This document shows positions 1 through 62,771 of a stretch of 62,771 nucleotides of DNA, one piece after another. This stretch comes from a virus (lineage: Duplodnaviria > Caudoviricetes). The stretch's first letter is position 1, and the number at the start of each line of letters is the position of its first letter. Made by a program: the position numbers and the translations under genes. The notes under the pieces are model-generated. The model saw nothing but the letters and a program-made list of their open reading frames with translations. It was not told the origin of the DNA and searched no databases. Where the stretch lies: positions 1 through 62,771 of IMG/VR virus record IMGVR_UViG_3300036980_000377; one strand, written 5' to 3'.

Positions 1-84
1 CCCTGTAATTTCTATGATGAACCCAAAGGAGGACCTGAGGCGTCTGAGAATCCTCCGAGTGATCATCCTTATCGGAGATAAGCA

Positions 85-264
85 ATGACCGATATTTTTG
101 TACGCAGACTTAGTCTCGCCTTTATTATCATCCTCGCGCTTATCGGCTCCGTCTATTACCTGTATTCTGTTTTCTATTACATGCCGACTAAAGCGCAACA
201 ACAAGTTCGCCCCGAAATTGAAATCCACTTTGGTGGGCCTCCACTACAAGAAAAGGAAAAGTAA
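85..264 (+). CDS. small membrane protein (59 aa)
   Basis: Translated by hand: MTDIFVRRLSLAFIIILALIGSVYYLYSVFYY..., one hydrophobic stretch; GGAG upstream; stop abuts the next ATG at 266. Confidence 0.55.
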   Translation: MTDIFVRRLSLAFIIILALIGSVYYLYSVFYYMPTKAQQQVRPEIEIHFGGPPLQEKEK

Positions 265-265
265 A

Positions 266-514
266 ATGGCAATGAAAGCTGAGATCATGGTGAACTTAGA
301 TAAGAAACTTTCTCTCAACTATAACTCTGTCGGAGTCTCCGCTTCTCTAAAAATAGTTAAAGAAGTGGATAGTACTGATCAACTCTCTGAGGAGCTCACT
401 ACCCTTAAAGTATTTCTCGAGGGTTGGATTGATCAACAAGTAGTCCTCTCTGCCCAGGGGCTTCCTCGACTCGCAAAGAACGCTAAAGCTGCGGCGGACG
501 ATATCCCATTATAA
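266..514 (+). CDS. hypothetical phage protein
   Basis: ORF 98..514; more plausible start is ATG 266 after AAGGA. Confidence 0.6.
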   Translation: MAMKAEIMVNLDKKLSLNYNSVGVSASLKIVKEVDSTDQLSEELTTLKVFLEGWIDQQVVLSAQGLPRLAKNAKAAADDIPL

Positions 515-520
515 TCTAAT

Positions 521-913
521 ATGGGCTTATTTGACTACCTCACTTGTCATTACCCCCTCCCAGACGTAGATTTTAACTACGTGTTTAAAGAGCCGTTTCA
601 AACCAAGTCGTTTGATCCGTCAATGGAGCACTACACCCTTACTGTTGATGGTAGGATTATTCACCATAAAGTAAAGTATGAAACAGTTCCAGTTGAAGAA
701 CGGCCGCTCTTTGGTACTTCAAAATGGGATTCAAGTCCCCTCGCCAAGTTTATCGGAGCTTGCCGTTCAGTGCCTATTGGAGATGAGTACCTTGACTTAA
801 CCGATACAATACGATTTTATACTTCTATAGGTACGGAGTGGTTTCAATTCTCCGCAACATTTGTGGATGGTAAGTTGGTAGACTTACGTAGAGTGTATCA
901 TAGCTATACATAG
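521..913 (+). CDS. hypothetical phage protein
   Basis: MGLFDY...FQTKSF...FVDGKL pattern seen in small phage proteins. Confidence 0.65.
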   Translation: MGLFDYLTCHYPLPDVDFNYVFKEPFQTKSFDPSMEHYTLTVDGRIIHHKVKYETVPVEERPLFGTSKWDSSPLAKFIGACRSVPIGDEYLDLTDTIRFYTSIGTEWFQFSATFVDGKLVDLRRVYHSYT

Positions 914-978
914 TCGAACCTAAAAAATTTTTCTTTTTAAATGGCACTGATTTTTTTAGAGTTCCATTAAATTGGGAG

Positions 979-1042
979 TGGATATTAAATAGTTAATCTT
1001 TTATAATTAAACTATGTCAAATTGTTTAGGTTAACCTATAAT
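979..1042 (+). promoter_or_regulatory. two tandem sigma70-type promoters upstream of the sigma factor gene
   Basis: TGGATA(979)-17 nt-TATAAT(1002) and ATGTCA(1014)-17 nt-TATAAT(1037) in an AT-rich intergenic region. Confidence 0.6.
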
Positions 1043-1090
1043 CTGGGGGGAAGAAATGTCCGGGTGTAAAAACTTAGGGGGTAATATGAT

Positions 1091-1702
1091 TTGGAAAAAG
1101 AACGCGTGGATGACGAACGCACGGTTATCGAACACGCGCTTATACTTGACAATAAAGGATTTGTCTATTCAATGGCAAATAAGTACGCGTCAAGTGGAGT
1201 GCCATTCGGAGATTTAGTCAACGCAGGGATGTTAGGTCTTATTAAAGCTGCCAAGAAGTTCGATACTGAGCGGGAATCAAAATTCATTTCATTTGCTACT
1301 TCGTGGGTTCAACACGAAATGATTAAAGTTATCAGGGAGACTAGATTCCCCTGTCGCATTCCATTGAATCTTAATAAAGCGGTTAATAAAATAAGGAGAG
1401 GTGAGGGTGATGAAAGTTCAGCTGAGTTCGCCGCGATTATTCCTCTGCTTAAAACTACCACAGAAGAAGCTCCGGCTTCCAGTCATACTCATTCATTTGA
1501 AAAAGAAGTTATCGACAAGGTCTCAATCCAGCAAGCACTCGCAAAACTTGATGTCCGAACTCGTAATATGGTCACACTGTTTGCAGGGCTCAAAGAAGAT
1601 GCTCTTGGAATCTCTGAAATCGCAAGAGTGTTTAGTTTGTCTAAGCAGCGAGTACGGAGTTTAATCTGTGCGGGGTTAGCTCAACTAAAGGTCCATTTAT
1701 GA
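1091..1702 (+). CDS. RNA polymerase sigma-70 family factor (regions 2 and 4)
   Basis: DLVNAGMLGLIKAAKKFD...KFISFATSWV (region 2); ISEIARVFSLSKQRVRSL (region 4 HTH). Confidence 0.9.
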   Translation: MEKERVDDERTVIEHALILDNKGFVYSMANKYASSGVPFGDLVNAGMLGLIKAAKKFDTERESKFISFATSWVQHEMIKVIRETRFPCRIPLNLNKAVNKIRRGEGDESSAEFAAIIPLLKTTTEEAPASSHTHSFEKEVIDKVSIQQALAKLDVRTRNMVTLFAGLKEDALGISEIARVFSLSKQRVRSLICAGLAQLKVHL

Positions 1703-1860
1703 TTTTCTTTATTTTCCTTGCCTTATTAATGGGAGTCTGTGTTGGTGTTGATTTCAAGCACAGCCAATTCAAATTGCTCGCCGTGGATGCCCTTCTTTTT
1801 TCCGCTTGCATCAGTGCGGCGTTCCTTCTGAGAAAACGAAAGAGTATCAAATTGTAAGAT

Positions 1861-2121
1861 ATGACAACTCTCCCGATTGTTTATACAATTAAAGAGGTGG
1901 CCTGGATCTTTAGAATCTCAACACGTAGATTACGTCACCTCATTCGGGAGGGAGAAATAAAGTCGATCAGTATGGGAACTAGACATCAAGTCATTCCACG
2001 TAGTGAAGTTGAACGATATTTAGGGCAGGATTTAAGATTTGTGGATCTTACTGGGCTTGGTTTTGTCCAAAAACAAAAGCAACCTAATACATATAAACCA
2101 AAAGTCCGCTTTGTTAAATAA
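1861..2121 (+). CDS. excisionase-like helix-turn-helix DNA-binding protein
   Basis: YTIKEVAWIFRISTRRLRHLIREGEIKS...IPRSEVERYL. Confidence 0.8.
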   Translation: MTTLPIVYTIKEVAWIFRISTRRLRHLIREGEIKSISMGTRHQVIPRSEVERYLGQDLRFVDLTGLGFVQKQKQPNTYKPKVRFVK

Positions 2122-2133
2122 GGCATACGCGCT

Positions 2134-2682
2134 ATGAAAGAGCAAGAAATTTGGCAATTATACTGCGGCAGACATCCTGTAATAGATATTGGTTGTGGTT
2201 GGGATATTTTATTTAACTTTGAGTATGTTAGATTTGATATCGCAGTTCAAATTCTGGGACAGAAAACAACTGTTAATCATTTTGGGGATTTCCACGACAT
2301 GTCTGACTTCTCCGATGAAACTTTTGCATTTATAAACGCGGATCAAGTTATTGAACACGCGGAGTTTCCAAGAGTGGCGTTAAAAGAGTGGATTAGAATT
2401 TTACAGGTTGGTGGAATTCTACATTTATGTTGGCCACATTTAGATGTTTGGGATAGACAACGAATTGAGGACGCCAGAGACGCAGTGAGGCGTGGCGACA
2501 TGCAAGCGTACTACGCTTTAGGCGGAATCGATAACTGGATATCAGTGGGTCAACATGGGGAGAAGTTACTCGACGTACATTGGAATAAAATAAGTATGGA
2601 AGAAATGAAATTGATGCTACCTCCAAATGTAGTTATCCTCGCAGAATACCCGGGGATGTCATTAATATTGAAAAAGGTGTAA
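2134..2682 (+). CDS. class I SAM-dependent methyltransferase
   Basis: IDIGCG motif I; FAFINADQVIEH; ALKEWIRILQVGGIL. Confidence 0.8.
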   Translation: MKEQEIWQLYCGRHPVIDIGCGWDILFNFEYVRFDIAVQILGQKTTVNHFGDFHDMSDFSDETFAFINADQVIEHAEFPRVALKEWIRILQVGGILHLCWPHLDVWDRQRIEDARDAVRRGDMQAYYALGGIDNWISVGQHGEKLLDVHWNKISMEEMKLMLPPNVVILAEYPGMSLILKKV

Positions 2683-2940
2683 GTGATTCGTGGAATAAAA
2701 AATTGCACTAAGTGTAAACGAGACAAGATTGAATGCTTATCCCAGCCATTTGAGAATTGCAATTACTGGCTTTATTATAAGGGACACCCAATTTCAATTC
2801 ACCACCTGGATGGGAATACTTGGTATATTTACTGCCTACAGGAGAAAATTCTCTACACTAAATACTCTGGGGATGGGTCCCGTTATTCCTACTTTGTTCT
2901 CTACAATTGCTATGCTGAAGACTATCCTTTTGCGGTGTGA
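2683..2940 (+). CDS. small Cys-motif protein (N-terminal CxxC-x6-C)
   Basis: CTKCKRDKIECL; paralogous to the next ORF. Confidence 0.6.
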   Translation: MIRGIKNCTKCKRDKIECLSQPFENCNYWLYYKGHPISIHHLDGNTWYIYCLQEKILYTKYSGDGSRYSYFVLYNCYAEDYPFAV

Positions 2941-3234
2941 ATGCTCCCAAGATCTTGCAGTGTAAAGAGTTGTACCAAATGTAGGAAAGATCCAATAGAC
3001 TGCATTGTAGAGAACAAAGCGTGCGAAGCTGATCTATTCTACAACTCCGGGCAACTCGCCTTCCACTATTTTTGGAGTAATGGGAAACACAAGGTTTATG
3101 TGGTTTACTTTCATCAACGGAAGATCGAGTATTGTCTATTTGTGGATGGCAAAAAAGTAAACGCTGATGGAACTACCTTGCTTGACACTTGTAGTTATGA
3201 AAGTTACACCTCGAAATACCCTTTTATAGAGTAG
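2941..3234 (+). CDS. small Cys-motif protein, paralog of 2683..2940
   Basis: CTKCRKDPIDCI; both proteins end in YPF. Confidence 0.6.
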   Translation: MLPRSCSVKSCTKCRKDPIDCIVENKACEADLFYNSGQLAFHYFWSNGKHKVYVVYFHQRKIEYCLFVDGKKVNADGTTLLDTCSYESYTSKYPFIE

Positions 3235-3244
3235 ATGTATAGAT

Positions 3245-4621
3245 ATGAAAATACACGTTACAAACTCGTGGTGCAAAGTCGACTTAGAGGGGCGCCCAGT
3301 TCCCCCAGAAATTTTAAAAGTCTTATCTTATGTTGACAAACAACAATCATTCCAATCATATAGATGGACTGGGCGATATGAACCTGTGGTTAAATGTTTG
3401 TATAATAAACGTAACAACTCGTTCCCAACTGGACTCCTACCACTCGTGGTCGCATTACAGGGGAGGAATTTGGAGTTGGAAATTATCGATGAACGCGTAC
3501 ATCCTGACATTGACTGGCAACCTATTCCGCCTGAGATAGCTGATTATGGGGAAGGTCATCAAAAAGTTGCTCTCGATGCAATGCGGGATAATTGTCGTGG
3601 GACCATTGAAGGGATCACAGCGATGGGTAAGACCTTCGTTGAAGCAGGCTTTGCTACAATGTTCCCCGGGAACGTTCTTATTCTTTCCCATCGCAGAGAA
3701 ATTTTCGACAATATCGTCGGACGATGCAGCGACCATTGTCCATCTTCTGACATCGGGATTATCAGTGCGGGTAAAGTACACCCAGCAAGAGTTACATGTG
3801 CCATGGTGGGAACGCTTAGCTCTAGGGTTAAGAGCCTCGGAAGTTATCTAAAGCAAGTAGATGCAATACTCATTGATGAAGCCCATCATTGTTCTATCAA
3901 ATCTCAGTACTTCCCTATCATCCAGTCTTGCGGCGAAGCTTATTACCGTTTCGGTCTCACGGCCACCCCTTGGAGAGAGGGCGGCGATACGATTGGAGTA
4001 TTTGCGGGAACTGGGCCCATCATATATTCTTATGATTATCATCAAGCCGTCGCTGAGGGGGTCGTGGTTCCGCTTGAAGTCTTCATCGCTTCGATCTCGA
4101 CGAGCTTAAAGTTACCAATACTACATGACTTCCACGATGTATATGAAATTGGAATAGTGAAGAATGATGAAAGAAACTCCAAAATCGTTAAGATTGCGAA
4201 GCATCTACACGACAAGGGAGAAAACGTTCTTATCTTGGTTTGGAGACTCGATCATGGGAAGAGGATTAGTCAAATGCTCCATGATACTCCACACGAGTTC
4301 GTTCATGGATCATCTGCTAATCGAGCTTCAGCGAAAGAAGATTTTGAGAGTGGAGAATTACCAATACTGGTCGCTTCGGCCATTTATGACGAGGGAGTTA
4401 ACATCGAAAGAATCCAAAATGTTATTATCGCTGCGGGTTATAAAAGTGAACGACTTTTGGTACAGAGGACTGGACGAGGAATGAGACCATTTGAAGGTAA
4501 AGAGAAATGTAGGATCTTTGACTTCATGGATGTCTCTCATGCAATGTTAGAAAAGCATTCGAGAGCGCGTCTAAAATATTATAAGAAACAAAAATTTATG
4601 GTACGGACTTTGGAGGTTTGA
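3245..4621 (+). CDS. superfamily 2 DEAD/DEAH helicase (UvsW-like)
   Basis: TAMGKT, DEAHH, GLTATP, DEGVNI and QRTGRGMR motifs. Confidence 0.9.
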   Translation: MKIHVTNSWCKVDLEGRPVPPEILKVLSYVDKQQSFQSYRWTGRYEPVVKCLYNKRNNSFPTGLLPLVVALQGRNLELEIIDERVHPDIDWQPIPPEIADYGEGHQKVALDAMRDNCRGTIEGITAMGKTFVEAGFATMFPGNVLILSHRREIFDNIVGRCSDHCPSSDIGIISAGKVHPARVTCAMVGTLSSRVKSLGSYLKQVDAILIDEAHHCSIKSQYFPIIQSCGEAYYRFGLTATPWREGGDTIGVFAGTGPIIYSYDYHQAVAEGVVVPLEVFIASISTSLKLPILHDFHDVYEIGIVKNDERNSKIVKIAKHLHDKGENVLILVWRLDHGKRISQMLHDTPHEFVHGSSANRASAKEDFESGELPILVASAIYDEGVNIERIQNVIIAAGYKSERLLVQRTGRGMRPFEGKEKCRIFDFMDVSHAMLEKHSRARLKYYKKQKFMVRTLEV

Positions 4622-4774
4622 TGACTATGGACAAGATTAAAGATAAGATCGTGGAAGAGTTAGATGATATCCGGGATAGTGGAGATCATTTTAGTCCGCG
4701 GGGGTGGATTAAAGTTACCGCGGATATTGATAAACGAAGGACTGAAATAGGAGAGGAGCTGGAGTTCGACAAAG

Positions 4775-4975
4775 ATGATGGAACTGACACAAATTAATAT
4801 ATGTGGAAACTGCAATCACACCAATTTATACTCTACTTCACACTGGACTAATAATTGTTCTGTTTGTGGTCATCCTCTTATTGGCGTCGAAGATCAGGAT
4901 GTTGACCGCACAAGAAGAGCACTTGAAGACTTTATGGAGAAAATCCGAGGAGGGTTGGAGACTGTTGAAACATAA
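4775..4975 (+). CDS. small zinc-ribbon protein
   Basis: CGNC...CSVC. Confidence 0.5.
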   Translation: MMELTQINICGNCNHTNLYSTSHWTNNCSVCGHPLIGVEDQDVDRTRRALEDFMEKIRGGLETVET

Positions 4976-4989
4976 AAAGGAGAAACACG

Positions 4990-5196
4990 TTGGGAGAAGT
5001 AATTCACATCCACCTAGGCCCAGATCCTGACTTCTTCGATGAAGATTGTGAAGAGCGAATGCTTCTGACCCGTGACTATATTATTACAATACGTGTCGAA
5101 CATCAGAGAAGAAATCAAAGTCAACCATCAAAGACGCAATTAACGGATGAATTGGAAAAAATAGTGGGGAGGTTTTTGGGGACATCCTGCAGATGA
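4990..5196 (+). CDS. hypothetical protein
   Basis: AAGGAG upstream of a TTG start. Confidence 0.5.
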   Translation: MGEVIHIHLGPDPDFFDEDCEERMLLTRDYIITIRVEHQRRNQSQPSKTQLTDELEKIVGRFLGTSCR

Positions 5197-5209
5197 GAGG
5201 TTATTACTC

Positions 5210-6229
5210 GTGCCCCCAAAATACGACGATCAAGTTTTACTCGAACGCTTTGCTGAAATTGTTAAACAACATAAGGTAACGGACTCTGGTGAATATGATT
5301 CCCTCAAAGTGGACAAGCCGACCCGTACTACTTTACGTAAACGCTTTGGATCCTGGAGAGCTTCCCTTGAAGCAGCTGGCGTACATCTTGGTGGAGGTAA
5401 AGTGGCACTCCCCAACTATGAGGAGGCTCCTGAGCCTCAGCCGGAAGAGCACCCAGAAGTTTGTATACTGAGGAAACAAGTTGAGGAGCTTACTCGACAT
5501 ATTCAAACTCCAAAACTCCATCTTGATGGAATAGTACAAACATTCGGAATTGTCTCTGACACTCACTTCGGAAGCATTTTCGCTGATCACGCTCTATTGG
5601 ATTTCGCTTATGACGTTTTTGAATCTGCTGGCGTTAAGACCGTCTTCCACGCAGGTGATCTGCTTGACGGCGAGAAGATGTACAGAGGGCATGAGTACGA
5701 AGTCGCTGTTACGGGTGCCGATGCTCAAGTTGATCTCTGTATCGAGAGATACCCTAAGCGGGATGGAATTACCACTTACTTCATTGATGGTAACCATGAT
5801 AGATCTTTTTGGAAGCGAGCTGGGCTTAACACTGGTATTAAAATTGCGGCGCGGCGTGAAGATCTCATCAACATCGGCTACATGGAGGCGGACGTCGTTA
5901 TTGGCGAAGGCGATTGTAAAGCCACAATAAGATTATTCCACGGTGAAGACGGTTCAGCGTATGCAATTTCGTATAAGCCACAGCGGTATATTTCTGAGCT
6001 CGCTTCCGGGACAAAGCCTGATATCCTCATTATGGGTCACTACCACAAAGCAGAGCAGTTGTTTTATCGAGGAGTTACCGCCTTCCAAGCTGGATGCACG
6101 CAAAGGCAGACGCCTTTTATGCGCGGAAGACGCCTTGCGGCCGCAGTTGGTTTCTGGCTTATCAAAGTCACTGTCGGACCTAGAAGAATTGTTAAAATCA
6201 GGTCGGAGTTCTATCCCGTGAGAAGTTAG
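5210..6229 (+). CDS. calcineurin-like metallophosphoesterase with N-terminal HNH-associated-repeat-like domain
   Basis: SDTHFG, HAGDLLDG, GNHD and GHYH motifs; N-terminal PTRTTLRKRFGSWRASLEAAG. Confidence 0.85.
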   Translation: MPPKYDDQVLLERFAEIVKQHKVTDSGEYDSLKVDKPTRTTLRKRFGSWRASLEAAGVHLGGGKVALPNYEEAPEPQPEEHPEVCILRKQVEELTRHIQTPKLHLDGIVQTFGIVSDTHFGSIFADHALLDFAYDVFESAGVKTVFHAGDLLDGEKMYRGHEYEVAVTGADAQVDLCIERYPKRDGITTYFIDGNHDRSFWKRAGLNTGIKIAARREDLINIGYMEADVVIGEGDCKATIRLFHGEDGSAYAISYKPQRYISELASGTKPDILIMGHYHKAEQLFYRGVTAFQAGCTQRQTPFMRGRRLAAAVGFWLIKVTVGPRRIVKIRSEFYPVRS

Positions 6230-6363
6230 TGTTCTTTATCTGGAAGCCGTGGGGTGTATACCTTTTTGGTGAAGTAGTTTTCTATAATGAGTTTAAATCC
6301 GGGTTATACTTTTCAATGACCTATACTCCGGGTGATATTTGGTTTGTTCGGGGCTTCTTGTAA

Positions 6364-6699
6364 ATGAATTGGAAGTTCATATCAGTTAGGGTTACATGTC
6401 CGGAATGCAAAGTTGGTTACGATGTAAGTTTTTGGATGAAAGGATTAATGCCGTGCCTTTCATTTATTTGTAAAGCATGCAGGGGTAGGTATAAACTAAT
6501 ACCCCCCAAGATCGAAGAGAAAGTTTGTGTGATGTGTGAGAGGAGGATTGACTGTCTGGTCGACCCTCCTTTTATTGTTGAACGGTTTCGTGTCAACAAC
6601 GAGCATCTCGAGATTTGGAAGTACGACCCTGAATGTATTGATGGAGAGGAAGGAATGAGAGATTGCCACATCGATGATATATTAATCAATGATCAGTGA
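6364..6699 (+). CDS. Cys-rich paralog family member
   Basis: CPEC...CKAC...CVMCERRIDCL. Confidence 0.7.
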   Translation: MNWKFISVRVTCPECKVGYDVSFWMKGLMPCLSFICKACRGRYKLIPPKIEEKVCVMCERRIDCLVDPPFIVERFRVNNEHLEIWKYDPECIDGEEGMRDCHIDDILINDQ

Positions 6700-7078
6700 T
6701 ACTCGACTAATACTAGTTGGACATGCTATGCTTACCAGACCAAACATACAAAATACTTTCATTTATAAAAGAGAGTTCAATTCTCCATCTATTCCCCCCG
6801 TCTCTATCACTACACCGGGCACTAAAGAATGGAGACCACACTTATACCAACTTAAACTTATATGCCCCTTTTGTGGAAAAACTGGATACTCGCAATGGAA
6901 TATTGTCAGATTAGACGTCATGTTAAATTTTCCTTTATGCTGGACAGAAGAATGTTGCTACTGCAAAGAATCCTTCTTTATAAATAACGGCGTCGTTGAT
7001 GCCTGCGTTCTTTGTAGGCATCAACTCGATTGTCTAGAAAGACCCTTGGGAACATTGGAACTACTGCAGAATTATTAA
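6689..7078 (+). CDS. Cys-rich paralog family member
   Basis: CPFC...CCYC...CVLCRHQLDCL. Confidence 0.7.
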   Translation: MISDTRLILVGHAMLTRPNIQNTFIYKREFNSPSIPPVSITTPGTKEWRPHLYQLKLICPFCGKTGYSQWNIVRLDVMLNFPLCWTEECCYCKESFFINNGVVDACVLCRHQLDCLERPLGTLELLQNY

Positions 7079-7177
7079 AGCGTCCGATTGAATTTTAAGA
7101 AAGACCCTCAACTACTTCTAAGCATTTTAAAGATGCTTTAAGTTTTGACACTTTACATTTGAAGGAAAACCGGAATC

Positions 7178-7429
7178 ATGGACCCAGATTCTCTACCTAC
7201 TGAAAATGATTTTTGCACTTGGATATGCCCCCATTGTGAATCTGTTTGGTCCTATGGTAGAAATAAGACTAAAGCTTGCGAGCATTATCTCTGTGTGTGT
7301 TGTGAAGGAGTTGAGTGCTATACAAAATGGAGAGTTTGGGGTAAACGAAGTGTTACCCCTAAAACGAAAATTCCAATGATCTATGCCACTTTGACTAAAA
7401 CTGACGAGTCTTATAAGACCCAAGACTAA
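7178..7429 (+). CDS. Cys-rich protein (divergent family member)
   Basis: CPHC...CVCCEGVEC. Confidence 0.55.
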   Translation: MDPDSLPTENDFCTWICPHCESVWSYGRNKTKACEHYLCVCCEGVECYTKWRVWGKRSVTPKTKIPMIYATLTKTDESYKTQD

Positions 7430-7431
7430 AA

Positions 7432-7779
7432 TTGTCTGACGAAATTTTCAGTGTTGGCCATAATCGTGGAAAACGTATTATTGAATTTTATATTTGTCCT
7501 AAGTGTGGGTCGGCCACTTACGACCTTTATACTTTAAAAGCATCCTTCGACTCCTATTGTTGTAAGTCTCAATGCCGTAGATGCGGTAAGCTGACCTTCT
7601 CTGTAGATTCCAGTCAAAGATGCGAAGATTGTTCCAAGCTCCTTGAATGTCTTTATGAAGATCGACCCCTCGCTGATTTATTTGCAATGTCACTACGTGA
7701 TCTTCGTGACTACGAAGTGCGCGAAATTTTGGTCGAACTCGACGAGCAGTTAAAAAGGTTCAAAGATGGCAACTGGTAA
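7432..7779 (+). CDS. Cys-rich paralog family member
   Basis: CPKC...CRRC...CEDCSKLLECL. Confidence 0.7.
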   Translation: MSDEIFSVGHNRGKRIIEFYICPKCGSATYDLYTLKASFDSYCCKSQCRRCGKLTFSVDSSQRCEDCSKLLECLYEDRPLADLFAMSLRDLRDYEVREILVELDEQLKRFKDGNW

Positions 7780-8170
7780 AAAGTTATACAGCGTGGAAAC
7801 GAGCCACCAAGCTAATAATTGGTTTAACTTTAAAGCTTCTTCTCCGGCCGAAATTCCTGTGAAGCTTCAACAAATTAAAAAGGCATTAAGGAAGATCGGA
7901 GTTATAATAGCCAATGAAGATGATATGGATATCTTTAAAGAAGTCCCGCTCCATAAGAACAGAGAAGTTTATATAAAAGCGGTCTGTCCTTTCTGCGCTG
8001 ATTGGGTTTGGGAGGATTTAGAGGATTTTAAGTTAAAGAGGTGTTGGGTAGATTGCCCGAAGTGTGGCGAAGACTTTCTCATATTCCCAATGAAAGAATT
8101 ACTGGAGATGGGGGTTGGATGCGGGACTTGCGACCAGAGAGTGGACTGCTTGTCTGTCCCTAGTGAGTAA
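7766..8170 (+). CDS. Cys-rich paralog family member
   Basis: CPFC...CPKC...CGTCDQRVDCL. Confidence 0.7.
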   Translation: MATGKKLYSVETSHQANNWFNFKASSPAEIPVKLQQIKKALRKIGVIIANEDDMDIFKEVPLHKNREVYIKAVCPFCADWVWEDLEDFKLKRCWVDCPKCGEDFLIFPMKELLEMGVGCGTCDQRVDCLSVPSE

Positions 8171-8171
8171 A

Positions 8172-8489
8172 ATGTACGCTACCTATATTAGAAAATATTT
8201 AATTTCAAGATGTCCCTTTTGTGGTAAGGAGACCACTGAAACGTTTCGTAATCCCTCTTGGTGTAAAAGAACCTTTTGTCATCCTTGTAGAACTTGGTAT
8301 CGCGCAGTCTTCAGACAAGATAATAAATGTAGACGATGCTCCACTCGAGGTAAATGTATAACTGAGGGAATGACTGATATGACCGTGCATGGGGGTATGG
8401 ATTGTAGTTCAGCTACTTCTATATGTACTTCCTTAATCTACTCCACTGTGTCCACTTATTCAACTTGGTATTATACGGACGGCACATGA
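8172..8489 (+). CDS. Cys-rich paralog family member
   Basis: ATG 8172 just after the upstream stop; CPFC...CHPC...CRRCSTRGKCI. Confidence 0.65.
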   Translation: MYATYIRKYLISRCPFCGKETTETFRNPSWCKRTFCHPCRTWYRAVFRQDNKCRRCSTRGKCITEGMTDMTVHGGMDCSSATSICTSLIYSTVSTYSTWYYTDGT

Positions 8490-8875
8490 CATCTGTACAT
8501 CTACCCGATATTAATGGATCATCTTTTGAACGACAAAATTTGCATCATGTATGTATAAACTCTGACTGTCCTCACTGTGGGACTTTCAATATGCATAGAG
8601 CCCGCAATTTTTATCGGATCTTTATTTGCGTTGAAGCCAGATGTGATAAATGTCAAAATTCGTATTATATAATTCCTCCTCAAATAGTTTACCCTAACGT
8701 GGAGTGCTCGAAGTGTGAAGAGAGAGTAGGGTGCCTTTTAAATGGAAGTGTTCTAGCTCTTGCTTGGAAGGAAGGGCATGACTCTGAATATGTACTTCGT
8801 GAAGAGGGTATGTACAGCAAAAGACAGCGCAACTGGATTCGTAATCTTCAAGAAATGAAGGAAGATAATAAATGA
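8486..8875 (+). CDS. Cys-rich paralog family member
   Basis: ATGA overlap with the upstream stop; CPHC...CDKC...CSKCEERVGCL. Confidence 0.7.
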   Translation: MTSVHLPDINGSSFERQNLHHVCINSDCPHCGTFNMHRARNFYRIFICVEARCDKCQNSYYIIPPQIVYPNVECSKCEERVGCLLNGSVLALAWKEGHDSEYVLREEGMYSKRQRNWIRNLQEMKEDNK

Positions 8876-9408
8876 AACAAGCTGTTGTGAAAAGTTGTGA
8901 AGCTTGTGGGGGGTGGTGCTGCCGTGCAATCCTCGTTAGTAAAGAAGTTATTGCAGCCTCTACGCGAAATTTGTACGAGTTCTGGAGCGAAATTGCGCTC
9001 GAAGAAGCTGGAGAGATTAATCCGTTCCTCCCCAAACTCCAAAATCCGGATAGTAATTCATACTTCGTCTGCTCACATCTTAACTCTGGCCTTTGCGATC
9101 TTTACGCAGAGCGGCCAGACACATGTAGCGGGTATCCATATTACGAACATGGAATCGAAGAACTTGTAACTAACCCCTCCGCCTTTTATGTTCCATGGTG
9201 CTATTACAGAATGGAGGTGTTAGAATTTTTAGGTAGAGAGTACGACGTACTCGAGGATGGTGAATCATGTCGACAGAGATACCTGGAGATCCTGAAGGTG
9301 GATTCAAAGCTGTCTCAAGAATTCCTAAACCCCCAAAACTTATTGGTATCCAAGAAACGCAAGAGTTCCAAGGCTGGGACTCGGGGGAAATCTCAGACAC
9401 GGCGATGA
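8872..9408 (+). CDS. YkgJ-like CxxCxxCC cysteine-cluster protein
   Basis: CEACGGWCC...CSHL...CDLYAERPDTCSGYP. Confidence 0.8.
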   Translation: MKQAVVKSCEACGGWCCRAILVSKEVIAASTRNLYEFWSEIALEEAGEINPFLPKLQNPDSNSYFVCSHLNSGLCDLYAERPDTCSGYPYYEHGIEELVTNPSAFYVPWCYYRMEVLEFLGREYDVLEDGESCRQRYLEILKVDSKLSQEFLNPQNLLVSKKRKSSKAGTRGKSQTRR

Positions 9409-9725
9409 TCTTTGAATTTCAGCACGCCTGGAAAGATTTTCACGATAAACACTCTTGCCCAGTTAAACCTAATATAGAAGTTTTGCAGAGTGCAAAAAAA
9501 ATTTGCTTTGAGCTTGGCCTTCCCTTCAGATGGTATTTAAAATTGGCTATTCAAATTTTAGGGAGATTTCCCAAGCCTTGGGAGATAAATTATAAATGGT
9601 TACAAGAAGAGATTGCTTTAGAGTGGCTTGAATTAAAGCACACGAAAGTTGCAGTCGAAACGGATCATTCCCCGGAAGCAGAAGTAATTTTAAACCGTGA
9701 GGAGTCTAAAAATGGGATTCGATGA
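9405..9725 (+). CDS. hypothetical protein
   Basis: ATGA overlap with the upstream gene. Confidence 0.55.
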   Translation: MIFEFQHAWKDFHDKHSCPVKPNIEVLQSAKKICFELGLPFRWYLKLAIQILGRFPKPWEINYKWLQEEIALEWLELKHTKVAVETDHSPEAEVILNREESKNGIR

Positions 9726-10017
9726 AGAATGGGATATAAAGTGGACTGACGTTTCAAGAGTAAATAATCAGCTACCCGAACATCCACCGTTCCGCGTATT
9801 TCAGGTAAACAAATTAACCTGTAAATTGTGCGGAGGCTCAATAAGTTATGGTACGCGGTGGGAATCTGATGGTTGGATGTGTAGTACTAGAGGCTGTCGA
9901 AACTGTGGATCTATTCATATCCTAACTGACTCCGCAAAATTTTGTAATGCATGTCATAAGAAAGACATTGCATGCCTTAGTTATCCACAAATCTTTATAC
10001 GGGAGAGTTATGTCTGA
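9712..10017 (+). CDS. Cys-rich paralog family member
   Basis: GAGGAG upstream; CKLC...CRNC...CNACHKKDIACL. Confidence 0.65.
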   Translation: MGFDEEWDIKWTDVSRVNNQLPEHPPFRVFQVNKLTCKLCGGSISYGTRWESDGWMCSTRGCRNCGSIHILTDSAKFCNACHKKDIACLSYPQIFIRESYV

Positions 10018-11269
10018 TGCTCAAGGAATGATGACTGACGCGCAGATTATCAGCGCAATGATGCACCCCAGATTTGGTGCACATATTTTATCGAAATTTA
10101 AACCTGAGTGGTTGGGAACCCCAGAACTTAAACAAATTTTTGAAGAGGGCAAATCTTTCTATGAGAAGTTCAGGGAGATCCCAAATCCAACTACCATTAT
10201 CGAGTTTATCAAATTAGAAGGAAAGTATCCTAATGATCGAATTGAACAGTTTTCAAGTCTCGTTAATGGTATACCGCCACTTCTTAATCCGGAATTTTTT
10301 GAGTACCAGCTTGAAAAGAAATTACAAGGTAAGGCCCTTTATCGTGCCATCAAAGATGCCGTCGTACTTCTCCAAGATGAAAAGTATGACGACGTGTTCG
10401 GGTTATTTCATCGTGCACGAGTCGACTCTTTCATGGGTCAAAGAGGTGTTGGTAGCTTTTGGGAGGATTGGGAGCTTAGAGATGTTACACTTAAAGGATC
10501 TCCAACACCTACAGGGTTTACCCCTCTCGATACTTTATTACGGGGAGGGATTTTTCCTGGAGAATTGATGTTGACTATTGGTCTTAAATCTACTGGCAAG
10601 AGTTTTTTTGCCGTGTGGGTGGCCCGAGCCTCACTATTCAGTGGACGAACTACAGTCGTATTTACAATGGAGATGTCTCGAGGAGATCTGCTAAAACGGA
10701 TTGACTGCTCAGTCGCAAATTTTGACTTCGACGTTTACCAAGAAAACAAAGATATGATACAGCAACTGATCCTTGCAAAGAAGGAAGAGCTTCTTGGAGA
10801 TGTACAAGTCGTTGAATATCCATCAGGTTATCCTACAGTTCAAATCATGGAGAACGAAATCCTTGAAATTGAACAACGTCTAGGGAGAAAAGTTGATTGC
10901 TTTGTGGTTGACTACATCGATCTTATGCGTGGCACAGTTGTTGGATCTAAGGGCGACGCGAGATTTGGACTTATTTCAGCTGCAGTTGAGCTTCGGGGTT
11001 TGTGCGGTCGTAATCAACTCGCGGGGGTCGTACTTACGCAGTCTAATGCATTAGGAAAGAAGAGGGTATTCATTGAAGCTGAAAATGCAGCTGAGGCGTA
11101 CGGGCAAACTTGGTCCGCTGATTTTGTGCTCAGCATCAATGAGGTTATTGGAAGACCTGATCAACGTCGACTCTACGTGGCTGATTCTCGCCGGACACAG
11201 AAGAAAGTCAGCTTTCTTTATGAAGTTGATTTCTCTCGGGCGCAGTGGACTGAACGTGGTGGCTTTTGA
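10010..11269 (+). CDS. dnaB: DnaB-like replicative helicase
   Basis: PTGFTPLD, Walker A GLKSTGKS, FTMEMS, VVDYIDLM, TQSN. Confidence 0.9.
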   Translation: MSDAQGMMTDAQIISAMMHPRFGAHILSKFKPEWLGTPELKQIFEEGKSFYEKFREIPNPTTIIEFIKLEGKYPNDRIEQFSSLVNGIPPLLNPEFFEYQLEKKLQGKALYRAIKDAVVLLQDEKYDDVFGLFHRARVDSFMGQRGVGSFWEDWELRDVTLKGSPTPTGFTPLDTLLRGGIFPGELMLTIGLKSTGKSFFAVWVARASLFSGRTTVVFTMEMSRGDLLKRIDCSVANFDFDVYQENKDMIQQLILAKKEELLGDVQVVEYPSGYPTVQIMENEILEIEQRLGRKVDCFVVDYIDLMRGTVVGSKGDARFGLISAAVELRGLCGRNQLAGVVLTQSNALGKKRVFIEAENAAEAYGQTWSADFVLSINEVIGRPDQRRLYVADSRRTQKKVSFLYEVDFSRAQWTERGGF

Positions 11270-11862
11270 TGTTTAATCTCGCCATTTTCTCTTCCGGTGA
11301 AGGTACTTTGCTACAAACAGTCATTGATGCTTTTAATAGTGGCCATCTCAATATGCAGCCCCTAGTAGTGATTAGCAATAACGCGAAGTCTACCGCGCTT
11401 ACACGAGGCTCCAATGCCGGTTTAACTGCCTGGCATCTCTGCGCAGATCATTATTTTGGATCTGAAGAGATACTTGACGAAGTTATCACCCAACTTTTAG
11501 ATGGCTTTAAAATCGATCTAGTCCTCCTTCTAGGGTATATGAAGAAGATAGGCCCATCGATGCTACTCACTTTCCCAGATCAGATTTTAAATATACATCC
11601 CTCATTGCTTCCCAAGTTCGGAGGAGAAGGAATGTATGATATGCTAGTACACAGGGCGGTCATCTCATCGGGTGAAGTGGAGACAGGGATTACAATCCAT
11701 GTAGTTAATGAAGAGTACGATGAGGGTCGAATTATAAATCAATTAAGGATCCCCGTAGAGCCTGATGATACCCCTAAAACACTCCGTGCGAAAGTCCAAA
11801 AAATGGAGCATCCATTTTTAATAGAAACATTACAAGAGATTGAGAGAAGGGGATATGTCTAA
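11266..11862 (+). CDS. purN: phosphoribosylglycinamide formyltransferase
   Basis: SSGEGT, LLLGYMK, LNIHPSLLPKFGG, TGITIHVVNEEYDEG. Confidence 0.93.
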   Translation: MMFNLAIFSSGEGTLLQTVIDAFNSGHLNMQPLVVISNNAKSTALTRGSNAGLTAWHLCADHYFGSEEILDEVITQLLDGFKIDLVLLLGYMKKIGPSMLLTFPDQILNIHPSLLPKFGGEGMYDMLVHRAVISSGEVETGITIHVVNEEYDEGRIINQLRIPVEPDDTPKTLRAKVQKMEHPFLIETLQEIERRGYV

Positions 11863-11947
11863 ACGTAAAATAAAAAAAGGGCGAAGAAAAATGGGGAGTA
11901 AGAAACGCCGCAACTTAAGACGTCGTCGTAAGACGAAAGGACATTGA
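11855..11947 (+). CDS. 30-aa highly basic peptide
   Basis: Translated by hand: MSKRKIKKGRRKMGSKKRRNLRRRRKTKGH; AAGGGG upstream; start overlaps the purN stop. Confidence 0.6.
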   Translation: MSKRKIKKGRRKMGSKKRRNLRRRRKTKGH

Positions 11948-11986
11948 CCTAAATTTTAGGTGGCTCAATTTTGAGTACCCTTTCTT

Positions 11987-12019
11987 TTGCGTTTCTATGT
12001 TTCAAATTTATGATAGAAT
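11987..12019 (+). promoter_or_regulatory. putative sigma70 promoter
   Basis: TTGCGT-16 nt-TATGAT, overlapping an extended -10 TGaTAGAAT. Confidence 0.4.
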
Positions 12020-12037
12020 GAAAAGCAGGAGAAATGT

Positions 12038-12640
12038 ATGGCTCTTATGCCCAGTAACACGACAGTAGGTTGGTTTCCGAGCACCTTCCCAAGTACAGGT
12101 TCTTCTTATACAGTCCCAGCTTCATATCCCGTTTCACTGTATTTAGTTGCCTGTATGCATTGTGGGGAGAAGTTCGTAACAAAACCGCGTAAATCTCTTA
12201 CGTGTGTTCAAAGTCTGGAGACTTGTTGGGATGTTGAATGTCCTAAATGCACCCAAGAAATTCGATTATGCCTTCATGAATGTAGTGGCGACTGTGAACA
12301 TGTTCTTGATTGCCTCCTCGTTGGAATCTCTGATAAAATTATTGAACGCGCCTTGCAACTTGAATTTGAAAAGGGTGCTGAGGTTCATCGTTATGAACCT
12401 TATAATCCTCCTTCTTATTATCCGTGGGATCCAATAATTGGAAATCCAAATATAACTTATGGCAGTAGTACCGCGGTTGATTACACTATAAGTCCTTACA
12501 CAATTTCTTCGGGTGGAACTAATACAACTGGATTAACTAATCCTTCTAACAGTACAGTCACGATCTCTTTTAATGACAAGTTGCGAAACGCTTTACAAGC
12601 TCAACTCAATAAGGCCAACAAGAAAGAAACTATTGAGTAG
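12038..12640 (+). CDS. Cys-rich family member with Ser/Thr/Pro-rich extensions
   Basis: CMHC...CPKC...CSGDCEHVLDCL; AGGAG RBS. Confidence 0.65.
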   Translation: MALMPSNTTVGWFPSTFPSTGSSYTVPASYPVSLYLVACMHCGEKFVTKPRKSLTCVQSLETCWDVECPKCTQEIRLCLHECSGDCEHVLDCLLVGISDKIIERALQLEFEKGAEVHRYEPYNPPSYYPWDPIIGNPNITYGSSTAVDYTISPYTISSGGTNTTGLTNPSNSTVTISFNDKLRNALQAQLNKANKKETIE

Positions 12641-12658
12641 TAGCTAACGGATCTCTTC

Positions 12659-13495
12659 ATGAGCTTTTACAAGTATAGTTTTCCCTATAAGGAAACTGGC
12701 TCGGGAGAGATCCGTTTCTGTTGTCCTACGTGCACTGATCGAGAATATCATTTATATTATAATCCATCGAAAGGACTTTGGAATTGTTTTAAATGTGGGT
12801 ATAAGGGTAAGGGATTCCCTGAGGCTCTCAAAGCTGTTAAACTTCCTCCTCTCGAAGTAGTCGAAACACCGATACGAGAGTTAAAATGGAGTCCCTTACT
12901 CTACCCTCCATCGTGCACGCTTGAATCTGTTATTTGGGACTACTTACTATCTCGAGGAGTAACTAAAGAGGATGTAACAACGTTTCACATAGGGTGGAGT
13001 ACCGAGAAGCCCTTCATAGTAGTATTCCCAATAGTAATGCATGGAGTTATTAAAGCGGTACAAATAAGACACCTAGTTAAACTAGGACCAAAGTACGTAT
13101 TCTATGATGTTGGAAAAGTTAAAGTTAAAAAATCCTTGTTGTTGTATAATTACGACAATGTTATTAACGGGACCGATACTCTTTACATTATGGAAGGAAT
13201 CCTTGATGTCATCAGAGCAGCCCCAAATTGTGGAGTTTGCACCTTCGGAAAATCCCCATCCATTGATCAAGCATCCCTCATTCATGGGATTCCTAAGCGA
13301 AAGCTTGTCTTGGCGTACGATACTGATGTCACTGTAAAAGAATTAGCTCAATCAATTGATCGACTTGGAGCCTATGAATCAGTCTATATTAAACTATTAC
13401 CCAAAGGTAAAGATCCCGCAGATATGGGCGATGAGTTTTTCGCGCTACCCGAAATTCCAGCATTCGACTGGCTATTACAAAACGTCAGGGAGTAA
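12659..13495 (+). CDS. dnaG: DNA primase (zinc finger + TOPRIM)
   Basis: CPTC..H..CFKC zinc finger; MEGILD, LAYDTD, KDPAD. Confidence 0.88.
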   Translation: MSFYKYSFPYKETGSGEIRFCCPTCTDREYHLYYNPSKGLWNCFKCGYKGKGFPEALKAVKLPPLEVVETPIRELKWSPLLYPPSCTLESVIWDYLLSRGVTKEDVTTFHIGWSTEKPFIVVFPIVMHGVIKAVQIRHLVKLGPKYVFYDVGKVKVKKSLLLYNYDNVINGTDTLYIMEGILDVIRAAPNCGVCTFGKSPSIDQASLIHGIPKRKLVLAYDTDVTVKELAQSIDRLGAYESVYIKLLPKGKDPADMGDEFFALPEIPAFDWLLQNVRE

Positions 13496-13497
13496 CT

Positions 13498-14202
13498 ATG
13501 CCACCACTTATTGCACTTGAAACACCTAAACAAAACTTCGATCTACAACTGGAGCACAGTGATTATATCTTCGCTCTAGCACATCTTTGGGATGACAGCA
13601 GATATCGAAACTTCATCTTCAGAGCCCAAGCAGAGGGTAAGCAAATTTATTTAGACAACTCCGCTTTTGAGTTGAAAACCTCCATGGAAATAGATAAATA
13701 TATTTCTATCATAAGAGAGATTAACCCTCAAGTGATAGTTGTGCCCGATGCTCTAGGTGATATTGCTTCAACAATCAAACTCACAAAAATTTTCTATCAA
13801 GGACTTCCCGGAAATTTTTTCCAGAAATATAAGTTCATGATTGTTCCGCAAGGAAAAGATAATCGAGAAAGAATGAAGTGTTTTCATATCATGCGTTCAT
13901 TTGGATTTCCTATTAACATTATAGGGTTACCCCGTCATGCTTATCCTCATAGAGTCGAGCTCCTTAAGTTGGTTAAGAAATTCATGCCAAGAACAAAAAT
14001 CCACTTCCTCGGCTTACCTGATCCGGAAGAACTTAAAGGAGGAGTCGTACATGAAATTGATTCTCTTGATACCTCCTGGGTTGCGAAGTACTCAGTTGGA
14101 AAAGGAGGTTTTGAAATGCTCGACTTTGAATCCGATATCTGCGATCCAGATAAGTTCAATGAAGGACTGGGAATTTTAACTAAGTACTTTGAGGAGGAAT
14201 AA
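13498..14202 (+). CDS. tRNA-guanine-transglycosylase-like TIM barrel (putative DpdA-type 7-deazaguanine DNA insertion enzyme)
   Basis: IYLDNSAFE, VVPD, IVPQG, IHFLG and IDSLDTS parallel the TGT/DpdA motifs; queD, queC and folE2 are in the same genome. Confidence 0.65.
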   Translation: MPPLIALETPKQNFDLQLEHSDYIFALAHLWDDSRYRNFIFRAQAEGKQIYLDNSAFELKTSMEIDKYISIIREINPQVIVVPDALGDIASTIKLTKIFYQGLPGNFFQKYKFMIVPQGKDNRERMKCFHIMRSFGFPINIIGLPRHAYPHRVELLKLVKKFMPRTKIHFLGLPDPEELKGGVVHEIDSLDTSWVAKYSVGKGGFEMLDFESDICDPDKFNEGLGILTKYFEEE

Positions 14203-14203
14203 T

Positions 14204-14560
14204 TTGGAATCTAAAAATCCATTAGATCTGGTTGCTGAAATTGCGAGAACCGTTGGAGGTAAAATCGAAGAGGTGGCGCTTTTTGATGATCACGGCTTTG
14301 CAACAATGTCTTTTGATCTGCCTAAAGATCACTGGCTGTATCAAGAGAACTACGATCCTCCACCCGCTCCCTTTCTCATGGGTACAGATAACCCATTAAG
14401 AGATCATCTTGCTAAAGCAATCAGGCAAGCAGGAATTTATGCTATTAGAGCTACGACCAATAGCGGCAAAATCGATGACTACGATCCTGATGCTTGGCTG
14501 CAAAACCTAGTGGTTGGTATGCTAGGTTACTGGACACCAGATGGACACTCACACCTTTAA
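14204..14560 (+). CDS. hypothetical phage protein
   Basis: GAGGAGG upstream of a TTG start. Confidence 0.6.
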   Translation: MESKNPLDLVAEIARTVGGKIEEVALFDDHGFATMSFDLPKDHWLYQENYDPPPAPFLMGTDNPLRDHLAKAIRQAGIYAIRATTNSGKIDDYDPDAWLQNLVVGMLGYWTPDGHSHL

Positions 14561-14568
14561 GGAGCTTT

Positions 14569-17001
14569 ATGTCTGACGCACAAGATCTTATTAGGAAATT
14601 ACTTGTATCAACTTCCCCAAACTGTGTGGTGCCCGCCTCACGTCCAACAAAAGAATTCTCAGGGCTTGCCTTTGTGGGCATTGCTCCTGCCGAGAAAGAA
14701 GTTGAGCTTGGAGAACCATTTGTCGGTCCTTCTGGTAGGGTGCTTGACGGATGCTTATTTATGGCAGGAATTTCTAGGGAAGCTAGTTGGATCGGAAACC
14801 TTTGTCCTGTTAGACTTCAATCGGATAGAGGCCTCGCAAAATACGAAGTTGATATATTGCGTGAGCCTCTCATCGAGGCTTTACAGAAGCTCAAACCCAA
14901 GGTCGTGGTTACCCTAGGAGCTGAACCCACTAGAGCGCTTTTAAATGTTCCAGACGTTCAGATTATGCTTATGAGATCTCACGTCTATGAGATCCCTGAA
15001 TTACCTGGAACTAAGATCATCCCCTCGATTCATCCATCATTTGCACTGCGTCAAAGTCTAGCCTTAGTTGCTTTATTAGTTAGCGACTTAATGATTGCCA
15101 AGAAAGTCCTAAAAGGTGAAGAAAGGTACAAGCCGTGGACATATACTGAAATTAAAAGCATTCAAGAATTACGTCAAGTTCTTGAATCACACCGCGGACA
15201 AAAGATGTGTCTTGATACTGAAGCGACGAGTCGACACCCTAATCTCGCGGAACTCTTTATGATTAGCTTCGCGTTCTCGGATAATTTAGATCATGGTTAT
15301 GTTATTCATACTCCCACTAAACACTTTGGACTCAACGCTGAACTTCCTGGTCCCCCTGAACTTCTTGATGGACGAGACCACCCTACGCCTCGTGAAGATG
15401 TACTAGAGGTATTTAAAGAATATGATTACGATACGATCATCTTCAATATGCTTTATGACTACATTGTACTTGGAAAATGTGGCTACGAGCCAAGAGTCTT
15501 TGTCGATCCAATGTATGCTTTCGGATCTCTCGATGAGGAATGCCCTAAGAGTCTCGACGTTCTCGGTAGTTTCTTCAGCGGGATTGGTCCCTATACAATG
15601 GACTATCAATCTACAAATATCTCCGACTGGTTACCATATTCGGCATGTGACGCCGTCAATACAAACAGAGTCTGGGCCAGTATCGCTCCTCGCTTTAAAG
15701 AGAAGGCGAAAGACTTCGTTTTGTTTAAATACTTAATGCCTCTTCTCCACAGACTCGCTACGACTAGCATGATTGGATGTTATGTTGATCTCTCCCGTTT
15801 GAATGTCGTTGATGAGAAGATGAATCGAGATATTCAAACAAAAATAGCAATGTTGCATGGGGTAGCTGGATATGAATTCAATCATCGTTCTAACGATCAG
15901 CTTGCACTGGTATTTCAAAAACTCGGGATACCAACTATTGGTAAGACGAAGAAGACTGGAAAACCTTCGTTCCGAAAAGAACTCCTCGAAAAACTCTCAG
16001 GGCGATTCCCTTTTGTGGCTCTTATACGCGAGACCAAATCCTTAGAGAAAATGTACTCAAGCTACATCAAAAATATTAGGAATTATCTGGATGAACATTC
16101 GAGGGTGCACACAAACTTTGATATCAAGAAGACTGGAAGATTATCCGCGAGAGAGCCAGCTCTACAAACACTCCCCAGGGATTCAGTTATTCTTGAGTTG
16201 TTCGCAGCTAAGCCTGGCTGCGTCCTTATTAAATGCGATTTTAGCGCAGCGGAAATGCGCTGGCTCGGTTTTCTGGCTGGGGAGAAAAAGTGGCTTAATC
16301 CCTTTCTAGACATCCATAGATCTAATGCTTCCTTTTTCTACCAGGTTCCAGTGAATGAAGTTACTGATACAATGAGACAGGAAGTTAAATTTCTTGGGTT
16401 TGGTAAGGTTTATGGATCTGGAATTCAAACACTAGCCAAACAATTAGGTTGTTCGGAGCAAGAGGCCGCTAATCGTGAAGATCGATTCTTCGAAACTTTT
16501 CCCAATGTTAAAAAGTTTATGGATGCCCAGAAAGAGCGGGTTCTCAATATGGGCTTCGTTACCAATTATTTTGGTCTTGAACGGCACTTTCACTACGATG
16601 TCAACTTCGGCGTTGAGCAGGATAAAGCAAGAGCTGTCAGGGAGGCTTATAATTTTGGTCCACAATCAGCAACCGCAATGTGGACAAATATGTCTCTCAT
16701 GAAAATTCAAGAATGGTTCGAAAGTCATCTACCTAACTCTCGAGTCGTCCTTCAGATTCACGATGCTATTGTAGCTGAGGTTCCTATTGAAGATTTATTC
16801 ACTGCTTCTCATGCAATTTGGCAGATCATGAGAAGACCTGTTGATAGAAAGACTGGCTTTTTTGTACCCGCTGATATTTCAATTGGATCTAATCTTCTCC
16901 ATCAAGCCAAGGTTATTCCATTTTATGTAACCAACTTCGAAGAAGCATGGGATGCTTATATGTTAAAAACGAAGAAGGAGGAGGAAGCATGGGCTGGGTG
17001 A
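14569..17001 (+). CDS. polA: family A DNA polymerase with N-terminal uracil-DNA-glycosylase-like domain and 3'-5' exonuclease
   Basis: UDG-like GEPFVGPSG, TLGAEP, IHPS; exonuclease LDTEAT; polymerase TGRLS, DFSAAEMR, RQEVKFLGFGKVYG, QIHDA; AAGGAG RBS. Confidence 0.92.
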   Translation: MSDAQDLIRKLLVSTSPNCVVPASRPTKEFSGLAFVGIAPAEKEVELGEPFVGPSGRVLDGCLFMAGISREASWIGNLCPVRLQSDRGLAKYEVDILREPLIEALQKLKPKVVVTLGAEPTRALLNVPDVQIMLMRSHVYEIPELPGTKIIPSIHPSFALRQSLALVALLVSDLMIAKKVLKGEERYKPWTYTEIKSIQELRQVLESHRGQKMCLDTEATSRHPNLAELFMISFAFSDNLDHGYVIHTPTKHFGLNAELPGPPELLDGRDHPTPREDVLEVFKEYDYDTIIFNMLYDYIVLGKCGYEPRVFVDPMYAFGSLDEECPKSLDVLGSFFSGIGPYTMDYQSTNISDWLPYSACDAVNTNRVWASIAPRFKEKAKDFVLFKYLMPLLHRLATTSMIGCYVDLSRLNVVDEKMNRDIQTKIAMLHGVAGYEFNHRSNDQLALVFQKLGIPTIGKTKKTGKPSFRKELLEKLSGRFPFVALIRETKSLEKMYSSYIKNIRNYLDEHSRVHTNFDIKKTGRLSAREPALQTLPRDSVILELFAAKPGCVLIKCDFSAAEMRWLGFLAGEKKWLNPFLDIHRSNASFFYQVPVNEVTDTMRQEVKFLGFGKVYGSGIQTLAKQLGCSEQEAANREDRFFETFPNVKKFMDAQKERVLNMGFVTNYFGLERHFHYDVNFGVEQDKARAVREAYNFGPQSATAMWTNMSLMKIQEWFESHLPNSRVVLQIHDAIVAEVPIEDLFTASHAIWQIMRRPVDRKTGFFVPADISIGSNLLHQAKVIPFYVTNFEEAWDAYMLKTKKEEEAWAG

Positions 17002-17258
17002 GATTTGGGAAATGCCATCAATGCGGAAATTGCTGTCAAATTAAAAATTTACTGCAAGCCGCGTGTCACGTACAAACTACCGTAAGTGATACTGATGCAG
17101 TATGTAGGCATCTCTCGTTTGATGAAACTTCAGGATTGGCAATTTGTTTAGTCTTTAATAAAAAGGAGAGACCCGAGGCGTGTAGCCTGCATCCAGGTAG
17201 TCCAAAATCTTTAACAAGTGAAGAGTGTGGTTACTTCTTCATCTTCACAGACTCGTAA
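16989..17258 (+). CDS. YkgJ-like cysteine-cluster protein
   Basis: CHQCGNCC...CRHL...C...RPEAC..HP. Confidence 0.7.
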   Translation: MGWVRFGKCHQCGNCCQIKNLLQAACHVQTTVSDTDAVCRHLSFDETSGLAICLVFNKKERPEACSLHPGSPKSLTSEECGYFFIFTDS

Positions 17259-17268
17259 GGAGAAATGT

Positions 17269-17508
17269 ATGGCGAATGATGTGTTACCTCCGACGCCGCT
17301 AGAAATGTCCCGATCGAATCTTTATGAGATTCAAAGTATGTTACAAGCTGTTTGCCAGGTTATGGGAGTACCAGCTGAAGTTGCCGGCCCCACAAAGCAG
17401 GCAGTAGAACCAATAACTCTTCAAGAAAAAATCGGTAGTGTCTTAACCATGACGTCAGAAATTCGTTCGAGTCTTGTAGGACTTCAAGACTTTATTTCAA
17501 GAATATAG
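17269..17508 (+). CDS. hypothetical protein
   Basis: AAGGAG RBS. Confidence 0.55.
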   Translation: MANDVLPPTPLEMSRSNLYEIQSMLQAVCQVMGVPAEVAGPTKQAVEPITLQEKIGSVLTMTSEIRSSLVGLQDFISRI

Positions 17509-17518
17509 GAGAAGCGGT

Positions 17519-17914
17519 ATGTATGGAATTACTAAAGAGATGACCTTTGAGGCGGCTCATCGTTTGCTTGATTACAATGGGCCATGTGGAAATCTTCATG
17601 GGCATAGCTACAAAGTTCAAGTAACTGTTTGTAGCGATGCTCTTGATAGCCAAGGTTTTGTAATGGACTTTGGTGATTTAAAAATCGCGGTCAATAAAAT
17701 TATTGGCGAATGGGATCACGCCGTCATTCTTCAGGATAGAGATCCTCTCGTTCCTACATTACAGGCACAAGGTCAGAAAGTCGTTGTATTTCATGAACAA
17801 CCCACCGCTGAGTATATGGCGAACGCTATTTATAATGGACTTCGTATGCAAGGATTAAACGTCTCTCAAGTTGTCGTCTACGAGACTGCTAATAATTGCG
17901 CGTCGGTGTGCTGA
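17519..17914 (+). CDS. queD: 6-carboxy-5,6,7,8-tetrahydropterin synthase
   Basis: FEAAHRL, CGNLHGHSY, VMDFGDLK, DH, PTAE, YET. Confidence 0.93.
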   Translation: MYGITKEMTFEAAHRLLDYNGPCGNLHGHSYKVQVTVCSDALDSQGFVMDFGDLKIAVNKIIGEWDHAVILQDRDPLVPTLQAQGQKVVVFHEQPTAEYMANAIYNGLRMQGLNVSQVVVYETANNCASVC

Positions 17915-18252
17915 TGGCAATCAATCCTTACACAATCTTTGACGTATCAGTCTTAGATGCAATTGAGAAGCAAGCACTTCTTGATGGATGGATCTATCTT
18001 GGCCTAGCTTTGGCTGCTTTAATCGGTATCGCTATCGGGATCTATTTTATCCGGTCCTCTCTCAAGTCTGAAGAAGGGGCTAATGAGAGATGGACTCTTT
18101 ACATCGGAGTTGGACTTGCATTATTTTGCTCTATCTTCTTCATAGTCTTTATTTGGATGTCCCTTGGACGACTACTAAATCCAAGCTTCTACGCGGTAGA
18201 GTATTTAAAAGGAATGTTGAAGATTCAACGGAAACTCCAACTTCCTTTTTAA
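17914..18252 (+). CDS. membrane protein (2 TM)
   Basis: Two hydrophobic segments; LLNPSFYAV. Confidence 0.6.
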   Translation: MAINPYTIFDVSVLDAIEKQALLDGWIYLGLALAALIGIAIGIYFIRSSLKSEEGANERWTLYIGVGLALFCSIFFIVFIWMSLGRLLNPSFYAVEYLKGMLKIQRKLQLPF

Positions 18253-18471
18253 ATAAAGCATGGTCGCAGCCTCCTCCCGGTTACTGAAGCTTGCCGGCGC
18301 GAGTAATCTATAGAGCGACCAGGTTGGTTAAACACCCAACATCTATAGACGAAGAGAGCTTCTACCTTTATGAAAATTAAAATGGTTTGGTGGGCCGAGA
18401 TCGTTCTTTATCTGTACTTCATTATATTTGCATGTTACGGTTTGATAATCTACTACGCGTGGTTTGATTAA

Positions 18472-18678
18472 ATGGAATTCAGAGTTATATGCGAATGCGG
18501 TCTTGAGATGATCCCCGATCGAGATGTCGACGGCACCTTGAAGTACTCATTCCCAATCGCGACTATATCTTTTATGGGATATACCCGATTTCAAGGCAAT
18601 GGACTTTGGTTTATTTGTTCCGCGGACAACTGTCAAAAAGTGGTAGCAGTCATGCCTAGGGAGCCCTCAAATGTGTGA
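18472..18678 (+). CDS. small Cys-containing protein
   Basis: CECG...CSADNC. Confidence 0.45.
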   Translation: MEFRVICECGLEMIPDRDVDGTLKYSFPIATISFMGYTRFQGNGLWFICSADNCQKVVAVMPREPSNV

Positions 18679-18831
18679 AGCAGTTAAAAGATTGTCAATC
18701 ATGAAAATCAGAACGACAGAAAATGGATATGTTGTAGCGACTGATCAAAACTTTGAGTATTCATTTGAATCGTTTGATAACCTAATGAAGTTTATTAGGG
18801 AAAACTTGGAGCTACGTGAATCACAATACCA

Positions 18832-19569
18832 ATGTCCGCGGTTAATGTAGGTAAACGTGCAAAGACAAAAGGCTCTAATTATGAAAGAGACTTTGCGAAA
18901 CGTTTGTCTACGTGGTGGACTTATGGTCAAATGCAAGACGCGTTTTGGAGAACATCTCTTAGCGGCGGAAAGGCAACAATTTCTGGATCGGATGTGCATG
19001 TCGGAGATATTTGTGCCTTACGTCCGATTGCGGTACCTTTAGAAAATTGCGTTGTCTTTGAATTAAAAAGAGGTTATAATAAATCTATAATTCTTGATTG
19101 GCTTCTTTTAGGTTCTACTTCATTGATCGGTCAGTGGTGGAAGAAGGGGTATGATCAAGCTGCCGCATTGAATCGTAAGTTTATTCTAATTGTTAAACAT
19201 GACCAATCCCTTGAGATTGCGTTTATGCTTGAAGATCAAATTCCCGGCAATCCTCCAAGACGATTACTTCATAATGGTGGGATTGCCTGTTTTGTTCTTG
19301 AGGAGGTGCTATGGCAACAAGATCCATTAAAGGTCGCAAACCTACTATTGGATCCGAAAAACCTAAAAGGGTACGAAAAAGAGTCACGGAGATTCCGCAG
19401 CTTGATGATGATAAAATCTACGCGGACGTCCTCCAAGGTCACTTCGACGACCTCTCCCCGGAAAAAGGTAACGGTAAAAAAGGTAGGCGTAGAAAAAGAA
19501 AAAGTACCCAAAGAAAGTGGTGGTGGCCCAAGCATCCCCTTGAAACGTCGCCAGAGCGCGAAGCAATAA
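18832..19569 (+). CDS. Holliday-junction-resolvase-like PD-(D/E)XK nuclease with basic tail
   Basis: KGSNYERDFAK, GDI, FELKRG. Confidence 0.75.
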   Translation: MSAVNVGKRAKTKGSNYERDFAKRLSTWWTYGQMQDAFWRTSLSGGKATISGSDVHVGDICALRPIAVPLENCVVFELKRGYNKSIILDWLLLGSTSLIGQWWKKGYDQAAALNRKFILIVKHDQSLEIAFMLEDQIPGNPPRRLLHNGGIACFVLEEVLWQQDPLKVANLLLDPKNLKGYEKESRRFRSLMMIKSTRTSSKVTSTTSPRKKVTVKKVGVEKEKVPKESGGGPSIPLKRRQSAKQ

Positions 19570-19745
19570 TCGACGAATTAATCGCAATTAGGGAAGCGAA
19601 TGATTACTATCAAGAAGGAACCATGCCACCTGAGTATATGCCTACTGATCAATTAATACTCCACTTAACTCGTTTAAAAGCTGGACTGATTCCCATGATG
19701 ACAAAGAAGGGGATTTTAAGTGTCAAAACATCAAACGACAGTTGA
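19311..19745 (+). CDS. hypothetical protein overlapping the resolvase 3' end
   Basis: GAGGAGGT directly before ATG 19311; fills the gap to the next gene. Confidence 0.6.
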   Translation: MATRSIKGRKPTIGSEKPKRVRKRVTEIPQLDDDKIYADVLQGHFDDLSPEKGNGKKGRRRKRKSTQRKWWWPKHPLETSPEREAIIDELIAIREANDYYQEGTMPPEYMPTDQLILHLTRLKAGLIPMMTKKGILSVKTSNDS

Positions 19746-19983
19746 ACTTCCAGATGGCTTTTCTTATGAGTGGCCATCTTATAATCTAGTCCTTAACGTT
19801 TCACCCTTTCCCGTTTTCCCTTGTTTGAAAATTTCGGAAATTACAGAATCGATTGAAGATGAACTAATTTGGATTAAAATCAATCCACATAAGTATGGCC
19901 TTTATGAGAAGAAACTGCTATTATCAATAAAGTGCCCTCTCTGCGGACGTACGTTTAATGGAGACAGTCATGAGCAATCTTGA
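19720..19983 (+). CDS. hypothetical protein
   Basis: ORF with C-terminal CPLC. Confidence 0.45.
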   Translation: MSKHQTTVELPDGFSYEWPSYNLVLNVSPFPVFPCLKISEITESIEDELIWIKINPHKYGLYEKKLLLSIKCPLCGRTFNGDSHEQS

Positions 19984-20212
19984 TTGGAATTCTATCCACG
20001 CGGGTAAGATTACACAACAAGAAATTCTTAAATACTGCCAAGGAGTCAGCTGGCAAGCTTTAAGACGACTTTTAAAGGGTGCAACCCTTGAAGAGAAATT
20101 CCAGAAACTTAAGGAATGGCTTTCGTTACATAGTAACTCACGTGCATCTCAAGTACAAGTTACTAACTACATAAACGCTCTTAAAAGAGGGGGCATGATC
20201 AAAGATGAATAA
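19970..20212 (+). CDS. hypothetical phage protein
   Basis: GGAG RBS; QVTNYINALKRGG ending. Confidence 0.65.
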   Translation: MSNLDWNSIHAGKITQQEILKYCQGVSWQALRRLLKGATLEEKFQKLKEWLSLHSNSRASQVQVTNYINALKRGGMIKDE

Positions 20213-21035
20213 CGGCCAAGATCAATGTCCGTGGTGTAGAGAGTCTGCTCCCAGCTCTGAATGTCAAATTTGTTTTGGAACTGGGTTTAAAGGAGCTACT
20301 GCTCCCCCTAAGATTGGATGGACTCCAATCTACATTACAGCAACTACCCTTGGAGACGCTTGGTTCCAATGCCTCTATCAGATCTGGAATAATGGAAGAC
20401 GCTATAAAATTACTAAAGGTTCTTATGAAGGAGCCTATAGACTCGAGTTCGACTTCGTCTCAGGATTCATCAAGCTTCCACACATTCGCCCTTTGTCTCC
20501 TCTTATGCCCGAGGGCGTACAAGTTCCTTCTCCAACCTCTGATGAAGAAATCGAAAAGTACTTCGCATCTTATATTATGGATCCCGTTCTCGAGCCAAAT
20601 GAAGAATATCGATACAGCTCTTGGATTAATGGAGAAGTAATTGAAGGTCACCCCTCTCCAGTAGAGTGGGTGATTAAACATTTCAAGGAAGCTGGCTATG
20701 GTACGAATCATTGTTACATCCAAGTCGGAAATGCTTCTTCAATCTTTGCATATGACCGGCCTTATACAACTGAGGCAGAAAGAGGTACCAGTCCTTGTCT
20801 ACGAGGGATTGACTTCAAAATTGTGGAGGATGAGCTCTTCATGCACGTTTATTTCAGAAGCTGGGACCTCTTCTCCGGATTTTGCACTAACCTTGGGGGT
20901 CTGGTCTTGCTCAATGAATACGTTAGCCACTGCCTTCCAGGAATTAAACCAGGGCCTATTGCATTTACAAGCAAAGGTCTCCACGTTTACGACTTCGCTC
21001 TCGAGCCTTTAAAAACTTTATTAAGGCAGGATTAA
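20205..21035 (+). CDS. thyA: thymidylate synthase family protein with short N-terminal Cys-rich segment
   Basis: SPCLRGIDF, YFRSWDLFSGFCTNL, LHVY. Confidence 0.85.
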   Translation: MNNGQDQCPWCRESAPSSECQICFGTGFKGATAPPKIGWTPIYITATTLGDAWFQCLYQIWNNGRRYKITKGSYEGAYRLEFDFVSGFIKLPHIRPLSPLMPEGVQVPSPTSDEEIEKYFASYIMDPVLEPNEEYRYSSWINGEVIEGHPSPVEWVIKHFKEAGYGTNHCYIQVGNASSIFAYDRPYTTEAERGTSPCLRGIDFKIVEDELFMHVYFRSWDLFSGFCTNLGGLVLLNEYVSHCLPGIKPGPIAFTSKGLHVYDFALEPLKTLLRQD

Positions 21036-21036
21036 A

Positions 21037-21330
21037 GTGGATAAGCGAAGAAGGGGTTTTATTATAGGCACAATTCTCATCTGCCTCCCCGTTCTCATTC
21101 TCACCTTTGGTGCTATAAGTGTTTATTCACAATTTATCAATGTACGTACCACTATAGCAGAGAAGGGAGTACTTGATTCGGCCCCTGGAGGTGGGGGGAT
21201 TGGAATTACTATCTCTCACCCGCCTAAAGGTTTTTTTGATAGTACCGCACAAATTTTAATCGCGGTAGGCGTTTGCTTCACCAGTTTTTGTTCTGGCATT
21301 GCCGTAGTTATTAAAGCGATAAGGACATAA
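21037..21330 (+). CDS. membrane protein (2 TM)
   Basis: Two hydrophobic segments. Confidence 0.55.
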   Translation: MDKRRRGFIIGTILICLPVLILTFGAISVYSQFINVRTTIAEKGVLDSAPGGGGIGITISHPPKGFFDSTAQILIAVGVCFTSFCSGIAVVIKAIRT

Positions 21331-21333
21331 CCA

Positions 21334-21549
21334 ATGATTGATCGTGAAGATATACTCGAAGCAATTCAACAACTCGATGATCCTGAGGATCTAGTTGCCG
21401 ATCTCATATATGAGGCGACTTACTCTTTAGAGACTGGAGACTTTACCGGACTCGAAGAGCTCCTCCAAGGCGTTGATGAAATGATAGAGATCCGAGACTC
21501 TACTATGGTTGTTAAATCTTGGAGGGAGTTTTATAGCGATGAGGAGTAA
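21334..21549 (+). CDS. small acidic protein
   Basis: AAGGA RBS; very D/E-rich. Confidence 0.55.
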   Translation: MIDREDILEAIQQLDDPEDLVADLIYEATYSLETGDFTGLEELLQGVDEMIEIRDSTMVVKSWREFYSDEE

Positions 21550-22093
21550 ACAGAAGGAAATGCTCCGACGCACATTGCAGCAACATACTCACTATGGAAC
21601 TTTCGATCTTTCTTCGGGAGGCACCTCAGATTTTTATATCGACGTCCGCCCGGTGTTGCTTCACTCAAGTACTTCTCGAGCGGTCTCTATGGAGCTCCTC
21701 AAACGACTCAACTCCAATATTGACGTGGTGGCAGGAGTGGGAATTAGTGGCTCCTTACTCGTCGCCTCTCTCCTAGCATACACCGTCAGAGAGTTGAAAG
21801 GCTTGATTGTCCGCAAAGAAGAACGTACTCACGGATTAACTCGGGCTATTGAAGGTGATGCGTTAATTCATAATTGTAATATAGCTCTTGTGGATGATGT
21901 GCTTAATCGAGGTTCAAGTCTGACGTTTGCCACAAGAGCTCTTAAAGACTTACGTCATTGTAACGTCGTACAATGGATCGTCTTTGTTGATAGGTCTAGT
22001 GCACCAATTGAAGGAGCTCCAGAAGTATCGGCGGTACTGACAGCCGCAGAGATTCTCAACGGAGTTAGCTTTGGTCAATCACAAAAAATTTGA
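21539..22093 (+). CDS. pyrE: orotate phosphoribosyltransferase
   Basis: FDLSSGGTSDFYID, VRKEERTHG, PRPP motif LVDDVLNRGSS. Confidence 0.88.
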   Translation: MRSKQKEMLRRTLQQHTHYGTFDLSSGGTSDFYIDVRPVLLHSSTSRAVSMELLKRLNSNIDVVAGVGISGSLLVASLLAYTVRELKGLIVRKEERTHGLTRAIEGDALIHNCNIALVDDVLNRGSSLTFATRALKDLRHCNVVQWIVFVDRSSAPIEGAPEVSAVLTAAEILNGVSFGQSQKI

Positions 22094-22104
22094 GGGGGTC
22101 TTCA

Positions 22105-22833
22105 ATGAGCGATTTAATCAGCTTCTCAGAAACAATTCCAGTTCTTGAGCTGGACACTTCCCCATGGAAAATAGATGTTGAGAATATTACTTCTAAAATC
22201 GATGGGTGTCTCTTTCCGGGGGAAGAGTTCTTTCTTGCTCAACTCGCAAAGTCATGTATTGGTAAAGGTGTTATTGTCGAGATCGGATCTTATCTTGGAA
22301 GATCTGGAGTCAGTCTCGGTCTTGGATCATTACAAGGAAGCCGAACAATGGTTTTTACTTTTGATCACTTTGAAGGTGATCCCTTCATGGCAGTCACGTT
22401 AGATCAATTTGAAATCTTAAAACGTAATGTCGCGAAGTCTGGAGTTGATTCAATCGTATTAACATCCATAGAATCATCCGATAGAGCGGCTTTAAATTTC
22501 TCGGATCCCATCGAGCTCTTATTCATTGACGCGAACCACACGTTTGAAGCTGTTGAAGATGATTACTTAACTTGGTCTCCTAAAGTTATGAGCGGAGGTT
22601 TAGTAGCCTTTCATGATACCTATGATCCTGTAATGCAAGGCCTTCGATTTGATGGCCCCCTCAGAGTGATCCAAAAATATTGTCTATCCCCTGAGTGGAA
22701 AATTGTGGGCCGCTTCCAGTCAATTACAGTCGTCAAGAAAAATGGTTTACCTATGAAGAAGGTAAAGGTGACTGAACCTGTAATGTCAAAGTCTGTACAA
22801 AAGAGGCACAAGATTCAAAAGGGAGTCAAATGA
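22105..22833 (+). CDS. class I SAM-dependent methyltransferase (Methyltransf_24-like)
   Basis: VEIGSYLGRS, LLFIDANH, GGLVAFHD. Confidence 0.85.
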   Translation: MSDLISFSETIPVLELDTSPWKIDVENITSKIDGCLFPGEEFFLAQLAKSCIGKGVIVEIGSYLGRSGVSLGLGSLQGSRTMVFTFDHFEGDPFMAVTLDQFEILKRNVAKSGVDSIVLTSIESSDRAALNFSDPIELLFIDANHTFEAVEDDYLTWSPKVMSGGLVAFHDTYDPVMQGLRFDGPLRVIQKYCLSPEWKIVGRFQSITVVKKNGLPMKKVKVTEPVMSKSVQKRHKIQKGVK

Positions 22834-23504
22834 TTAGCATTGTCGTCTTAACGTATAATCGGCTAGAGGCTCTGAAGTCATGCTTGCACCATATCGATTC
22901 ACGAACTTCAGAGCCTCATGAAATCATTGTGGTGAATAATGCTTCTACCGATGGCACAACAGAATACCTGGATGGACGTAAAGGCCCTATGTTCCATACG
23001 ATTCATATGCCTAACAACATTGGGGTTATCGCGAGAAATAGCGGCTTCCGCTTTGCGTCAGGTAACCACATCGCGCAGATCGATGATGACGTGGAAGTGC
23101 TTCCCAATTGGGACACAAGATGCATGGCCGTCTTCCGCGATGACATCACTGTTGGGTTGGTTGGACAACAAGGCGGGATAATCAAAACTTGGATGGATAT
23201 TCATTCACATGTCGGTCATACATATCAAGGTTATGTTGATTACATCACTGGCTTTTGTATGATGATGAAGAACGTAGGAATTCTATATGATGAAGCTTTT
23301 GGACAGTTTTGGCATGAAGAGTTGGATCTTTCTCTCCAGTTCAAGTATCTCGGTTACCGCCTTAAGACTTTGGGAGATCTTTGTCATCACCGTAGTCAGA
23401 GATCGGATCCCGTCAACTGGGAGCTTCATGACCGAAATCTCAATTACGCAAACCAGAAGTGGATTGACAAAATTGGAGAGCTTGAGTTAGAGGGGATGAA
23501 GTGA
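22830..23504 (+). CDS. family 2 glycosyltransferase
   Basis: ISIVVLTYNR, VVNNASTDGT, ARNSG, IDDD, HEELD. Confidence 0.9.
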   Translation: MISIVVLTYNRLEALKSCLHHIDSRTSEPHEIIVVNNASTDGTTEYLDGRKGPMFHTIHMPNNIGVIARNSGFRFASGNHIAQIDDDVEVLPNWDTRCMAVFRDDITVGLVGQQGGIIKTWMDIHSHVGHTYQGYVDYITGFCMMMKNVGILYDEAFGQFWHEELDLSLQFKYLGYRLKTLGDLCHHRSQRSDPVNWELHDRNLNYANQKWIDKIGELELEGMK

Positions 23505-24154
23505 GAAAAATTGTAGATGATTTTCATACGCTTTACTATGACCACCAAGACCACTCTACGTGGACTGGATTAACTTTTATGGGGCACAAAACTCTTAAAT
23601 GCCCCCTAGATCTTTGGATCTACCAAGAAATTTTCAATGATATTAGGCCTGACTTCATCATTGAAACTGGAACGTTTGAAGGAGGCAGTGCAATTTACTG
23701 GGCATCTCTTTGCCACCTCTTCCAGACAGGTAAAGTTATTTCAATTGATTTAAACCCTAGGGCTCAACCCTCTCATCCCCTTGTAACATACATCAAAGGG
23801 GATTCAGTTGGTGCTGAAACACTCAAACAAGTTAAAGCAATAATCAGCGACACTTTAAACCCCAATCCTACTGTGCTTATAAACTTAGATTCATTACATC
23901 TATTTACTCATGTCCGAGATGAGTTAATAGCCTACCACCCTCTCGTCTCTCTGGGTAGTTATATGATTGTTGAAGACACCAACTTATGCGGTCACCCAAT
24001 CGAATGGGATCGTGCAGCTTTTGGGAATAAGGGGCCGTGGGAGGCTGTCGATGAGTTTCTTTTAACACACCCCGAATTTGAAGTTGACGCTTCACGGGAG
24101 AAGCTGTTAATGACTTTTAATCCCCGCGGGTATTTAAAGAGAGTCTCTCAATGA
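23501..24154 (+). CDS. CmcI / rhamnosyl O-methyltransferase family protein
   Basis: KCPLDLWIYQE, PDFIIETGTFEGGSA, LDSLH, IVEDT, TFNPRGYLKR. Confidence 0.88.
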   Translation: MRKIVDDFHTLYYDHQDHSTWTGLTFMGHKTLKCPLDLWIYQEIFNDIRPDFIIETGTFEGGSAIYWASLCHLFQTGKVISIDLNPRAQPSHPLVTYIKGDSVGAETLKQVKAIISDTLNPNPTVLINLDSLHLFTHVRDELIAYHPLVSLGSYMIVEDTNLCGHPIEWDRAAFGNKGPWEAVDEFLLTHPEFEVDASREKLLMTFNPRGYLKRVSQ

Positions 24155-24810
24155 CCTTTCCCGAGCTTTTTAATCGTTTTTCCAACCCAGATCTTTTTGG
24201 ACCTCGTGCAATAACCGAAGAAGATGCTCGTACTTTACTTCAACTAGCTGACTCGATCGATTCGACTAACCCTCAATTTTTAGAAATTGGATGTTGGCTG
24301 GGGCATAGTACTCGATTCCTTGCACATAGTGCAGCTCGGCGAGGAGGCACACTCCATTGCGTTGATCATTGGAAAGGTAGTCCCGGGACTATATATGGCG
24401 AAGGAGAGCCCTTTCTAAAGTTTGAGCAAAATTTAAAAAGAGTTGGCCTCTACGAAAGTTTAAAAATTCACAAAATATCATCGGAAGATGCCTCCTTGCT
24501 ATTTACTGATGGTTCACTGGATCTTGTATTTGTTGATGGCGATCATATTTATCAATCATTTGTTAGGGACTTTACTCTTTGGAAGCCAAAAGTGAAAATC
24601 GGGGGAATTCTATGTGGGCATGATTGCCCCTTTAAGTTAACTTCGACTGCCCCTGAAGTCCAGAGATTCATTGAAGAATACTATCTTGAAGCTTACGTAT
24701 GCAGCCCACTGGGTATTGGAGTTCATCCGGGGGTTGTTAAAGGCCTTTATGATCTCACCGGAGATCAATACAATCAACATTCAGATATTTGGTGGATGGA
24801 GGTTAAATGA
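24151..24810 (+). CDS. class I SAM-dependent methyltransferase (Methyltransf_24-like)
   Basis: LEIGCWLGHS, VFVDGDH, GGILCGHD. Confidence 0.85.
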   Translation: MTFPELFNRFSNPDLFGPRAITEEDARTLLQLADSIDSTNPQFLEIGCWLGHSTRFLAHSAARRGGTLHCVDHWKGSPGTIYGEGEPFLKFEQNLKRVGLYESLKIHKISSEDASLLFTDGSLDLVFVDGDHIYQSFVRDFTLWKPKVKIGGILCGHDCPFKLTSTAPEVQRFIEEYYLEAYVCSPLGIGVHPGVVKGLYDLTGDQYNQHSDIWWMEVK

Positions 24811-25742
24811 ATCCTGAGCATATAGTCCATGTGAGTCTTGCTAGGCGGAGAGACGGATGCGCTGGAGGAGTTGAAAAATTTGCCTGGTACCTCGAACGAG
24901 CCATTGGCTGTCGACTTGTGGTTGATCACGAACTCCCAGGACTTCTTTCAACACTTCCTCGAAACTCATTGCTCATTACAGATGGGGGTCATGGACTTGA
25001 GATCCCCGACTCCATTCCAATCCTTTCCGTGTGTCATGGTACTTGGGTTGGGGTATGGGCGAGGTGGGGATGGACTCCGGAGATGGAAGGATATGTAAAT
25101 GCTCCATATGAAGAATCTCAAGTGGCTATGTGGGGAAATCACGATCATCCTGGTAAGCCAAACACTTTACCCGTTGCTTGCTCAAGTGGTGCGAAGCGAG
25201 AACTTGTTCAATATCACGCTCGATTTGACTCGCCAACCCTTCTTCATGGAATCGATCACGATGTTTACATCCCGAGAAAAACGACAAACACAAGACCGAA
25301 GATCATTCACGTTGCGAATGAATGGAGAAAAGGACATCATATCATTCCCGAACTTCAGTCTCGTCTACCCCAATTCGACTTTGAATTCCTCAACGCTGGG
25401 ATCGGAGAAGAGCCCGATAGGTTTATAAGAGGAGACATGTATATCCACATCTCATGCTCTGAAGGTAACTCATATGCTTGTCTTGAAGCAATGAGTTGTA
25501 ATTTACCGATGGTGGTGACAAACGTCGGTTTATTCGAAAAAGATGTAGGAGGTGAAGTAGTGGGAAAAGTTATTCCTTTTTATTCCACAGTTGATCAAAT
25601 GGCAGAGGCAATTATAGAAGTGTGGGAGTCTCGAGGAAAGTTTAATCCCCGAGATTGGATTATAAGAAATGCTACATTTGAAAAATTCAAAGAACGGTGG
25701 GAAAAGTTAATCAGAACTGCAGAACTATTTGGATTGAATTAA
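24807..25742 (+). CDS. GT-B (family 4-like) glycosyltransferase
   Basis: GGVEKF, HGID, RKG, EGNSYACLEAMSCNLPMVVTNVG. Confidence 0.85.
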   Translation: MNPEHIVHVSLARRRDGCAGGVEKFAWYLERAIGCRLVVDHELPGLLSTLPRNSLLITDGGHGLEIPDSIPILSVCHGTWVGVWARWGWTPEMEGYVNAPYEESQVAMWGNHDHPGKPNTLPVACSSGAKRELVQYHARFDSPTLLHGIDHDVYIPRKTTNTRPKIIHVANEWRKGHHIIPELQSRLPQFDFEFLNAGIGEEPDRFIRGDMYIHISCSEGNSYACLEAMSCNLPMVVTNVGLFEKDVGGEVVGKVIPFYSTVDQMAEAIIEVWESRGKFNPRDWIIRNATFEKFKERWEKLIRTAELFGLN

Positions 25743-26612
25743 ATGTCCCGCGTAAAACTTCTTTTAGGTGGCTTGATGCTCGGGGATGCCTTTCACATCA
25801 TCCCCTACTTAAATAGATTACTACGAGAAGGGGCTACAAAAATTTATTGGGTGACTGGAACTTATGAACAACCCGCCGTTGAGTTTTTACAAAAGTTTTA
25901 TCCAATCGAGCCCCGGTTCTTTTCAGATGGTAGTCCAACTGATTTATCCGCAAGGTTTAAATTTTCTCGTAACCATGGTGCCGAGTTTAATAACATTGAA
26001 GCCGATATCTCGATTGCCGACGTGGAGGCGTCTTTATGTAGCGGCTCTTTCGAGTCAGATAGAAGTCTTTACATTCTAAATAATATCCACCTTCTAGATA
26101 CGTCGGAAGAAGACAGTATTGTCTTACATCCACAAACTGTGCATGACTGGAAGAAAGTTCCTGGAGTTAGTGAAGCGGATTGGCGAACTTTGGGAAAGAC
26201 ATGCTATACTGTCGGGCACTCAAGTGAAGTCATGATTCCCAACACCATCGATTTCAGAGGACGATCCTTTTTTGAAGTTGCTCAAAAGATCCGCTCCTCA
26301 AAACTTGTAGTCGGAATTCATTCAGCGGTAGCTTGCTTGACTTTACATCTTGATAAATCTATGATTGTGTGTCATCCGTGGAAAGAAAAACCTCCAAGCG
26401 CGTTCCTTCATTTTGGATACTTTAGAGAAAAAATGAAAGATATTATCAATCCTCCCGCTGCTGAGCTTCTTGAACTAGCTCGGAAAGTGCTCGAGGGTGA
26501 GTCGGTAGCAAGCGAACCTTTTGAGGAACCCAGAGGTTTAAGTGTAGAGGATCAGCGTGAAGTAATCGAAGCCCATTCTTTAGCTGAGCTAGCCGAAAAG
26601 CTTTCGATCTAG
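25743..26612 (+). CDS. family 9-like (heptosyltransferase-like) glycosyltransferase
   Basis: MLGDAFHIIP, IVLHP, LVVGIHSAVACL. Confidence 0.65.
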   Translation: MSRVKLLLGGLMLGDAFHIIPYLNRLLREGATKIYWVTGTYEQPAVEFLQKFYPIEPRFFSDGSPTDLSARFKFSRNHGAEFNNIEADISIADVEASLCSGSFESDRSLYILNNIHLLDTSEEDSIVLHPQTVHDWKKVPGVSEADWRTLGKTCYTVGHSSEVMIPNTIDFRGRSFFEVAQKIRSSKLVVGIHSAVACLTLHLDKSMIVCHPWKEKPPSAFLHFGYFREKMKDIINPPAAELLELARKVLEGESVASEPFEEPRGLSVEDQREVIEAHSLAELAEKLSI

Positions 26613-26627
26613 CTTTTAGGAGACAAA

Positions 26628-26840
26628 TTGGAAAACACAGACTCTTTCCGGATCCACGTTTTTAAGCTTGAAGGTGAAGCTATTATTTACGTAAAGGCTA
26701 ACTCAATTGAGGAAGCCCAAAACGCTGCGCTCCGAAAAGCTAAGGAGTTAACCTATACACCAAGTCGAGCTCCGTATATGGCGATCGCTTTTGAGGGGCT
26801 TGAAGAGGTTAGTTCACATCAGGAGGAAATTGACGTATGA
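26628..26840 (+). CDS. hypothetical protein
   Basis: AGGAG RBS; VKANSIEEA. Confidence 0.55.
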   Translation: MENTDSFRIHVFKLEGEAIIYVKANSIEEAQNAALRKAKELTYTPSRAPYMAIAFEGLEEVSSHQEEIDV

Positions 26841-27706
26841 AATACAGTTTAGGCTGGAGACCCGATCTTCCCGATTTTCGGGATTACACAGATCAAAATG
26901 GAAAAACCCGAGCACTCCTTCAACCTCTAGGTGTACCGGAAATACCTCAAGCTTTAAAGCCGTTTGTAGACAATCGTCAGTTTTGCTCCCCGATTGACGA
27001 CCAAGGCGGACTCGGATCTTGTACTGCTCACATGGGAGTAGGGATGCTTGAGTATTGTGAGTTCAAATCCTTCAAGAAGTTCATCCATGGCTCCCGCCTC
27101 TTTGTCTATAAGGCAACTCGAGACTACGCCGGATATACTGGTGATAGTGGGGCCGAGATTCGAAACACCCTTGGTGCTCTCGCTTTATACGGCGTGCCCG
27201 CCGAACGACTGTGGCCCTATACTGATGATCAACGTCAGTTCGATATTAAACCCCCCGTCGACGTCTACATTGCTGCTCAGAGTTATCAAGCGGCACAGTA
27301 CGTGAGATTGGATTATGCTGGAATTAATAATGAAGTCTTACTCCATAAGATCAAAGCCTATCTTGTCGCCGGCTTCCCTGTAGGCTTTGGCTTTTCCGTT
27401 TATAAGTCAATTGATCAAGCTGATCATGATGGCCGAATCCCCTTCCCCGGAGACACTGAAGAGATGGAAGGAGGCCATGCGATTATGATGGTTGGATTCG
27501 ATGATAGTATGGTAATCCCTAACAATGTCTATAGTATCTCAACGCGGGGAGCCTTTCTTATTCGCAACTCTTGGGGTACTGGTTGGGGTGATAAGGGGTA
27601 TGGGTGGCTTCCTTATGATTATGTTCTTAGAGAACTCGCAGAAGATTTTTGGGTTCTATTAAAGACCGAATGGCTTGATACTCAGCAATTCGGATTTAAA
27701 GATTAA
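26837..27706 (+). CDS. papain-like C1 cysteine peptidase
   Basis: DQGGLGSCTA, GGHA, RNSWGTGWGDKGY. Confidence 0.93.
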   Translation: MKYSLGWRPDLPDFRDYTDQNGKTRALLQPLGVPEIPQALKPFVDNRQFCSPIDDQGGLGSCTAHMGVGMLEYCEFKSFKKFIHGSRLFVYKATRDYAGYTGDSGAEIRNTLGALALYGVPAERLWPYTDDQRQFDIKPPVDVYIAAQSYQAAQYVRLDYAGINNEVLLHKIKAYLVAGFPVGFGFSVYKSIDQADHDGRIPFPGDTEEMEGGHAIMMVGFDDSMVIPNNVYSISTRGAFLIRNSWGTGWGDKGYGWLPYDYVLRELAEDFWVLLKTEWLDTQQFGFKD

Positions 27707-27777
27707 GGAGGGAATGACATGAAACGTAAAGGTTGTGGTGTCTAAATAATTAACCCTAACAAGAAGGAGAAGTAAAC

Positions 27778-28239
27778 ATGAGTAAAAAGATCTTAAAAAA
27801 GGTATTGGTGTCTATGCTCGCACTTGTGTTTGCATCAGCCGCCTTTGCTGGTTGTTGTACATGGACTGCAACCGATGGGACTGAGACTAAATCGTTTTCT
27901 AACTGTTTTAAAACAGCCCAAGACAAGGCTTGCAATCCTCCTGTAGCTGTCATGACTGTGATCAATGCGGCTGCTCCTTTAATCGCTTCGATTTTGAATC
28001 TTGCGGTTCCCGGCTCTTCTGTTTTCATTTCAGCGAGTAATGCCCTACAGTGGGTTACAACTCTCCAAAAAACTGGCTGTCTCGCTCTTACTGATTTAAA
28101 CAAACTGATCGCTTATCTCCAGAGTGCGGACTTTACACAAGGTCAAGCACTTGTTGCTACATCCCAAATGAAGAAGGGGCTACACGCAGCAGCACCAATT
28201 GAAGTTCAACCATTGGTTGATTGGAAAGCGAAATACTAA
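27778..28239 (+). CDS. secreted or lipoprotein, function unknown
   Basis: Basic N-terminus, hydrophobic stretch, FAGC; AAGGAG RBS. Confidence 0.65.
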   Translation: MSKKILKKVLVSMLALVFASAAFAGCCTWTATDGTETKSFSNCFKTAQDKACNPPVAVMTVINAAAPLIASILNLAVPGSSVFISASNALQWVTTLQKTGCLALTDLNKLIAYLQSADFTQGQALVATSQMKKGLHAAAPIEVQPLVDWKAKY

Positions 28240-28251
28240 AAAAGGTATACA

Positions 28252-28710
28252 ATGAGAATCTTCCAACGAATTATTGGGGTGCCCGGAGTTGGTAATCTCG
28301 GAGCTGTTAAAGATGGAGCGATCTATCGCTCCGCGCAGCCTGAAATTTATGAAGCTCTACCCCAATACTTAGGGATAAAATCTGTTCTATATCTTCGCGA
28401 AGATTCTAAGCAAACTGAGGTTGAGGCGGCGGGAATGAAGTTTTTCTCCTTCCGCCTCAACGTCTTTTCTGATATCACCTTTGATGACTTCGATCTACTC
28501 TCAATGACTATGGCTGATCCCGAAAATCAACCAATACTAATTCAATGACTGCAGGGTCATGATCGCACAGGGGTCGCCTGTGCAGCATACAGATTAAAAG
28601 TAGATAAATGGTTGTTAGAAGAAGCACTCGAGGAAATGGACTCTTACGGATTTAATGAGTTGTGGCTTACATTAAAGCACCATCTAACTGCTTATGCTAA
28701 GTCACTTTAA
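28252..28710 (+). CDS. Cys-based protein-tyrosine/dual-specificity phosphatase fold protein with putative catalytic selenocysteine (UGA 28546-28548), 152 aa
   Basis: IYRSAQP, LGIKSVLYLR, PILIQ-(UGA)-LQGHDRTG = CX5R(T) motif; frame stays open for 53 more codons to TAA 28710, directly before the next RBS. Confidence 0.85.
28565..28583 (+). promoter_or_regulatory. putative bacterial SECIS hairpin
   Basis: GCACAGG-GGTCG-CCTGTGC perfect 7-bp stem starting 16 nt after the UGA; loop begins with G. Confidence 0.65.
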
Positions 28711-28721
28711 TCAGGAGGCGT

Positions 28722-29660
28722 ATGGACTTACCCGCTTTAATTGTTGGAGATCTACATCTAGATGAACGAAATCTCCATCTCTTCCGAATTTTAAAACAAC
28801 AACTAAAAGAATACGAAGAGCAAGTCCCGTCCCTTGTTCTCATCGGAGATATCTTTAATTCGCCTGACTCCGTTAGGTGGATTTGTCTACTTGAGTTCAT
28901 TGAGTTTTTAGAAGATACTAAGTTTGAAGTTTACATGCTTACTGGAAATCATGATAGGCCGATGTATGGACAAATGCTTTCAAACCTTTCCACTTTCAAT
29001 CGTTATGGTCACGTCATTAAGTCACCTTGCGTCACTGGGGACTCTGTGGTTTGGTTGCCTCATATTGGTGAACAGGCAAGTCTCGACTTCATCAAAGAAA
29101 CGCCGGGTAGAGTTTGTTACTCTCATCAGATGATCCGGGGATTAATGCTAAATGATAAAGTCGCGACAGCTCAAGGTCTTGATAAGAAAGAATTTCAACA
29201 ACAGTACGAATTTACATTTAATGGACATATTCACCATCCACAGATCGAAACAAATTTTTTTAATATTGGATCCCCTTGGCAACACACTTTTACAGAAGCT
29301 GGTCAGAGGAAATTTATTTGGCTCTTTACTGGCGATAAAGCAGTTCCCGTACAGTGTAAGGTCGATTCACAGTATCTTGTCGGCTTTTTTGAAGACCTCC
29401 AACAGGAAAACTTTGAAGGCAAATCAATCAAGATCTACTTACAATCTGGAGATAACATACAATCAATCGCTGCCTTCCTTGAATCGCACGGCGCAACCAG
29501 GTGGGTCTTTGTTCAAACCCCGAAAACACAAGAACACTCTCAAGAGGAATATCGAACCCCGAAAGCTTCGTTAGACGAACTTGTAGTTGACTTTGGATTT
29601 AGGAAGGATCTATCACTAGATGATATTCTCATGGGACTCCAGTTCTTGGACGATCGATGA
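28722..29660 (+). CDS. sbcD: SbcD/Mre11-like nuclease
   Basis: GDLH, GDIF, GNHD, GHIH, IGSPWQHTFTE. Confidence 0.88.
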   Translation: MDLPALIVGDLHLDERNLHLFRILKQQLKEYEEQVPSLVLIGDIFNSPDSVRWICLLEFIEFLEDTKFEVYMLTGNHDRPMYGQMLSNLSTFNRYGHVIKSPCVTGDSVVWLPHIGEQASLDFIKETPGRVCYSHQMIRGLMLNDKVATAQGLDKKEFQQQYEFTFNGHIHHPQIETNFFNIGSPWQHTFTEAGQRKFIWLFTGDKAVPVQCKVDSQYLVGFFEDLQQENFEGKSIKIYLQSGDNIQSIAAFLESHGATRWVFVQTPKTQEHSQEEYRTPKASLDELVVDFGFRKDLSLDDILMGLQFLDDR

Positions 29661-29876
29661 CAGTCAAAGAAGCTGTCGAAATTATTATACTGATTGTAAT
29701 CGTGGTGGGGATTCTATGGGCCAAACGTCGTCGTTGAGGATTTTTATGACATCGGGGACTGACTTCTTCCAAATTTTCCGTGGTCCGGGTCCTCCCGAAT
29801 TTTTTAAACTTGTGATCACTTTATTCCATTGGGAGCCCGGCGGGGGTTTTTTCAACAGTAGTTTCAGGCCTCAGGT

Positions 29877-31688
29877 ATGAATATTCAATTCACGTCGATT
29901 AAAGCGTCCAACTTTAGATCGTTTGAGAACTTCAAACTTGACTTGACTAAAAATGGAGTAACCCTTGTCCAAGGCAAAATTGAAGGTGGATCTGAAACCC
30001 TTGAATCTAATGGTGCTGGTAAGTCTTCCATTTTTTCAGCGATTTCATGGGCGCTATTTGGCAAGTTCCCTCATGTCAGTGGTTCGAAAGTCTCAGGTGA
30101 TAAAGTGGTTCGGCGGGGATCATCTGGTGGTTGTTACGTTACTGCTACATTTCAAGCTGCAGGACAAACCGTTTGTGTCACTCGATATCGCCTTCACGCA
30201 CTTCACGGAGACAAACTCACACTACGAGTAGAGGATAAGGAGGAGACTCAAGCAACAAATTTAAAGACCCAGCAAGTCGTAGAATCTCTACTTGGGATCT
30301 CCTTTGAACTGTTTGTAAATTTAATCTTCGTAACGGAAGCGACAATCAAAGAGTCCTTTGCTTTTGAAACGGATGCCAATCGTAAGAAGATGTTAGTCAG
30401 CGCCCTTCCCCAGTTTCAAACATTTGGTAAAGCTCGAAGTCGTGTCAAAGATTCTCATACTCAGTTCACTGGATTTTCTAGTAAACTTCAGGTAGAGAAG
30501 GATGCCTTCACAAAAGCATTTGAAGAGATGCAAACTGAGGTCATCCCTAACACCTCTCAAATTAACTTTCGTGTCAGTCAGTTGCAGATTGAGATTGCCA
30601 CCCTCAACCAATCTATCAGATCTAACATCAAGGAGTCTGAGGATAATTCACAACGTTTAAGTTCTCTGTGTGTCGAACCAAACGATACTGAGTTGTTGGA
30701 TTCAATTGAGAGTACGCGAAAAGAATTATCTTCTTATAAGCTTTATCATGAATCTGCTAAGTCCGGTTTTAAAAAGTGGGATGATATGGGTACTACGTGC
30801 CCTACTTGTGGTCAATCTATCTCTCACTCCGAGAAAATACAACATGCTCAAACATATAAGGACGAGATCGGAGAATTAGGTCTCCATGTAAATGCTCTAC
30901 AAATTGGACTTGAAGAACTTCGAAAAAAGAAAGCAATCTCAGACGTCAAGGAAGCCGAGGTTCAAAAACTTAAAGATTTAATACGTGCTCGAAAGGAAAT
31001 TGCAAGCCGTTCAATCCAATCTGATACTGCCGCAATCAATGCGAAGAATGCCGAGATCGAACAATTAGGTATTATCCTTCAAAACTTAGATGATGTAAAG
31101 ACCCAGAGTGATAATCAAAAGAAAACAGTCTATGATAAAATTCAAGAGATTGATCAACTACTCGCGGTCGTTAAAAACTTTGAAGGATCTTTGAGTGTTT
31201 GGTTAGATGGTTATGGTCCTCGAGGAGTTTTATCTCTCGCATTAAACCACGTAGTCGAAGTTCTTACAGGTAAAACTAGGAGATGGTTAGAGAGTCTTTG
31301 GCATGAAGGAGCTTCTCTCACATTTGAGTTCGTCGGCGACGATCTATCTAAGATCGAGTCCAAGCTGTACGTTAACCAGCGAGTTGTGGATTTGGAATCG
31401 CTTAGCTCTGGAGAGACGCGAAGGCTCTGCCTTGCGCTCTGTTTCGGACTACGTGAAGCTCTCCAAGAACTCACCGGATGGAAATCTAATCTTCTTATTC
31501 TCGATGAAGTTTTCGACGGACTAGATGGTGTTGGGAGAATCAAAGTATTGAGTGAACTTAAGCAGCTTCTAGATACGAGCGTTTTTGTGATTTCCCAATT
31601 TCCCCAACTTAGTGAAGATATCGATAGAGTAGCGCGTGTACGCTTCTCTAACAACGTGTCTGCGCTTGAAATCCTACATGAGAGGTAA
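29877..31688 (+). CDS. sbcC: SbcC/Rad50-like ATPase
   Basis: NFRSF, NGAGKS, zinc hook CPTC, LSSGE, LLILDE. Confidence 0.9.
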   Translation: MNIQFTSIKASNFRSFENFKLDLTKNGVTLVQGKIEGGSETLESNGAGKSSIFSAISWALFGKFPHVSGSKVSGDKVVRRGSSGGCYVTATFQAAGQTVCVTRYRLHALHGDKLTLRVEDKEETQATNLKTQQVVESLLGISFELFVNLIFVTEATIKESFAFETDANRKKMLVSALPQFQTFGKARSRVKDSHTQFTGFSSKLQVEKDAFTKAFEEMQTEVIPNTSQINFRVSQLQIEIATLNQSIRSNIKESEDNSQRLSSLCVEPNDTELLDSIESTRKELSSYKLYHESAKSGFKKWDDMGTTCPTCGQSISHSEKIQHAQTYKDEIGELGLHVNALQIGLEELRKKKAISDVKEAEVQKLKDLIRARKEIASRSIQSDTAAINAKNAEIEQLGIILQNLDDVKTQSDNQKKTVYDKIQEIDQLLAVVKNFEGSLSVWLDGYGPRGVLSLALNHVVEVLTGKTRRWLESLWHEGASLTFEFVGDDLSKIESKLYVNQRVVDLESLSSGETRRLCLALCFGLREALQELTGWKSNLLILDEVFDGLDGVGRIKVLSELKQLLDTSVFVISQFPQLSEDIDRVARVRFSNNVSALEILHER

Positions 31689-31690
31689 CC

Positions 31691-33037
31691 ATGTCAACTA
31701 TTCCATGGCCCAAGATTCGACCTGATCGCCAAATTCACTCCGCAGAGCAAATCTTAATCGGGAGTCTTCTAATGAACCCTGGGAGACTCACACGGTATGA
31801 GCAGAATATTATTTACCATGAAGAGCCTTTAAATGGCGCTGACTTTGAGCATCAGCAGTGGAAGACTCGTTACTTTTCTATGTGGGGTGGAAAGCTCACC
31901 CACAGCTCGGGACTCTCGTTCATAGTCCCTGAAAATATTTGTGTAAGGTTTAGCTGCGGAACAATCTTAAGTGGTGACACCTCACATTTAATGCCGATGC
32001 TTGATGATTTCGGTCTAGCTAATTGGTTTATGGAAAGTGGAGTAGTCTTAAGTAGCCGCCCTGAAATTTATCTTCCCCTGCCTCCGAGCTGGCGTTCTCA
32101 GAAGGGGGTTATGGAGAAACTTTTTAGTCGATTCGATGCCTTCGCAGACGTTAAAGGATTTCTTTCGATTCAAGATGTTGGTACATTTAAAGATGTTATC
32201 TTTCCAAACGTGATCCCATCTAAGCGATATAAGTTCAAGCATCTCAACGAAGAGATGCACGATGTCTCTAAGACGTCAACCCTGTCAGTCGGAATTCAAA
32301 AAGTAGGGATTAGGCAGGTTCCAATCCCCTTGAATATTCACTTGAAAGATCAAATCCAACCTACGATCGCTAAAGCTTCGATCTATACGGATTTAAGTGA
32401 AGACGTAATGGGCTCTCACCTAAGTAGACTCCTCGAAGTTCTTGATAAGGTTTCGTGCGATGTAGTCAGCACAGATTTACAAACAATGGAGTTGTATCTT
32501 AACACCTTAAAGGAAAGACTCAATGCCACGAACGCGTATTTAAAATTACGGTTTCCAATACTTCTTTCACAGCTCGCCCCTGTGACAGGAATTCCAGGAC
32601 ATATTCGATATGAATGTACCCTCTCAGGTGAGATTGATAGTGGTGATCTCAAAGTCTTCAAAACAATTCGTGTACCATATATGTCTGCTTGCATCTGTTC
32701 TAAAAGCATTTCACTCTTTAACGCCCACTGTCAACGATCGTTTGCTGATGTTACGCTTCTTCTAAAAGATAGCGACGTCCCATTTGAAGAACTTGTTGAG
32801 ATCGTTGAACATTCATGCTCCGCACCTATCAGAGCCACCTTAAAGAGAGAAGATGAAAAGTTCATTACTGAACAGGCGTACGACAGGGCAGGCTTTGTAG
32901 AAACAATCAGCCGACACATTGCCAAGCAACTGGACAATTTAAGGGTTAGAGGCTGGTTAGTTGTTTGTGAGCATGAAGAAAGTTTACACCAACATAATGC
33001 AGTCGCTCTCATCCGAGGCGGTGAGTATATTCCCTGA
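31691..33037 (+). CDS. folE2: GTP cyclohydrolase IB (FolE2) fused to an N-terminal degenerate LAGLIDADG-like domain
   Basis: C-terminal IQKVGI, GSHLSRL, SACICSK, AHCQRS, LKREDEK, FVE, EESLHQHNA; N-terminal ILIGSLL, GLANWFMESG, IPSKRYKF. Confidence 0.85.
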   Translation: MSTIPWPKIRPDRQIHSAEQILIGSLLMNPGRLTRYEQNIIYHEEPLNGADFEHQQWKTRYFSMWGGKLTHSSGLSFIVPENICVRFSCGTILSGDTSHLMPMLDDFGLANWFMESGVVLSSRPEIYLPLPPSWRSQKGVMEKLFSRFDAFADVKGFLSIQDVGTFKDVIFPNVIPSKRYKFKHLNEEMHDVSKTSTLSVGIQKVGIRQVPIPLNIHLKDQIQPTIAKASIYTDLSEDVMGSHLSRLLEVLDKVSCDVVSTDLQTMELYLNTLKERLNATNAYLKLRFPILLSQLAPVTGIPGHIRYECTLSGEIDSGDLKVFKTIRVPYMSACICSKSISLFNAHCQRSFADVTLLLKDSDVPFEELVEIVEHSCSAPIRATLKREDEKFITEQAYDRAGFVETISRHIAKQLDNLRVRGWLVVCEHEESLHQHNAVALIRGGEYIP

Positions 33038-33051
33038 TATAGGAGTTAACA

Positions 33052-33396
33052 ATGGAAAGCGTATTCTCTAATGAAGGCCTGGCTGAACAGCCGAATTTTG
33101 CTCCCGCAGCCCCCGTTCTAAATTCTGTTACTTTCGATGGCCGCGTCGCTAGAGTGTCTCTCACACTACCCGCAACAGATGCGGATGGTGGATCCCTTAC
33201 GGGTCTTGCAGGATGTAATGTCTTTTATAAAGACAGCTCATTTGCAGGTTCCACACCCGACGCAGAAAGAGCAGCTGGAACTCCTGTTGTCTCAGTTCCA
33301 GTTACTGATAGTCTCGCAGGTACTGACGTAGTAGTCTCTGTACCCGATTTGAAGTTTGGGATGCTTTACTACTTCGTTGCAACCTGTAACGATTAA
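33052..33396 (+). CDS. fibronectin type III-like protein with permuted terminal strand
   Basis: PATDADGGSLTGLAGCNVFY...LKFGMLYYFVATCND; ESVFSNE at the N-terminus; AGGAG RBS. Confidence 0.7.
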   Translation: MESVFSNEGLAEQPNFAPAAPVLNSVTFDGRVARVSLTLPATDADGGSLTGLAGCNVFYKDSSFAGSTPDAERAAGTPVVSVPVTDSLAGTDVVVSVPDLKFGMLYYFVATCND

Positions 33397-33404
33397 TCAC
33401 TCTG

Positions 33405-33518
33405 ATGGAAAGTCAATTCTCTAATCAGAGAACTGCACTATTCGTCATCGTACCATCTCCGTGGTCGAGAATTTGGATTTGGATCCAGCGTCTTTGGCGC
33501 TGGATATTGTCTTGGTAG
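33405..33518 (+). CDS. 37-aa peptide with FN3 terminal-strand motif and Trp/Arg-rich tail
   Basis: Translated by hand: MESQFSNQRTALFVIVPSPWSRIWIWIQRLWRWILSW. Confidence 0.6.
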   Translation: MESQFSNQRTALFVIVPSPWSRIWIWIQRLWRWILSW

Positions 33519-33599
33519 GATGCTTTGAAACGCTTGGCGGCGAGAAACCATATGAACTGTTACTTGACACCTATTTTTTTAATCAGCCAATTTTTTCAA

Positions 33600-33648
33600 C
33601 CTTTTAATCATCCCAATTGAGCCATTATAATTATAATAAAAAATTATT
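33600..33648 (+). repeat. direct repeat copy 1 (promoter-like, tandem TATAAT)
   Basis: CCTTTTA.TCATCCCAATTGAGC.ATTATAATTATAATAAAAAATTAT, nearly identical to 36241-36288. Confidence 0.8.
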
Positions 33649-33723
33649 ACTTTTTGAACCTTGAACCTGCCGCCAACTAGTTCTTAAAAGCATCCTCCAG
33701 AAAATTCCTTCTGGGTGGTGTAA

Positions 33724-33927
33724 ATGAAAACTCCAACTCCGCTTGAACTTCGCAAGTCATGCGATTTCCTCTGTGAGAAAGCATGTGCATTAGCTGAGAC
33801 GGTTGAAACAGTAGTTTTAATGGAATGGCAAGCACGAGGTTGTGAGTCTGCTTTAAACGACCTTCATAACAAAATGGATGTAATGCTTGAGATCATCGGT
33901 AAACAACCTTTAGCAGTAGCAGGATAG
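33724..33927 (+). CDS. hypothetical protein
   Basis: GGTGG upstream of ATG. Confidence 0.55.
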   Translation: MKTPTPLELRKSCDFLCEKACALAETVETVVLMEWQARGCESALNDLHNKMDVMLEIIGKQPLAVAG

Positions 33928-33936
33928 GGAGGCTCC

Positions 33937-34173
33937 ATGGTCGGATTTCTTATCAGCGTAGCTCTTGGCGCAGCTGTAGGTCTTGCGATGTCAAGAACAG
34001 AAGCTGGTAAAAAGCTTATTTGCTGGACACTGGAACGCTGGGAGACCTTAGAGGGACGTAAGCACGTTTCATCAATTCGTCAATTTGGAAAAGAGTGGGC
34101 TCGGTGGCCTGGAAATACGCCCACAAGATCCCCTCGCTCCTCTACAAAGCCATCTAAAGCGGGCTTTGTCTGA
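33937..34173 (+). CDS. small membrane-anchored protein
   Basis: GGAGG RBS; hydrophobic N-terminus. Confidence 0.55.
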   Translation: MVGFLISVALGAAVGLAMSRTEAGKKLICWTLERWETLEGRKHVSSIRQFGKEWARWPGNTPTRSPRSSTKPSKAGFV

Positions 34174-34218
34174 TGTCCAAACTCTAAAGGCCTCGGCGAG
34201 GCTGATAAAAAATAATGA

Positions 34219-34293
34219 GCGGGATTAACTCAATTGGTAGAGTGCTAGACTGCCAGTCTGGTAGTACGGGTTCAAGTCCTGTATCCCGCTCCA
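34219..34293 (+). tRNA. tRNA-Gly(GCC)
   Basis: Cloverleaf; CTAGA-CTGCCAG-TCTGG; encoded CCA. Confidence 0.92.
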
Positions 34294-34299
34294 CCTTTA

Positions 34300-34376
34300 T
34301 GCGGGTTAGCCTAGGGGTCTAAGGCGTGTGGCTCATAACCACAAAATCATGAGTTCGAATCTCATACCCGCTACCA
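34300..34376 (+). tRNA. tRNA-Met(CAT), initiator-like (1:72 mismatch)
   Basis: TGTGG-CTCATAA-CCACA; T1/T72; encoded CCA. Confidence 0.88.
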
Positions 34377-34490
34377 TTTTCATCACGATCGATTGTCCCA
34401 ATATCTGGAACAGATTGTTTCGTATATCAAGAGTAAAGGCTGCTTCCCAATTCTGGGGTAGCGGTAAACTTTTAGGTCACTTCTTTGGTT

Positions 34491-34670
34491 ATGAAAACAG
34501 GTCGAGTCAGATTCAAAAGATTCCTTGATAAAGTTCTTAAGTGTGAAGTCTGTAATCACTCTATGATTGTCAACCGCATGCCAAGTAGAAACAGACGTTC
34601 AGGACATATTAAACATATGTACTGTCCTAAGTGCCAAGAAACTACAGCGCATGTAGAGCAACCAATTTAA
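34491..34670 (+). CDS. bL33-like zinc-ribbon protein
   Basis: CEVC...KHMYCPKCQETTAHVE resembles the L33 pattern KKYCPxCxxHTxHxE. Confidence 0.55.
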   Translation: MKTGRVRFKRFLDKVLKCEVCNHSMIVNRMPSRNRRSGHIKHMYCPKCQETTAHVEQPI

Positions 34671-34685
34671 GGGGGGGGATAGTCG

Positions 34686-34952
34686 ATGTTCGTGTGGGTG
34701 ATCGTTGAGCCGATCTTAATGATTCTCGCCGCGATTTTTATTATCACGCAAGTCGCGGTGCCCGCGTGGAAAAACACGCCAACCTTTCCCCTCATCCGCC
34801 AAGTTCTCAAACGCCGTCGAGTGGCAGAAGAGAAGATGCGGGTGCTTAAAGCTACTAAAGAAGTTCAAAAGTTGGAGAAGTCCGCAGCAGTTTTAGAAGC
34901 GGAACTCCATGAAAAGCCCAAACGCCGTAAACCCACTAACAAAGGAGAGTGA
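34686..34952 (+). CDS. membrane protein upstream of SPFH gene
   Basis: N-terminal TM segment followed by coiled coil. Confidence 0.65.
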   Translation: MFVWVIVEPILMILAAIFIITQVAVPAWKNTPTFPLIRQVLKRRRVAEEKMRVLKATKEVQKLEKSAAVLEAELHEKPKRRKPTNKGE

Positions 34953-36160
34953 TATTTATGCTTAGACGGCCCGTTCTACTAGTGGTCAGTGTCTTACTGG
35001 TCATCCTGTTCTTCTCTTGCGCGGGAATGCTCTTTGAAAATGTCCCCGCAGATCAGATCGCGGTTATCCAATCACCGATCGCTGGAACTCTTGACTGGTA
35101 TCCTGATCAGGGTTTAAAGTGGCAAGGCTTTGGCAAAGTCACTTACTACCCTAAATCCGTCCAATATTGGTTCTCCGCGTCGGGGGATCAGGGAAAGAAA
35201 GTTGACGAAAGCATTAAGATTCGGTTCAATGACGGCGGTGACGGACGAATCTCAGGCTCCGTGCGTCTTGACTTACCTCGAGATAAAGAACACTTGGATT
35301 TAATCCATACTAAGTTCGGGAGTGCGGAAGCTTTGATGCATGAGCTCGTTCGTCCTCTCTTCGAGAAAGCTATTTATATGAGTGGCCCAATGATGTCGTC
35401 AGCCCAGTCTTACGCTGAACGGCGGAATCAGCTCATTGGCTACATTGAAGACCAAGCATCTCGTGGCATCTACCGTACCACCATGAAGGATGTTCGGGGT
35501 AAAGATCTTATCACCGGCGCCGAGAAGACGATCACTGTCGTCGAGTTGGTTATGGATCCTAAATCCCCCAACGGTATCGCTCGAGAGGAAGAGTCTCCAC
35601 TATCTTCATTTGGGTTGAGGGCTTATAACCTTTCAATCAACGCCATTAATTACTCCCCGATCATCGACAAGCAGATCGCCACCCAGCAAGAAGCTTTCAT
35701 GAGCGTACAAACGGCCATGGCTGAAGCTAAGCAGGCGGAGCAGAGAGCTCTAACGGCAGAGCAACAGGGACGAGCAAATGCTGCTACGGCTAGATGGGCG
35801 CAGGAAGTTATCAAAGCCAAGTTTGTCACTGAAGCTGAGCAGCATCTTAAAGTGGCAGAACTCGATGCCCAAACGGCCGCCCAACGTAAGAAAGAGCAAA
35901 TCCTTTTGGGTGAAGGTGAATCTCAACGGCGTCAACTGCTCATGGCCGCGGATAACCAATTGGAGATCAAGCTCGCAGCTTGGAAGGATGTTATGTCGAA
36001 GTTTGCCGACCAGATCGGCAAACAACAATGGGTGCCTCAAATCCAGCTGGGCTCTGACGGAAAATCTGGGGGTAGCGCAGCGATGGACTTGATCACACTC
36101 TTAACCGCTAAAACGGCTAAGGATCTCAACTTGGATCTTTCGCCGACGAAAAAGCAGTAA
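34949..36160 (+). CDS. SPFH/band-7 domain membrane protein
   Basis: N-terminal TM, IRFNDGG, Ala/Glu/Gln-rich coiled coil. Confidence 0.85.
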   Translation: MIFMLRRPVLLVVSVLLVILFFSCAGMLFENVPADQIAVIQSPIAGTLDWYPDQGLKWQGFGKVTYYPKSVQYWFSASGDQGKKVDESIKIRFNDGGDGRISGSVRLDLPRDKEHLDLIHTKFGSAEALMHELVRPLFEKAIYMSGPMMSSAQSYAERRNQLIGYIEDQASRGIYRTTMKDVRGKDLITGAEKTITVVELVMDPKSPNGIAREEESPLSSFGLRAYNLSINAINYSPIIDKQIATQQEAFMSVQTAMAEAKQAEQRALTAEQQGRANAATARWAQEVIKAKFVTEAEQHLKVAELDAQTAAQRKKEQILLGEGESQRRQLLMAADNQLEIKLAAWKDVMSKFADQIGKQQWVPQIQLGSDGKSGGSAAMDLITLLTAKTAKDLNLDLSPTKKQ

Positions 36161-36182
36161 AAGGTTACTACCTCGTGTCGAA

Positions 36183-36221
36183 GGGGAATCTCCTCTGGCT
36201 CAGGGGATTCCCCGATTTTTT
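36183..36221 (+). terminator. rho-independent terminator
   Basis: GGGGAATCTCCT...AGGGGATTCCCC followed by a T run. Confidence 0.8.
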
Positions 36222-36240
36222 ATGCATCCATTATTTTCCA

Positions 36241-36288
36241 CCTTTTATTCATCCCAATTGAGCAATTATAATTATAATAAAAAATTAT
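36241..36288 (+). repeat. direct repeat copy 2 (promoter-like)
   Basis: Near-identical to 33600-33648; lies between a terminator and ATG 36290. Confidence 0.8.
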
Positions 36289-36289
36289 C

Positions 36290-36571
36290 ATGAAATGTCT
36301 CCGCTGCGGGTACTGTTGTATTCATTATAATGTTATTATAGTAAAGCCGGGATATAAACGTATCACTAGGGCATCATTAATATACAAGCCGGGTGGTCAG
36401 CATTGTCCTCATTTAGTCTTTAACAAAGCTATAGCAACATGCGTGATTCACGATAAACCATTTTATAAGCGAACTCCTTGCTTCGAGTTTACTCAAATCG
36501 AAGCTTCACCTGAAGATGATTGTAGAATTGGAGCCGGGATTAGAGATAATAGGATCAAGCTAAATGCATAA
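36290..36571 (+). CDS. YkgJ-like cysteine-cluster protein
   Basis: CLRCGYCC...CPHL...CVIH. Confidence 0.7.
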   Translation: MKCLRCGYCCIHYNVIIVKPGYKRITRASLIYKPGGQHCPHLVFNKAIATCVIHDKPFYKRTPCFEFTQIEASPEDDCRIGAGIRDNRIKLNA

Positions 36572-36776
36572 TTGGGTAGAAAGTTTAGTAACATGGCTAA
36601 TAACTTCTCTTGCTGTTCTTCAATGTATTGCCGTGGCGGTAGGTTTATATCAAGAAAACAAAATTGCGGAGTGTAAAGCTGCAGTAGCAATACTTGGTAC
36701 ACTTGACCTTCATTTGATAAGGATTCTTTGGATTGGACATCTTGGACTTCAAAAGGAGGGGCACGAATGGCTCTAA
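36564..36776 (+). CDS. small membrane protein
   Basis: Hydrophobic ORF. Confidence 0.45.
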   Translation: MHNWVESLVTWLITSLAVLQCIAVAVGLYQENKIAECKAAVAILGTLDLHLIRILWIGHLGLQKEGHEWL

Positions 36777-37069
36777 TAGGTTTTTGCTACTCAGTGGCTC
36801 AATTCTTTTTAGGTGTTTTCTTTATTCTCGCGTGTGTAGTTGCGCTCGTAGTTGGAGTGATCGGCCTAGTATTGTTATGTACTCCTTTCCCGTACTTTCC
36901 GATTCATCGGGAATTTCTTATCCGGTTTTGGACTTTTGTAGTGACAGCAAGCTTCTTTGCAAACGACTATGGACATAAGTCCGAGTGGGATAAAGTTAAG
37001 AGTGAAATGAGACAACTTTCTTCTTGGCAGACCGCCAAGAATGTCATACACTTAACTAAAGAAGATTAA
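36767..37069 (+). CDS. membrane protein
   Basis: AGGAGG RBS; hydrophobic N-terminal half. Confidence 0.55.
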   Translation: MALIGFCYSVAQFFLGVFFILACVVALVVGVIGLVLLCTPFPYFPIHREFLIRFWTFVVTASFFANDYGHKSEWDKVKSEMRQLSSWQTAKNVIHLTKED

Positions 37070-37072
37070 CGT

Positions 37073-37148
37073 CGGGATGTGGCGCAGTTGGTAGCGTGCA
37101 TGCTTTGGGAGCATGATGTCGGGGGTTCAAGTCCCTCCATCCCGACCA
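37073..37148 (+). tRNA. tRNA-Pro(TGG)
   Basis: CATGC-TTTGGGA-GCATG; CCA. Confidence 0.93.
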
Positions 37149-37156
37149 TTAATTGA

Positions 37157-37230
37157 GCGGGTGTAATTCAATGGTAGAAGAACAGCCTTCCAAGCTGTTA
37201 GTGTCGGTTCGAATCCGATCATCCGCTCCA
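37157..37230 (+). tRNA. tRNA-Gly(TCC)
   Basis: ACAGC-CTTCCAA-GCTGT; CCA. Confidence 0.92.
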
Positions 37231-37380
37231 AGAGGGTAGTATGATTTGGAACTGGCATAATAAAATCAGTTTTCTTAAAAGCGGACTTCGAATCATCGGG
37301 TTTATATTTTTGCCCTTCAACCTTTTCCCCTCAGCTGTCTTATTAGTATTAGCTGAAGTGTTTGGAGTTTTGGAAGAGTT

Positions 37381-38064
37381 ATGGTGAAAGTTGTCTTCTG
37401 CGTTCCAGGGCAAAGTTTTTCAAACACGTTTTTACAGTGCTGGACCGATTTACTTTTAGCGTGTCCACAACTTAAAGTGCAACCAATTTGCCCCGTATTT
37501 CCATATATTAGCAATGTTTATATTTCACGTAACGTTTGCTTGTTAGGGCAGCCTGAGAGGGGTATTGAACAAAAACCCTTTCAAGGAAAAATTGCTTATG
37601 ACTATTTGATGTGGATTGATTCAGATAGTGAATGGACTATTCAAGATTTTAAACGTCTTTTAGATATATTAGAAGCAAACAAACATATGCACATCTTATC
37701 GGGTGTCTATATGCATGGAAATGGAGAAACATTAGTAACTCTTGACGACGAAGGGGATTTATTATTACCTATAGATCTTGATGGAATGCCCGAAGTAGTA
37801 AGAATGCCCCATACTGGAATGGGGTTTATGTTAGTAAGAAGTGGTGTATTTGAATATATTAAATACCCTTGGTTCGTCCCGATACTTCCAACGGACGAAC
37901 AAGGTAATGTAATTGATATAATGGGAGATGACATTGCTTTTTGTGAGCGGGCAAGACAAGTAGGATTTATTACTTGGATTGCAACAACGGTTCGTATTGG
38001 TCATGAGAAATCAAGAATCTTGAGGGTGCCAAATGAGCGAGCAAAAATTATATGTTCACAGTAA
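37381..38064 (+). CDS. GT-A fold glycosyltransferase-like protein
   Basis: SRN, YLMWIDSD, TGMGFMLV, YPWF, GDDIAFC, IGHEK. Confidence 0.8.
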   Translation: MVKVVFCVPGQSFSNTFLQCWTDLLLACPQLKVQPICPVFPYISNVYISRNVCLLGQPERGIEQKPFQGKIAYDYLMWIDSDSEWTIQDFKRLLDILEANKHMHILSGVYMHGNGETLVTLDDEGDLLLPIDLDGMPEVVRMPHTGMGFMLVRSGVFEYIKYPWFVPILPTDEQGNVIDIMGDDIAFCERARQVGFITWIATTVRIGHEKSRILRVPNERAKIICSQ

Positions 38065-38236
38065 GTGCTGTAACTCGCACTGGGAATTATGCTATGAAGA
38101 TGGAGAGTGGTCGCTCGAATGTGAAGGATGTGGAAAAAGTGCGGGCTCAACATTTAAAGTGGAGGGACCATCTCTTGAAGGCTGTCAATGTGAGACCTGC
38201 AAGGCAGAAGGAAGTAAACCTCCTTCACGACACTAA
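38033..38236 (+). CDS. small Cys-rich protein
   Basis: GAGGG RBS; CC, CEGC, CETC. Confidence 0.55.
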   Translation: MSEQKLYVHSKCCNSHWELCYEDGEWSLECEGCGKSAGSTFKVEGPSLEGCQCETCKAEGSKPPSRH

Positions 38237-38432
38237 GTGTCCTCTTTGTGGTAAGCCCCAAAGAGTGAATCAAACATATACGACAACTATTTGTGAAGGT
38301 CAAGAGTGTACACGATGTAGGGGAAAGTTTGTCTCGATATATATTTTAGGTTTTTGTAATTTATGTTCAAACAGAGTTGAATGTTTACCTTTTCCAACGA
38401 TTGAATTTTTATACGACGCTTCTGTGGAGTAG
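38052..38432 (+). CDS. Cys-rich paralog family member (true start probably near 38190)
   Basis: CPLC...CTRC...CNLCSNRVECL. Confidence 0.6.
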   Translation: MFTVSAVTRTGNYAMKMESGRSNVKDVEKVRAQHLKWRDHLLKAVNVRPARQKEVNLLHDTKCPLCGKPQRVNQTYTTTICEGQECTRCRGKFVSIYILGFCNLCSNRVECLPFPTIEFLYDASVE

Positions 38433-38497
38433 CTCAATGGCAGAGTCCCCGACTGTTAATCGGGTTGTTGAAGGTTCGAGCCCTTCCTCCACAGCCA
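38423..38497 (+). tRNA. tRNA-Asn(GTT)
   Basis: CCCGA-CTGTTAA-TCGGG; CCA. Confidence 0.92.
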
Positions 38498-38751
38498 GTT
38501 GGAACATTAAAACAGGTCTAGCTGGAGTTAGTTCATATCCGCTAGTTTACGTGCGAGACTGTCCATATTGTAATTACGAATTGGACATAGAGCAATTCTG
38601 GTTTGATGGACCCATTAAATGTGTCTTAGAGCTTTGTCGGTATTGCGAGCGAGAATTCATCGCGGTCTTTATAAAAACGGCATGTACAATTTGTGAACAC
38701 CGAATTGATTGCCTCTGTTGGAAGATGGTCTATATAGAGGAGACCAAGTGA
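38437..38751 (+). CDS. Cys-rich paralog family member (start uncertain: ATG inside tRNA-Asn or GTG 38551)
   Basis: CPYC...CRYC...CTICEHRIDCL. Confidence 0.6.
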   Translation: MAESPTVNRVVEGSSPSSTASWNIKTGLAGVSSYPLVYVRDCPYCNYELDIEQFWFDGPIKCVLELCRYCEREFIAVFIKTACTICEHRIDCLCWKMVYIEETK

Positions 38752-38984
38752 CTGAGTGGGAGTGCCCAATTTGCAACTCCCAGAAATGGGAACCAACAAA
38801 AGAACTTTGTGAATTTTCAACCATGGGATTTGGTAAAAGTGATCCCTCGGCGTGTATCAGACTCAAATGTCATAAGACTGGAAAATTTTACTATTTAGTA
38901 TTTAACAAGGTTGAATGTCTCGTATGTACTAATCCAGAGTATTGCGAGCCGTACCCAAAACAATTTAAGTTCCACAGTTATTAA
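38748..38984 (+). CDS. Cys-rich paralog family member
   Basis: GAGGAG RBS, GTGA overlap; CPIC...CLVCTNPEYC. Confidence 0.6.
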   Translation: MTEWECPICNSQKWEPTKELCEFSTMGFGKSDPSACIRLKCHKTGKFYYLVFNKVECLVCTNPEYCEPYPKQFKFHSY

Positions 38985-38985
38985 A

Positions 38986-39062
38986 GGGGCCCTAACTCAA
39001 TTTGGAAGAGTGTCGCCTTTGCACGGCGGAAGTTGAGGGTTCAAGTCCCTTGGGCTCCACCA
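38986..39062 (+). tRNA. tRNA-Ala(TGC)
   Basis: G3:U70 acceptor pair; TTTGCAC loop; CCA. Confidence 0.92.
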
Positions 39063-39107
39063 GATTTAAACAACTGTTTTACATGGTACTACTTATTCCA
39101 TTTTTAT

Positions 39108-39183
39108 GGTGGGTGTAGCCATTAGGTAAAGGCACTGGGATGTGGCCCCAGTAATGTGAGTTCGAGTCTCATCACTCACCCCA
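39108..39183 (+). tRNA. tRNA-His(GTG)
   Basis: G-1; CTGGG-ATGTGGC-CCCAG; CCA. Confidence 0.9.
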
Positions 39184-39186
39184 TAC

Positions 39187-39397
39187 GGGAGGGAGAAGGA
39201 TCTAAGTACGGAAGGGCTATACACGAATTGCCTAATGGCTCAGATAAGGCCTTTGGAAGGCTTTCAATCTCAGCGTCAGTAGCTGAAGCTTTTGACCTTC
39301 CAGCCTTTCTCAAACGTTAAGAGTTACGACCTCCGGGCGATATCAAAACTTACCACTTCGCACTTAGCTCTTCTCGAAAGGGTTCTTCAACCTCCCA
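39187..39397 (+). ncRNA. 6S-RNA-like long hairpin with central bubble
   Basis: Nested helices GAGAAGG/TCTTCTC, CTAAGT/ACTTAG, GAAG/CTTC, then a bubble, then AAGGC/GCCTT, TGGAAGG/CCTTCCA, TCAGC/GCTGA. Confidence 0.55.
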
Positions 39398-39419
39398 TCA
39401 CTTTTAAAGGAGAGAGACC

Positions 39420-39626
39420 ATGGCTGAAAAAGGAAAAAAAGGTAAAGAGGTTAAAGCGGTTGAGGAGCCCAAAAAGTCTTATGGGCGTGTGCGCCCTTGT
39501 AATTGTGAACACACCTTTCAGGATAAGGAGTACGGTAAAGGTATGAGGCTTCACACTGAGGCGAAAGGGGGCTCCGTAGACCAGGTTAAATACCGCTGCA
39601 CAGTCTGCCTGTCAATGAAAAGCTAA
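39420..39626 (+). CDS. small zinc-binding phage protein
   Basis: AAGGAG RBS; CNCEHTFQDKEYGKGMRLH...RCTVC. Confidence 0.7.
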   Translation: MAEKGKKGKEVKAVEEPKKSYGRVRPCNCEHTFQDKEYGKGMRLHTEAKGGSVDQVKYRCTVCLSMKS

Positions 39627-39719
39627 AAATGTTTTATAACTTTTTTATGGCCGGATCAATACTCTTAGTAATTACTCTAGGAGTATACGGCTACACAAAA
39701 TGTTAGGGGGTTTAAGTTT

Positions 39720-40238
39720 ATGGTCATCGCCGAAGCACTAAACGAAATTAAAGACTTGGAGAAGCGTCGTCGGGATATCCAAACCAAGCTTCGTGGAAAC
39801 ATTTATATCCTCCCAGATCTCGAGGAAGGAGAGAAGCCGGATTCTTTGGAAGTTCAAATGGCTGAGCTTCAAGAAGTCGTCGCTAAAATCTCCGACTTGA
39901 GAATGCGTCTTATCAATACGAACGTGGCAACTAAAGTAGAGGTTGCGGACGCTGGGGGATTAAAAGTTACTATGACGTTAGTAAAGGCAATCAAGCACAT
40001 TGAGAATTGTCGGTACTATGAGACACAACTTAATGAGATTGCTGACGCTATGGAGAATAAAGGTTCCCGCTTCTATGATCGCGGCAACTACATGTCTCAA
40101 GGTGAGCCTATCAAGTTGGCTCCCAATTTTCAAACAACGTCCAAAGTCCTTAGACTGAGATCTCAGGCACACCGCGAAGATGCCCGCCGGACGGAACAAG
40201 CTTTAATTAAGGCGAATTGGAGTACGCCGATCGTATGA
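39720..40238 (+). CDS. coiled-coil protein, DIP1984-like
   Basis: MxIAEAL N-terminus, INTN, IKANWST C-terminus. Confidence 0.6.
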   Translation: MVIAEALNEIKDLEKRRRDIQTKLRGNIYILPDLEEGEKPDSLEVQMAELQEVVAKISDLRMRLINTNVATKVEVADAGGLKVTMTLVKAIKHIENCRYYETQLNEIADAMENKGSRFYDRGNYMSQGEPIKLAPNFQTTSKVLRLRSQAHREDARRTEQALIKANWSTPIV

Positions 40239-40252
40239 GCGAAGAGAAAAAA

Positions 40253-40328
40253 TGGGGAGTAGCTCAACTGGTAGAGCGCCGTCCTTTGGAGTCGGATGTT
40301 GGAGGTTCAAGTCCTTCCTCTCCAGCCA
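40253..40328 (+). tRNA. tRNA-Gln(TTG)
   Basis: U1-A72; CTTTGGA loop; CCA. Confidence 0.9.
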
Positions 40329-40518
40329 TTATCATTACAACTTTAAGACCAGAGTTCCTTGATTGTATTCCTCAAGACTCAATAGGTGTACTTGAAAAGG
40401 AGTTCGGAAGATTCAAAACTAAGTGGATATCCATTCTACCGATCACAAAAGCGATGTTAGACGAAGGGATTAAACCCGGTGATTTATTTACATCTGGATA
40501 TTTTTATATGGATTAAAA

Positions 40519-40595
40519 GCCAGCGTAGCTCAGCAGGCCAGAGCGGAAGTTTTGTAAACTTCGGGTCGGGGGTTCGATTCCTCTCGCTGGCTCCA
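40519..40595 (+). tRNA. tRNA-Thr(TGT)
   Basis: GAAGT-TTTGTAA-ACTTC; CCA. Confidence 0.92.
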
Positions 40596-40606
40596 CCCCA
40601 ATAACA

Positions 40607-40789
40607 ATGTTATCAAACTTGAAAATACAATGTCACCATTGCTTACGTGAGAGGGTAACCTTACGTGAGCATATGCAGTTGGGTGGAATCTGTCCCGCGT
40701 GTAATAAATACATAGTGATAGACTTTGAAAATGTACCGTTAGATGAACTTATAAAGGCGATCATTAATTTAGAAACTGGGCCGGTGTAA
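40607..40789 (+). CDS. small zinc-ribbon protein
   Basis: CHHC...CPAC. Confidence 0.5.
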   Translation: MLSNLKIQCHHCLRERVTLREHMQLGGICPACNKYIVIDFENVPLDELIKAIINLETGPV

Positions 40790-40853
40790 CCAAATGGCCG
40801 GGTGTTAGGTTGCAACCCTAACTACGCAGGTTCGATTCCTGTCGCCGGCTCCA
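40780..40853 (+). tRNA. tRNA-Cys(GCA)
   Basis: TTAGG-TTGCAAC-CCTAA; U73; CCA. Confidence 0.9.
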
Positions 40854-40865
40854 AAAGGAACTATT

Positions 40866-41060
40866 ATGCTATGTCAGAGTTGCGAATTGCGCGAAGCTAC
40901 TCAGTCCTTCGCGCAGGATGAAATGAGTTTCATTCATGGAATGTCTCAACAGTGGTGTGATCACTGCGTTATCTCTACTCAACTAGATTTCGCGCGAAAG
41001 TCCGCTGAAAGAATTCCCGAGCTTGAAGAAGCGTTACGTAAATTAAATGAGCCCGAGTAG
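40866..41060 (+). CDS. small zinc-finger protein
   Basis: AAGGA RBS; CQSC...CDHC. Confidence 0.55.
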   Translation: MLCQSCELREATQSFAQDEMSFIHGMSQQWCDHCVISTQLDFARKSAERIPELEEALRKLNEPE

Positions 41061-41136
41061 CCGAATAGGTATAGGCGTCTGGTTGAGGGCCAGATACTCC
41101 TGGAGTGTGTAGGTTCAAGTCCTATCTCGGGCACCA
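41051..41136 (+). tRNA. tRNA-Leu(GAG)
   Basis: TCTGG-TTGAGGG-CCAGA; long variable arm; CCA. Confidence 0.9.
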
Positions 41137-41152
41137 ATATTATGAGGATTTA

Positions 41153-41413
41153 ATGCCCCTGCTACATTGCAATTCCTGTCACCATGAATGGGAAGGTCGA
41201 CTTAACTCTAAGTGTGACTGGTGTGGAGACTCGGGAAATGTCCTGGAAGAGAAGACTTCTTTGGAAAGGTTTATGGAGGGGGACTTAAAGGGTTTTATTG
41301 AGCGTTGGAAAAAGGAACGCTTGAATATCAAACCCGAACCAATTTTTGGTGAGACTATCAGAGGTGCAATCCGAATCGTTCGGGACTTCAAGGCGAGACG
41401 TAAAAAGGATTAG
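41153..41413 (+). CDS. small zinc-ribbon protein
   Basis: GAGG RBS; CNSCHHEWEG...CDWC. Confidence 0.6.
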   Translation: MPLLHCNSCHHEWEGRLNSKCDWCGDSGNVLEEKTSLERFMEGDLKGFIERWKKERLNIKPEPIFGETIRGAIRIVRDFKARRKKD

Positions 41414-41498
41414 CTCGGGTGGTGGAATCAGGCAGACACATCTGGTTTAAGCCCAGATGCCGAAAGGCGTGCGGGTTCAACTCCCGCCTCGAGCACCA
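41413..41498 (+). tRNA. tRNA-Leu(TAA)
   Basis: TCTGG-TTTAAGC-CCAGA; variable arm; CCA. Confidence 0.92.
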
Positions 41499-41813
41499 AT
41501 GAAAAGAAAACATAAACTACATACGATGGAGTGGTGGTTTGTTAAGAGCAGACAAATCCCGATTCATTTTAAATGTCCATGTTGTAGTAAAAGGATTGAA
41601 TACAACGTGAACGTTTTTTGGAGCCACAGTATGTTGAATGTTTGCCCACATTGCTCTCAAGAATTTAACCTTTGCTTTGATTGCGGGTGCCCATGTCGAG
41701 ATCGGCTTGATTGTTTAACGATTCCAAGCGTTGGATCCATTTGGGTTGATCCCGTCTTTATTCATTATATATGCGATGATCCGTGGATTAAAAAACAGCA
41801 GGCTCTCAAGTAG
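41499..41813 (+). CDS. Cys-rich paralog family member
   Basis: ATG directly after the tRNA CCA; CPCC...CPHC...CPCRDRLDCL. Confidence 0.65.
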   Translation: MKRKHKLHTMEWWFVKSRQIPIHFKCPCCSKRIEYNVNVFWSHSMLNVCPHCSQEFNLCFDCGCPCRDRLDCLTIPSVGSIWVDPVFIHYICDDPWIKKQQALK

Positions 41814-42052
41814 TGCAAATAAGAGTCTATTGCCCCCACTGTGAAGAGTTAGAAGTTCGCAACTTCGACTTTCGCGGGTGGATGAAAAACGAAAAATGCT
41901 TTCAAGTTTATTGTTTAAGAACCCGAATTCCATATAAAATAGTTTTTGATCGAGTCCATTGTCTTATATGTAACTGTGAGGATAAAAAAGTGAGCCCAGC
42001 GAAGAAAACCAAAAAACAGTCCCGTAAGTGGGCTCGTAACTCAACAGGTTAG
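41813..42052 (+). CDS. Cys-rich family member (divergent)
   Basis: CPHC...YKIVFDRVHCLIC, similar to 38748 and 48111. Confidence 0.55.
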   Translation: MQIRVYCPHCEELEVRNFDFRGWMKNEKCFQVYCLRTRIPYKIVFDRVHCLICNCEDKKVSPAKKTKKQSRKWARNSTG

Positions 42053-42105
42053 AGTACATGACTTTTAATCATGAAGCGGAGGTTCGAGTCCTCCCGGGCC
42101 TACCA
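42030..42105 (+). tRNA. tRNA-Lys(TTT)
   Basis: CATGA-CTTTTAA-TCATG; CCA. Confidence 0.92.
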
Positions 42106-42120
42106 ATAAGGAATTAAGAA

Positions 42121-42369
42121 ATGCGACTCAATGTGTGTAAGAAATGTCCAGATAGAGACGCGGAGTGTCTTTCTGAGGGAGAGTGTAGACACAAATTTTG
42201 TGTCGTATGTGCATTTCACCGCCGAAAGCTTTTCTTTTGGCATAAATGTTGCTCACCCCAGCTTTGCCATGCAATAACTGGACGAGCTAAAATGAGTTGT
42301 CATGAAGCACGAAAGTGGAGTTCAAATTGTGGCCATGAAGGTAACCTTTTTAAGTTGAGAGGAACTTAA
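42121..42369 (+). CDS. Cys-rich protein
   Basis: AAGGA RBS; CKKCPDRDAECL. Confidence 0.55.
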   Translation: MRLNVCKKCPDRDAECLSEGECRHKFCVVCAFHRRKLFFWHKCCSPQLCHAITGRAKMSCHEARKWSSNCGHEGNLFKLRGT

Positions 42370-42560
42370 TGAAATCCCCATATGTAGGCACATTTGTCGG
42401 TTGGACTGACAAAGCAATTGAGTGTTTGGTTCAAGCAAGTGGTGTAGCTCGAGCTGCTCGTGATGATGAGGTAGAGGCTCTTATAGACCAGGCAAGAAAC
42501 TTGCTTCATAAAGCTAGGCAAAAAGCAAGCGATCAACCTGAATCAAAAAAGGTCCTGTAG
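42369..42560 (+). CDS. hypothetical protein
   Basis: GAGG RBS; TAATG coupling. Confidence 0.55.
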   Translation: MKSPYVGTFVGWTDKAIECLVQASGVARAARDDEVEALIDQARNLLHKARQKASDQPESKKVL

Positions 42561-42625
42561 CTCAACGGTTAGAGCAGACTCCTTATAAGGGTCAGACTTA
42601 GGTTCAACTCCTAACGGGACTACCA
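42551..42625 (+). tRNA. tRNA-Ile(TAT)
   Basis: GACTC-CTTATAA-GGGTC; A73; CCA. Confidence 0.88.
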
Positions 42626-42626
42626 A

Positions 42627-42702
42627 GCCCCCGTAGTTCAGAGGATAGAACAACTGCCTTCTAAGCAGTAAGTCGCAAGTTCGAGTCTTGCCGGGGGTGC
42701 CA
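42627..42702 (+). tRNA. tRNA-Arg(TCT)
   Basis: ACTGC-CTTCTAA-GCAGT; CCA. Confidence 0.92.
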
Positions 42703-42708
42703 AATATT

Positions 42709-42787
42709 GAGCCCACATGTTCCAAGGACTTGGCGAGTTGGTCTCCAAAACCGACTGTGGTAGGTTCGATTCCTACTGGGTTCGCCA
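42709..42787 (+). tRNA. tRNA-Trp(CCA) with atypical D arm
   Basis: TTGGT-CTCCAAA-ACCGA; G73; CCA. Confidence 0.82.
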
Positions 42788-42788
42788 T

Positions 42789-42862
42789 AGTCCCGTAGCT
42801 CAATGGTAGAGCGCGCGGCTGATAACCGTGATACACAAGTTCGACTCTTGTCGGGACTACCA
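42789..42862 (+). tRNA. tRNA-Ile(GAT)
   Basis: CGCGG-CTGATAA-CCGTG; CCA. Confidence 0.92.
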
Positions 42863-42872
42863 AATTTTTATT

Positions 42873-43088
42873 ATGGGAAAGTCATACACAGGAAGACCCT
42901 TATGTGATGTCTACTGGCACTTCAGAGATGGACTGCCTTGGAGAAGACATTACAAACCATATTACAAGCCGAGTAAGTGGTTTAAGAAGTTACGCATCGC
43001 CAGAGTCAGAGCTCAAGAGAAGCAAGCTCTTAGGAGGGGACGAGAACTTCCCGTTAATAGGAAGGTTGATATTTGGAATTGGAATTAG
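42873..43088 (+). CDS. small basic protein
   Basis: KPSKWFKK...RAQEKQALR...WNWN. Confidence 0.55.
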   Translation: MGKSYTGRPLCDVYWHFRDGLPWRRHYKPYYKPSKWFKKLRIARVRAQEKQALRRGRELPVNRKVDIWNWN

Positions 43089-43172
43089 GAGGAGTGGCCG
43101 AGTGGTTAAAAGCGGCGGGCTGTAAACCCGCTCTCTCTGAGTTCGGAGGTTCGAATCCTTCCTCCTCCACCA
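43088..43172 (+). tRNA. tRNA-Tyr(GTA)
   Basis: GCGGG-CTGTAAA-CCCGC; variable arm; CCA. Confidence 0.92.
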
Positions 43173-43176
43173 CTTT

Positions 43177-43476
43177 ATGACAACAAGAATTAATGAACCA
43201 CATGGCACTTGGTATTGGGAGGCCACGGCCAAGAATAAATCGTATGAATGGAATCCTCCCGGCTTCCCTAGTACCCAACGACAGTGCTTTTCGTGGAAGT
43301 GGAAGACGAATTTAAAACAGAACTGCGAGACCTGCAAATTACGAGTCGAGTGCCTAACAGTTGAAAGCTCGAAGTGCTCGATGATTTTAGAAACGCGGAT
43401 CACTTTGAGTGAAATTACTGGTATGGTAGATGAGTACGAAGGCTTTAAAAGATTTCCATATGAGGTGAAAGAATGA
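43177..43476 (+). CDS. protein with CxxC-x5-C motif
   Basis: CETCKLRVECL. Confidence 0.6.
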   Translation: MTTRINEPHGTWYWEATAKNKSYEWNPPGFPSTQRQCFSWKWKTNLKQNCETCKLRVECLTVESSKCSMILETRITLSEITGMVDEYEGFKRFPYEVKE

Positions 43477-43646
43477 TCTGGATGTGCAAAGTGTGCAAAG
43501 GAAAAGAGTCCGCTTGGAGTTTACCTGGAGAGGAAGAGGTTATTCTTTATTGTAATGAATGTAAAGAGGAGAGACCGTTTGAGCGGTGGAAGCATGGTCC
43601 ATCTAAAGAAGCTGAAACGGAAGATGTTTTTCTGATAGAATAAATT

Positions 43647-43734
43647 GGAGGGATGGCCGAGTACGGCTTAAGGCGGCGGTCTTGAAAACCGCAGGGTGGA
43701 AGCCCCGTGGGTTCGAATCCTACTCCCTCCGCCA
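43647..43734 (+). tRNA. tRNA-Ser(TGA)
   Basis: GCGGT-CTTGAAA-ACCGC; variable arm; G73; CCA. Confidence 0.92.
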
Positions 43735-43739
43735 ATCTT

Positions 43740-43814
43740 CGTGGAAGTACAACGGACAAGGCTCTGGCTCGTAATCAATCGAGGTGGGAAGCGAGTGGTT
43801 GACCAACTTCCACG
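43740..43814 (+). ncRNA. unassigned 75-nt structured RNA between tRNA genes
   Basis: 9-bp closing stem CGTGGAAGT/ACTTCCACG; internal CAAC/GTTG and CTCG/CGAG. Confidence 0.4.
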
Positions 43815-43832
43815 TTAGTTAAATGAAAATAT

Positions 43833-43910
43833 GGCGAGATAGCTCAGTTGAGGTAGAGCGCGGGCCTGAAGAGTCCGGCGGCCTTGGTTCAACTCCAAGT
43901 CTCGCCACCA
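43833..43910 (+). tRNA. tRNA-Phe(GAA)
   Basis: CGGGC-CTGAAGA-GTCCG; CCA. Confidence 0.9.
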
Positions 43911-43918
43911 GCTTATGC

Positions 43919-44005
43919 GGAGAGTTGGCCGAGCGGTTGATGGCAACGGTTTGCTAAACCGTCGAGGTAATACTCACGCAGGTTCGAATCCTGCACTCTC
44001 CGCCA
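43919..44005 (+). tRNA. tRNA-Ser(GCT)
   Basis: ACGGT-TTGCTAA-ACCGT; variable arm; CCA. Confidence 0.92.
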
Positions 44006-44018
44006 ACTAATAGTCATT

Positions 44019-44102
44019 GGGAGTGTGGCGGAATGGCAGACGCGCTAGCCTTAGGAGCTAGTAGAGAAATCTGTGGGGGTTCAAGTCCCCCCTCTCCCAC
44101 CA
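44019..44102 (+). tRNA. tRNA-Leu(TAG)
   Basis: CTAGC-CTTAGGA-GCTAG; variable arm; CCA. Confidence 0.92.
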
Positions 44103-44476
44103 TGAAACAATTGAAACTTTTTGAAATGGATGAAATTCCTTTCTTTCCACCGAATCTTAAGCCAGGGCGAAAGACTGGTAGACTCGAAAGAGTATTTACC
44201 TGTCCTCAATGTGACGCTATTTTGTTTCTATCTTATGACGTGGACGAAATCGTCCACGGTATCTTTCGGGGGTGGTCAAATCCAAAGAAAAGTTGTTATC
44301 ACTGGGCATGTCAACACTGTAAACACAAATTCGTTTTAATGTCTTCCCGCTCTAAGTGTGAAATATGCAAAGACCGCGCTGACTGTTTATTACATGGAAC
44401 CGCGGAAATAATTACACGGAAAGTGTATAAACCCTACTCAACTATAAAACCTAAACGTTCGACAGTGTGGGAATAA
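44102..44476 (+). CDS. Cys-rich paralog family member
   Basis: ATG shares the final A of the tRNA CCA; CPQC...CQHC...CEICKDRADCL. Confidence 0.65.
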   Translation: MKQLKLFEMDEIPFFPPNLKPGRKTGRLERVFTCPQCDAILFLSYDVDEIVHGIFRGWSNPKKSCYHWACQHCKHKFVLMSSRSKCEICKDRADCLLHGTAEIITRKVYKPYSTIKPKRSTVWE

Positions 44477-44614
44477 TGTCCGCTCTTCATTATTTAATTT
44501 TTGGAGAATGGCCCACAGTGCAACAACTGCAAGTTAATCTTATTGTATATCTTATCATTTTGGCGTTGCTCTCACCTTTAATATTTCATATTATAAAGAA
44601 GGAAATGAAGTCAA

Positions 44615-44857
44615 ATGGTAAATCAAAGGATAACAACGGATAGAGACAAAGCCGTTTCTCTTGCTCAGTCCATGAGAGGACAGTATATTATCTCTCAAGC
44701 ACTTTGTCTTGCTATTAGGTCTATTAACTGCAGACCTGATGAACTACAAGAACCTTCAAACGTTGCGGATATGGAATTTCTAGTTCAACACCTCTTCCCG
44801 ATTTACAGAGTTGTTGAATCTTCAGAAGAACAGTTCCAGCAAGGTCTAGGGAGATAA
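44615..44857 (+). CDS. hypothetical phage protein
   Basis: RGQYIISQAL...EPSNVADM. Confidence 0.6.
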   Translation: MVNQRITTDRDKAVSLAQSMRGQYIISQALCLAIRSINCRPDELQEPSNVADMEFLVQHLFPIYRVVESSEEQFQQGLGR

Positions 44858-44860
44858 GCT

Positions 44861-45682
44861 ATGGGCCTTGATGTTTATCTATACTACTATACTGACTTTG
44901 AGAAATCCCAACAGCTTGAAGCTGAATATGAGGAACGCTCAAATATTATCTATGCTGAGTATGGCGGATACGACGCCATGTCACAAGCTCAGAAAGACGA
45001 AGCGTACGTTCGTTGTGAGCAGCTTGGAAAAGAGCTAGGGCTGAATAATTGGGGTACTGATGAAACATTCAAACAAAGAATTGAGCTTCAGTCGGAGCTC
45101 CATCCTGATGAGAACTTGTTCAAGATCGGATATTTCCGCAGCTCTTACAACTCTGGTGGAATCGATCGAATACTTGACACGAATTGCGGTGGTAAATCCC
45201 TCTCCTGGATTTTCGGTGTTAGTGATGACTATTGCGTACGACCAGACTGGGAGTCAAGCCGTAAACGAGCTGAAGAGACCCTAGAAGAACTTCAAAACCA
45301 TATCGCGAGGTATGGAAGTTTAAAAATCGAACGAATCGACTTGTATGGATCCCCAAAGAGCAAGGCACCCGGAAGTGACGAAGAAGCAATGGCTTTGGTT
45401 CAAAAGCACATTGAGCAACAAGTTTCACAGTCGAGATCGTCATTTGGCTCTTATAGTTCAAGCGAAGGGTGGTTTTTTCTGGATGAACCTCGACCTGTCA
45501 CTGCTCTTATTCCGGGAACTTCAAGTATATTCGGTAAGACGGTGCCCTGTTTATATGCGGTATTCAAAGCGGAAGATTCATTTGTTTTCTACCGTAACGC
45601 ATTAGAAATAATTATTGAAACAATTGATTATGTTTTAGCCCAACCAGATCCAGAAAAGTATGTCTTACACTGGAGTGGTTAA
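44861..45682 (+). CDS. conserved hypothetical phage protein
   Basis: GGAG RBS; MGLDVYL...GYFRSSYN. Confidence 0.7.
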   Translation: MGLDVYLYYYTDFEKSQQLEAEYEERSNIIYAEYGGYDAMSQAQKDEAYVRCEQLGKELGLNNWGTDETFKQRIELQSELHPDENLFKIGYFRSSYNSGGIDRILDTNCGGKSLSWIFGVSDDYCVRPDWESSRKRAEETLEELQNHIARYGSLKIERIDLYGSPKSKAPGSDEEAMALVQKHIEQQVSQSRSSFGSYSSSEGWFFLDEPRPVTALIPGTSSIFGKTVPCLYAVFKAEDSFVFYRNALEIIIETIDYVLAQPDPEKYVLHWSG

Positions 45683-45736
45683 ATCGTTAAACACTGAGGA
45701 GGAGTGGGGTGTGACTAATTTTGGAGGTCACGCTGA

Positions 45737-46159
45737 ATGGAGATCTTGGTCAAACCCCTTTACTCGTATTCCAAACCACCTATTAAAAAACGGAGAGCAG
45801 ATGCCGGTTGGGACTTATATTCTCATCAGCCCTACCTGGTCAAGCCTGGAGAAACGATTAAGTTGGATTGTGGTGTAGCTATTTGGATTCCGGATGGTTT
45901 TGCGGGAATTATATTTCCAAGAAGTTCGTGGAGAGAAAAGGGACTCTTATGTCAGTCCGTCTATGATCATGGTTTCACCGGAGCTGTGGAGCCATTTACA
46001 ACGAATGCTTCAAGTGAAGATATTGAAATTCCAACAGGTGAGCGAATCTTGCAACTCATGTTCATGCACGTGCAGTTGGGAGGTCGCATTAGGTTGGTTA
46101 AAGAACTCCCGATTTCGGATCGGGGTATAGCTGGAGCAGGAAGCACTGGAAAAAAATAA
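45737..46159 (+). CDS. dut: trimeric dUTPase
   Basis: DAGWDL, PRSS, YDHGFTG, GERILQL, RGIAGAGSTG. Confidence 0.9.
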   Translation: MEILVKPLYSYSKPPIKKRRADAGWDLYSHQPYLVKPGETIKLDCGVAIWIPDGFAGIIFPRSSWREKGLLCQSVYDHGFTGAVEPFTTNASSEDIEIPTGERILQLMFMHVQLGGRIRLVKELPISDRGIAGAGSTGKK

Positions 46160-46180
46160 TCTTTATCGTGGGAGGCATCA

Positions 46181-46945
46181 ATGGCAAAGTTACACGAAGT
46201 TTTGGCAGTGGACAAAGACCTCGAGCAAGTAGTGGCGAAGGTCGTTGGGGAGGCCGTCGTAACCTTCACCAAGAAAGTGGATCACTTCACCGGCCACGTC
46301 CGCACTCTGAGAATGTTTGATGAGAAGCGGAAGGATGAAGAGGCCGGTCAGGGTGAAGTAAAAGAATTAACCACAACCATTCCCGCAAAGCTGACCTATG
46401 TGGCGGAGCACGTCATTCGTCATTACGACGCTCTGGCTCAGAAGGAGGCGACTAACCAGTTAGCCAAAGCCGACGTCAAGATGCCCGATGGCTCCTTGCT
46501 CTTAAAGGACATTCCGGCGACGTTGCTTTTAGGCTTGGAAAACAAACTCGCCAGACTCCGGGAAATGTATGATTCCATTCCCACGCTGCAACCTGGAGTT
46601 GAATGGGCTCCTGAGCCTCAGGCTGCGTTAAAGGGTGTTTACAAGGCGGTTCACGACGAGGTCAGCTTAAAGTCTGAGAAGGATTTCAACTTCCGGATCC
46701 TCGTGGCGCCCACTGACAAGCACCCCGCTCAAGTTGAGAAGTGGAACGTCGACAAGCCCGTCGGGGAGTATACTCGTAAGCGGACTTCGGGTATGCTCAC
46801 TCCCAAACAAAAGTCTGACTTACTGGGTCGTCTCGACGATCTTATTTCCGCGGTGAAACAAGCCCGCTCACGTGCCAACGTCCAGGAGGTTCAAGAGCTT
46901 GCGGTGGGCAAAGTTATCTTTGACTACCTGCACCAGGGGCTTTAA
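46181..46945 (+). CDS. conserved uncharacterised protein (MAKLHEVLAV...AVKQARSRAN type)
   Basis: GGAGG RBS; TDKHPAQV motif; followed by a structured RNA. Confidence 0.75.
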   Translation: MAKLHEVLAVDKDLEQVVAKVVGEAVVTFTKKVDHFTGHVRTLRMFDEKRKDEEAGQGEVKELTTTIPAKLTYVAEHVIRHYDALAQKEATNQLAKADVKMPDGSLLLKDIPATLLLGLENKLARLREMYDSIPTLQPGVEWAPEPQAALKGVYKAVHDEVSLKSEKDFNFRILVAPTDKHPAQVEKWNVDKPVGEYTRKRTSGMLTPKQKSDLLGRLDDLISAVKQARSRANVQEVQELAVGKVIFDYLHQGL

Positions 46946-46949
46946 AGCT

Positions 46950-47270
46950 TAGGGCTAAGCTTATCGTCAGGTTGATCGTTGCTGTCCCAGTGGGTGAAAC
47001 TATGAAATCACCCACGAACTTATCGTAATGAGCCCTCAAACTGACGGCAACATGCATTCTGATTAGGCGGTGCGATGAAAACCAACTGCAGATAAGGGTT
47101 CGAATCCCTTCTTGGCCTCCATAACTACTAAGTTTGTGAGGAACTTTACATACGGCCAAGTCGTTCAATGGGAGGACATGTAGTCCTGTTATCCTCACGC
47201 TTCGCACGCGATGAAAGGAATGTTGGCCACAATTACGCATGGAATGCTAATCCATCTACGTGATTGATTA
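46950..47270 (+). ncRNA. structured RNA with circularly permuted tRNA-like domain (YrlA-like); ends approximate
   Basis: T arm AAGGG-TTCGAAT-CCCTT (47094-47110), acceptor CTTGGCC(47111)/GGCCAAG(47154), D arm GTTC/GGAC (47163-47177), closed by ACTGCA(47085)/TGTAGT(47179). Confidence 0.65.
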
Positions 47271-47274
47271 CACC

Positions 47275-47313
47275 GGGGAGGAGGATAGGGTAATCTTCCT
47301 CCCCACTTTTTTT
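47275..47313 (+). terminator. rho-independent terminator
   Basis: GGGGAGGAGGAT...ATCTTCCTCCCC followed by T7. Confidence 0.85.
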
Positions 47314-47398
47314 AACTCTTTTGGAGGGACTTATGTGAAAGGTAACGATGGAAGAGACAAATTCTAAGTATCCAATCTTAATTTTAATGAGGTAGAAT

Positions 47399-48133
47399 AT
47401 GGCTGGTAATGAATCTTGCATCGTTCTTCTTTCGGGAGGAATGGATAGTACTACTCTGTTGGCTGAAGCTGTCCAGCGATTTCAAAAAGTTAGAACTCTT
47501 ACGTTTAATTACAATCAACGACATAAGCGGGAAATCGAGTCCGCGAAGACTGTTTCGGACTTCTATAAAGTTCCGAATAAGGTTGTTGATATCACCATGA
47601 TCAATCCCCTTCTTCAAGGTTCTTCCCTTACGTCAGATGAAGTTGACGTTCCGAAAGGACACTACGAAGAGAAGTCCATGCAAGCAACAGTTGTCCCTGG
47701 AAGGAACACCATCCTTTTAAGTATCGCGGCCGGACATGCGGCAAGTCTAGGGTATTCTCATGTTTCCTTTGCAGCGCATGCAGGAGACCATGCAATCTAT
47801 CCGGATTGCAGAGGGGAGTATGTTGATGCGATGAATAAAGTGCTCAGCCTCTTTCATTACTTTCCCGTAAAAGTTTGGGCTCCCTTTCTCTTTGGTACTA
47901 AGGTTCAAATCATCCAAGCGGGGCTTGAGATGAAAGTACCATATCAATTGACTTGGACATGCTATGAGGGTAAAGAGTTAGCGTGTGGAAAGTGTGGGAG
48001 CTGCGTTGAACGTATTGAAGGTTTTATGTTGAATCAAGTCGTTGATCCCGTTCAATATGAAGGCGGCTGGGAGACTGCAAGTCAAGCCGCAATGTCGATT
48101 TTAAGATCCGGTGCCAAATCTTCAGTTCTATAA
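47399..48133 (+). CDS. queC: 7-cyano-7-deazaguanine synthase
   Basis: LSGGMDST, YNQRH, VPGRN, YPDCR, TWTCY, CGKCGSC. Confidence 0.95.
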   Translation: MAGNESCIVLLSGGMDSTTLLAEAVQRFQKVRTLTFNYNQRHKREIESAKTVSDFYKVPNKVVDITMINPLLQGSSLTSDEVDVPKGHYEEKSMQATVVPGRNTILLSIAAGHAASLGYSHVSFAAHAGDHAIYPDCRGEYVDAMNKVLSLFHYFPVKVWAPFLFGTKVQIIQAGLEMKVPYQLTWTCYEGKELACGKCGSCVERIEGFMLNQVVDPVQYEGGWETASQAAMSILRSGAKSSVL

Positions 48134-48359
48134 AGGATACTCAACAGAGAAGTCTTTACGGAAAGTAATCAGTTGGTCTTGTCCTTTTTGTGGGCGGAAA
48201 CACAATCAAGAGACTCTTCCCCCACCGACTTGTTTTCTGATGTCCTGTAAAGTAGGAGGTTCATTCTATCGCGTAGTTCTTGATAAACTTGATTGTCTAT
48301 GTTGCCAGAACAGCTACTCCTGTAAGACCATTATTCTAGGTGCGGTTGAAACAAAGTAA
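48111..48359 (+). CDS. Cys-rich family member
   Basis: CPFC...YRVVLDKLDCLCCQNSYSC. Confidence 0.55.
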   Translation: MPNLQFYKGYSTEKSLRKVISWSCPFCGRKHNQETLPPPTCFLMSCKVGGSFYRVVLDKLDCLCCQNSYSCKTIILGAVETK

Positions 48360-48370
48360 AAAATTTTTGC

Positions 48371-48835
48371 TTGAAGGTGGACCCGATGCTTAATCAGCTT
48401 AAAGAATGTTTCGAAAAGCAAGAACTCTTTCAAATTCTAATTGAAGGCTTACAGCGGGATCTTGCAGCAGTTGTAAAGATACAAGACGCAAACGCCGACT
48501 TTGAAATGTTACCCGGCCAGATTCAATATTGGCTGAGCATGAAAGCAGAACTTGAATTTTTGAAACGTTCAATTGAGAGACAAATGAAATTGACTTCGGT
48601 TCCCCGTCTCATCGAACTCGTTAAAAAATCGAACTACGTCTCATCTAAACTTCTAGACACCGCGCTAGAAAGTATGCCTGAATACTCCCTTTTAAATGAA
48701 CACCTGTCGATGACTATCCTTGTCGTTGATATGATTCAATCCGCGGTAACTGGAATGTGGTACAAGAAAGACGCACTCGTAAATCTTACAGCATCTAAAC
48801 GTCGACAAATGGATTCGGAACGATTTGAATACTAA
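48371..48835 (+). CDS. helical protein, possibly a UvsY-like recombination mediator
   Basis: Coiled coil ending KKDALVNL; close to SSB and RecA (function inferred from context). Confidence 0.45.
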   Translation: MKVDPMLNQLKECFEKQELFQILIEGLQRDLAAVVKIQDANADFEMLPGQIQYWLSMKAELEFLKRSIERQMKLTSVPRLIELVKKSNYVSSKLLDTALESMPEYSLLNEHLSMTILVVDMIQSAVTGMWYKKDALVNLTASKRRQMDSERFEY

Positions 48836-49115
48836 AATAAAACTTCTCTCCTTTTTACCCTTTTGCATCCTGCTTGGATGTGGAACTGGAATGTCTCTAG
48901 TAGGTACATATCATTGTCCGGATGGTAAGAGTGTGACTTATGTTAAGGCTTCAGCTTCGAAGGGACTTATAGATAGAACTACTTTAATTGTCTTCGATCG
49001 ATACATGTACGATCCAAAGAAGAACGAAACTTCTCTCATCCGTTCTGATTCTACAAGTGCAACTGGCAACATTTTAGAGTCCCTTAAGGGACTTCCAACC
49101 CCAATACCTTTCTAA
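48825..49115 (+). CDS. lipoprotein
   Basis: Lipobox LLGC after a hydrophobic stretch. Confidence 0.6.
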   Translation: MNTKIKLLSFLPFCILLGCGTGMSLVGTYHCPDGKSVTYVKASASKGLIDRTTLIVFDRYMYDPKKNETSLIRSDSTSATGNILESLKGLPTPIPF

Positions 49116-49135
49116 TTTAATCGGAGGAATTTGAA

Positions 49136-49969
49136 ATGACTACTGAATTGCTCGACATGCTCAAAGGACAACTGGATCCCGACTCTTACCGTAAGTTGAT
49201 CGAGGTCCGCTCTTCAATGGAAAAACGCTTCATGCGTTTAACTGATGAGACGAACGTTACAAGAGTTCTCCCATCAATCATTCAGGGTAAACTTTGGTTC
49301 CGGGAAGTGCAGAATCACTTCCGCGTTGGTGGATTTGATAAGAAAGGAGTTACGGCGTGCAACGCCCAGGAGAATCCTCCAACTCCTTGTTTCATCTGCG
49401 ACGTGATGAACTTCATGAAACTTTCCTCGGCACCTCAAGATCAGGAATACGCTAAGGCCTTAAGGCCGAGTCGTATTTATTGGGTTAACGCGTATCATCC
49501 AAAGGCAGATATTCCGACTGTTAAAATCCTACCTTTGAGCTACACCACCTTCCAACAACTGTTCCAATTATTCTTGAGTGGAGAAGATTCATTCTTAAAC
49601 ACCGAGAATGGAGTTAACGTCATCATCAACAAGCAACCGGGTAATAAGTACTTCGTACGATTAGATCGTACTGCAAGTGCCATCGCCTCAGAAGATCTCC
49701 TAGATCAACGTCACGATCTAGAAAAGATTGCTCAAGAGCAACGCCGCTCATATGAAGAGCAAATGGCTATGTACCCCCCAGAGCTTATCAAAGCAATGCG
49801 TGATGCAGGATTCATCAAGACCCCTGGTTCTTTAGCGCCTAGCGTGACCTCAGCTCCTGCAGTAGAGGCATCTAAAGGTTCAAGTCCTGAGGACATTAAA
49901 GCTTCAATGGCTAACTTAATGGCAGCTGTTTCAAAAGCTCCAGCTGTTGGTTTAGACGAAGTAGGCTAA
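49136..49969 (+). CDS. single-stranded DNA-binding protein (T4 gp32-like)
   Basis: RVLP...HF...C..PCFIC zinc site, YWVN; GGAGG RBS; upstream of recA. Confidence 0.72.
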   Translation: MTTELLDMLKGQLDPDSYRKLIEVRSSMEKRFMRLTDETNVTRVLPSIIQGKLWFREVQNHFRVGGFDKKGVTACNAQENPPTPCFICDVMNFMKLSSAPQDQEYAKALRPSRIYWVNAYHPKADIPTVKILPLSYTTFQQLFQLFLSGEDSFLNTENGVNVIINKQPGNKYFVRLDRTASAIASEDLLDQRHDLEKIAQEQRRSYEEQMAMYPPELIKAMRDAGFIKTPGSLAPSVTSAPAVEASKGSSPEDIKASMANLMAAVSKAPAVGLDEVG

Positions 49970-49976
49970 TTCAATT

Positions 49977-49998
49977 AGGGGGGCCCATGGGCCCCCCT
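49977..49998. terminator. perfect 22-bp GC-rich palindrome (terminator or processing stem)
   Basis: AGGGGGGCCCATGGGCCCCCCT between the SSB and recA genes. Confidence 0.55.
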
Positions 49999-50011
49999 TC
50001 ATGGGGTTTTT

Positions 50012-51064
50012 ATGGCTGACGTTGTTGAAAAGAAAGAAGGAGAGGAGAAAGACAAGGACAAGGACAAGAAAGCTAAAAAGAAAGATCCTGTCTTTACCGA
50101 GGTTGATTTTGATTCTCCCGAGTGCCATTCAAATATTCGTGAGTTTATCCCAACAGGTGTTCCCACTCTTGATCTGGCGATTGGCAGACCAGGGATTCCT
50201 GTGGGTCGTACGACTGGACTGGTCGGGGATCCAGGAGTTGGGAAAAGTTCACTTACCTACTCAATTCTCGCGCAAACACAGAAGATGGGTGGGATCGCGG
50301 TTTTAAGTGACTCCGAGATTGTACTTGAAAAGTCACGAGCTCAAGTTGTAGGTTTGGATATAGAGAAGCTAATCTTATTCCAAGGATTACAACTTGAAGA
50401 TACCGTTCCTCTTATTGAGGAGATGATTGCAAAACGAAATAAGGTAAACAAAGATGCTCTTTTGTGTATCGCAATCGATACAGTTTCAGCATTGGCTAGT
50501 GAAAGCGATCTTACAGTTAAACCTGATGCTATGCCTCAGCCAGGTTTTCATTCACGGTACCTCAGCTTTGCATTTAGACGATTGGTCAACAAAATCGCAG
50601 GAAGCCGGACTGCGTTGCTTCTTGTACACCAGCCAAGAGTTAAAATCGCAACAATGGGGTACGGAAGTCCTCTTACCTGGATAGGCAAGATTCCTACCAC
50701 TCTCTACTCTTCTTTAATTATCCAGCTTAATCGTTTCAAGAACATCAAGCAAGGGGATCAGGTGGTTGGAATTGAAGTGCTTGCGAGAGTCATTCGAAAC
50801 AAAATCGCCCCACCTTTTCGTTCTTGCAAATTTTTTATCAAGTTCGATTCAGGAGTCGACGGAATCACCCCCATTCTCGATATTCTCGTTTTGGGTGGAA
50901 AACTTTCGAAGAAGGGTGGATGGTACACTACACTAGATGGTGAGAAGTTTCAAGCTGGGAGCTTCAAGGAGTACTACGGAGATCACCAAAGTGAGATTGA
51001 CGAGTGGGTAAATGAGATTATTAACTTAGTCGATCCTGAAGATTTATTAATTGAAGCTGAGTAA
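50012..51064 (+). CDS. recA: RecA/UvsX-like recombinase
   Basis: IPTGVPTLDLAIG, GIPVGR, GDPGVGKS, IDTV, RNKIAPPF, GGWY. Confidence 0.92.
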   Translation: MADVVEKKEGEEKDKDKDKKAKKKDPVFTEVDFDSPECHSNIREFIPTGVPTLDLAIGRPGIPVGRTTGLVGDPGVGKSSLTYSILAQTQKMGGIAVLSDSEIVLEKSRAQVVGLDIEKLILFQGLQLEDTVPLIEEMIAKRNKVNKDALLCIAIDTVSALASESDLTVKPDAMPQPGFHSRYLSFAFRRLVNKIAGSRTALLLVHQPRVKIATMGYGSPLTWIGKIPTTLYSSLIIQLNRFKNIKQGDQVVGIEVLARVIRNKIAPPFRSCKFFIKFDSGVDGITPILDILVLGGKLSKKGGWYTTLDGEKFQAGSFKEYYGDHQSEIDEWVNEIINLVDPEDLLIEAE

Positions 51065-51080
51065 TGAACGGGAGGGAGAT

Positions 51081-51242
51081 ATGAGTGACAATATTGAAAA
51101 GAAGGTAGCAAAGGAAGGAAGTGAATGGGTTGTGCGTGCCACATCAACTGGAAGAGTGCTGGGGCGTCACAAAACAAAAAGGGAGGCTGAGAGACAGCTA
51201 CGTGCGATAGAAGCTAATAAGCACACCCCTAAAGGAAATTAA
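51081..51242 (+). CDS. small conserved phage protein
   Basis: GGAGGGAG RBS; GRVLGRHKTKREAERQLRAIE. Confidence 0.6.
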   Translation: MSDNIEKKVAKEGSEWVVRATSTGRVLGRHKTKREAERQLRAIEANKHTPKGN

Positions 51243-51243
51243 C

Positions 51244-51555
51244 ATGGCTAATGGTCAACCTGTACTTGAAGAAGTACCCGTAGGAGAAGTCATGCCCGAT
51301 CCCCCCATTGGTTCTAAGGCAACGGTTGCGATTGAAGTTATTCGTGAACTCGCTCGTAATCTTTTAGGTATTGGAGCGGTAGCCTATATTCTTTGGATGC
51401 TAGGCCACTTCGTGGAAATTGCCACCGACAAAGAAAACGTAATGTTTCTCGTCATTGGAAACCTCACCGGCTTTCTCGCTGGAATCGGAACTTGGTACTT
51501 TGGAGGGGCTATGAGATCGGCTCTCCAGGCGTTGAGAACAAAGGCTGAGAAGTAA
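51244..51555 (+). CDS. putative holin
   Basis: Two TM segments, WYFG, basic C-terminus. Confidence 0.55.
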   Translation: MANGQPVLEEVPVGEVMPDPPIGSKATVAIEVIRELARNLLGIGAVAYILWMLGHFVEIATDKENVMFLVIGNLTGFLAGIGTWYFGGAMRSALQALRTKAEK

Positions 51556-51557
51556 TC

Positions 51558-52106
51558 GTGTCGAGTAAAGACTTAGAACAACATAAACAAGCGTTCGAGC
51601 TATACACTCAAGGTCTCACTCTCGAGGAGATTGCCTCCCAACTCGCGATCAGCCCTAACACGTTACGATATTGGAAATCCGAAAGGTGTAAGTGTACTTG
51701 TGGATTTCATGGTTGGGTTCCCTTTAAAAAGAAACTTCAAGTTCAAGTCCCTCAAGTAATCATCGACCAAGTCCAGCAAGCATTACAACCAAAGCTTACC
51801 GCACATCAAATGATTGCAGTCCTCGAAACTATTTGTGCAGACTCTCTAACGTCACCTCAAGGGCTCAAACCTAGAACCTGGCGAGAACTTCTCGAGACTT
51901 TCAAACTCATCCTCGATCTCAAGAAAATATATGGAGCGGGTGATGAGGGTGGAGAGTTTGAGATTTCCCAAACACAAAAGATCACCGGCAGAATGGATCT
52001 CCACAACTTGATTGATCAGTTTATGCATAAAGTTGAAAAAGAGGATCGGACTTCTGGAGCTGATATTGTTGGTGATCTTATGAAACTATCAACTGAAACT
52101 AATTAG
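51558..52106 (+). CDS. HTH protein, probable terminase small subunit
   Basis: AFELYTQGLTLEEIASQLAISPNTLRYWK; upstream of the large terminase. Confidence 0.6.
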   Translation: MSSKDLEQHKQAFELYTQGLTLEEIASQLAISPNTLRYWKSERCKCTCGFHGWVPFKKKLQVQVPQVIIDQVQQALQPKLTAHQMIAVLETICADSLTSPQGLKPRTWRELLETFKLILDLKKIYGAGDEGGEFEISQTQKITGRMDLHNLIDQFMHKVEKEDRTSGADIVGDLMKLSTETN

Positions 52107-52114
52107 GAGAACAA

Positions 52115-52759
52115 ATGTTCATTCCGACTTGGAAATGGGAGGGTGGAGTAGCCCTCGTAGGGGCTGAGTCTAGTGGTAAGAGTACTCTGCGTCACAAGCT
52201 TCGCTCCCAACTAGGCGTTCCCATTGTTGGAGAGATTGTTCGTGGGACATTAAAAACAATGGAACTCGAAACTCCCCCAGCTTATGGGTGTGACTTTGGA
52301 CTAACCGCTAAATTTCAAGCTACGCTTCAACAAGAACGAGAAAGAGAAGAATCTAAACACCGTTGCTTTCTAGCCGATCGAAGCTCAATTGATAGTTATG
52401 CATATACTCTCGCTTGTTGTGGTCGCGATCCAAAATCTCAAGAGTGGCTAAAAGGATTTCAAAGAGAGAGCGTGGAGTACGCGAAACGGAGGTATAAACT
52501 TTTCATTGTAGTTCCCTCCGGAAAGTTTCCTGTTGTCCCTGATGGTGTGCGTAATCCTCTAACCTTCAATGCAATGATGATGCACTATATGATTTTAGGC
52601 TTACTGTCTTCACACGATCTCCCGTACTATATCTTACAATCTGTCAATATTGATTGTAGAACTGCAGAAGTCCTCGATGTCTTACAACAGCACGAACTTG
52701 TCGAGGAAGTTGACGGAGGTTGCAAATGTGGAATTGGATTCTTAAAATCGCAGACTTGA
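52115..52759 (+). CDS. P-loop nucleotide kinase (NadR/AAA_28-like)
   Basis: GAESSGKST, ADRSSID, DGVR. Confidence 0.75.
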   Translation: MFIPTWKWEGGVALVGAESSGKSTLRHKLRSQLGVPIVGEIVRGTLKTMELETPPAYGCDFGLTAKFQATLQQEREREESKHRCFLADRSSIDSYAYTLACCGRDPKSQEWLKGFQRESVEYAKRRYKLFIVVPSGKFPVVPDGVRNPLTFNAMMMHYMILGLLSSHDLPYYILQSVNIDCRTAEVLDVLQQHELVEEVDGGCKCGIGFLKSQT

Positions 52760-53004
52760 TACGTGCCTTGTTATCACAGAAGGCGGAGTTGTCTAAAAAA
52801 CAGGAAGAGGAGAATAGGGCTCTTGAGGAACAGCGGAAGGAAATCGAAGCTAAGGTGGATGCAAAATATGATCAAGAAGAAAAGGACATTCCAAACAGTG
52901 GTGCTGAGTTGGTTGATTATTGGTCTAATCGCGGGGTGCACAGTAGCTCCCCAGATTCAACCCCAAGTACAGGTAGCGGTAAAGGAGGAACCAATTCTAA
53001 ATGA
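52726..53004 (+). CDS. putative i-spanin-like protein
   Basis: GGAGG RBS; weakly hydrophobic N-terminus plus coiled coil; overlaps a lipoprotein gene. Confidence 0.5.
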   Translation: MWNWILKIADLIRALLSQKAELSKKQEEENRALEEQRKEIEAKVDAKYDQEEKDIPNSGAELVDYWSNRGVHSSSPDSTPSTGSGKGGTNSK

Positions 53005-53239
53005 AGAATGGTTTCAAACTGAAGTAATTCCAGAAGAGCAACGCCTTGAAGTCAAACCTATGAACATGAGAGGCATTATCTGGACTTGCTTTTCTCCAGC
53101 CAGCTCTAAGGCTCTCGCGATTGAAAACAAGGAGTTAAGACGTAAGATTGAACTTATGAACACTCGGATGGCAATCCTTTATAAGAGATACTTTCATAAA
53201 GATCATCCGACATGGAAACTACCTGATACGACTAAATAG
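52868..53239 (+). CDS. putative o-spanin lipoprotein
   Basis: MIKKKR...LIAGC lipobox; partly nested in the preceding gene. Confidence 0.55.
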   Translation: MIKKKRTFQTVVLSWLIIGLIAGCTVAPQIQPQVQVAVKEEPILNEEWFQTEVIPEEQRLEVKPMNMRGIIWTCFSPASSKALAIENKELRRKIELMNTRMAILYKRYFHKDHPTWKLPDTTK

Positions 53240-55737
53240 TGACGACTCCATTTGGACTTAAGAAATTATCGAGAGCTGAATGTGAGCTTCTCAGAAAAAT
53301 GGCAGAAGAACGTTTTGACTTCTTCAACGCTGTATTTCTGGATACTGTTCTACAACCCTTTCACAAGAAGTGGTTTGAGTTTCAACAAGCCAATCAACGT
53401 ACACTAGTCCTAGGCCCTCGCGCAAGTTGGAAATGTGTCGCCAGTGATAGTTTAATTCCAACTGCCGAGGGTCTTTCTTATCTTCACGAGCTTCTCCCCT
53501 CCTCTGATCTTCCCTATACCGCCGAGATTCAATCCAACGTTAATTCGTGTCTAGGTATCACTGAAGCCACTCAAGCATTCTGTAATGGGCGTGAGGCGGG
53601 TCTTGAGATTGAAACCGAAGATGGTTTCACTTTATCTTGCGGACCTGCGCATGGAATCTTTGTTTGGGATGATCACTATCTAAGATTTAAAAAAGCGGAG
53701 CGTCTCAGGCCCGGAAGTCAAATCCTTTTTAAATGTGGATGGCACTCGTATGCAAACTCCGATAGTAATCCTTACAATGTCCCAAGAGGCCTTTGGTTCC
53801 AATTCCTCTCTTTCTTTTGGGCCGCGGGGTCGTCTCGCTGGGGAATCATATGGCGACAACGAACTTTCCGTAAGAAAGTGGCAACTCCACTATGGAAGTT
53901 TTTCGGGCATCGAGATTGGAGCAGTTTACCACCTCAAGTTGAAGAATTTTTGAGCACCAAAACCGAGGGTCAATTCCTTCCGCTATTTTTACGTCAGTGT
54001 ACAAAAGAGGCCGCAAAGGAGATTGCGAAAGCTTTTTGGTGGTACAATCAACATGTAAAGTTTACGGAGGAGCAAGCTAAGGAAGTTCAGATTTGGTTTC
54101 TTAATTTAGGTTTACCTTTGAAGAGGGTGGGATCAACTCTGCTTCATCGTAGCCCAGAACTACGGAAGCAGTTTTATAACTTTCTAAAAGATAATTCCCA
54201 ACCTCTTCCCTATACTGAAAATCAGATAGAGAATTTAGCTGATCTAACGCTATTAGAACTTAATAACAGCGCGTTTACTCCACCATTAATAAAACTACAT
54301 GCAAAGATTAAAGGTAGAAATGGATTCCAAAATCGTACCAGAAAAGCCCAAGAGTTCGTCAGTGAATACCTACAGTATGCCCCAAACATTAGACGCTTTG
54401 CCTTTATGTTCCGATTTCCCTTCTTTCTTCAAACTGTTAAGCAAGTCAATAAAAAAGAAATCACAACCCTCGACCTCGCAACCCGTGAAGGAAATTATAT
54501 TGCTAACGGGCTTATCACCCACAATTCAACAATTCTTGATAAGCATTATAGCATATGGCGTGCTCTACGAGATCCAAATATACGAATTGGAATTGTATCT
54601 AAATCGTCGCTGCTGTCGTCCAGTTTCGTCTCTCAGATTAAGCACGTTCTTGAAAGCAACCAGCGGATCCGGATGGTCTGGCCTGACTTAATCAATCCAG
54701 CTCAAGCGCCTAAATGGAATAACAACGAAGTTACCCTTATTCGCCCTCTCTCCAGTTCTGAAGCAACATTCACAGCTATGGGAGTTGGTACAACACTTGC
54801 TGGGCGCCACTTTGATATTCTCATCTTCGACGACGTAGTTGATACAGACTGTCAAGCATCCCCCATCCTTAGAAAAAGGATTTGGGATTGGTTTAGATTT
54901 GTCGCAATGCAAACACTCAGCGTAGCTCAGTATACTCAAGCACACATCATTGGGACCCTATATCACCCCGAAGATTTGTATCACCGAGTACTCGATTTCG
55001 AAAAAGACGGAAAAGGTAACTGGCTAAGTAGTATCCAACCGGCTATTAACCCAGACGGAACCTCTTTCTGGGAAGAAGCGTTTCCACTAACCGAACTACA
55101 AAGTATTGAAGCTACTTACGGCGTCGACGTCTTTAAACTCCAATATCAAAATGATCCTGAGTTTGGAGGGACTGGACTTTTAGACTGGTCATTCTTTGAT
55201 GATAGTTACTACGATACTGATGATGTCAACACCGATAAACTCGATATTGTTATGGGTGTAGATCTTGCCGCACCTGGTACAGATAAAACATCTCATCACA
55301 GCTCATTTGCAATTGTTATTGTTGGGACTGACTCACAATCCAGGAAGTCTTATGTCATTGATGCCATTAAACGTAAGAGCTTACGCATGGCAGATCAGCG
55401 AGATATGATCATCGACCGTTATCAAATTTATCCCAGTATGCACTCGATTCAGGTGGAAGCATATGCAGTTCAAACATATTTCCATGAATATTTGAATGAA
55501 GTAGAAATCCCGCTTCCAATTTATCGAGTCCAAACCGGAGGGTCAAAAGAGGGGCGCTACGATTTTATTGTTTCTTTGATTCAAAACGGTAGACTTTTCT
55601 TTAAGGAAAACCTACATCGTGAACTAATTGAAGAGATTTGCAACTTCCCCCAAACCTCCGCAGACTTAATCGATGCGTTGTATCTTGCTTTAAAGGGAAT
55701 CCAACGAGAGCCCCGTCTCCGATTCTTGACCATGTAA
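53239..55737 (+). CDS. terminase large subunit (intein-containing)
   Basis: Walker A GPRASWK/S split by an intein; GRHFDILIFDD; IIGT; LQYQN; nuclease GVDLA...DLIDAL. Confidence 0.92.
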   Translation: MTTPFGLKKLSRAECELLRKMAEERFDFFNAVFLDTVLQPFHKKWFEFQQANQRTLVLGPRASWKCVASDSLIPTAEGLSYLHELLPSSDLPYTAEIQSNVNSCLGITEATQAFCNGREAGLEIETEDGFTLSCGPAHGIFVWDDHYLRFKKAERLRPGSQILFKCGWHSYANSDSNPYNVPRGLWFQFLSFFWAAGSSRWGIIWRQRTFRKKVATPLWKFFGHRDWSSLPPQVEEFLSTKTEGQFLPLFLRQCTKEAAKEIAKAFWWYNQHVKFTEEQAKEVQIWFLNLGLPLKRVGSTLLHRSPELRKQFYNFLKDNSQPLPYTENQIENLADLTLLELNNSAFTPPLIKLHAKIKGRNGFQNRTRKAQEFVSEYLQYAPNIRRFAFMFRFPFFLQTVKQVNKKEITTLDLATREGNYIANGLITHNSTILDKHYSIWRALRDPNIRIGIVSKSSLLSSSFVSQIKHVLESNQRIRMVWPDLINPAQAPKWNNNEVTLIRPLSSSEATFTAMGVGTTLAGRHFDILIFDDVVDTDCQASPILRKRIWDWFRFVAMQTLSVAQYTQAHIIGTLYHPEDLYHRVLDFEKDGKGNWLSSIQPAINPDGTSFWEEAFPLTELQSIEATYGVDVFKLQYQNDPEFGGTGLLDWSFFDDSYYDTDDVNTDKLDIVMGVDLAAPGTDKTSHHSSFAIVIVGTDSQSRKSYVIDAIKRKSLRMADQRDMIIDRYQIYPSMHSIQVEAYAVQTYFHEYLNEVEIPLPIYRVQTGGSKEGRYDFIVSLIQNGRLFFKENLHRELIEEICNFPQTSADLIDALYLALKGIQREPRLRFLTM
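53434..54525 (+). mobile_element. intein (364 aa) in the terminase Walker A motif
   Basis: Starts CVASDSLI; block B LSCGPAHGIF; ends YIANGLITHN followed by S. Confidence 0.9.
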
Positions 55738-55756
55738 GTTGCAAACCGCGTGCCAT

Positions 55757-55786
55757 GTAGACAAATTTTCGAATGAAGTCTACAGT
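55757..55786 (+). promoter_or_regulatory. sigma70-like promoter with overlapping inverted repeat upstream of the portal gene
   Basis: TAGACA-17 nt-TACAGT; GTAGAC/GTCTAC inverted repeat. Confidence 0.5.
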
Positions 55787-55804
55787 GGTTGACAGGGGGG
55801 CCTC

Positions 55805-57223
55805 GTGGGTGTTCTTTTAGATTTAGTAAAGCATCTCCAACCAGTTGAAAAGAAACGGATTATTTCTCCCGCAGAGTCCAGCGCAGAACAACGTAATCAA
55901 TCACGTCAAACTCGAGACCTTCAATGGGAGTATTATAGTCCTCCAACTGATTTTAAAATGTTACTCTCAACCTATGTTACCAACGCGTGGGTTTATTCCG
56001 CAGTATATCTTATCGCAAGCACCGCAGCCTCAGTCCCGTTTCGTCTTTTCACCCGCAGATCAAAACAAATAATTGACCCCAATCACTTTCTTCAAGACGT
56101 ATTCGTTCAACCAAATAATTGGATGACTTTTACAGATCTTTTGGAGTCTACCTTTATTTGTTTGGAGTTAGTTGGAAATGCGTTTTGGGAAATCGTTTAC
56201 AATGAGTATGGTATGGTTAAGGAAATTTATTTCCTCGATCCCGCAAAGGTGCACATCCTCCCCGACGAGGAGTACTTCATTCGAGGTTATGAATATCATG
56301 TAAACGGGCAAGTCATCAGATATGATCCGGGTGAGATTGTTCATTTTAAATACGCCAATCCTCTAAATCAGTATTGGGGCATTGGAAGTATTCAAGCTAT
56401 TTGGGATCAAGTAATTCTTGATTCATACGCGAAGGAATACAATGCTAGATTCTTTCTTAACGATGCAACTCCAAGCGGTGTTATCTCAACTCCCCGCCCC
56501 CTTTCAGATAACGCTTTCAACTCGCTTCAGAATCGTTGGGAATCTAGACACCAAGGACACAAACGTTCGTTTAAGATTGCTGTTTTAGACGACGGTATGA
56601 AATTTGATTCCATCGCAATGACTCCACGCGACGCTTCCTTTATTGAAATGAGGAAGATTGTTCGTGATGCTCTCTTCGTCGGAACTGGCGTGCCACCCGT
56701 TTTAGCGGGAGTTCCTGACGTTGCTAATTACTCCACGGCACGTGTAGCTCAAAGTATTTTCTATGACAGCACTATTGCACCCAAGTTAAGGAAAGTTGGG
56801 GAAGCCATTGATATGCAAATTATCAAACCCCAAGATAACTTCGTGATGGGCGCCTTCGATACTTCAGTCGCGCCGATCAACATCATCAAGCTTTCTGCTA
56901 ACTCTCGTATTGTTGAGCGGTTGGTCAAAGCTAAGCTGGTTACGATGGATGAAGCTAGAGCACTTCTAGGCCTCCCTCCTCTACCGAAAGATCAAGAAGA
57001 AGATCCAAACCTTGATATTTCAGGTTTAGGCGGAGATGCAACAACAGGTGAGGCCGAGAGTGATGATTCAGGAGGTCAAGATGCAACGGGCCAAGGTGGA
57101 GATGAATCCGGAGGCAGTGGACCAACTCCTAGTTATAGCGGACCCCGAGCTCCTGCGACCCCAAAACCATCTACAACCGTTAGCGCATTTAAAGGTGCAA
57201 AAGGGGCTGGAAAGAAAAAATGA
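55805..57223 (+). CDS. HK97-family portal protein
   Basis: WVYSAV, LELVGNAF, IVHFKY, FFLNDATPSG, GVPPVLAG, DEARALLGLPPL. Confidence 0.93.
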   Translation: MGVLLDLVKHLQPVEKKRIISPAESSAEQRNQSRQTRDLQWEYYSPPTDFKMLLSTYVTNAWVYSAVYLIASTAASVPFRLFTRRSKQIIDPNHFLQDVFVQPNNWMTFTDLLESTFICLELVGNAFWEIVYNEYGMVKEIYFLDPAKVHILPDEEYFIRGYEYHVNGQVIRYDPGEIVHFKYANPLNQYWGIGSIQAIWDQVILDSYAKEYNARFFLNDATPSGVISTPRPLSDNAFNSLQNRWESRHQGHKRSFKIAVLDDGMKFDSIAMTPRDASFIEMRKIVRDALFVGTGVPPVLAGVPDVANYSTARVAQSIFYDSTIAPKLRKVGEAIDMQIIKPQDNFVMGAFDTSVAPINIIKLSANSRIVERLVKAKLVTMDEARALLGLPPLPKDQEEDPNLDISGLGGDATTGEAESDDSGGQDATGQGGDESGGSGPTPSYSGPRAPATPKPSTTVSAFKGAKGAGKKK

Positions 57224-58293
57224 AATTAAATCAGATTACCCCCGAATCGATTCGGCAAGCTTCGGATCGTGAAGTGCTTGCACTTCACTGGCGGATGCAT
57301 CAACTAGCCGCACCCTTCATAAAAGCTCAAAATTTCGATGACCCCAGATTTCAAAACATTGTATCCAGACACCGTCTAATTGTTTTTGAAATGATTCGGA
57401 GGGGTCTACGATTTAAAGTCAATGACGAGTTAGACAAACGCTCAGCTCCCGAAATTTCCGCTTTCCTTGAAGTGTTCACCAAGAGTATACCTAGTCGTCT
57501 TGGAGATATGTCCAAGCTTGAATTAATCCGTATGCACAACCAAGTACACTCTGTTTGGGAGGTCATCCATTCTAAAGATGTCTCGATTACTCAACAAGAG
57601 CAGTTGTGGAATTGGCACAAGCTAATTATTCGAGAATTAGAGAAGCGTGGAATAGAGCATCCCACAAACTGGGATTCTCTAGATCAGCCATTGGGCCGAG
57701 CACTAGGCTCCCCCAATATGTACCCATCTGGAGAGGAAGTTGGCAATTGGGTATTTATCGAAGAGGTGGTCCAAAACGTTCCAAAAGAAATTACAATTGA
57801 AAAACAGATTGTATTAGTTGACTCCGAAAAGAAATTGATCTATCTTTCGGATGTGGGCGGACGGCAGTTAATTAAAGTTATGTACTTCCGAATCCTTCGT
57901 CAATTCCCCCGGGAAGAGTGGAGTGCTTTTAGAGCCGCTAAAATGGATGAAATTGAGAGCGTCAACGTATCCTATGACCTTTGTCTTAAAAAACTTGAAC
58001 CACTTTGGACGGTACAATTGAGTCTTCAATTTGGAGATTTGTGCTTGGTAAAACCCTATCTTTATCTTGTAGGTGGTGTTGTAACTCAGGGCGCATCTAA
58101 AAACGATATTGACGTTCTTTTACGGGGTGGGCTCGAAGCTCCGCTAGAAGATAAGGTCTTTGGCACGTTCGTTAATCAATTCCCAGAACGACTGAAAAGT
58201 CGTTTCTCAAAATTAAGAGATGAAGGTTTAGGACCTTACACGAGTTATGTAGGAGTTTATTCATTACACCTCGTTAAGGGGGAGGATAAATGA
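57220..58293 (+). CDS. head-module protein with two His-rich helical repeats and a C-terminal nucleotidyltransferase-like motif
   Basis: RHRLIVFEMIRRG and WHKLIIRELEKRG; LVGGVVTQGASKNDIDVLL. Confidence 0.6.
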   Translation: MKLNQITPESIRQASDREVLALHWRMHQLAAPFIKAQNFDDPRFQNIVSRHRLIVFEMIRRGLRFKVNDELDKRSAPEISAFLEVFTKSIPSRLGDMSKLELIRMHNQVHSVWEVIHSKDVSITQQEQLWNWHKLIIRELEKRGIEHPTNWDSLDQPLGRALGSPNMYPSGEEVGNWVFIEEVVQNVPKEITIEKQIVLVDSEKKLIYLSDVGGRQLIKVMYFRILRQFPREEWSAFRAAKMDEIESVNVSYDLCLKKLEPLWTVQLSLQFGDLCLVKPYLYLVGGVVTQGASKNDIDVLLRGGLEAPLEDKVFGTFVNQFPERLKSRFSKLRDEGLGPYTSYVGVYSLHLVKGEDK

Positions 58294-60962
58294 AGGACCG
58301 TAAAGAAAATATAATTGACGCACAACGTCAAGCGAAAGCTGATAAGTTACTCGGCCCCGGCTATTTTGTTTATCCCCCGAAGACCACACTTTCAGTTACA
58401 TCTTACCGAGAGGCTGAAGTCTTTTCGGAACAACAGCTTATTGAGTACATCCACGGTTGGGCTCTTAAGGTCGGACAGGACCATCTTGAAGTTGCAATTC
58501 AAGGTAAGTATGATGGAAATTCTTGTTTTCTACAAAGAGATATGGATGGAAATTTCTTCGCATTCACTGAAGATGGTTCCGATATTACTGAACGAATTCC
58601 CCACTTAATTCAACAAGCGAAGAGTCAATTTCCAAAGATTTGTTATATCCTTTTGGGGGAGATCGAGAAGTGGGTCTCAGTGGGTGGAAAGAAAGTACAT
58701 CAAGGTCGTGAATTTGTAGCTGGAGAACTCCACAGTAAGAATCCAACCAACGATAAAGAATATGTTTGGAACATATATGACTGTATTTGGTTTGATGGTA
58801 AAGATCTCCACAAAGAAGATTACTCCGCGAGATATGATATTCTCGAAAAAAACTTTAAAATTAGACAGTCTGTCTTCACCGCCCCATCTCCTGGATTCAA
58901 TCTCGTCCCTACAAATATTTGTAAGACGGACGAAGAAGTCCGTAGGGTCATTCGCACCTTAGTTAGATTTGAATATCTTGAAGGTGCGATGATTAAACGT
59001 TGGGATGGATATAAGTTTGAATTGGATGGGCGTACTACTGATATGGTGAAGTTTAAAAAGTACGCGGAGGGCCATTTCTGGGTCATTGATAAACGCCTCA
59101 TCCGGGGTGCTCAAAACACTTTTCAATATAAAGTGGCTCTTGAAGTCCTCCCCGCGGAAGAGGAAGATTGTGATCCAAGTGTTATAATCGACTTTAAAGG
59201 CAAGAAAGCAATGCCGGTAGCTGATTCCTTCAATACCAACGTTGCCGCGAAGGTTGGGGATGTCGTAACAGTACAATTCCATAATCTATTTGTAACAAAG
59301 AATCCCGAGGGAAAGATTCGGATCACTTTGTATGAACCAAAAGTTTATGAAAATCGTACGGTAGCAAACCCCAAAGAACTTCCCGATACGATTTCAACAA
59401 TAATGAAGATTGGAATGGATTCAACACTCTTACGATACAAGTCTCAAGACGTTATCCCATTTGAACTCGTCAAGCAAATCAGTATTTTTGAGCAGTATCC
59501 TGATGAAGATAAAGAGTATAAGTTCATTATCCACAATCATTGGAGAGGTAAGACTGTTCATGGCGATTTGCGAATGGAACACACGAATCAACAATACCTT
59601 CTTGGGTATACTCTCAATATTCAAATGCCTGGAAAAGCACCAGAAGTCACAACTCATCAGCAAGCGAAGGATGAAATCACCAACAAGGAGCTTTGGAAGT
59701 TCAACGCCCACACTGGAGAGTTTCAACCGAGACAGACTCGTGGGGGATTAAAGCCAGCTACTTCCATTGTTGTTGAATTGAAAGAACCTGAACCCCTTCA
59801 GTGGCTTACTTTTCAAGGGGTGGTGAATCCTGGTGGAGTAGGTTCAACCAAAGAGTTTCCAGGAGTATTTGTAATTGTAGCGAATGGAACCGTCGAGTAT
59901 GGTTTCAGGAATGGATATTTTCACGAGTACTTCTTCCACTGCCCGACCTGGAAGAACGGGGGACAAAGACTCCTATTCCGCCAATTATCTTCAGATATTG
60001 GCGACCCCGCCGCAGATGGCAAGAGTTTAGTCCCCATTTCTAAATTCCTACAATGGTCGTTTGAAACATCAAACCCTATCTCCGAATTTGAACTTATTGG
60101 GGGTTCAATTATTTGTGACTACGGCGAAATTTTCTTGCCTGAATTTTTGACCCCAGATTACGAGGGTCAATTAATCGTGCACAAAGATGTTCTACCTCCT
60201 TCTGAACCTGCTTCAATCCGCACTCCTACTATGTGGTTGCTCATTAAACCCAATGATGCAATTCCCTATGTATTATCTCGACGTGCGGTGAAGATGGAAA
60301 GAATGACACCCTTCGGAGCTTCTGCACTTCCGAAATCAATTCGCCACCAAATTCCCAAAGAGTATCAGTACTGGACAATGCATGATCCTGCTATTGCTTT
60401 AAAGATCAGGCAAGAGTTAGTCGATGCTATTACCAAGAAACAGGTTGAGATTAACTACGGAGAAGTCTTCAAAGATACAATGTCTGAAGAAAAAGAGATG
60501 ATTCAGAAGGAGGGGTTAGATAGGCCCTTTCTTCTAAACCGTAGAACTTGGAGAGGTCCGATTGTTGTAAGAGTTGGTTATAGTGCTGAGATGTATGATC
60601 TCTGGTTTGATATGGGCGACGAAGCTTATCTGTTTGCCTTCAATCAAGATCCACGAAGTGGTCATGCAACTGGAGTATTAATAAAGGTTCAAGATAAATC
60701 TTTAATGGATAAAGTTGGAGAACAACCGCCTGGTACTTTATTAAACCCGAATAAAAAAATCCCCGTGACTATCGAACGACTACAAAAGGGGAAGGCTTTA
60801 ATGTACTTCGATCAACCTGGTTTAAAGAAGTTCCAGGTTAAAACCCCAGAGTGGAAGGGGCTTTTTCTACTAGAACAGGACGGAAATACAAATATCTGGA
60901 CTCTTAAAGAAACAGCCAGCGTAGGTGGTCCTGTCGAGAACGTTCAAGATGCCCCATCTTAA
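58290..60962 (+). CDS. ATP-dependent DNA-ligase-domain protein with LigD phosphoesterase-like region
   Basis: KYDG, LGEI, IYDC, EGAMIK, VKFK; HNHWRGKTVHGDLRME. Confidence 0.78.
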   Translation: MKDRKENIIDAQRQAKADKLLGPGYFVYPPKTTLSVTSYREAEVFSEQQLIEYIHGWALKVGQDHLEVAIQGKYDGNSCFLQRDMDGNFFAFTEDGSDITERIPHLIQQAKSQFPKICYILLGEIEKWVSVGGKKVHQGREFVAGELHSKNPTNDKEYVWNIYDCIWFDGKDLHKEDYSARYDILEKNFKIRQSVFTAPSPGFNLVPTNICKTDEEVRRVIRTLVRFEYLEGAMIKRWDGYKFELDGRTTDMVKFKKYAEGHFWVIDKRLIRGAQNTFQYKVALEVLPAEEEDCDPSVIIDFKGKKAMPVADSFNTNVAAKVGDVVTVQFHNLFVTKNPEGKIRITLYEPKVYENRTVANPKELPDTISTIMKIGMDSTLLRYKSQDVIPFELVKQISIFEQYPDEDKEYKFIIHNHWRGKTVHGDLRMEHTNQQYLLGYTLNIQMPGKAPEVTTHQQAKDEITNKELWKFNAHTGEFQPRQTRGGLKPATSIVVELKEPEPLQWLTFQGVVNPGGVGSTKEFPGVFVIVANGTVEYGFRNGYFHEYFFHCPTWKNGGQRLLFRQLSSDIGDPAADGKSLVPISKFLQWSFETSNPISEFELIGGSIICDYGEIFLPEFLTPDYEGQLIVHKDVLPPSEPASIRTPTMWLLIKPNDAIPYVLSRRAVKMERMTPFGASALPKSIRHQIPKEYQYWTMHDPAIALKIRQELVDAITKKQVEINYGEVFKDTMSEEKEMIQKEGLDRPFLLNRRTWRGPIVVRVGYSAEMYDLWFDMGDEAYLFAFNQDPRSGHATGVLIKVQDKSLMDKVGEQPPGTLLNPNKKIPVTIERLQKGKALMYFDQPGLKKFQVKTPEWKGLFLLEQDGNTNIWTLKETASVGGPVENVQDAPS

Positions 60963-61034
60963 TGGGACGTTACGTTTCTTTTTATACCTGACTGTGACAA
61001 AATAAATTACGAGTCTATCTTTGGAGGATATGAA

Positions 61035-62186
61035 ATGACAGAACCTGCCGTGGTATTAGGAGATAAAGGGTTGACCTTCGAAGATGCGATTTTCGACATC
61101 AAAAAAGCTCAGGATACTATTGGAGAAACAGATGGCGAACTAAAACGCATCGTAACTGGCTATGCGGCTGTTGCGGACGTCGTGGACTCACAGTACGAAA
61201 TCATCACCAAAGAGGCTTTGGATGGTGCTTCGAAAGATTTACTATCTTATACAACCGTACTGTACAACCACGATCCTGATCGGCCAATTGGTAAAGTTCT
61301 CGAGGCGCGGCCAGAAGGAACAGGACTTTTTGTAAAAGTTCAAATTTCCTCTTCGGAGGATGAGATTTGGAATAAGATCACTGAAGGTATTATTTCCAAG
61401 TTTAGTTTCCGGGGAACTGTAACTGACTATTCTGAGCAATTTGATAAGAGCCATGACCGGTATATAACCGTAATCAAGGGTTTTCGCGTCTTTGAAATCT
61501 CTCTCGTATCCGTCCCAGCTAATCCACACGCACGGACGTTACATTATTATCTTTCTAAAGCTTTAGAAACAATACGTAAAGAATCTCAGTCTCGGGGAAA
61601 CCCCGAGAAGGCTGAGGAAAAAACTCCACAAACAGGAGGGTCTACTAAAACTATGGACCAAGATACGGTGAAATCCGCAGAAAGGATGAAGCTTATTTCA
61701 AGTTTATGTGATAAGCTAATCGCCGCCCTCCAAGATATGCCGCATGTGGATGCACGGTTACTCGCCGTTGCAAAACGGATTAAGGCTGAAGCCCAGGCTG
61801 AAGCTACTGGTGATGAGAAGTACCCACAACCACAACCAGCAGAAACAGATCTGGATATCGAAGGCTACAATCCAGCAATGGAAGGCTTGAAGAGTCGCTT
61901 ATCGGCACAAGAAGATAAGCTGACTTCTCTCGAAAAGAGTATGACCGACCTCTCACAAACTCTCTCGGACTCTGTCACAGAGACTGTGAAAGGTTTAGCT
62001 GAAACAATGATCACCGAGCGCCTCACCCAACTCGACGAGAAGTTTGACGTACAGTCAGACGTTATCAAGAGCTTTGCTGAGCTGCTCGACTCACTGCGGC
62101 CTGCCCTGGGTTTGGATGCCATTGTCGAAAAGACTGAGGCAACTGAAAAAACCGAGGAACAAAATAATCAAGGGGGTGAAACCTAA
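61035..62186 (+). CDS. HK97 prohead protease with C-terminal scaffold-like coiled coil
   Basis: VTGYAA, LYNHD, PIGK, FSFRG, EISLVSVPAN. Confidence 0.92.
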   Translation: MTEPAVVLGDKGLTFEDAIFDIKKAQDTIGETDGELKRIVTGYAAVADVVDSQYEIITKEALDGASKDLLSYTTVLYNHDPDRPIGKVLEARPEGTGLFVKVQISSSEDEIWNKITEGIISKFSFRGTVTDYSEQFDKSHDRYITVIKGFRVFEISLVSVPANPHARTLHYYLSKALETIRKESQSRGNPEKAEEKTPQTGGSTKTMDQDTVKSAERMKLISSLCDKLIAALQDMPHVDARLLAVAKRIKAEAQAEATGDEKYPQPQPAETDLDIEGYNPAMEGLKSRLSAQEDKLTSLEKSMTDLSQTLSDSVTETVKGLAETMITERLTQLDEKFDVQSDVIKSFAELLDSLRPALGLDAIVEKTEATEKTEEQNNQGGET

Positions 62187-62771
62187 TGGCTAACGAGAAT
62201 CTGGATAAGGCGAAATCACTGATTAGCCAGTTGGTTAGCGATTACTCCGCTAAGAAAGACAACGACAAAGTCGAGAAGATCCTTGGCGACGTAATGACTG
62301 AACTTAAAAAGGCGAACCCCGGAGACAGAAAGGGGCGCTTTGATGTTAAAGATGCAAGAGATGCGAGAAACGCAGCTCCTACACCAAACATCGGCATCGA
62401 AGCAATGCTGAGTTATCCTACCGATGACCCAGTCGTGAAATCATTCCAACGCATGAATGATGACGTTCTTCTTCTGTCACAGATGTTAGACACACGTCCT
62501 GAAGACCTCAAGCTATATAAGCAGCTTCGTGCGCATCCGCTCATGAAGGCTGACGACCATTTTGATTCAACCGGCAGAGCAACAGTTCCTTACACTGGAA
62601 CTGAAGCCTACGGTTCAGACTGGATTCCGCTTGGATTTTCTACTGACCTGATCGACATCATCCGGCTTCAACTAAAAGTGGCAGCATTGCATCGTCGGAT
62701 CAATATGCCTACACCGCAGTACAAGATCCCAGTTGTAGGAAGCACAGATATGACTGCTTACCTCGTGGGTG
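62186..62771 (+). CDS. probable major capsid protein (partial, runs off the window)
   Basis: TAATG coupling, GGGGG RBS; open to the end of the window; GSDWIPLGFSTDLIDIIR is typical of HK97 capsids. Confidence 0.8.
   Translation, partial: MANENLDKAKSLISQLVSDYSAKKDNDKVEKILGDVMTELKKANPGDRKGRFDVKDARDARNAAPTPNIGIEAMLSYPTDDPVVKSFQRMNDDVLLLSQMLDTRPEDLKLYKQLRAHPLMKADDHFDSTGRATVPYTGTEAYGSDWIPLGFSTDLIDIIRLQLKVAALHRRINMPTPQYKIPVVGSTDMTAYLVG

What the first reader, a model, noticed from the sequence alone, without database searches (positions are those of the whole stretch)
28252..28710. Phage-encoded selenoprotein: phosphatase with UGA at the catalytic cysteine plus a SECIS-like hairpin
Seen: the ORF track stops at PILIQ (UGA 28546-28548), but the frame continues LQGHDRTGVACAAYRL...WLLEEALEEM...GF to TAA 28710, right before the next RBS. 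The UGA sits exactly at the nucleophile of the CX5R(T) loop. A perfect 7-bp hairpin (GCACAGG-GGTCG-CCTGTGC) starts 16 nt downstream with a G-initiated loop, matching bacterial SECIS geometry. UGA is an ordinary stop elsewhere in the window, and no tRNA-Sec or selA/selB/selD is present, so decoding would rely on the host. Inference: a Siw14/DSP-like seleno-phosphatase made only in Sec-competent, selenium-replete hosts. I know of selenoproteins in poxviruses but few if any characterised in phages.
Basis: partly seen in the sequence, partly recalled or inferred. Interest (0 to 1): 0.9.

Follow-up and report, generated by a model that had tools for sequence, protein, structure and literature searches.

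The report
Phage phosphatase with probable catalytic selenocysteine
A phage from sediment carries a phosphatase gene whose essential catalytic cysteine codon is replaced by a conserved UGA followed by a matching RNA hairpin, which most likely makes it a phage-encoded selenocysteine enzyme.

Summary
The ORF at 28252-28548 ends at TGA 28546-28548. The frame runs on to TAA 28708-28710, and the 152-residue read-through product is a TpbA/Siw14-like cysteine phosphatase with the TGA at the catalytic Cys.

The TGA is not an error or a fresh nonsense mutation.
- Contigs from two other sediment runs show it with no differences.
- A syntenic relative keeps it (L002, 87% aa). A 56%-identical homologue on an otherwise unrelated contig also keeps it (L003).
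- Between window and L002 the codons after the TGA are under purifying selection: omega 0.11 at dS 0.78.

All three TGA genes have a hairpin whose loop starts 23 nt after the UGA. It meets the published bacterial SECIS constraints. L003 carries one compensatory base-pair change. None of 25 Cys-type genes reaches the same Watson-Crick pairing. TGA ends 33 of 97 crude gene models, so this is not a recoded genome.

The host and its Sec machinery are unknown, the fragment (about 40% of the genome) encodes none, and incorporation is untested.

Verdict: selenoprotein, probability about 0.75. I found no phage selenoprotein and no PTP-fold selenoprotein in the papers I searched.

The parts
28252..28710 (+). 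Whole read-through gene: 152 codons plus TAA, a TpbA/PFA-DSP-like Cys-based phosphatase with codon 99 = TGA
   Evidence: PF03162 37.5 bits against a cut-off of 27. TpbA 9e-10. AF2 pLDDT 87.8, Foldseek TMq 0.75-0.77 to TpbA, PFA-DSP1 and Siw14.
28546..28548 (+). In-frame TGA at the catalytic nucleophile of the C(X)5R(T) P-loop; proposed Sec codon; followed by C (TGAC) in all three TGA-type genes
   Evidence: Kept in L002 and L003. Present with no differences in contigs of runs X2 and X3.
28565..28583 (+). SECIS-like hairpin: 7-bp stem, 5-nt loop GGUCG, loop starting 23 nt after the UGA
   Evidence: Same register in L002 (identical) and L003 (6 of 7 pairs, one A-U to C-G compensatory change). 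Meets the bSECIS constraints quoted in PMC13188914. 0 of 25 Cys-type genes reach 6 Watson-Crick pairs in register.
28549..28707 (+). Coding region after the TGA (codons 100-152): P-loop GHDRTG and C-terminal helices, under purifying selection
   Evidence: Window vs L002: dN/dS 0.114, dS 0.78, no stop or frameshift. Conserved in the Cys homologues.
28543..28545 (+). Gln98 where Cys homologues have the His of the HC(X)5R signature
   Evidence: Q in window, L002 and P0009. H in L003 and in 26 of the 27 Cys-type rows of A1 (the other, P0021, has S).

Best explanation
The gene encodes a 152-residue phosphatase of the TpbA / PFA-DSP (Siw14) branch of the cysteine-phosphatase superfamily. Its catalytic nucleophile is selenocysteine. 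During infection of a Sec-competent host, the host's SelB with Sec-tRNA(Sec) is recruited by the hairpin just downstream of UGA-99 and inserts Sec, giving the full-length enzyme. Ribosomes that terminate instead give a 98-residue fragment lacking the P-loop, which should be inactive.

Shown here:
- the family and fold of the product;
- the position of the UGA;
- its conservation in diverged relatives;
- translation of the downstream frame over evolutionary time;
- a conserved hairpin in SECIS geometry.

Inferred:
- that the inserted residue is Sec;
- that host SelB reads this hairpin;
- that the enzyme is active;
- what its substrate is (unknown).

The Gln in place of the usual His before the nucleophile would fit the low pKa of a selenol (recalled chemistry, not tested).
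For: 1. Family and catalytic position.
- PF03162 at 2.4e-9, 37.5 bits against a cut-off of 27.
- TpbA at 9e-10, with codon 99 on the catalytic Cys.
- AF2 pLDDT 87.8. Foldseek TMq 0.75-0.77 to TpbA, PFA-DSP1 and Siw14.

2. Cys/Sec pair. Cys at that column is nearly invariant among the 27 full-length or C-terminal rows of A1. L004-L007 have TGT or TGC there.

3. The TGA is real and conserved.
- The contig of run X2 covers 28200-28760 with 0 differences. The contig of run X3 covers 28362-28760 with 0 differences.
- L002 (87% aa, syntenic over 6 genes) has the TGA at the same codon.
- L003 (56% aa, 35% GC) has it too.
- P0009 (85% aa, 3 contigs) ends at the same residue.

4. The downstream frame is translated. 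Window vs L002, codons 100-152: omega 0.114 at dS 0.78. Upstream: omega 0.054 at dS 1.43. The 20 codons right after the TGA are identical at protein level, with 6 synonymous changes. No in-frame start lies between the TGA and 28612.

5. Hairpin.
- Same register in all three genes, -13.2, -13.2 and -11.4 kcal/mol.
[quoted passage not shown] These meet the four constraints quoted from PMC13188914 Fig. 2.
- 20 of 21 cells are paired, with one compensatory pair. On one side that change turns an otherwise nearly invariant Cys110 into Gly.
- Codons 103-111 show no synonymous change between window and L002: P about 4e-4 for that pre-named place.
- In-register Watson-Crick pairs are 7, 7 and 6 in the TGA genes against a maximum of 5 in 25 Cys-type genes.

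6. Not a recoded genome: TGA ends 33 of 97 gene models.
Against: - No Sec machinery or tRNA-Sec is in the 62.8-kb fragment.
- The host is unknown, so its Sec competence cannot be checked.
- No RNA run holding the stretch was listed, and there are no protein data.
- The hairpin is short. The peptide RTGVACA fixes 3 of its 7 pairs.
- One of 25 Cys-type genes (L009) also pairs 7 of 7 if G-U is allowed. Two Cys-type windows fold more stably in other shapes: L024 at -12.9 and L032 at -16.0.
- With three sequences the covariation is not significant: 160 of 500 shuffles do as well.
- The run of 9 unchanged codons has P about 0.09 if it may lie anywhere in the gene.
- L003 has a G.G mismatch at pair 2.
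- 0 of 66 matches in 401 genomes of one bacterial phylum carried an in-frame TGA, so there is no cellular precedent in that sample.
- The main text, with its family table, of the 2026 review PMC13188914 lists no PTP-fold selenoprotein. Catalysis through a seleno-phosphate intermediate is therefore unproven.
Confidence: 0.75

Rival explanations
1. Programmed or leaky UGA read-through without selenium. A near-cognate tRNA inserts a standard residue at UGA-99, helped by the weak UGA-C context and perhaps by the hairpin. Candidates are tRNA-Cys(GCA) at 40780-40853 and the odd tRNA-Trp(CCA)-like gene at 42708-42784. Cys would give a low-abundance ordinary phosphatase. Trp would give a dead, substrate-binding form.
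For: Purifying selection downstream shows read-through but not the identity of the residue. The phage carries its own tRNA-Cys and an unusual tRNA-Trp-like gene. UGA is followed by C in all three genes. No Sec machinery was seen.
Against: - The UGA sits on the one residue where Sec replaces Cys in known selenoprotein/Cys-homologue pairs (strategy described in PMC13188914).
- A TGT or TGC codon would do the Cys job better, yet the TGA has survived near-saturating synonymous divergence and 56% protein divergence.
- A Trp product would not need the fully conserved P-loop GHDRTG.
- The hairpin geometry is that of a bSECIS.
Confidence: 0.15
2. A nonsense pseudogene. An ancestral Cys codon mutated to TGA, only the 98-residue N-terminal fragment is made, and the downstream frame is decaying.
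For: Gene callers truncate it (P0003, P0006, P0009, P0140). TGT or TGC to TGA is a single-base change.
Against: - Downstream omega is 0.114 at dS 0.78, with no stop or indel in 53 codons.
- The same holds for L003 at 56% identity, where the whole C-terminal half still aligns with Cys homologues.
- The TGA is conserved in two lineages, while the flanking codons carry synonymous changes on both sides.
Confidence: 0.03
3. The phage or its host uses a genetic code in which TGA is a sense codon (table 4 Trp, table 25 Gly).
For: In-frame TGA in a conserved gene.
Against: TGA ends 33 of 97 gene models. Only this gene shows a TGA followed by a conserved in-frame continuation with an otherwise unexplained gap before the next gene. 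The other two candidates, 43177-43638 and 52115-53239, gave no support. Trp or Gly at the nucleophile would kill catalysis.
Confidence: 0.02
4. Sequencing or assembly error in the window.
For: None found.
Against: Logan contigs of two other runs from other studies carry the same letters with 0 differences. L002 and L003 are independent contigs with the same TGA.
Confidence: 0.005

Closest known systems
TpbA of Pseudomonas aeruginosa (PDB 4r0s, 4r0t, 2m3v) and the PFA-DSP / Siw14 phosphatases (PF03162, Y_phosphatase2)
   Same: Same fold and signature. Best sequence match 9e-10. Foldseek TMq 0.75-0.77. P-loop x-C-x-x-G-x-x-R-T-G with codon 99 on the catalytic Cys.
   Different: The nucleophile codon is TGA instead of TGY. 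The window clade has Gln instead of the His before it. There is no signal peptide, whereas TpbA is periplasmic (recalled). The gene is phage-borne, only about 26% identical to TpbA, and its substrate is unknown.
Bacterial selenoprotein genes with an in-ORF SECIS (bSECIS model as quoted in PMC13188914; formate dehydrogenase is the classic case)
   Same: UGA aligned with Cys of homologues. A stem-loop immediately downstream within the coding region. Loop 3-9 nt with G in its first two positions, stem 4-16 bp, 16-37 nt spacing, MFE of -7.5 or lower. All are met.
   Different: The gene is on a phage genome with no Sec machinery in the part seen. The family is a hydrolytic phosphatase rather than an oxidoreductase. 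The SECIS overlaps codons of the conserved P-loop helix, whose peptide already predisposes to a palindrome.
Rhodanese-like and arsenate-reductase selenoproteins (table in PMC13188914)
   Same: Selenoproteins whose Sec sits in a phosphate- or anion-binding active-site loop. The relation of rhodanese/Cdc25 loops to PTP loops is recalled, not tested.
   Different: Different folds and families: PF00581 and TIGR00014 against PF03162. They are sulfur- or arsenate-transfer enzymes, not phosphatases. No homology to them was tested here.
Poxvirus glutathione peroxidases (molluscum contagiosum, fowlpox), the viral selenoproteins named in PMC8310308 (passages seen)
   Same: A virus-borne selenoprotein gene that depends on the host's Sec machinery. 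In fowlpox the SECIS lies in the coding region.
   Different: Those are eukaryotic viruses with a eukaryotic-type SECIS and a captured cellular redox enzyme. Here it is a bacteriophage with a bacterial-type SECIS and a phosphatase.

Membership tests
Y_phosphatase2 / TpbA / PFA-DSP branch of the Cys-based phosphatase superfamily | Match to the family profile above its curated cut-off | tested here: met
   PF03162 at 37.5 bits against a cut-off of 27, residues 17-136, with C standing in for U.
Y_phosphatase2 / TpbA / PFA-DSP branch of the Cys-based phosphatase superfamily | C(X)5R(S/T) P-loop with a Cys nucleophile | tested here: inconclusive
   G102, R105 and T106 are present and conserved. The nucleophile codon is TGA, so the feature is met only if it is decoded as Sec or Cys.
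Y_phosphatase2 / TpbA / PFA-DSP branch of the Cys-based phosphatase superfamily | DSP-type alpha/beta fold with the P-loop between a central strand and a helix | tested here: met
   AF2 pLDDT 87.8, pTM 0.84; strand 95-98, helix 103-116. Foldseek top hits are TpbA, AtPFA-DSP1 and Siw14, E 3.6e-8 to 1.8e-6.
Y_phosphatase2 / TpbA / PFA-DSP branch of the Cys-based phosphatase superfamily | General-acid Asp on the loop upstream of the P-loop | tested here: inconclusive
   D74 and D81 lie in the conserved segment LNVFSD...FD. D74 aligns near an Asp of TpbA. No structural superposition of the acid was done.
Y_phosphatase2 / TpbA / PFA-DSP branch of the Cys-based phosphatase superfamily | Phosphatase activity | not testable with these tools
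   Needs an enzyme assay.
Bacterial-type selenoprotein gene (Sec-UGA plus bSECIS) | In-frame UGA aligned with a conserved Cys of homologues, with conservation on both sides | tested here: met
   Downstream omega 0.114.
Bacterial-type selenoprotein gene (Sec-UGA plus bSECIS) | UGA-containing homologues in other genomes | tested here: met
   L002 and L003 have the TGA at the same codon. P0009 ends there, but its DNA was not seen.
Bacterial-type selenoprotein gene (Sec-UGA plus bSECIS) | bSECIS: loop 3-9 nt, stem 4-16 bp, G in the first two loop positions, 16-37 nt from UGA to loop, MFE of -7.5 kcal/mol or lower (PMC13188914 Fig. 2 legend) | tested here: met
   Window and L002: loop GGUCG, 7 bp, 23 nt, -13.2. 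L003: loop AGUUG, 5+3 bp around a G.G mismatch, 23 nt, -11.4. bSECISearch itself was not run.
Bacterial-type selenoprotein gene (Sec-UGA plus bSECIS) | Sec machinery (selA, selB, selC, selD) in the organism that translates it | not testable with these tools
   The host is unknown. None is in the window, which is about 40% of the genome.
Bacterial-type selenoprotein gene (Sec-UGA plus bSECIS) | Selenium in the protein | not testable with these tools
   Needs 75Se labelling or mass spectrometry.

The most novel reading that the evidence does not exclude
This is a true phage-encoded selenoenzyme. It would be the first bacteriophage selenoprotein and the first PTP-fold phosphatase whose nucleophile is a selenolate, with catalysis through a phospho-seleno intermediate.

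The Cys-to-Sec switch arose within phage genes, once or twice. It was made easy because the codons of the conserved R-T-G-V-A-C-A helix are already a near-palindrome that needs only wobble-position changes to become a SECIS.

Expression of the full-length enzyme would then depend on the host's Sec system and selenium supply. That would make it a built-in sensor of host type or state.
Probability: 0.6. Interest if true: 0.85.

Novelty: new variant of a known kind. Interest (0 to 1): 0.8.

Why it matters
If Sec is inserted here, three things follow.

1. Bacteriophages can carry selenoprotein genes and use the host's SelB system. The only viral selenoproteins named in the recoding review I read (PMC8310308, passages) are two poxvirus glutathione peroxidases. 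A marine survey reported that the selenoprotein families it examined have no or very few viral sequences (PMC9402790, passages).

2. The PTP-fold phosphatases would join the selenoprotein families. The word 'phosphatase' does not occur in the main text, with its family table, of the 2026 review PMC13188914, nor in the BSepDB paper. The families in the table passages I saw were mostly redox or sulfur-transfer enzymes. A hydrolytic enzyme with a selenolate nucleophile would be a natural test of what Sec offers beyond redox chemistry, for example resistance to the oxidative inactivation that limits Cys phosphatases (recalled).

3. Such genes are systematically truncated by gene callers. All four TGA-type proteins are stored as 98-112-residue fragments. 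Phage selenoproteins may therefore be under-counted.

Tried and rejected
**Close phage relatives and host.**
- blastn of 27700-29700 against 50,697 phage records gave no match.
- tblastn of the phosphatase gave only two 26.5% hits.
- Portal and DNA-polymerase tblastn gave only hits below 30% to phages of many hosts. No host could be inferred.
- The closest genome-binned homologue lies on a 13,983-bp contig of a deltaproteobacterial MAG that has selB. It shares nothing with the window but this gene, so I rejected it as a host clue.

**More TGA-type genes.**
- Two degenerate DNA patterns found 0 in the viral contig collection, with the window's own record left out.
- The search for related loci found no relative with the single protein. 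With alignment A3 it found 4 in viral contigs; the motif codon was read in 3 of them (L018 = L005, L019, L021) and is Cys there, and L020 was not read.
- 66 matches in 56 of 401 genomes of one phylum had no in-frame TGA; one had a TAA.
- An N-terminal profile against 1.84 billion representatives gave 109 hits. P0058, P0075 and P0136 end just before the Cys position, but their DNA could not be seen.
- P0136 sits alone on a 641-bp contig, so its end may be a contig end. These three remain leads, not evidence.

**tRNA-Sec.** A 31.5-bit sub-threshold RF01852 match at 42708-42784 has anticodon CCA and a short variable arm. I rejected it as a tRNA-Sec.

**Second selenoprotein.** 43177-43638 (TGA followed by S-G-C) has no Pfam match, no phage match and no SECIS-like fold. 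52115-53239 is two ordinary ORFs.

**Expression.** No RNA holder was listed.

**Runs X4 and X5.** Their contigs did not cover the TGA.

**Covariation.** Statistics on three sequences are not significant.

**Origin of the TGA.** The tree cannot tell one origin from two.

**Supplementary tables.** The full family list of BSepDB (Additional File 1) and the supplements of the reviews may hold a phosphatase entry that I could not see.

Full report
**What the window is.** The window is a whole IMG/VR virus record: 62,771 bp, linear, estimated about 40% complete.
- Nearly all long ORFs lie on the + strand.
- It encodes a terminase large subunit, portal, head protease, family-A DNA polymerase, DnaB-like and other helicases, and 21 tRNAs.
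- No close relative exists among 50,697 deposited phage records.
- The runs that hold the stretch are all labelled sediment or freshwater-sediment metagenomes.

**The observation.**
- The ORF at 28252-28548 stops at TGA 28546-28548 after ...PILIQ.
- Reading through gives 152 residues ending at TAA 28708-28710, followed by AGGAGG and the ATG of an SbcD-like gene at 28722.
- The read-through protein (P0001) matches PF03162 above its cut-off: 37.5 against 27 bits.
- Its best solved relatives are P. aeruginosa TpbA (9e-10), Arabidopsis PFA-DSP1 and yeast Siw14.
- Codon 99 falls on the catalytic Cys, the residue changed in the C132S entry 4r0t.
- An AlphaFold2 model built on 30 homologues is confident (pLDDT 87.8, pTM 0.84). 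Its best PDB matches are the same three proteins, TMq 0.75-0.77.
- The hairpin is at 28565-28583 as described. It starts 16 nt after the TGA, and its loop starts 23 nt after it.

**Is the TGA real?** Yes.
- A Logan contig of run X2, from another study, spans 28200-28760 with 0 differences. One of run X3, from a third study, spans 28362-28760 with 0 differences. X2 is flagged as near-identical, so it may share its origin with this DNA.
- Independent evidence comes from diverged relatives.
  - L002 is a 6.5-kb metagenome contig syntenic with the window. C1 peptidase, a 153-aa lipoprotein-like ORF, the phosphatase, SbcD and SbcC are 73-88% identical at protein level. It has the TGA at the same codon and the same open continuation.
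  - L003 is a 7.8-kb contig of 35% GC that shares only this gene with the window. Its copy is 56% identical, and it too has a TGA at the catalytic codon...PILIH-TGA-LQGHDRTG....
  - P0009 (85% identical, 3 contigs, longest 31 kb) ends at the same residue, but I could not see its DNA.
- All other homologues seen have Cys there. They are at most 64% identical to the window's protein.

**Is the downstream frame translated?** Window and L002 are 81% identical in DNA over the gene.
- By Nei-Gojobori counting, codons 1-98 give dN/dS 0.054 (dS 1.43). Codons 100-152 give 0.114 (dS 0.78). The 53 downstream codons have no stop or indel.
- The 18 codons after the TGA are identical in protein with 6 synonymous changes. 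The first in-frame start after the TGA is TTG at 28612.
- Translation therefore has to pass through the TGA. That removes the pseudogene and split-gene readings.

**Is it a recoded genome?** No.
- Of 97 crude gene models, 33 end in TGA, 48 in TAA and 16 in TAG.
- This is the only gene in which a TGA is followed by a conserved in-frame continuation filling an otherwise empty gap.
- The two other candidates gave nothing.

**The hairpin.** The review PMC13188914 (passages and the Fig. 2 legend read) gives four bSECIS constraints:
- loop of 3-9 nt;
- stem of 4-16 bp;
- G in the first two loop positions;
- 16-37 nt from UGA to loop, and MFE of -7.5 kcal/mol or lower.

All three TGA genes meet them.
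- Window and L002: loop GGUCG, 7 bp, 23 nt, -13.2 kcal/mol.
- L003: loop AGUUG, 5 bp plus 3 bp across a G.G mismatch, 23 nt, -11.4 kcal/mol.
- Of the 21 pair cells, 20 are paired. Pair 5 changes from A-U to C-G in L003. One side is a synonymous Thr change. The other turns the otherwise nearly invariant Cys110 into Gly.

Points that weaken this:
- With three sequences the covariation is not significant: 160 of 500 shuffles do as well.
- The peptide R-T-G-V-A-C-A fixes 3 of the 7 pairs by itself.
- As a control I scored the same register in every homologue DNA I held. The 25 distinct Cys-type genes have at most 5 Watson-Crick pairs, against 7, 7 and 6 in the TGA genes. One Cys gene (L009) reaches 7 pairs when two G-U pairs are counted.
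- Two Cys-type windows (L024, L032) fold more stably, but in other shapes.
- Left out of that count: L017, L020 and L027, where my motif pattern did not match, and the duplicates L001, L018, L022 and L034.

Between window and L002, the nine codons 103-111 over the hairpin carry no synonymous change, while codons on both sides do. P is about 4e-4 for that pre-named place and about 0.09 for such a run anywhere in the gene.

**Sec machinery and host.**
- The window has no selD, selB or selA and no tRNA-Sec at Rfam's gathering score.
- A sub-threshold RF01852 match at 42708-42784 (31.5 against 47 bits) is a tRNA-Trp(CCA)-like gene with an unusual D arm. ARAGORN missed it.
- Sixty per cent of the genome is unseen.
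- The host could not be inferred.

**Distribution.**
- The phosphatase occurs on otherwise unrelated contigs.
- On a maximum-likelihood tree of 43 rows, window, L002 and P0009 form a clade (100/99). L003 falls in the same 27-row group (94/92) within an unresolved polytomy. The best tree needs two changes of state, but one origin is not excluded.
- In 401 genomes of the phylum of the deltaproteobacterial MAG, 56 genomes held 66 homologues, none with an in-frame TGA.

**Interpretation.** Every computational criterion used to call bacterial selenoprotein genes that I could test is met: a Cys/Sec pair, conserved flanks, UGA-containing homologues and a bSECIS. The criteria are as described in PMC13188914. 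The site is the one residue of this enzyme where only Cys or Sec can work.
- Selenocysteine: about 0.75.
- Selenium-independent read-through by a near-cognate tRNA: about 0.15. This is the main rival.
- Gln98 replacing the His of the HC(X)5R signature in the window clade would fit a nucleophile that needs no pKa tuning. L003 keeps His, however, so this is only a hint. The chemistry is recalled, not tested.

**Novelty.**
- Five full-text searches listed no paper on a phage selenoprotein.
- The recoding review PMC8310308 (passages) names only two poxvirus enzymes.
- PMC9402790 (passages) reports no or very few viral sequences among the selenoprotein families it examined.
- 'Phosphatase' occurs 0 times in the main text and family table of PMC13188914 and in the BSepDB paper.
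- In the GOS paper PMC2398784, 'phosphatase' refers to a PP2C domain fused to a peroxiredoxin, not to a Sec phosphatase.

The mechanism of decoding is the known bacterial one. What is new is the carrier (a phage) and the enzyme family, so I rate it a new variant of a known kind.

Noticed in passing
window 42708-42784 (+): A tRNA-like gene between tRNA-Arg and tRNA-Ile that ARAGORN did not call. Its anticodon loop reads CCA (Trp), with discriminator G and an encoded CCA. It has an unusually small D loop on a long D stem and a 6-bp anticodon stem. It scores best against Rfam tRNA-Sec (31.5 bits, below the 47-bit gathering score) but is not a tRNA-Sec. Whether this odd tRNA-Trp affects UGA reading is unknown.
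   Followed up: partly
window 34219-44102 (+): A cluster of 21 tRNA genes (22 with the Trp-like one) interspersed with small ORFs. It covers most amino acids and includes no UCA-anticodon suppressor.
   Followed up: partly
window 43177-43638 (+): A 99-codon ORF ends at a TGA, followed in frame by S-G-C... for 52 more codons up to the next tRNA. It looks superficially like a UxxC motif, but it has no Pfam family, no phage homologue and no SECIS-like fold.
   Followed up: yes
window 31691-33037 (+): A 448-aa protein whose C-terminal 250 residues are a FolE2-type GTP cyclohydrolase I (PF02649, 6e-61), behind an unassigned N-terminal extension of about 188 residues. This may point to 7-deazaguanine or folate-related nucleotide metabolism in the phage.
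   Followed up: no
window 26837-28239 (+): A papain-family C1 peptidase (PF00112) is followed by a 153-aa ORF with a lipoprotein-type signal (lipobox-like ...FAGC) just upstream of the phosphatase. The trio is syntenic in L002.
   Followed up: no
window 53239-55737 and 58290-60962 (+): The terminase large subunit is 832 aa, with about 430 unassigned N-terminal residues. An 890-aa ORF between the portal region and the head protease carries an ATP-dependent DNA ligase domain at residues 68-256.
   Followed up: no
P0058, P0075, P0136 (proteins; DNA not seen): Three distant family members, two with signal-peptide-like N-termini, end exactly before the catalytic Cys position. They may be further TGA-type genes, possibly cellular, or contig ends. 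P0136 is on a 641-bp contig.
   Followed up: partly
L006/L034 (G001:C146), L007 (G002): The genome-binned Cys-type homologues closest to the window lie in a deltaproteobacterial MAG and a Melainabacteria MAG. Both encode selB above the NCBIfam cut-off.
   Followed up: partly

Follow-up and report, generated by a model that had tools for sequence, protein, structure and literature searches.

In chaperone-usher pilins (Fim/Pap), an Ig-like sandwich is missing its C-terminal G strand; the following subunit fills the gap with its N-terminal extension, antiparallel to strand F, and an open-ended head-to-tail chain results. Donor-strand complementation of this kind is known from secreted fibres (chaperone-usher and type V pili, TasA, archaeal threads and cannulae), and to our knowledge these all assemble outside the cytoplasm. 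A preprint (PMC13278184) describes the donor strand of the PapE-PapK pair, and also PamR, which terminates and anchors the Pam pilus in CPR bacteria. PamR is fixed in the membrane and has an additional beta-strand at its N-terminus that is predicted to enter the last subunit; it is exported, comprises two FnIII domains and a TM helix at the C-terminus, and acts with membrane-anchored chaperones outside the cell. For the TasA fibres of Bacillus subtilis, the report 10.1101/2022.03.14.484220 describes a globular beta-sandwich that polymerises by strand donation with no usher. Full-text searches of the literature turned up no paper on a permuted or split FN3 domain whose donor strand is N-terminal, be it in phages or in the cytoplasm.

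The locus that we compare with these systems lies in an IMG/VR virus record of 62,771 bp (CheckV completeness approximately 40%); "the window" denotes this whole stretch of DNA. Its long ORFs are all on the + strand, and it carries 21 tRNA genes at 34219-44102. Two short adjacent genes, ORF1 and ORF2, close an SbcC/FolE2 operon of early or middle type in this phage, with the following features:

29877-31688: SbcC-like gene, upstream of ORF1
31691-33037: FolE2-like gene, directly upstream of ORF1
33041-33045, + strand: Shine-Dalgarno-like AGGAG, 6 nt ahead of the ORF1 ATG
33052-33396, + strand: ORF1, 114-aa permuted FN3-type protein with strand order G'-A-B-C-C'-E-F, stop included
33052-33099, + strand: ORF1 residues 1-16, N-terminal arm with the ESxFSNE motif, predicted donor strand
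33100-33393, + strand: ORF1 residues 17-114, FN3 core, strands A-F, no G strand
33405-33518, + strand: ORF2, 37-aa peptide, stop included
33405-33428, + strand: ORF2 residues 1-8, MESQFSNQ, a copy of the N-terminal strand motif of ORF1
33462-33515, + strand: ORF2 residues 20-37, cationic amphipathic Trp/Arg helix, putative membrane-surface binder
33483-33505, + strand: 10-bp hairpin, terminator-like, within the 3' half of ORF2

ORF1 runs from MESVFSNE to YYFVATCND, and ORF2 from MESQFSNQ to WSRIWIWIQRLWRWILSW; the coordinates and sequences that an earlier note on this DNA gave for the two proved exact on re-reading. The TAA of ORF1 is separated by 8 nt from the start of ORF2, which is in frame +2 relative to ORF1. 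Both genes open with ATGGAAAG-N4-TTCTCTAAT; the window contains this 21-nt pattern at exactly two places, against 0.03 expected, and 0 of 100 shuffles contained it two or more times. The start of ORF1, MESVFSNEGLAEQ, is polar and acidic with no hydrophobic leader.

The donor-strand topology of the chaperone-usher pilins matches the contacts predicted in a three-copy model of ORF1 (see below). ORF1 differs from these pilins in having no signal peptide, in its FN3-type sequence and in its presumably cytoplasmic location; its module comprises two genes only, the proposed cap is an amphipathic peptide of 34-40 aa, and no chaperone or usher genes are present among the immediate neighbours of the pair in the window and the bacterial loci. 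The anchor role of PamR parallels by analogy the one proposed for ORF2, a 37-aa peptide with an amphipathic helix. TasA is a strand-donating subunit that needs no usher, as is proposed for ORF1, but it is secreted, extracellular and of another fold family. Tandem fn3 arrays (P0005, P0012) belong to the same sequence family as ORF1, with the motifs DxDGGxLTGL, YYFxVxAxD and NES; all their domains sit in one polypeptide with G following F, whereas the ORF1 units are separate 114-aa chains cut in the F-G loop.

ORF1 and the FN3 family

Pfam returned no family for ORF1 at E<=0.1, fn3 included, and fn3 (PF00041) is matched by 1 of 33 family members (E 0.063). A word-based search identified three relatives of 114-115 aa with 66-75% identity to ORF1, all with MESxFSNE at the start and YYFVATCND at the end, so that the N-terminal motif is invariant among the four close sequences. 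The profile built from ORF1 and these relatives (A1), searched against 1.84 billion representatives, gave 45 matches at E<=1e-3. Thirty are small proteins of 105-133 aa that align end to end, every one of which terminates within a few residues past strand F, and the other 15, long proteins, are each matched in several places; the five long matches that were scanned with Pfam all proved to be fn3. Among them, the tandem-repeat protein P0005 is matched by the A1 profile at E 2e-36 over 11 stretches and by Pfam fn3 at 2.5e-88, and P0012 and P0018, also matched by A1, have fn3 at 4.2e-50 and 1.5e-77. Judged by eye, 19 of the 33 aligned family rows start with S-x-[FL]-[SG].

An AF2 model of ORF1 made with the 33-row family alignment reached a pLDDT of 91.8; an earlier model from four sequences only had a pLDDT of 62.9 and weak fold matches only. 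In VIA, the model matched many FN3 domains at Z 8-9.6 (2haz: Z 9.3, rmsd 2.5, 84 aligned residues), and residues 15-114 align to approximately the first 83 of about 100 residues in single FN3 domains (for example 8-90 of 101 in 2e3v_C and 826-908 of 99 in 3d1m_D), a span that corresponds to strands A-F with G absent. The top Foldseek rows were all FN3 with a probability of 1.00 but at E of at least 0.011, and PDB sequence searches with the A1 and A3 profiles gave only rows at E of at least 0.18. The FN3 link of ORF1 is thus real but indirect. The G-like motif lies at residues 2-8 and the chain stops after F, which departs from the seven-strand order A-B-C-C'-E-F-G; ORF1 is FN3 by homology and by fold, not by strand order. 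The ES...P-x-x-P stretch makes up, in the tandem fn3 relatives, the G strand and the linker to the next domain, and by this equivalence ORF1 is one tandem-FN3 period, cut with the frame shifted by one strand. The residues between ES and the Pro motif number 13 in ORF1 against 16 in the tandem relatives. The suggestion in the earlier note that ORF1 is an FN3-type domain lacking its last strand, whose motif has moved to the N-terminus, is therefore backed by the homology, by the A-F span in AF2/VIA and by the family.

The family consists of about 30 small unnamed proteins in sediment phages and bacteria. NCBIfam holds no named family for it, a match of 1 of the 33 members to choice_anch_T at E 0.0047 being all that was found there; the PADLOC models matched 0 of 33 members at E<=0.01, PHROGs gave no match for ORF1, ORF2 or the L007 or L013 homologues (see below), and ten cluster look-ups yielded no name past 'hypothetical protein'. 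Scans of viral_contigs detected no relative, and tblastn of ORF1 against 50,697 phage records gave no match; the FolE2-like neighbour gave three weak records among cultured phage records.

The gene pair and its partner genes at other loci

Eleven distinct loci from the approximately 30 clusters of the family were compared, namely the window, L001, L003, L005 and L007-L013, with the sub-alignment A4 as locus query, A3 being too diverse; L002 and L004 are duplicates of the window and of L003, and L006, a weak match inside a 417-aa frame, was left out. At 8 of the 11 loci (the window, L001, L003, L005, L008, L009, L010 and L007) the next gene clearly begins with a copy of the start of ORF1. Seven of these eight partners are small peptides, which come from three sequence groups; the eighth, in L007, is a protein of 159 aa with hydrophobic helices, and W replaces F in the motif of both L007 proteins. 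L013 is a weaker case, its 142-aa partner combining a TM segment with a coiled coil but matching the motif with a score no better than those of mismatched pairs. In L011 the next ORF overlaps the ORF1 homologue and encodes a membrane protein of two helices that lacks the motif, and no partner was found within 90 nt downstream in L012. In an analysis of N-terminal co-variation, matched pairs scored 25, 31, 25, 23 and 11 and mismatched pairs 3 to 26; as far as sequence comparison tells, the starts of ORF1 and of its partners follow one general motif with no clean lineage-specific pairs, the W/W of L007 alone being pair-specific.

The tail of ORF2 has a muH of 0.63, a mean H of 0.21 and a net charge of +3, with 1.1% of shuffles as high, and its best 19-residue Kyte-Doolittle mean is 0.98, below the usual transmembrane range. 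Across the loci the peptide tails have a muH of 0.45-0.63 and a net charge of +3 or +4, none with transmembrane-like hydropathy, and they look like membrane-surface helices, not bilayer-spanning anchors.

The settings of the pair are diverse. Matches occur in 8 of 83 genomes of a Desulfobacca-like order and in 4 of 401 sampled from the phylum; within the order, a ThiF-family gene precedes the pair and the genes downstream vary, and in bacterial chromosomes the pair lies beside ThiF, RecO and tRNA genes. L007 and L013 are prophage-like loci near tail or lysis genes. In one relative, an ABC-transporter ATPase precedes the A-F domain in a single fusion protein, as would suit a place inside the cell; a cytoplasmic location of ORF1 is plausible.

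ORF1 and ORF2 might be one gene, separated by an indel of assembly or mutation or joined by programmed frameshifting, which would then encode a regular FN3 domain of seven strands followed by a tail; a read-through of strand F, 5 residues and ESQFSNQ does resemble an ordinary F-G hairpin. The earlier note had called for a look at the junction at 33390-33405 and for a search for the same gene pair elsewhere, and both came out in favour of two genes. The DNA contigs X2 and X3, two independent assemblies from two other studies, span 33390-33405 without an inserted or deleted letter. Among the other loci, L001, a 2.6-kb metagenome contig with an ORF1 75% identical to that of the window, has the identical stop and gap followed by a 37-aa ORF2 (frame +2, as in the window); L003, on a contig binned to a Desulfobacca MAG, has an ORF1 54% identical, then 10 nt and a 34-aa ORF in frame +1; and in L005, L008, L009 and L010, from genomes of the order of L003, a 40-aa ORF follows 12 nt on in frame 0. 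The stops are TAA or TGA. With three frame relations and three gap lengths among the loci, and with two stop types, neither an indel nor programmed frameshifting can account for the pair; it was because of the three frame relations that the latter was dropped as a candidate. No slippery heptamer was seen by eye at the junction, and the ending past strand F in 30 of 30 small family members also speaks against a domain that continues into ORF2. The one-gene reading is already contradicted and we consider it extremely improbable; ORF1 and ORF2 very probably form a real two-gene module. The stretch 3' of the pair in the phage is more conserved with L001 than ORF1 is.

A second question is whether ORF2 is coding. 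It could instead be non-functional in the phage, the 3' untranslated end of the operon with its terminator, and its start motif the leftover of a partial duplication. The hairpin at 33483-33505, which overlaps the second half of ORF2, has a folding energy of -19.1 kcal/mol (z -3.2), and the RNA-library contigs X5 and X6 (two samples of one study), which cover 33261-33516 and 33289-33512 and bridge the 3' end of ORF1 and ORF2, end 7-11 nt past it; these ends are a weak hint of a transcript end near the hairpin and no proof of transcription. The lack of a Shine-Dalgarno site for ORF2 in the 8-nt gap points the same way, as do the changes in codons 20-37 between the window and L001, six of them non-synonymous and none synonymous, and the lack of any ORF2-like entry in the protein database when queried with the 42-aa stop-to-stop frame, which says no more than that a peptide of this kind has not been recorded by any gene caller. 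The corresponding hairpin of L001 is weaker (-12.9 kcal/mol, z -1.1), and codons 1-19 differ from those of L001 by seven synonymous and three non-synonymous changes. Against an untranslated ORF2 stands its conservation downstream of ORF1 in L001, L003, L005, L008, L009 and L010, where in L003 and the L005 group the peptide is kept despite other codons, other frames and no equivalent hairpin position. The features M-[ED]-S-x-F-S-N-Q, S-x-WSR, RLW-W and the final W are retained in the window, L001 and L003 despite differing codons, the start motif having synonymous codon changes in L001 and different codons in L003. In four close bacterial copies of ORF2, the variable sites are distributed 10/5/19 over the three codon positions, with the third leading in both halves, and distant loci carry the same motif on larger membrane proteins. 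We therefore judge ORF2 in all probability to be coding, and its being an untranslated remnant very unlikely. An RNA-level element behind the repeated start was dropped as a candidate, since L003 and the L005 group encode the motif with other codons.

Strand insertion and the proposed chain

The earlier note had suggested modelling several copies of ORF1 together. In a three-copy prediction, the N-terminal arm was placed in the G-strand site of the neighbour with ipSAE values of 0.68, 0.68 and 0.72, the best of three controls reaching 0.12; at least 97% of the contacts are common to the runs, and the partner pLDDT is at least 86. In the calibration of the tool, 20 of 30 proteins whose structures are homo-pairs reached the mark, as did 1 of 23 with single-chain structures; these figures apply only approximately to ORF1 because three copies and a custom alignment were used. 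The scored copy of the model touches its neighbour with residues 1-16 only, all 16 being in contact, and the neighbour contributes residues 100-114 (strand F) together with residues of strands A, B and C; the modelled pairs (3 with 112/113, 6 with 109/111 and 8 with 107/109) run antiparallel to F and begin at its F-G end. The model supports the view that the arm of one copy occupies the canonical G position in the next, and the contact is non-reciprocal, as expected of an open chain in which a single terminal groove stays free. The scores express the confidence of a model and are no measurement; many tandem FN3 structures have been solved, and the pass of the complex may be due in part to likeness to these.

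On this basis we propose that ORF1 is a cytoplasmic A-F FN3 unit with its G strand relocated to the N-terminus via a short Pro-rich linker. The arm would be too short to fold back comfortably on its own domain and so would insert in the groove of another ORF1 copy, giving a head-to-tail chain similar to a tandem FN3 array nicked in each F-G loop. ORF2 would be translated by coupling just after ORF1, its strand motif would plug the single open groove at the chain end, and its amphipathic helix would keep the chain against the cytoplasmic face of the cell membrane. In distant relatives, larger membrane proteins with the motif on a cytoplasmic N-terminus would take the role of ORF2, and the module may serve to organise or time a membrane-acting partner. 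Insertion in trans is here a modelled feature, and the length of the polymer, the docking of ORF2, the membrane tethering, the cytoplasmic location and the biological role are what we infer. That the two N-termini of ORF1 and ORF2 address one groove seems likely to us, and we lean slightly towards docking of the ORF1 arm in trans rather than in cis; tethering to the membrane by ORF2 is evenly poised, and an open-ended polymer is possible, if somewhat doubtful. The mechanism as a whole, a donor-strand chain of ORF1 with ORF2 as its membrane-bound plug, we put a little short of an even chance. The donor-strand FN3 chain claimed in the earlier note thus holds for the permuted domain, the gene pair and, in the model, the insertion of the arm in trans; growth to a filament, docking of the peptide and its anchoring to a membrane are putative.

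The main rival reading takes ORF1 for a monomeric or small-oligomeric receptor, whose own arm would be an autoinhibitory pseudo-ligand and whose real ligand would be the N-terminus of the membrane-active partner, sequestered, chaperoned or timed in an antidote- or antiholin-like manner. The AF2 monomer of ORF1 places the arm at a pLDDT of 85-89, and the partner is a cationic amphipathic peptide, a kind able to perturb membranes. The layout of L013 resembles a lysis cassette, with SLT and Amidase_2 genes upstream, the partner with TM segment and coiled coil, and a lipoprotein-like ORF after it. The binder also comes first and its small coupled partner second, which is a common gene order in two-gene antidote systems. 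These points have to be set against the three-copy model, which favours insertion in trans (0.68 vs 0.12), against an arm and linker three residues shorter than the G strand and linker of tandem arrays, by which a canonical fold-back would be strained, and against the lack of any PADLOC or PHROG family match; we consider the receptor reading unlikely. Less probable still is a chain of ORF1 that forms a fibre on the virion or the cell surface. FN3 and Ig-like domains often decorate phage particles, the ORF1-like gene of L007 comes after a Phage-tail_3 protein, and the Atlas feature matches include Ig-like clusters of tail-tip J. By inspection, however, neither ORF1 nor ORF2 has a signal peptide, the pair ends the SbcC/FolE2 operon and not a structural one, and the same pair is found in bacterial chromosomes near ThiF, RecO and tRNA genes. 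We regard such a fibre as improbable, and the anchoring to the virion that the earlier note had entertained as an option is unlikely given the bacterial copies and the early or middle phage operon.

Returning to the donor-strand chain with ORF2 as its plug, we tentatively envisage, while thinking it rather doubtful in this full form, a chaperone-free intracellular donor-strand polymer whose cap or nucleator on the inner side of the membrane is either a micropeptide or the cytoplasmic tail of a holin- or spanin-like protein with the same strand, and which would be a portable scaffold common to phages and bacteria that may time or site an event at the membrane, for example lysis. The ORF1/ORF2 module would then be the smallest donor-strand system, with a subunit of 114 aa and a plug of 37 aa, in which export signal, chaperone and usher are all absent. 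Its origin in ordinary tandem FN3 arrays is visible, the chain break having moved by one strand. Should the chain form, it would be a natural polymer of proteins that snap together, genetically compact and with its membrane anchor defined, and an example of a multidomain array evolving into a self-assembling one; it would also give access to some 30 clusters of small proteins without a name from sediment phages and bacteria. The membrane-acting partners, together with the tail or lysis genes in two loci, suggest a role at the membrane.

Genes flanking the module

ORF1, the FN3-type gene, and ORF2, which encodes the 37-aa peptide, lie among the following genes of the window:

31691-33037, FolE2-type GTP cyclohydrolase (Pfam GCHY-1, 6.4e-61, residues 189-439)
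34219-44102, + strand, 21 tRNA genes
34949-36160, SPFH/Band 7-like membrane protein of 403 aa (phrog_11908, 2e-45; Pfam Band_7, E 0.0017)

The FolE2-type protein carries a 188-aa N-terminal extension, whose sole match is a weak one to LAGLIDADG_2 (E 0.037). The tRNA set, which is large for phage DNA whose completeness is rated at 40%, includes an Ile tRNA with anticodon tat, and the SPFH/Band 7-like gene is located downstream of the ORF1/ORF2 module.

The end of ORF2 and the stretch beyond it

RNA-library contigs from two samples of one study, X5 and X6, cover window positions 33261-33516 and end at 33516 and 33512, respectively, that is, at or just short of the ORF2 TAG (33516-33518) and 7-11 nt past the hairpin at 33483-33505. 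DNA contigs, unlike these RNA contigs, continue beyond these positions. If the RNA-contig ends represent a true 3' end, part of the transcripts might lack the ORF2 stop codon.

In the comparison with L001, a metagenome contig carrying an ORF1 homolog, 30% of bases differ from the window across ORF1, and the intergenic stretch 3' of ORF2 (33519-33723) is more conserved than ORF1. By eye, this stretch contains TTGACA-like and TATAAT-like boxes positioned before the small genes that come next and before the tRNA block; a consensus scan called no promoter on the + strand within 33519-33723.

Related loci and a fusion protein

Two prophage-like loci contain an ORF1-like gene followed directly by a partner gene:

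L013, 806-3206, minus strand, gene cluster with ORF1-like gene
L007, 974-3282, minus strand, gene cluster with ORF1-like gene

The L013 cluster runs from an SLT transglycosylase through an Amidase_2 gene and the ORF1-like gene to a 142-aa partner with a TM segment and a coiled coil, and ends with an overlapping lipoprotein-like ORF of 139 aa. In its arrangement, the cluster is similar to a phage lysis cassette that includes a spanin pair. At L007, the ORF1-like gene comes after one for a Phage-tail_3 protein (5.5e-06), and the stop of the ORF1-like gene overlaps by one base the gene for a 159-aa partner with hydrophobic helices.

A further relative, the 394-aa protein P0034, comprises an ABC-transporter ATPase domain (ABC_tran, 1.2e-22) and, C-terminal to it, an ORF1-like A-F domain (residues 297-394) that terminates in ...FAAACAD and lacks the donor arm. 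P0034 could be an acceptor-only fusion.
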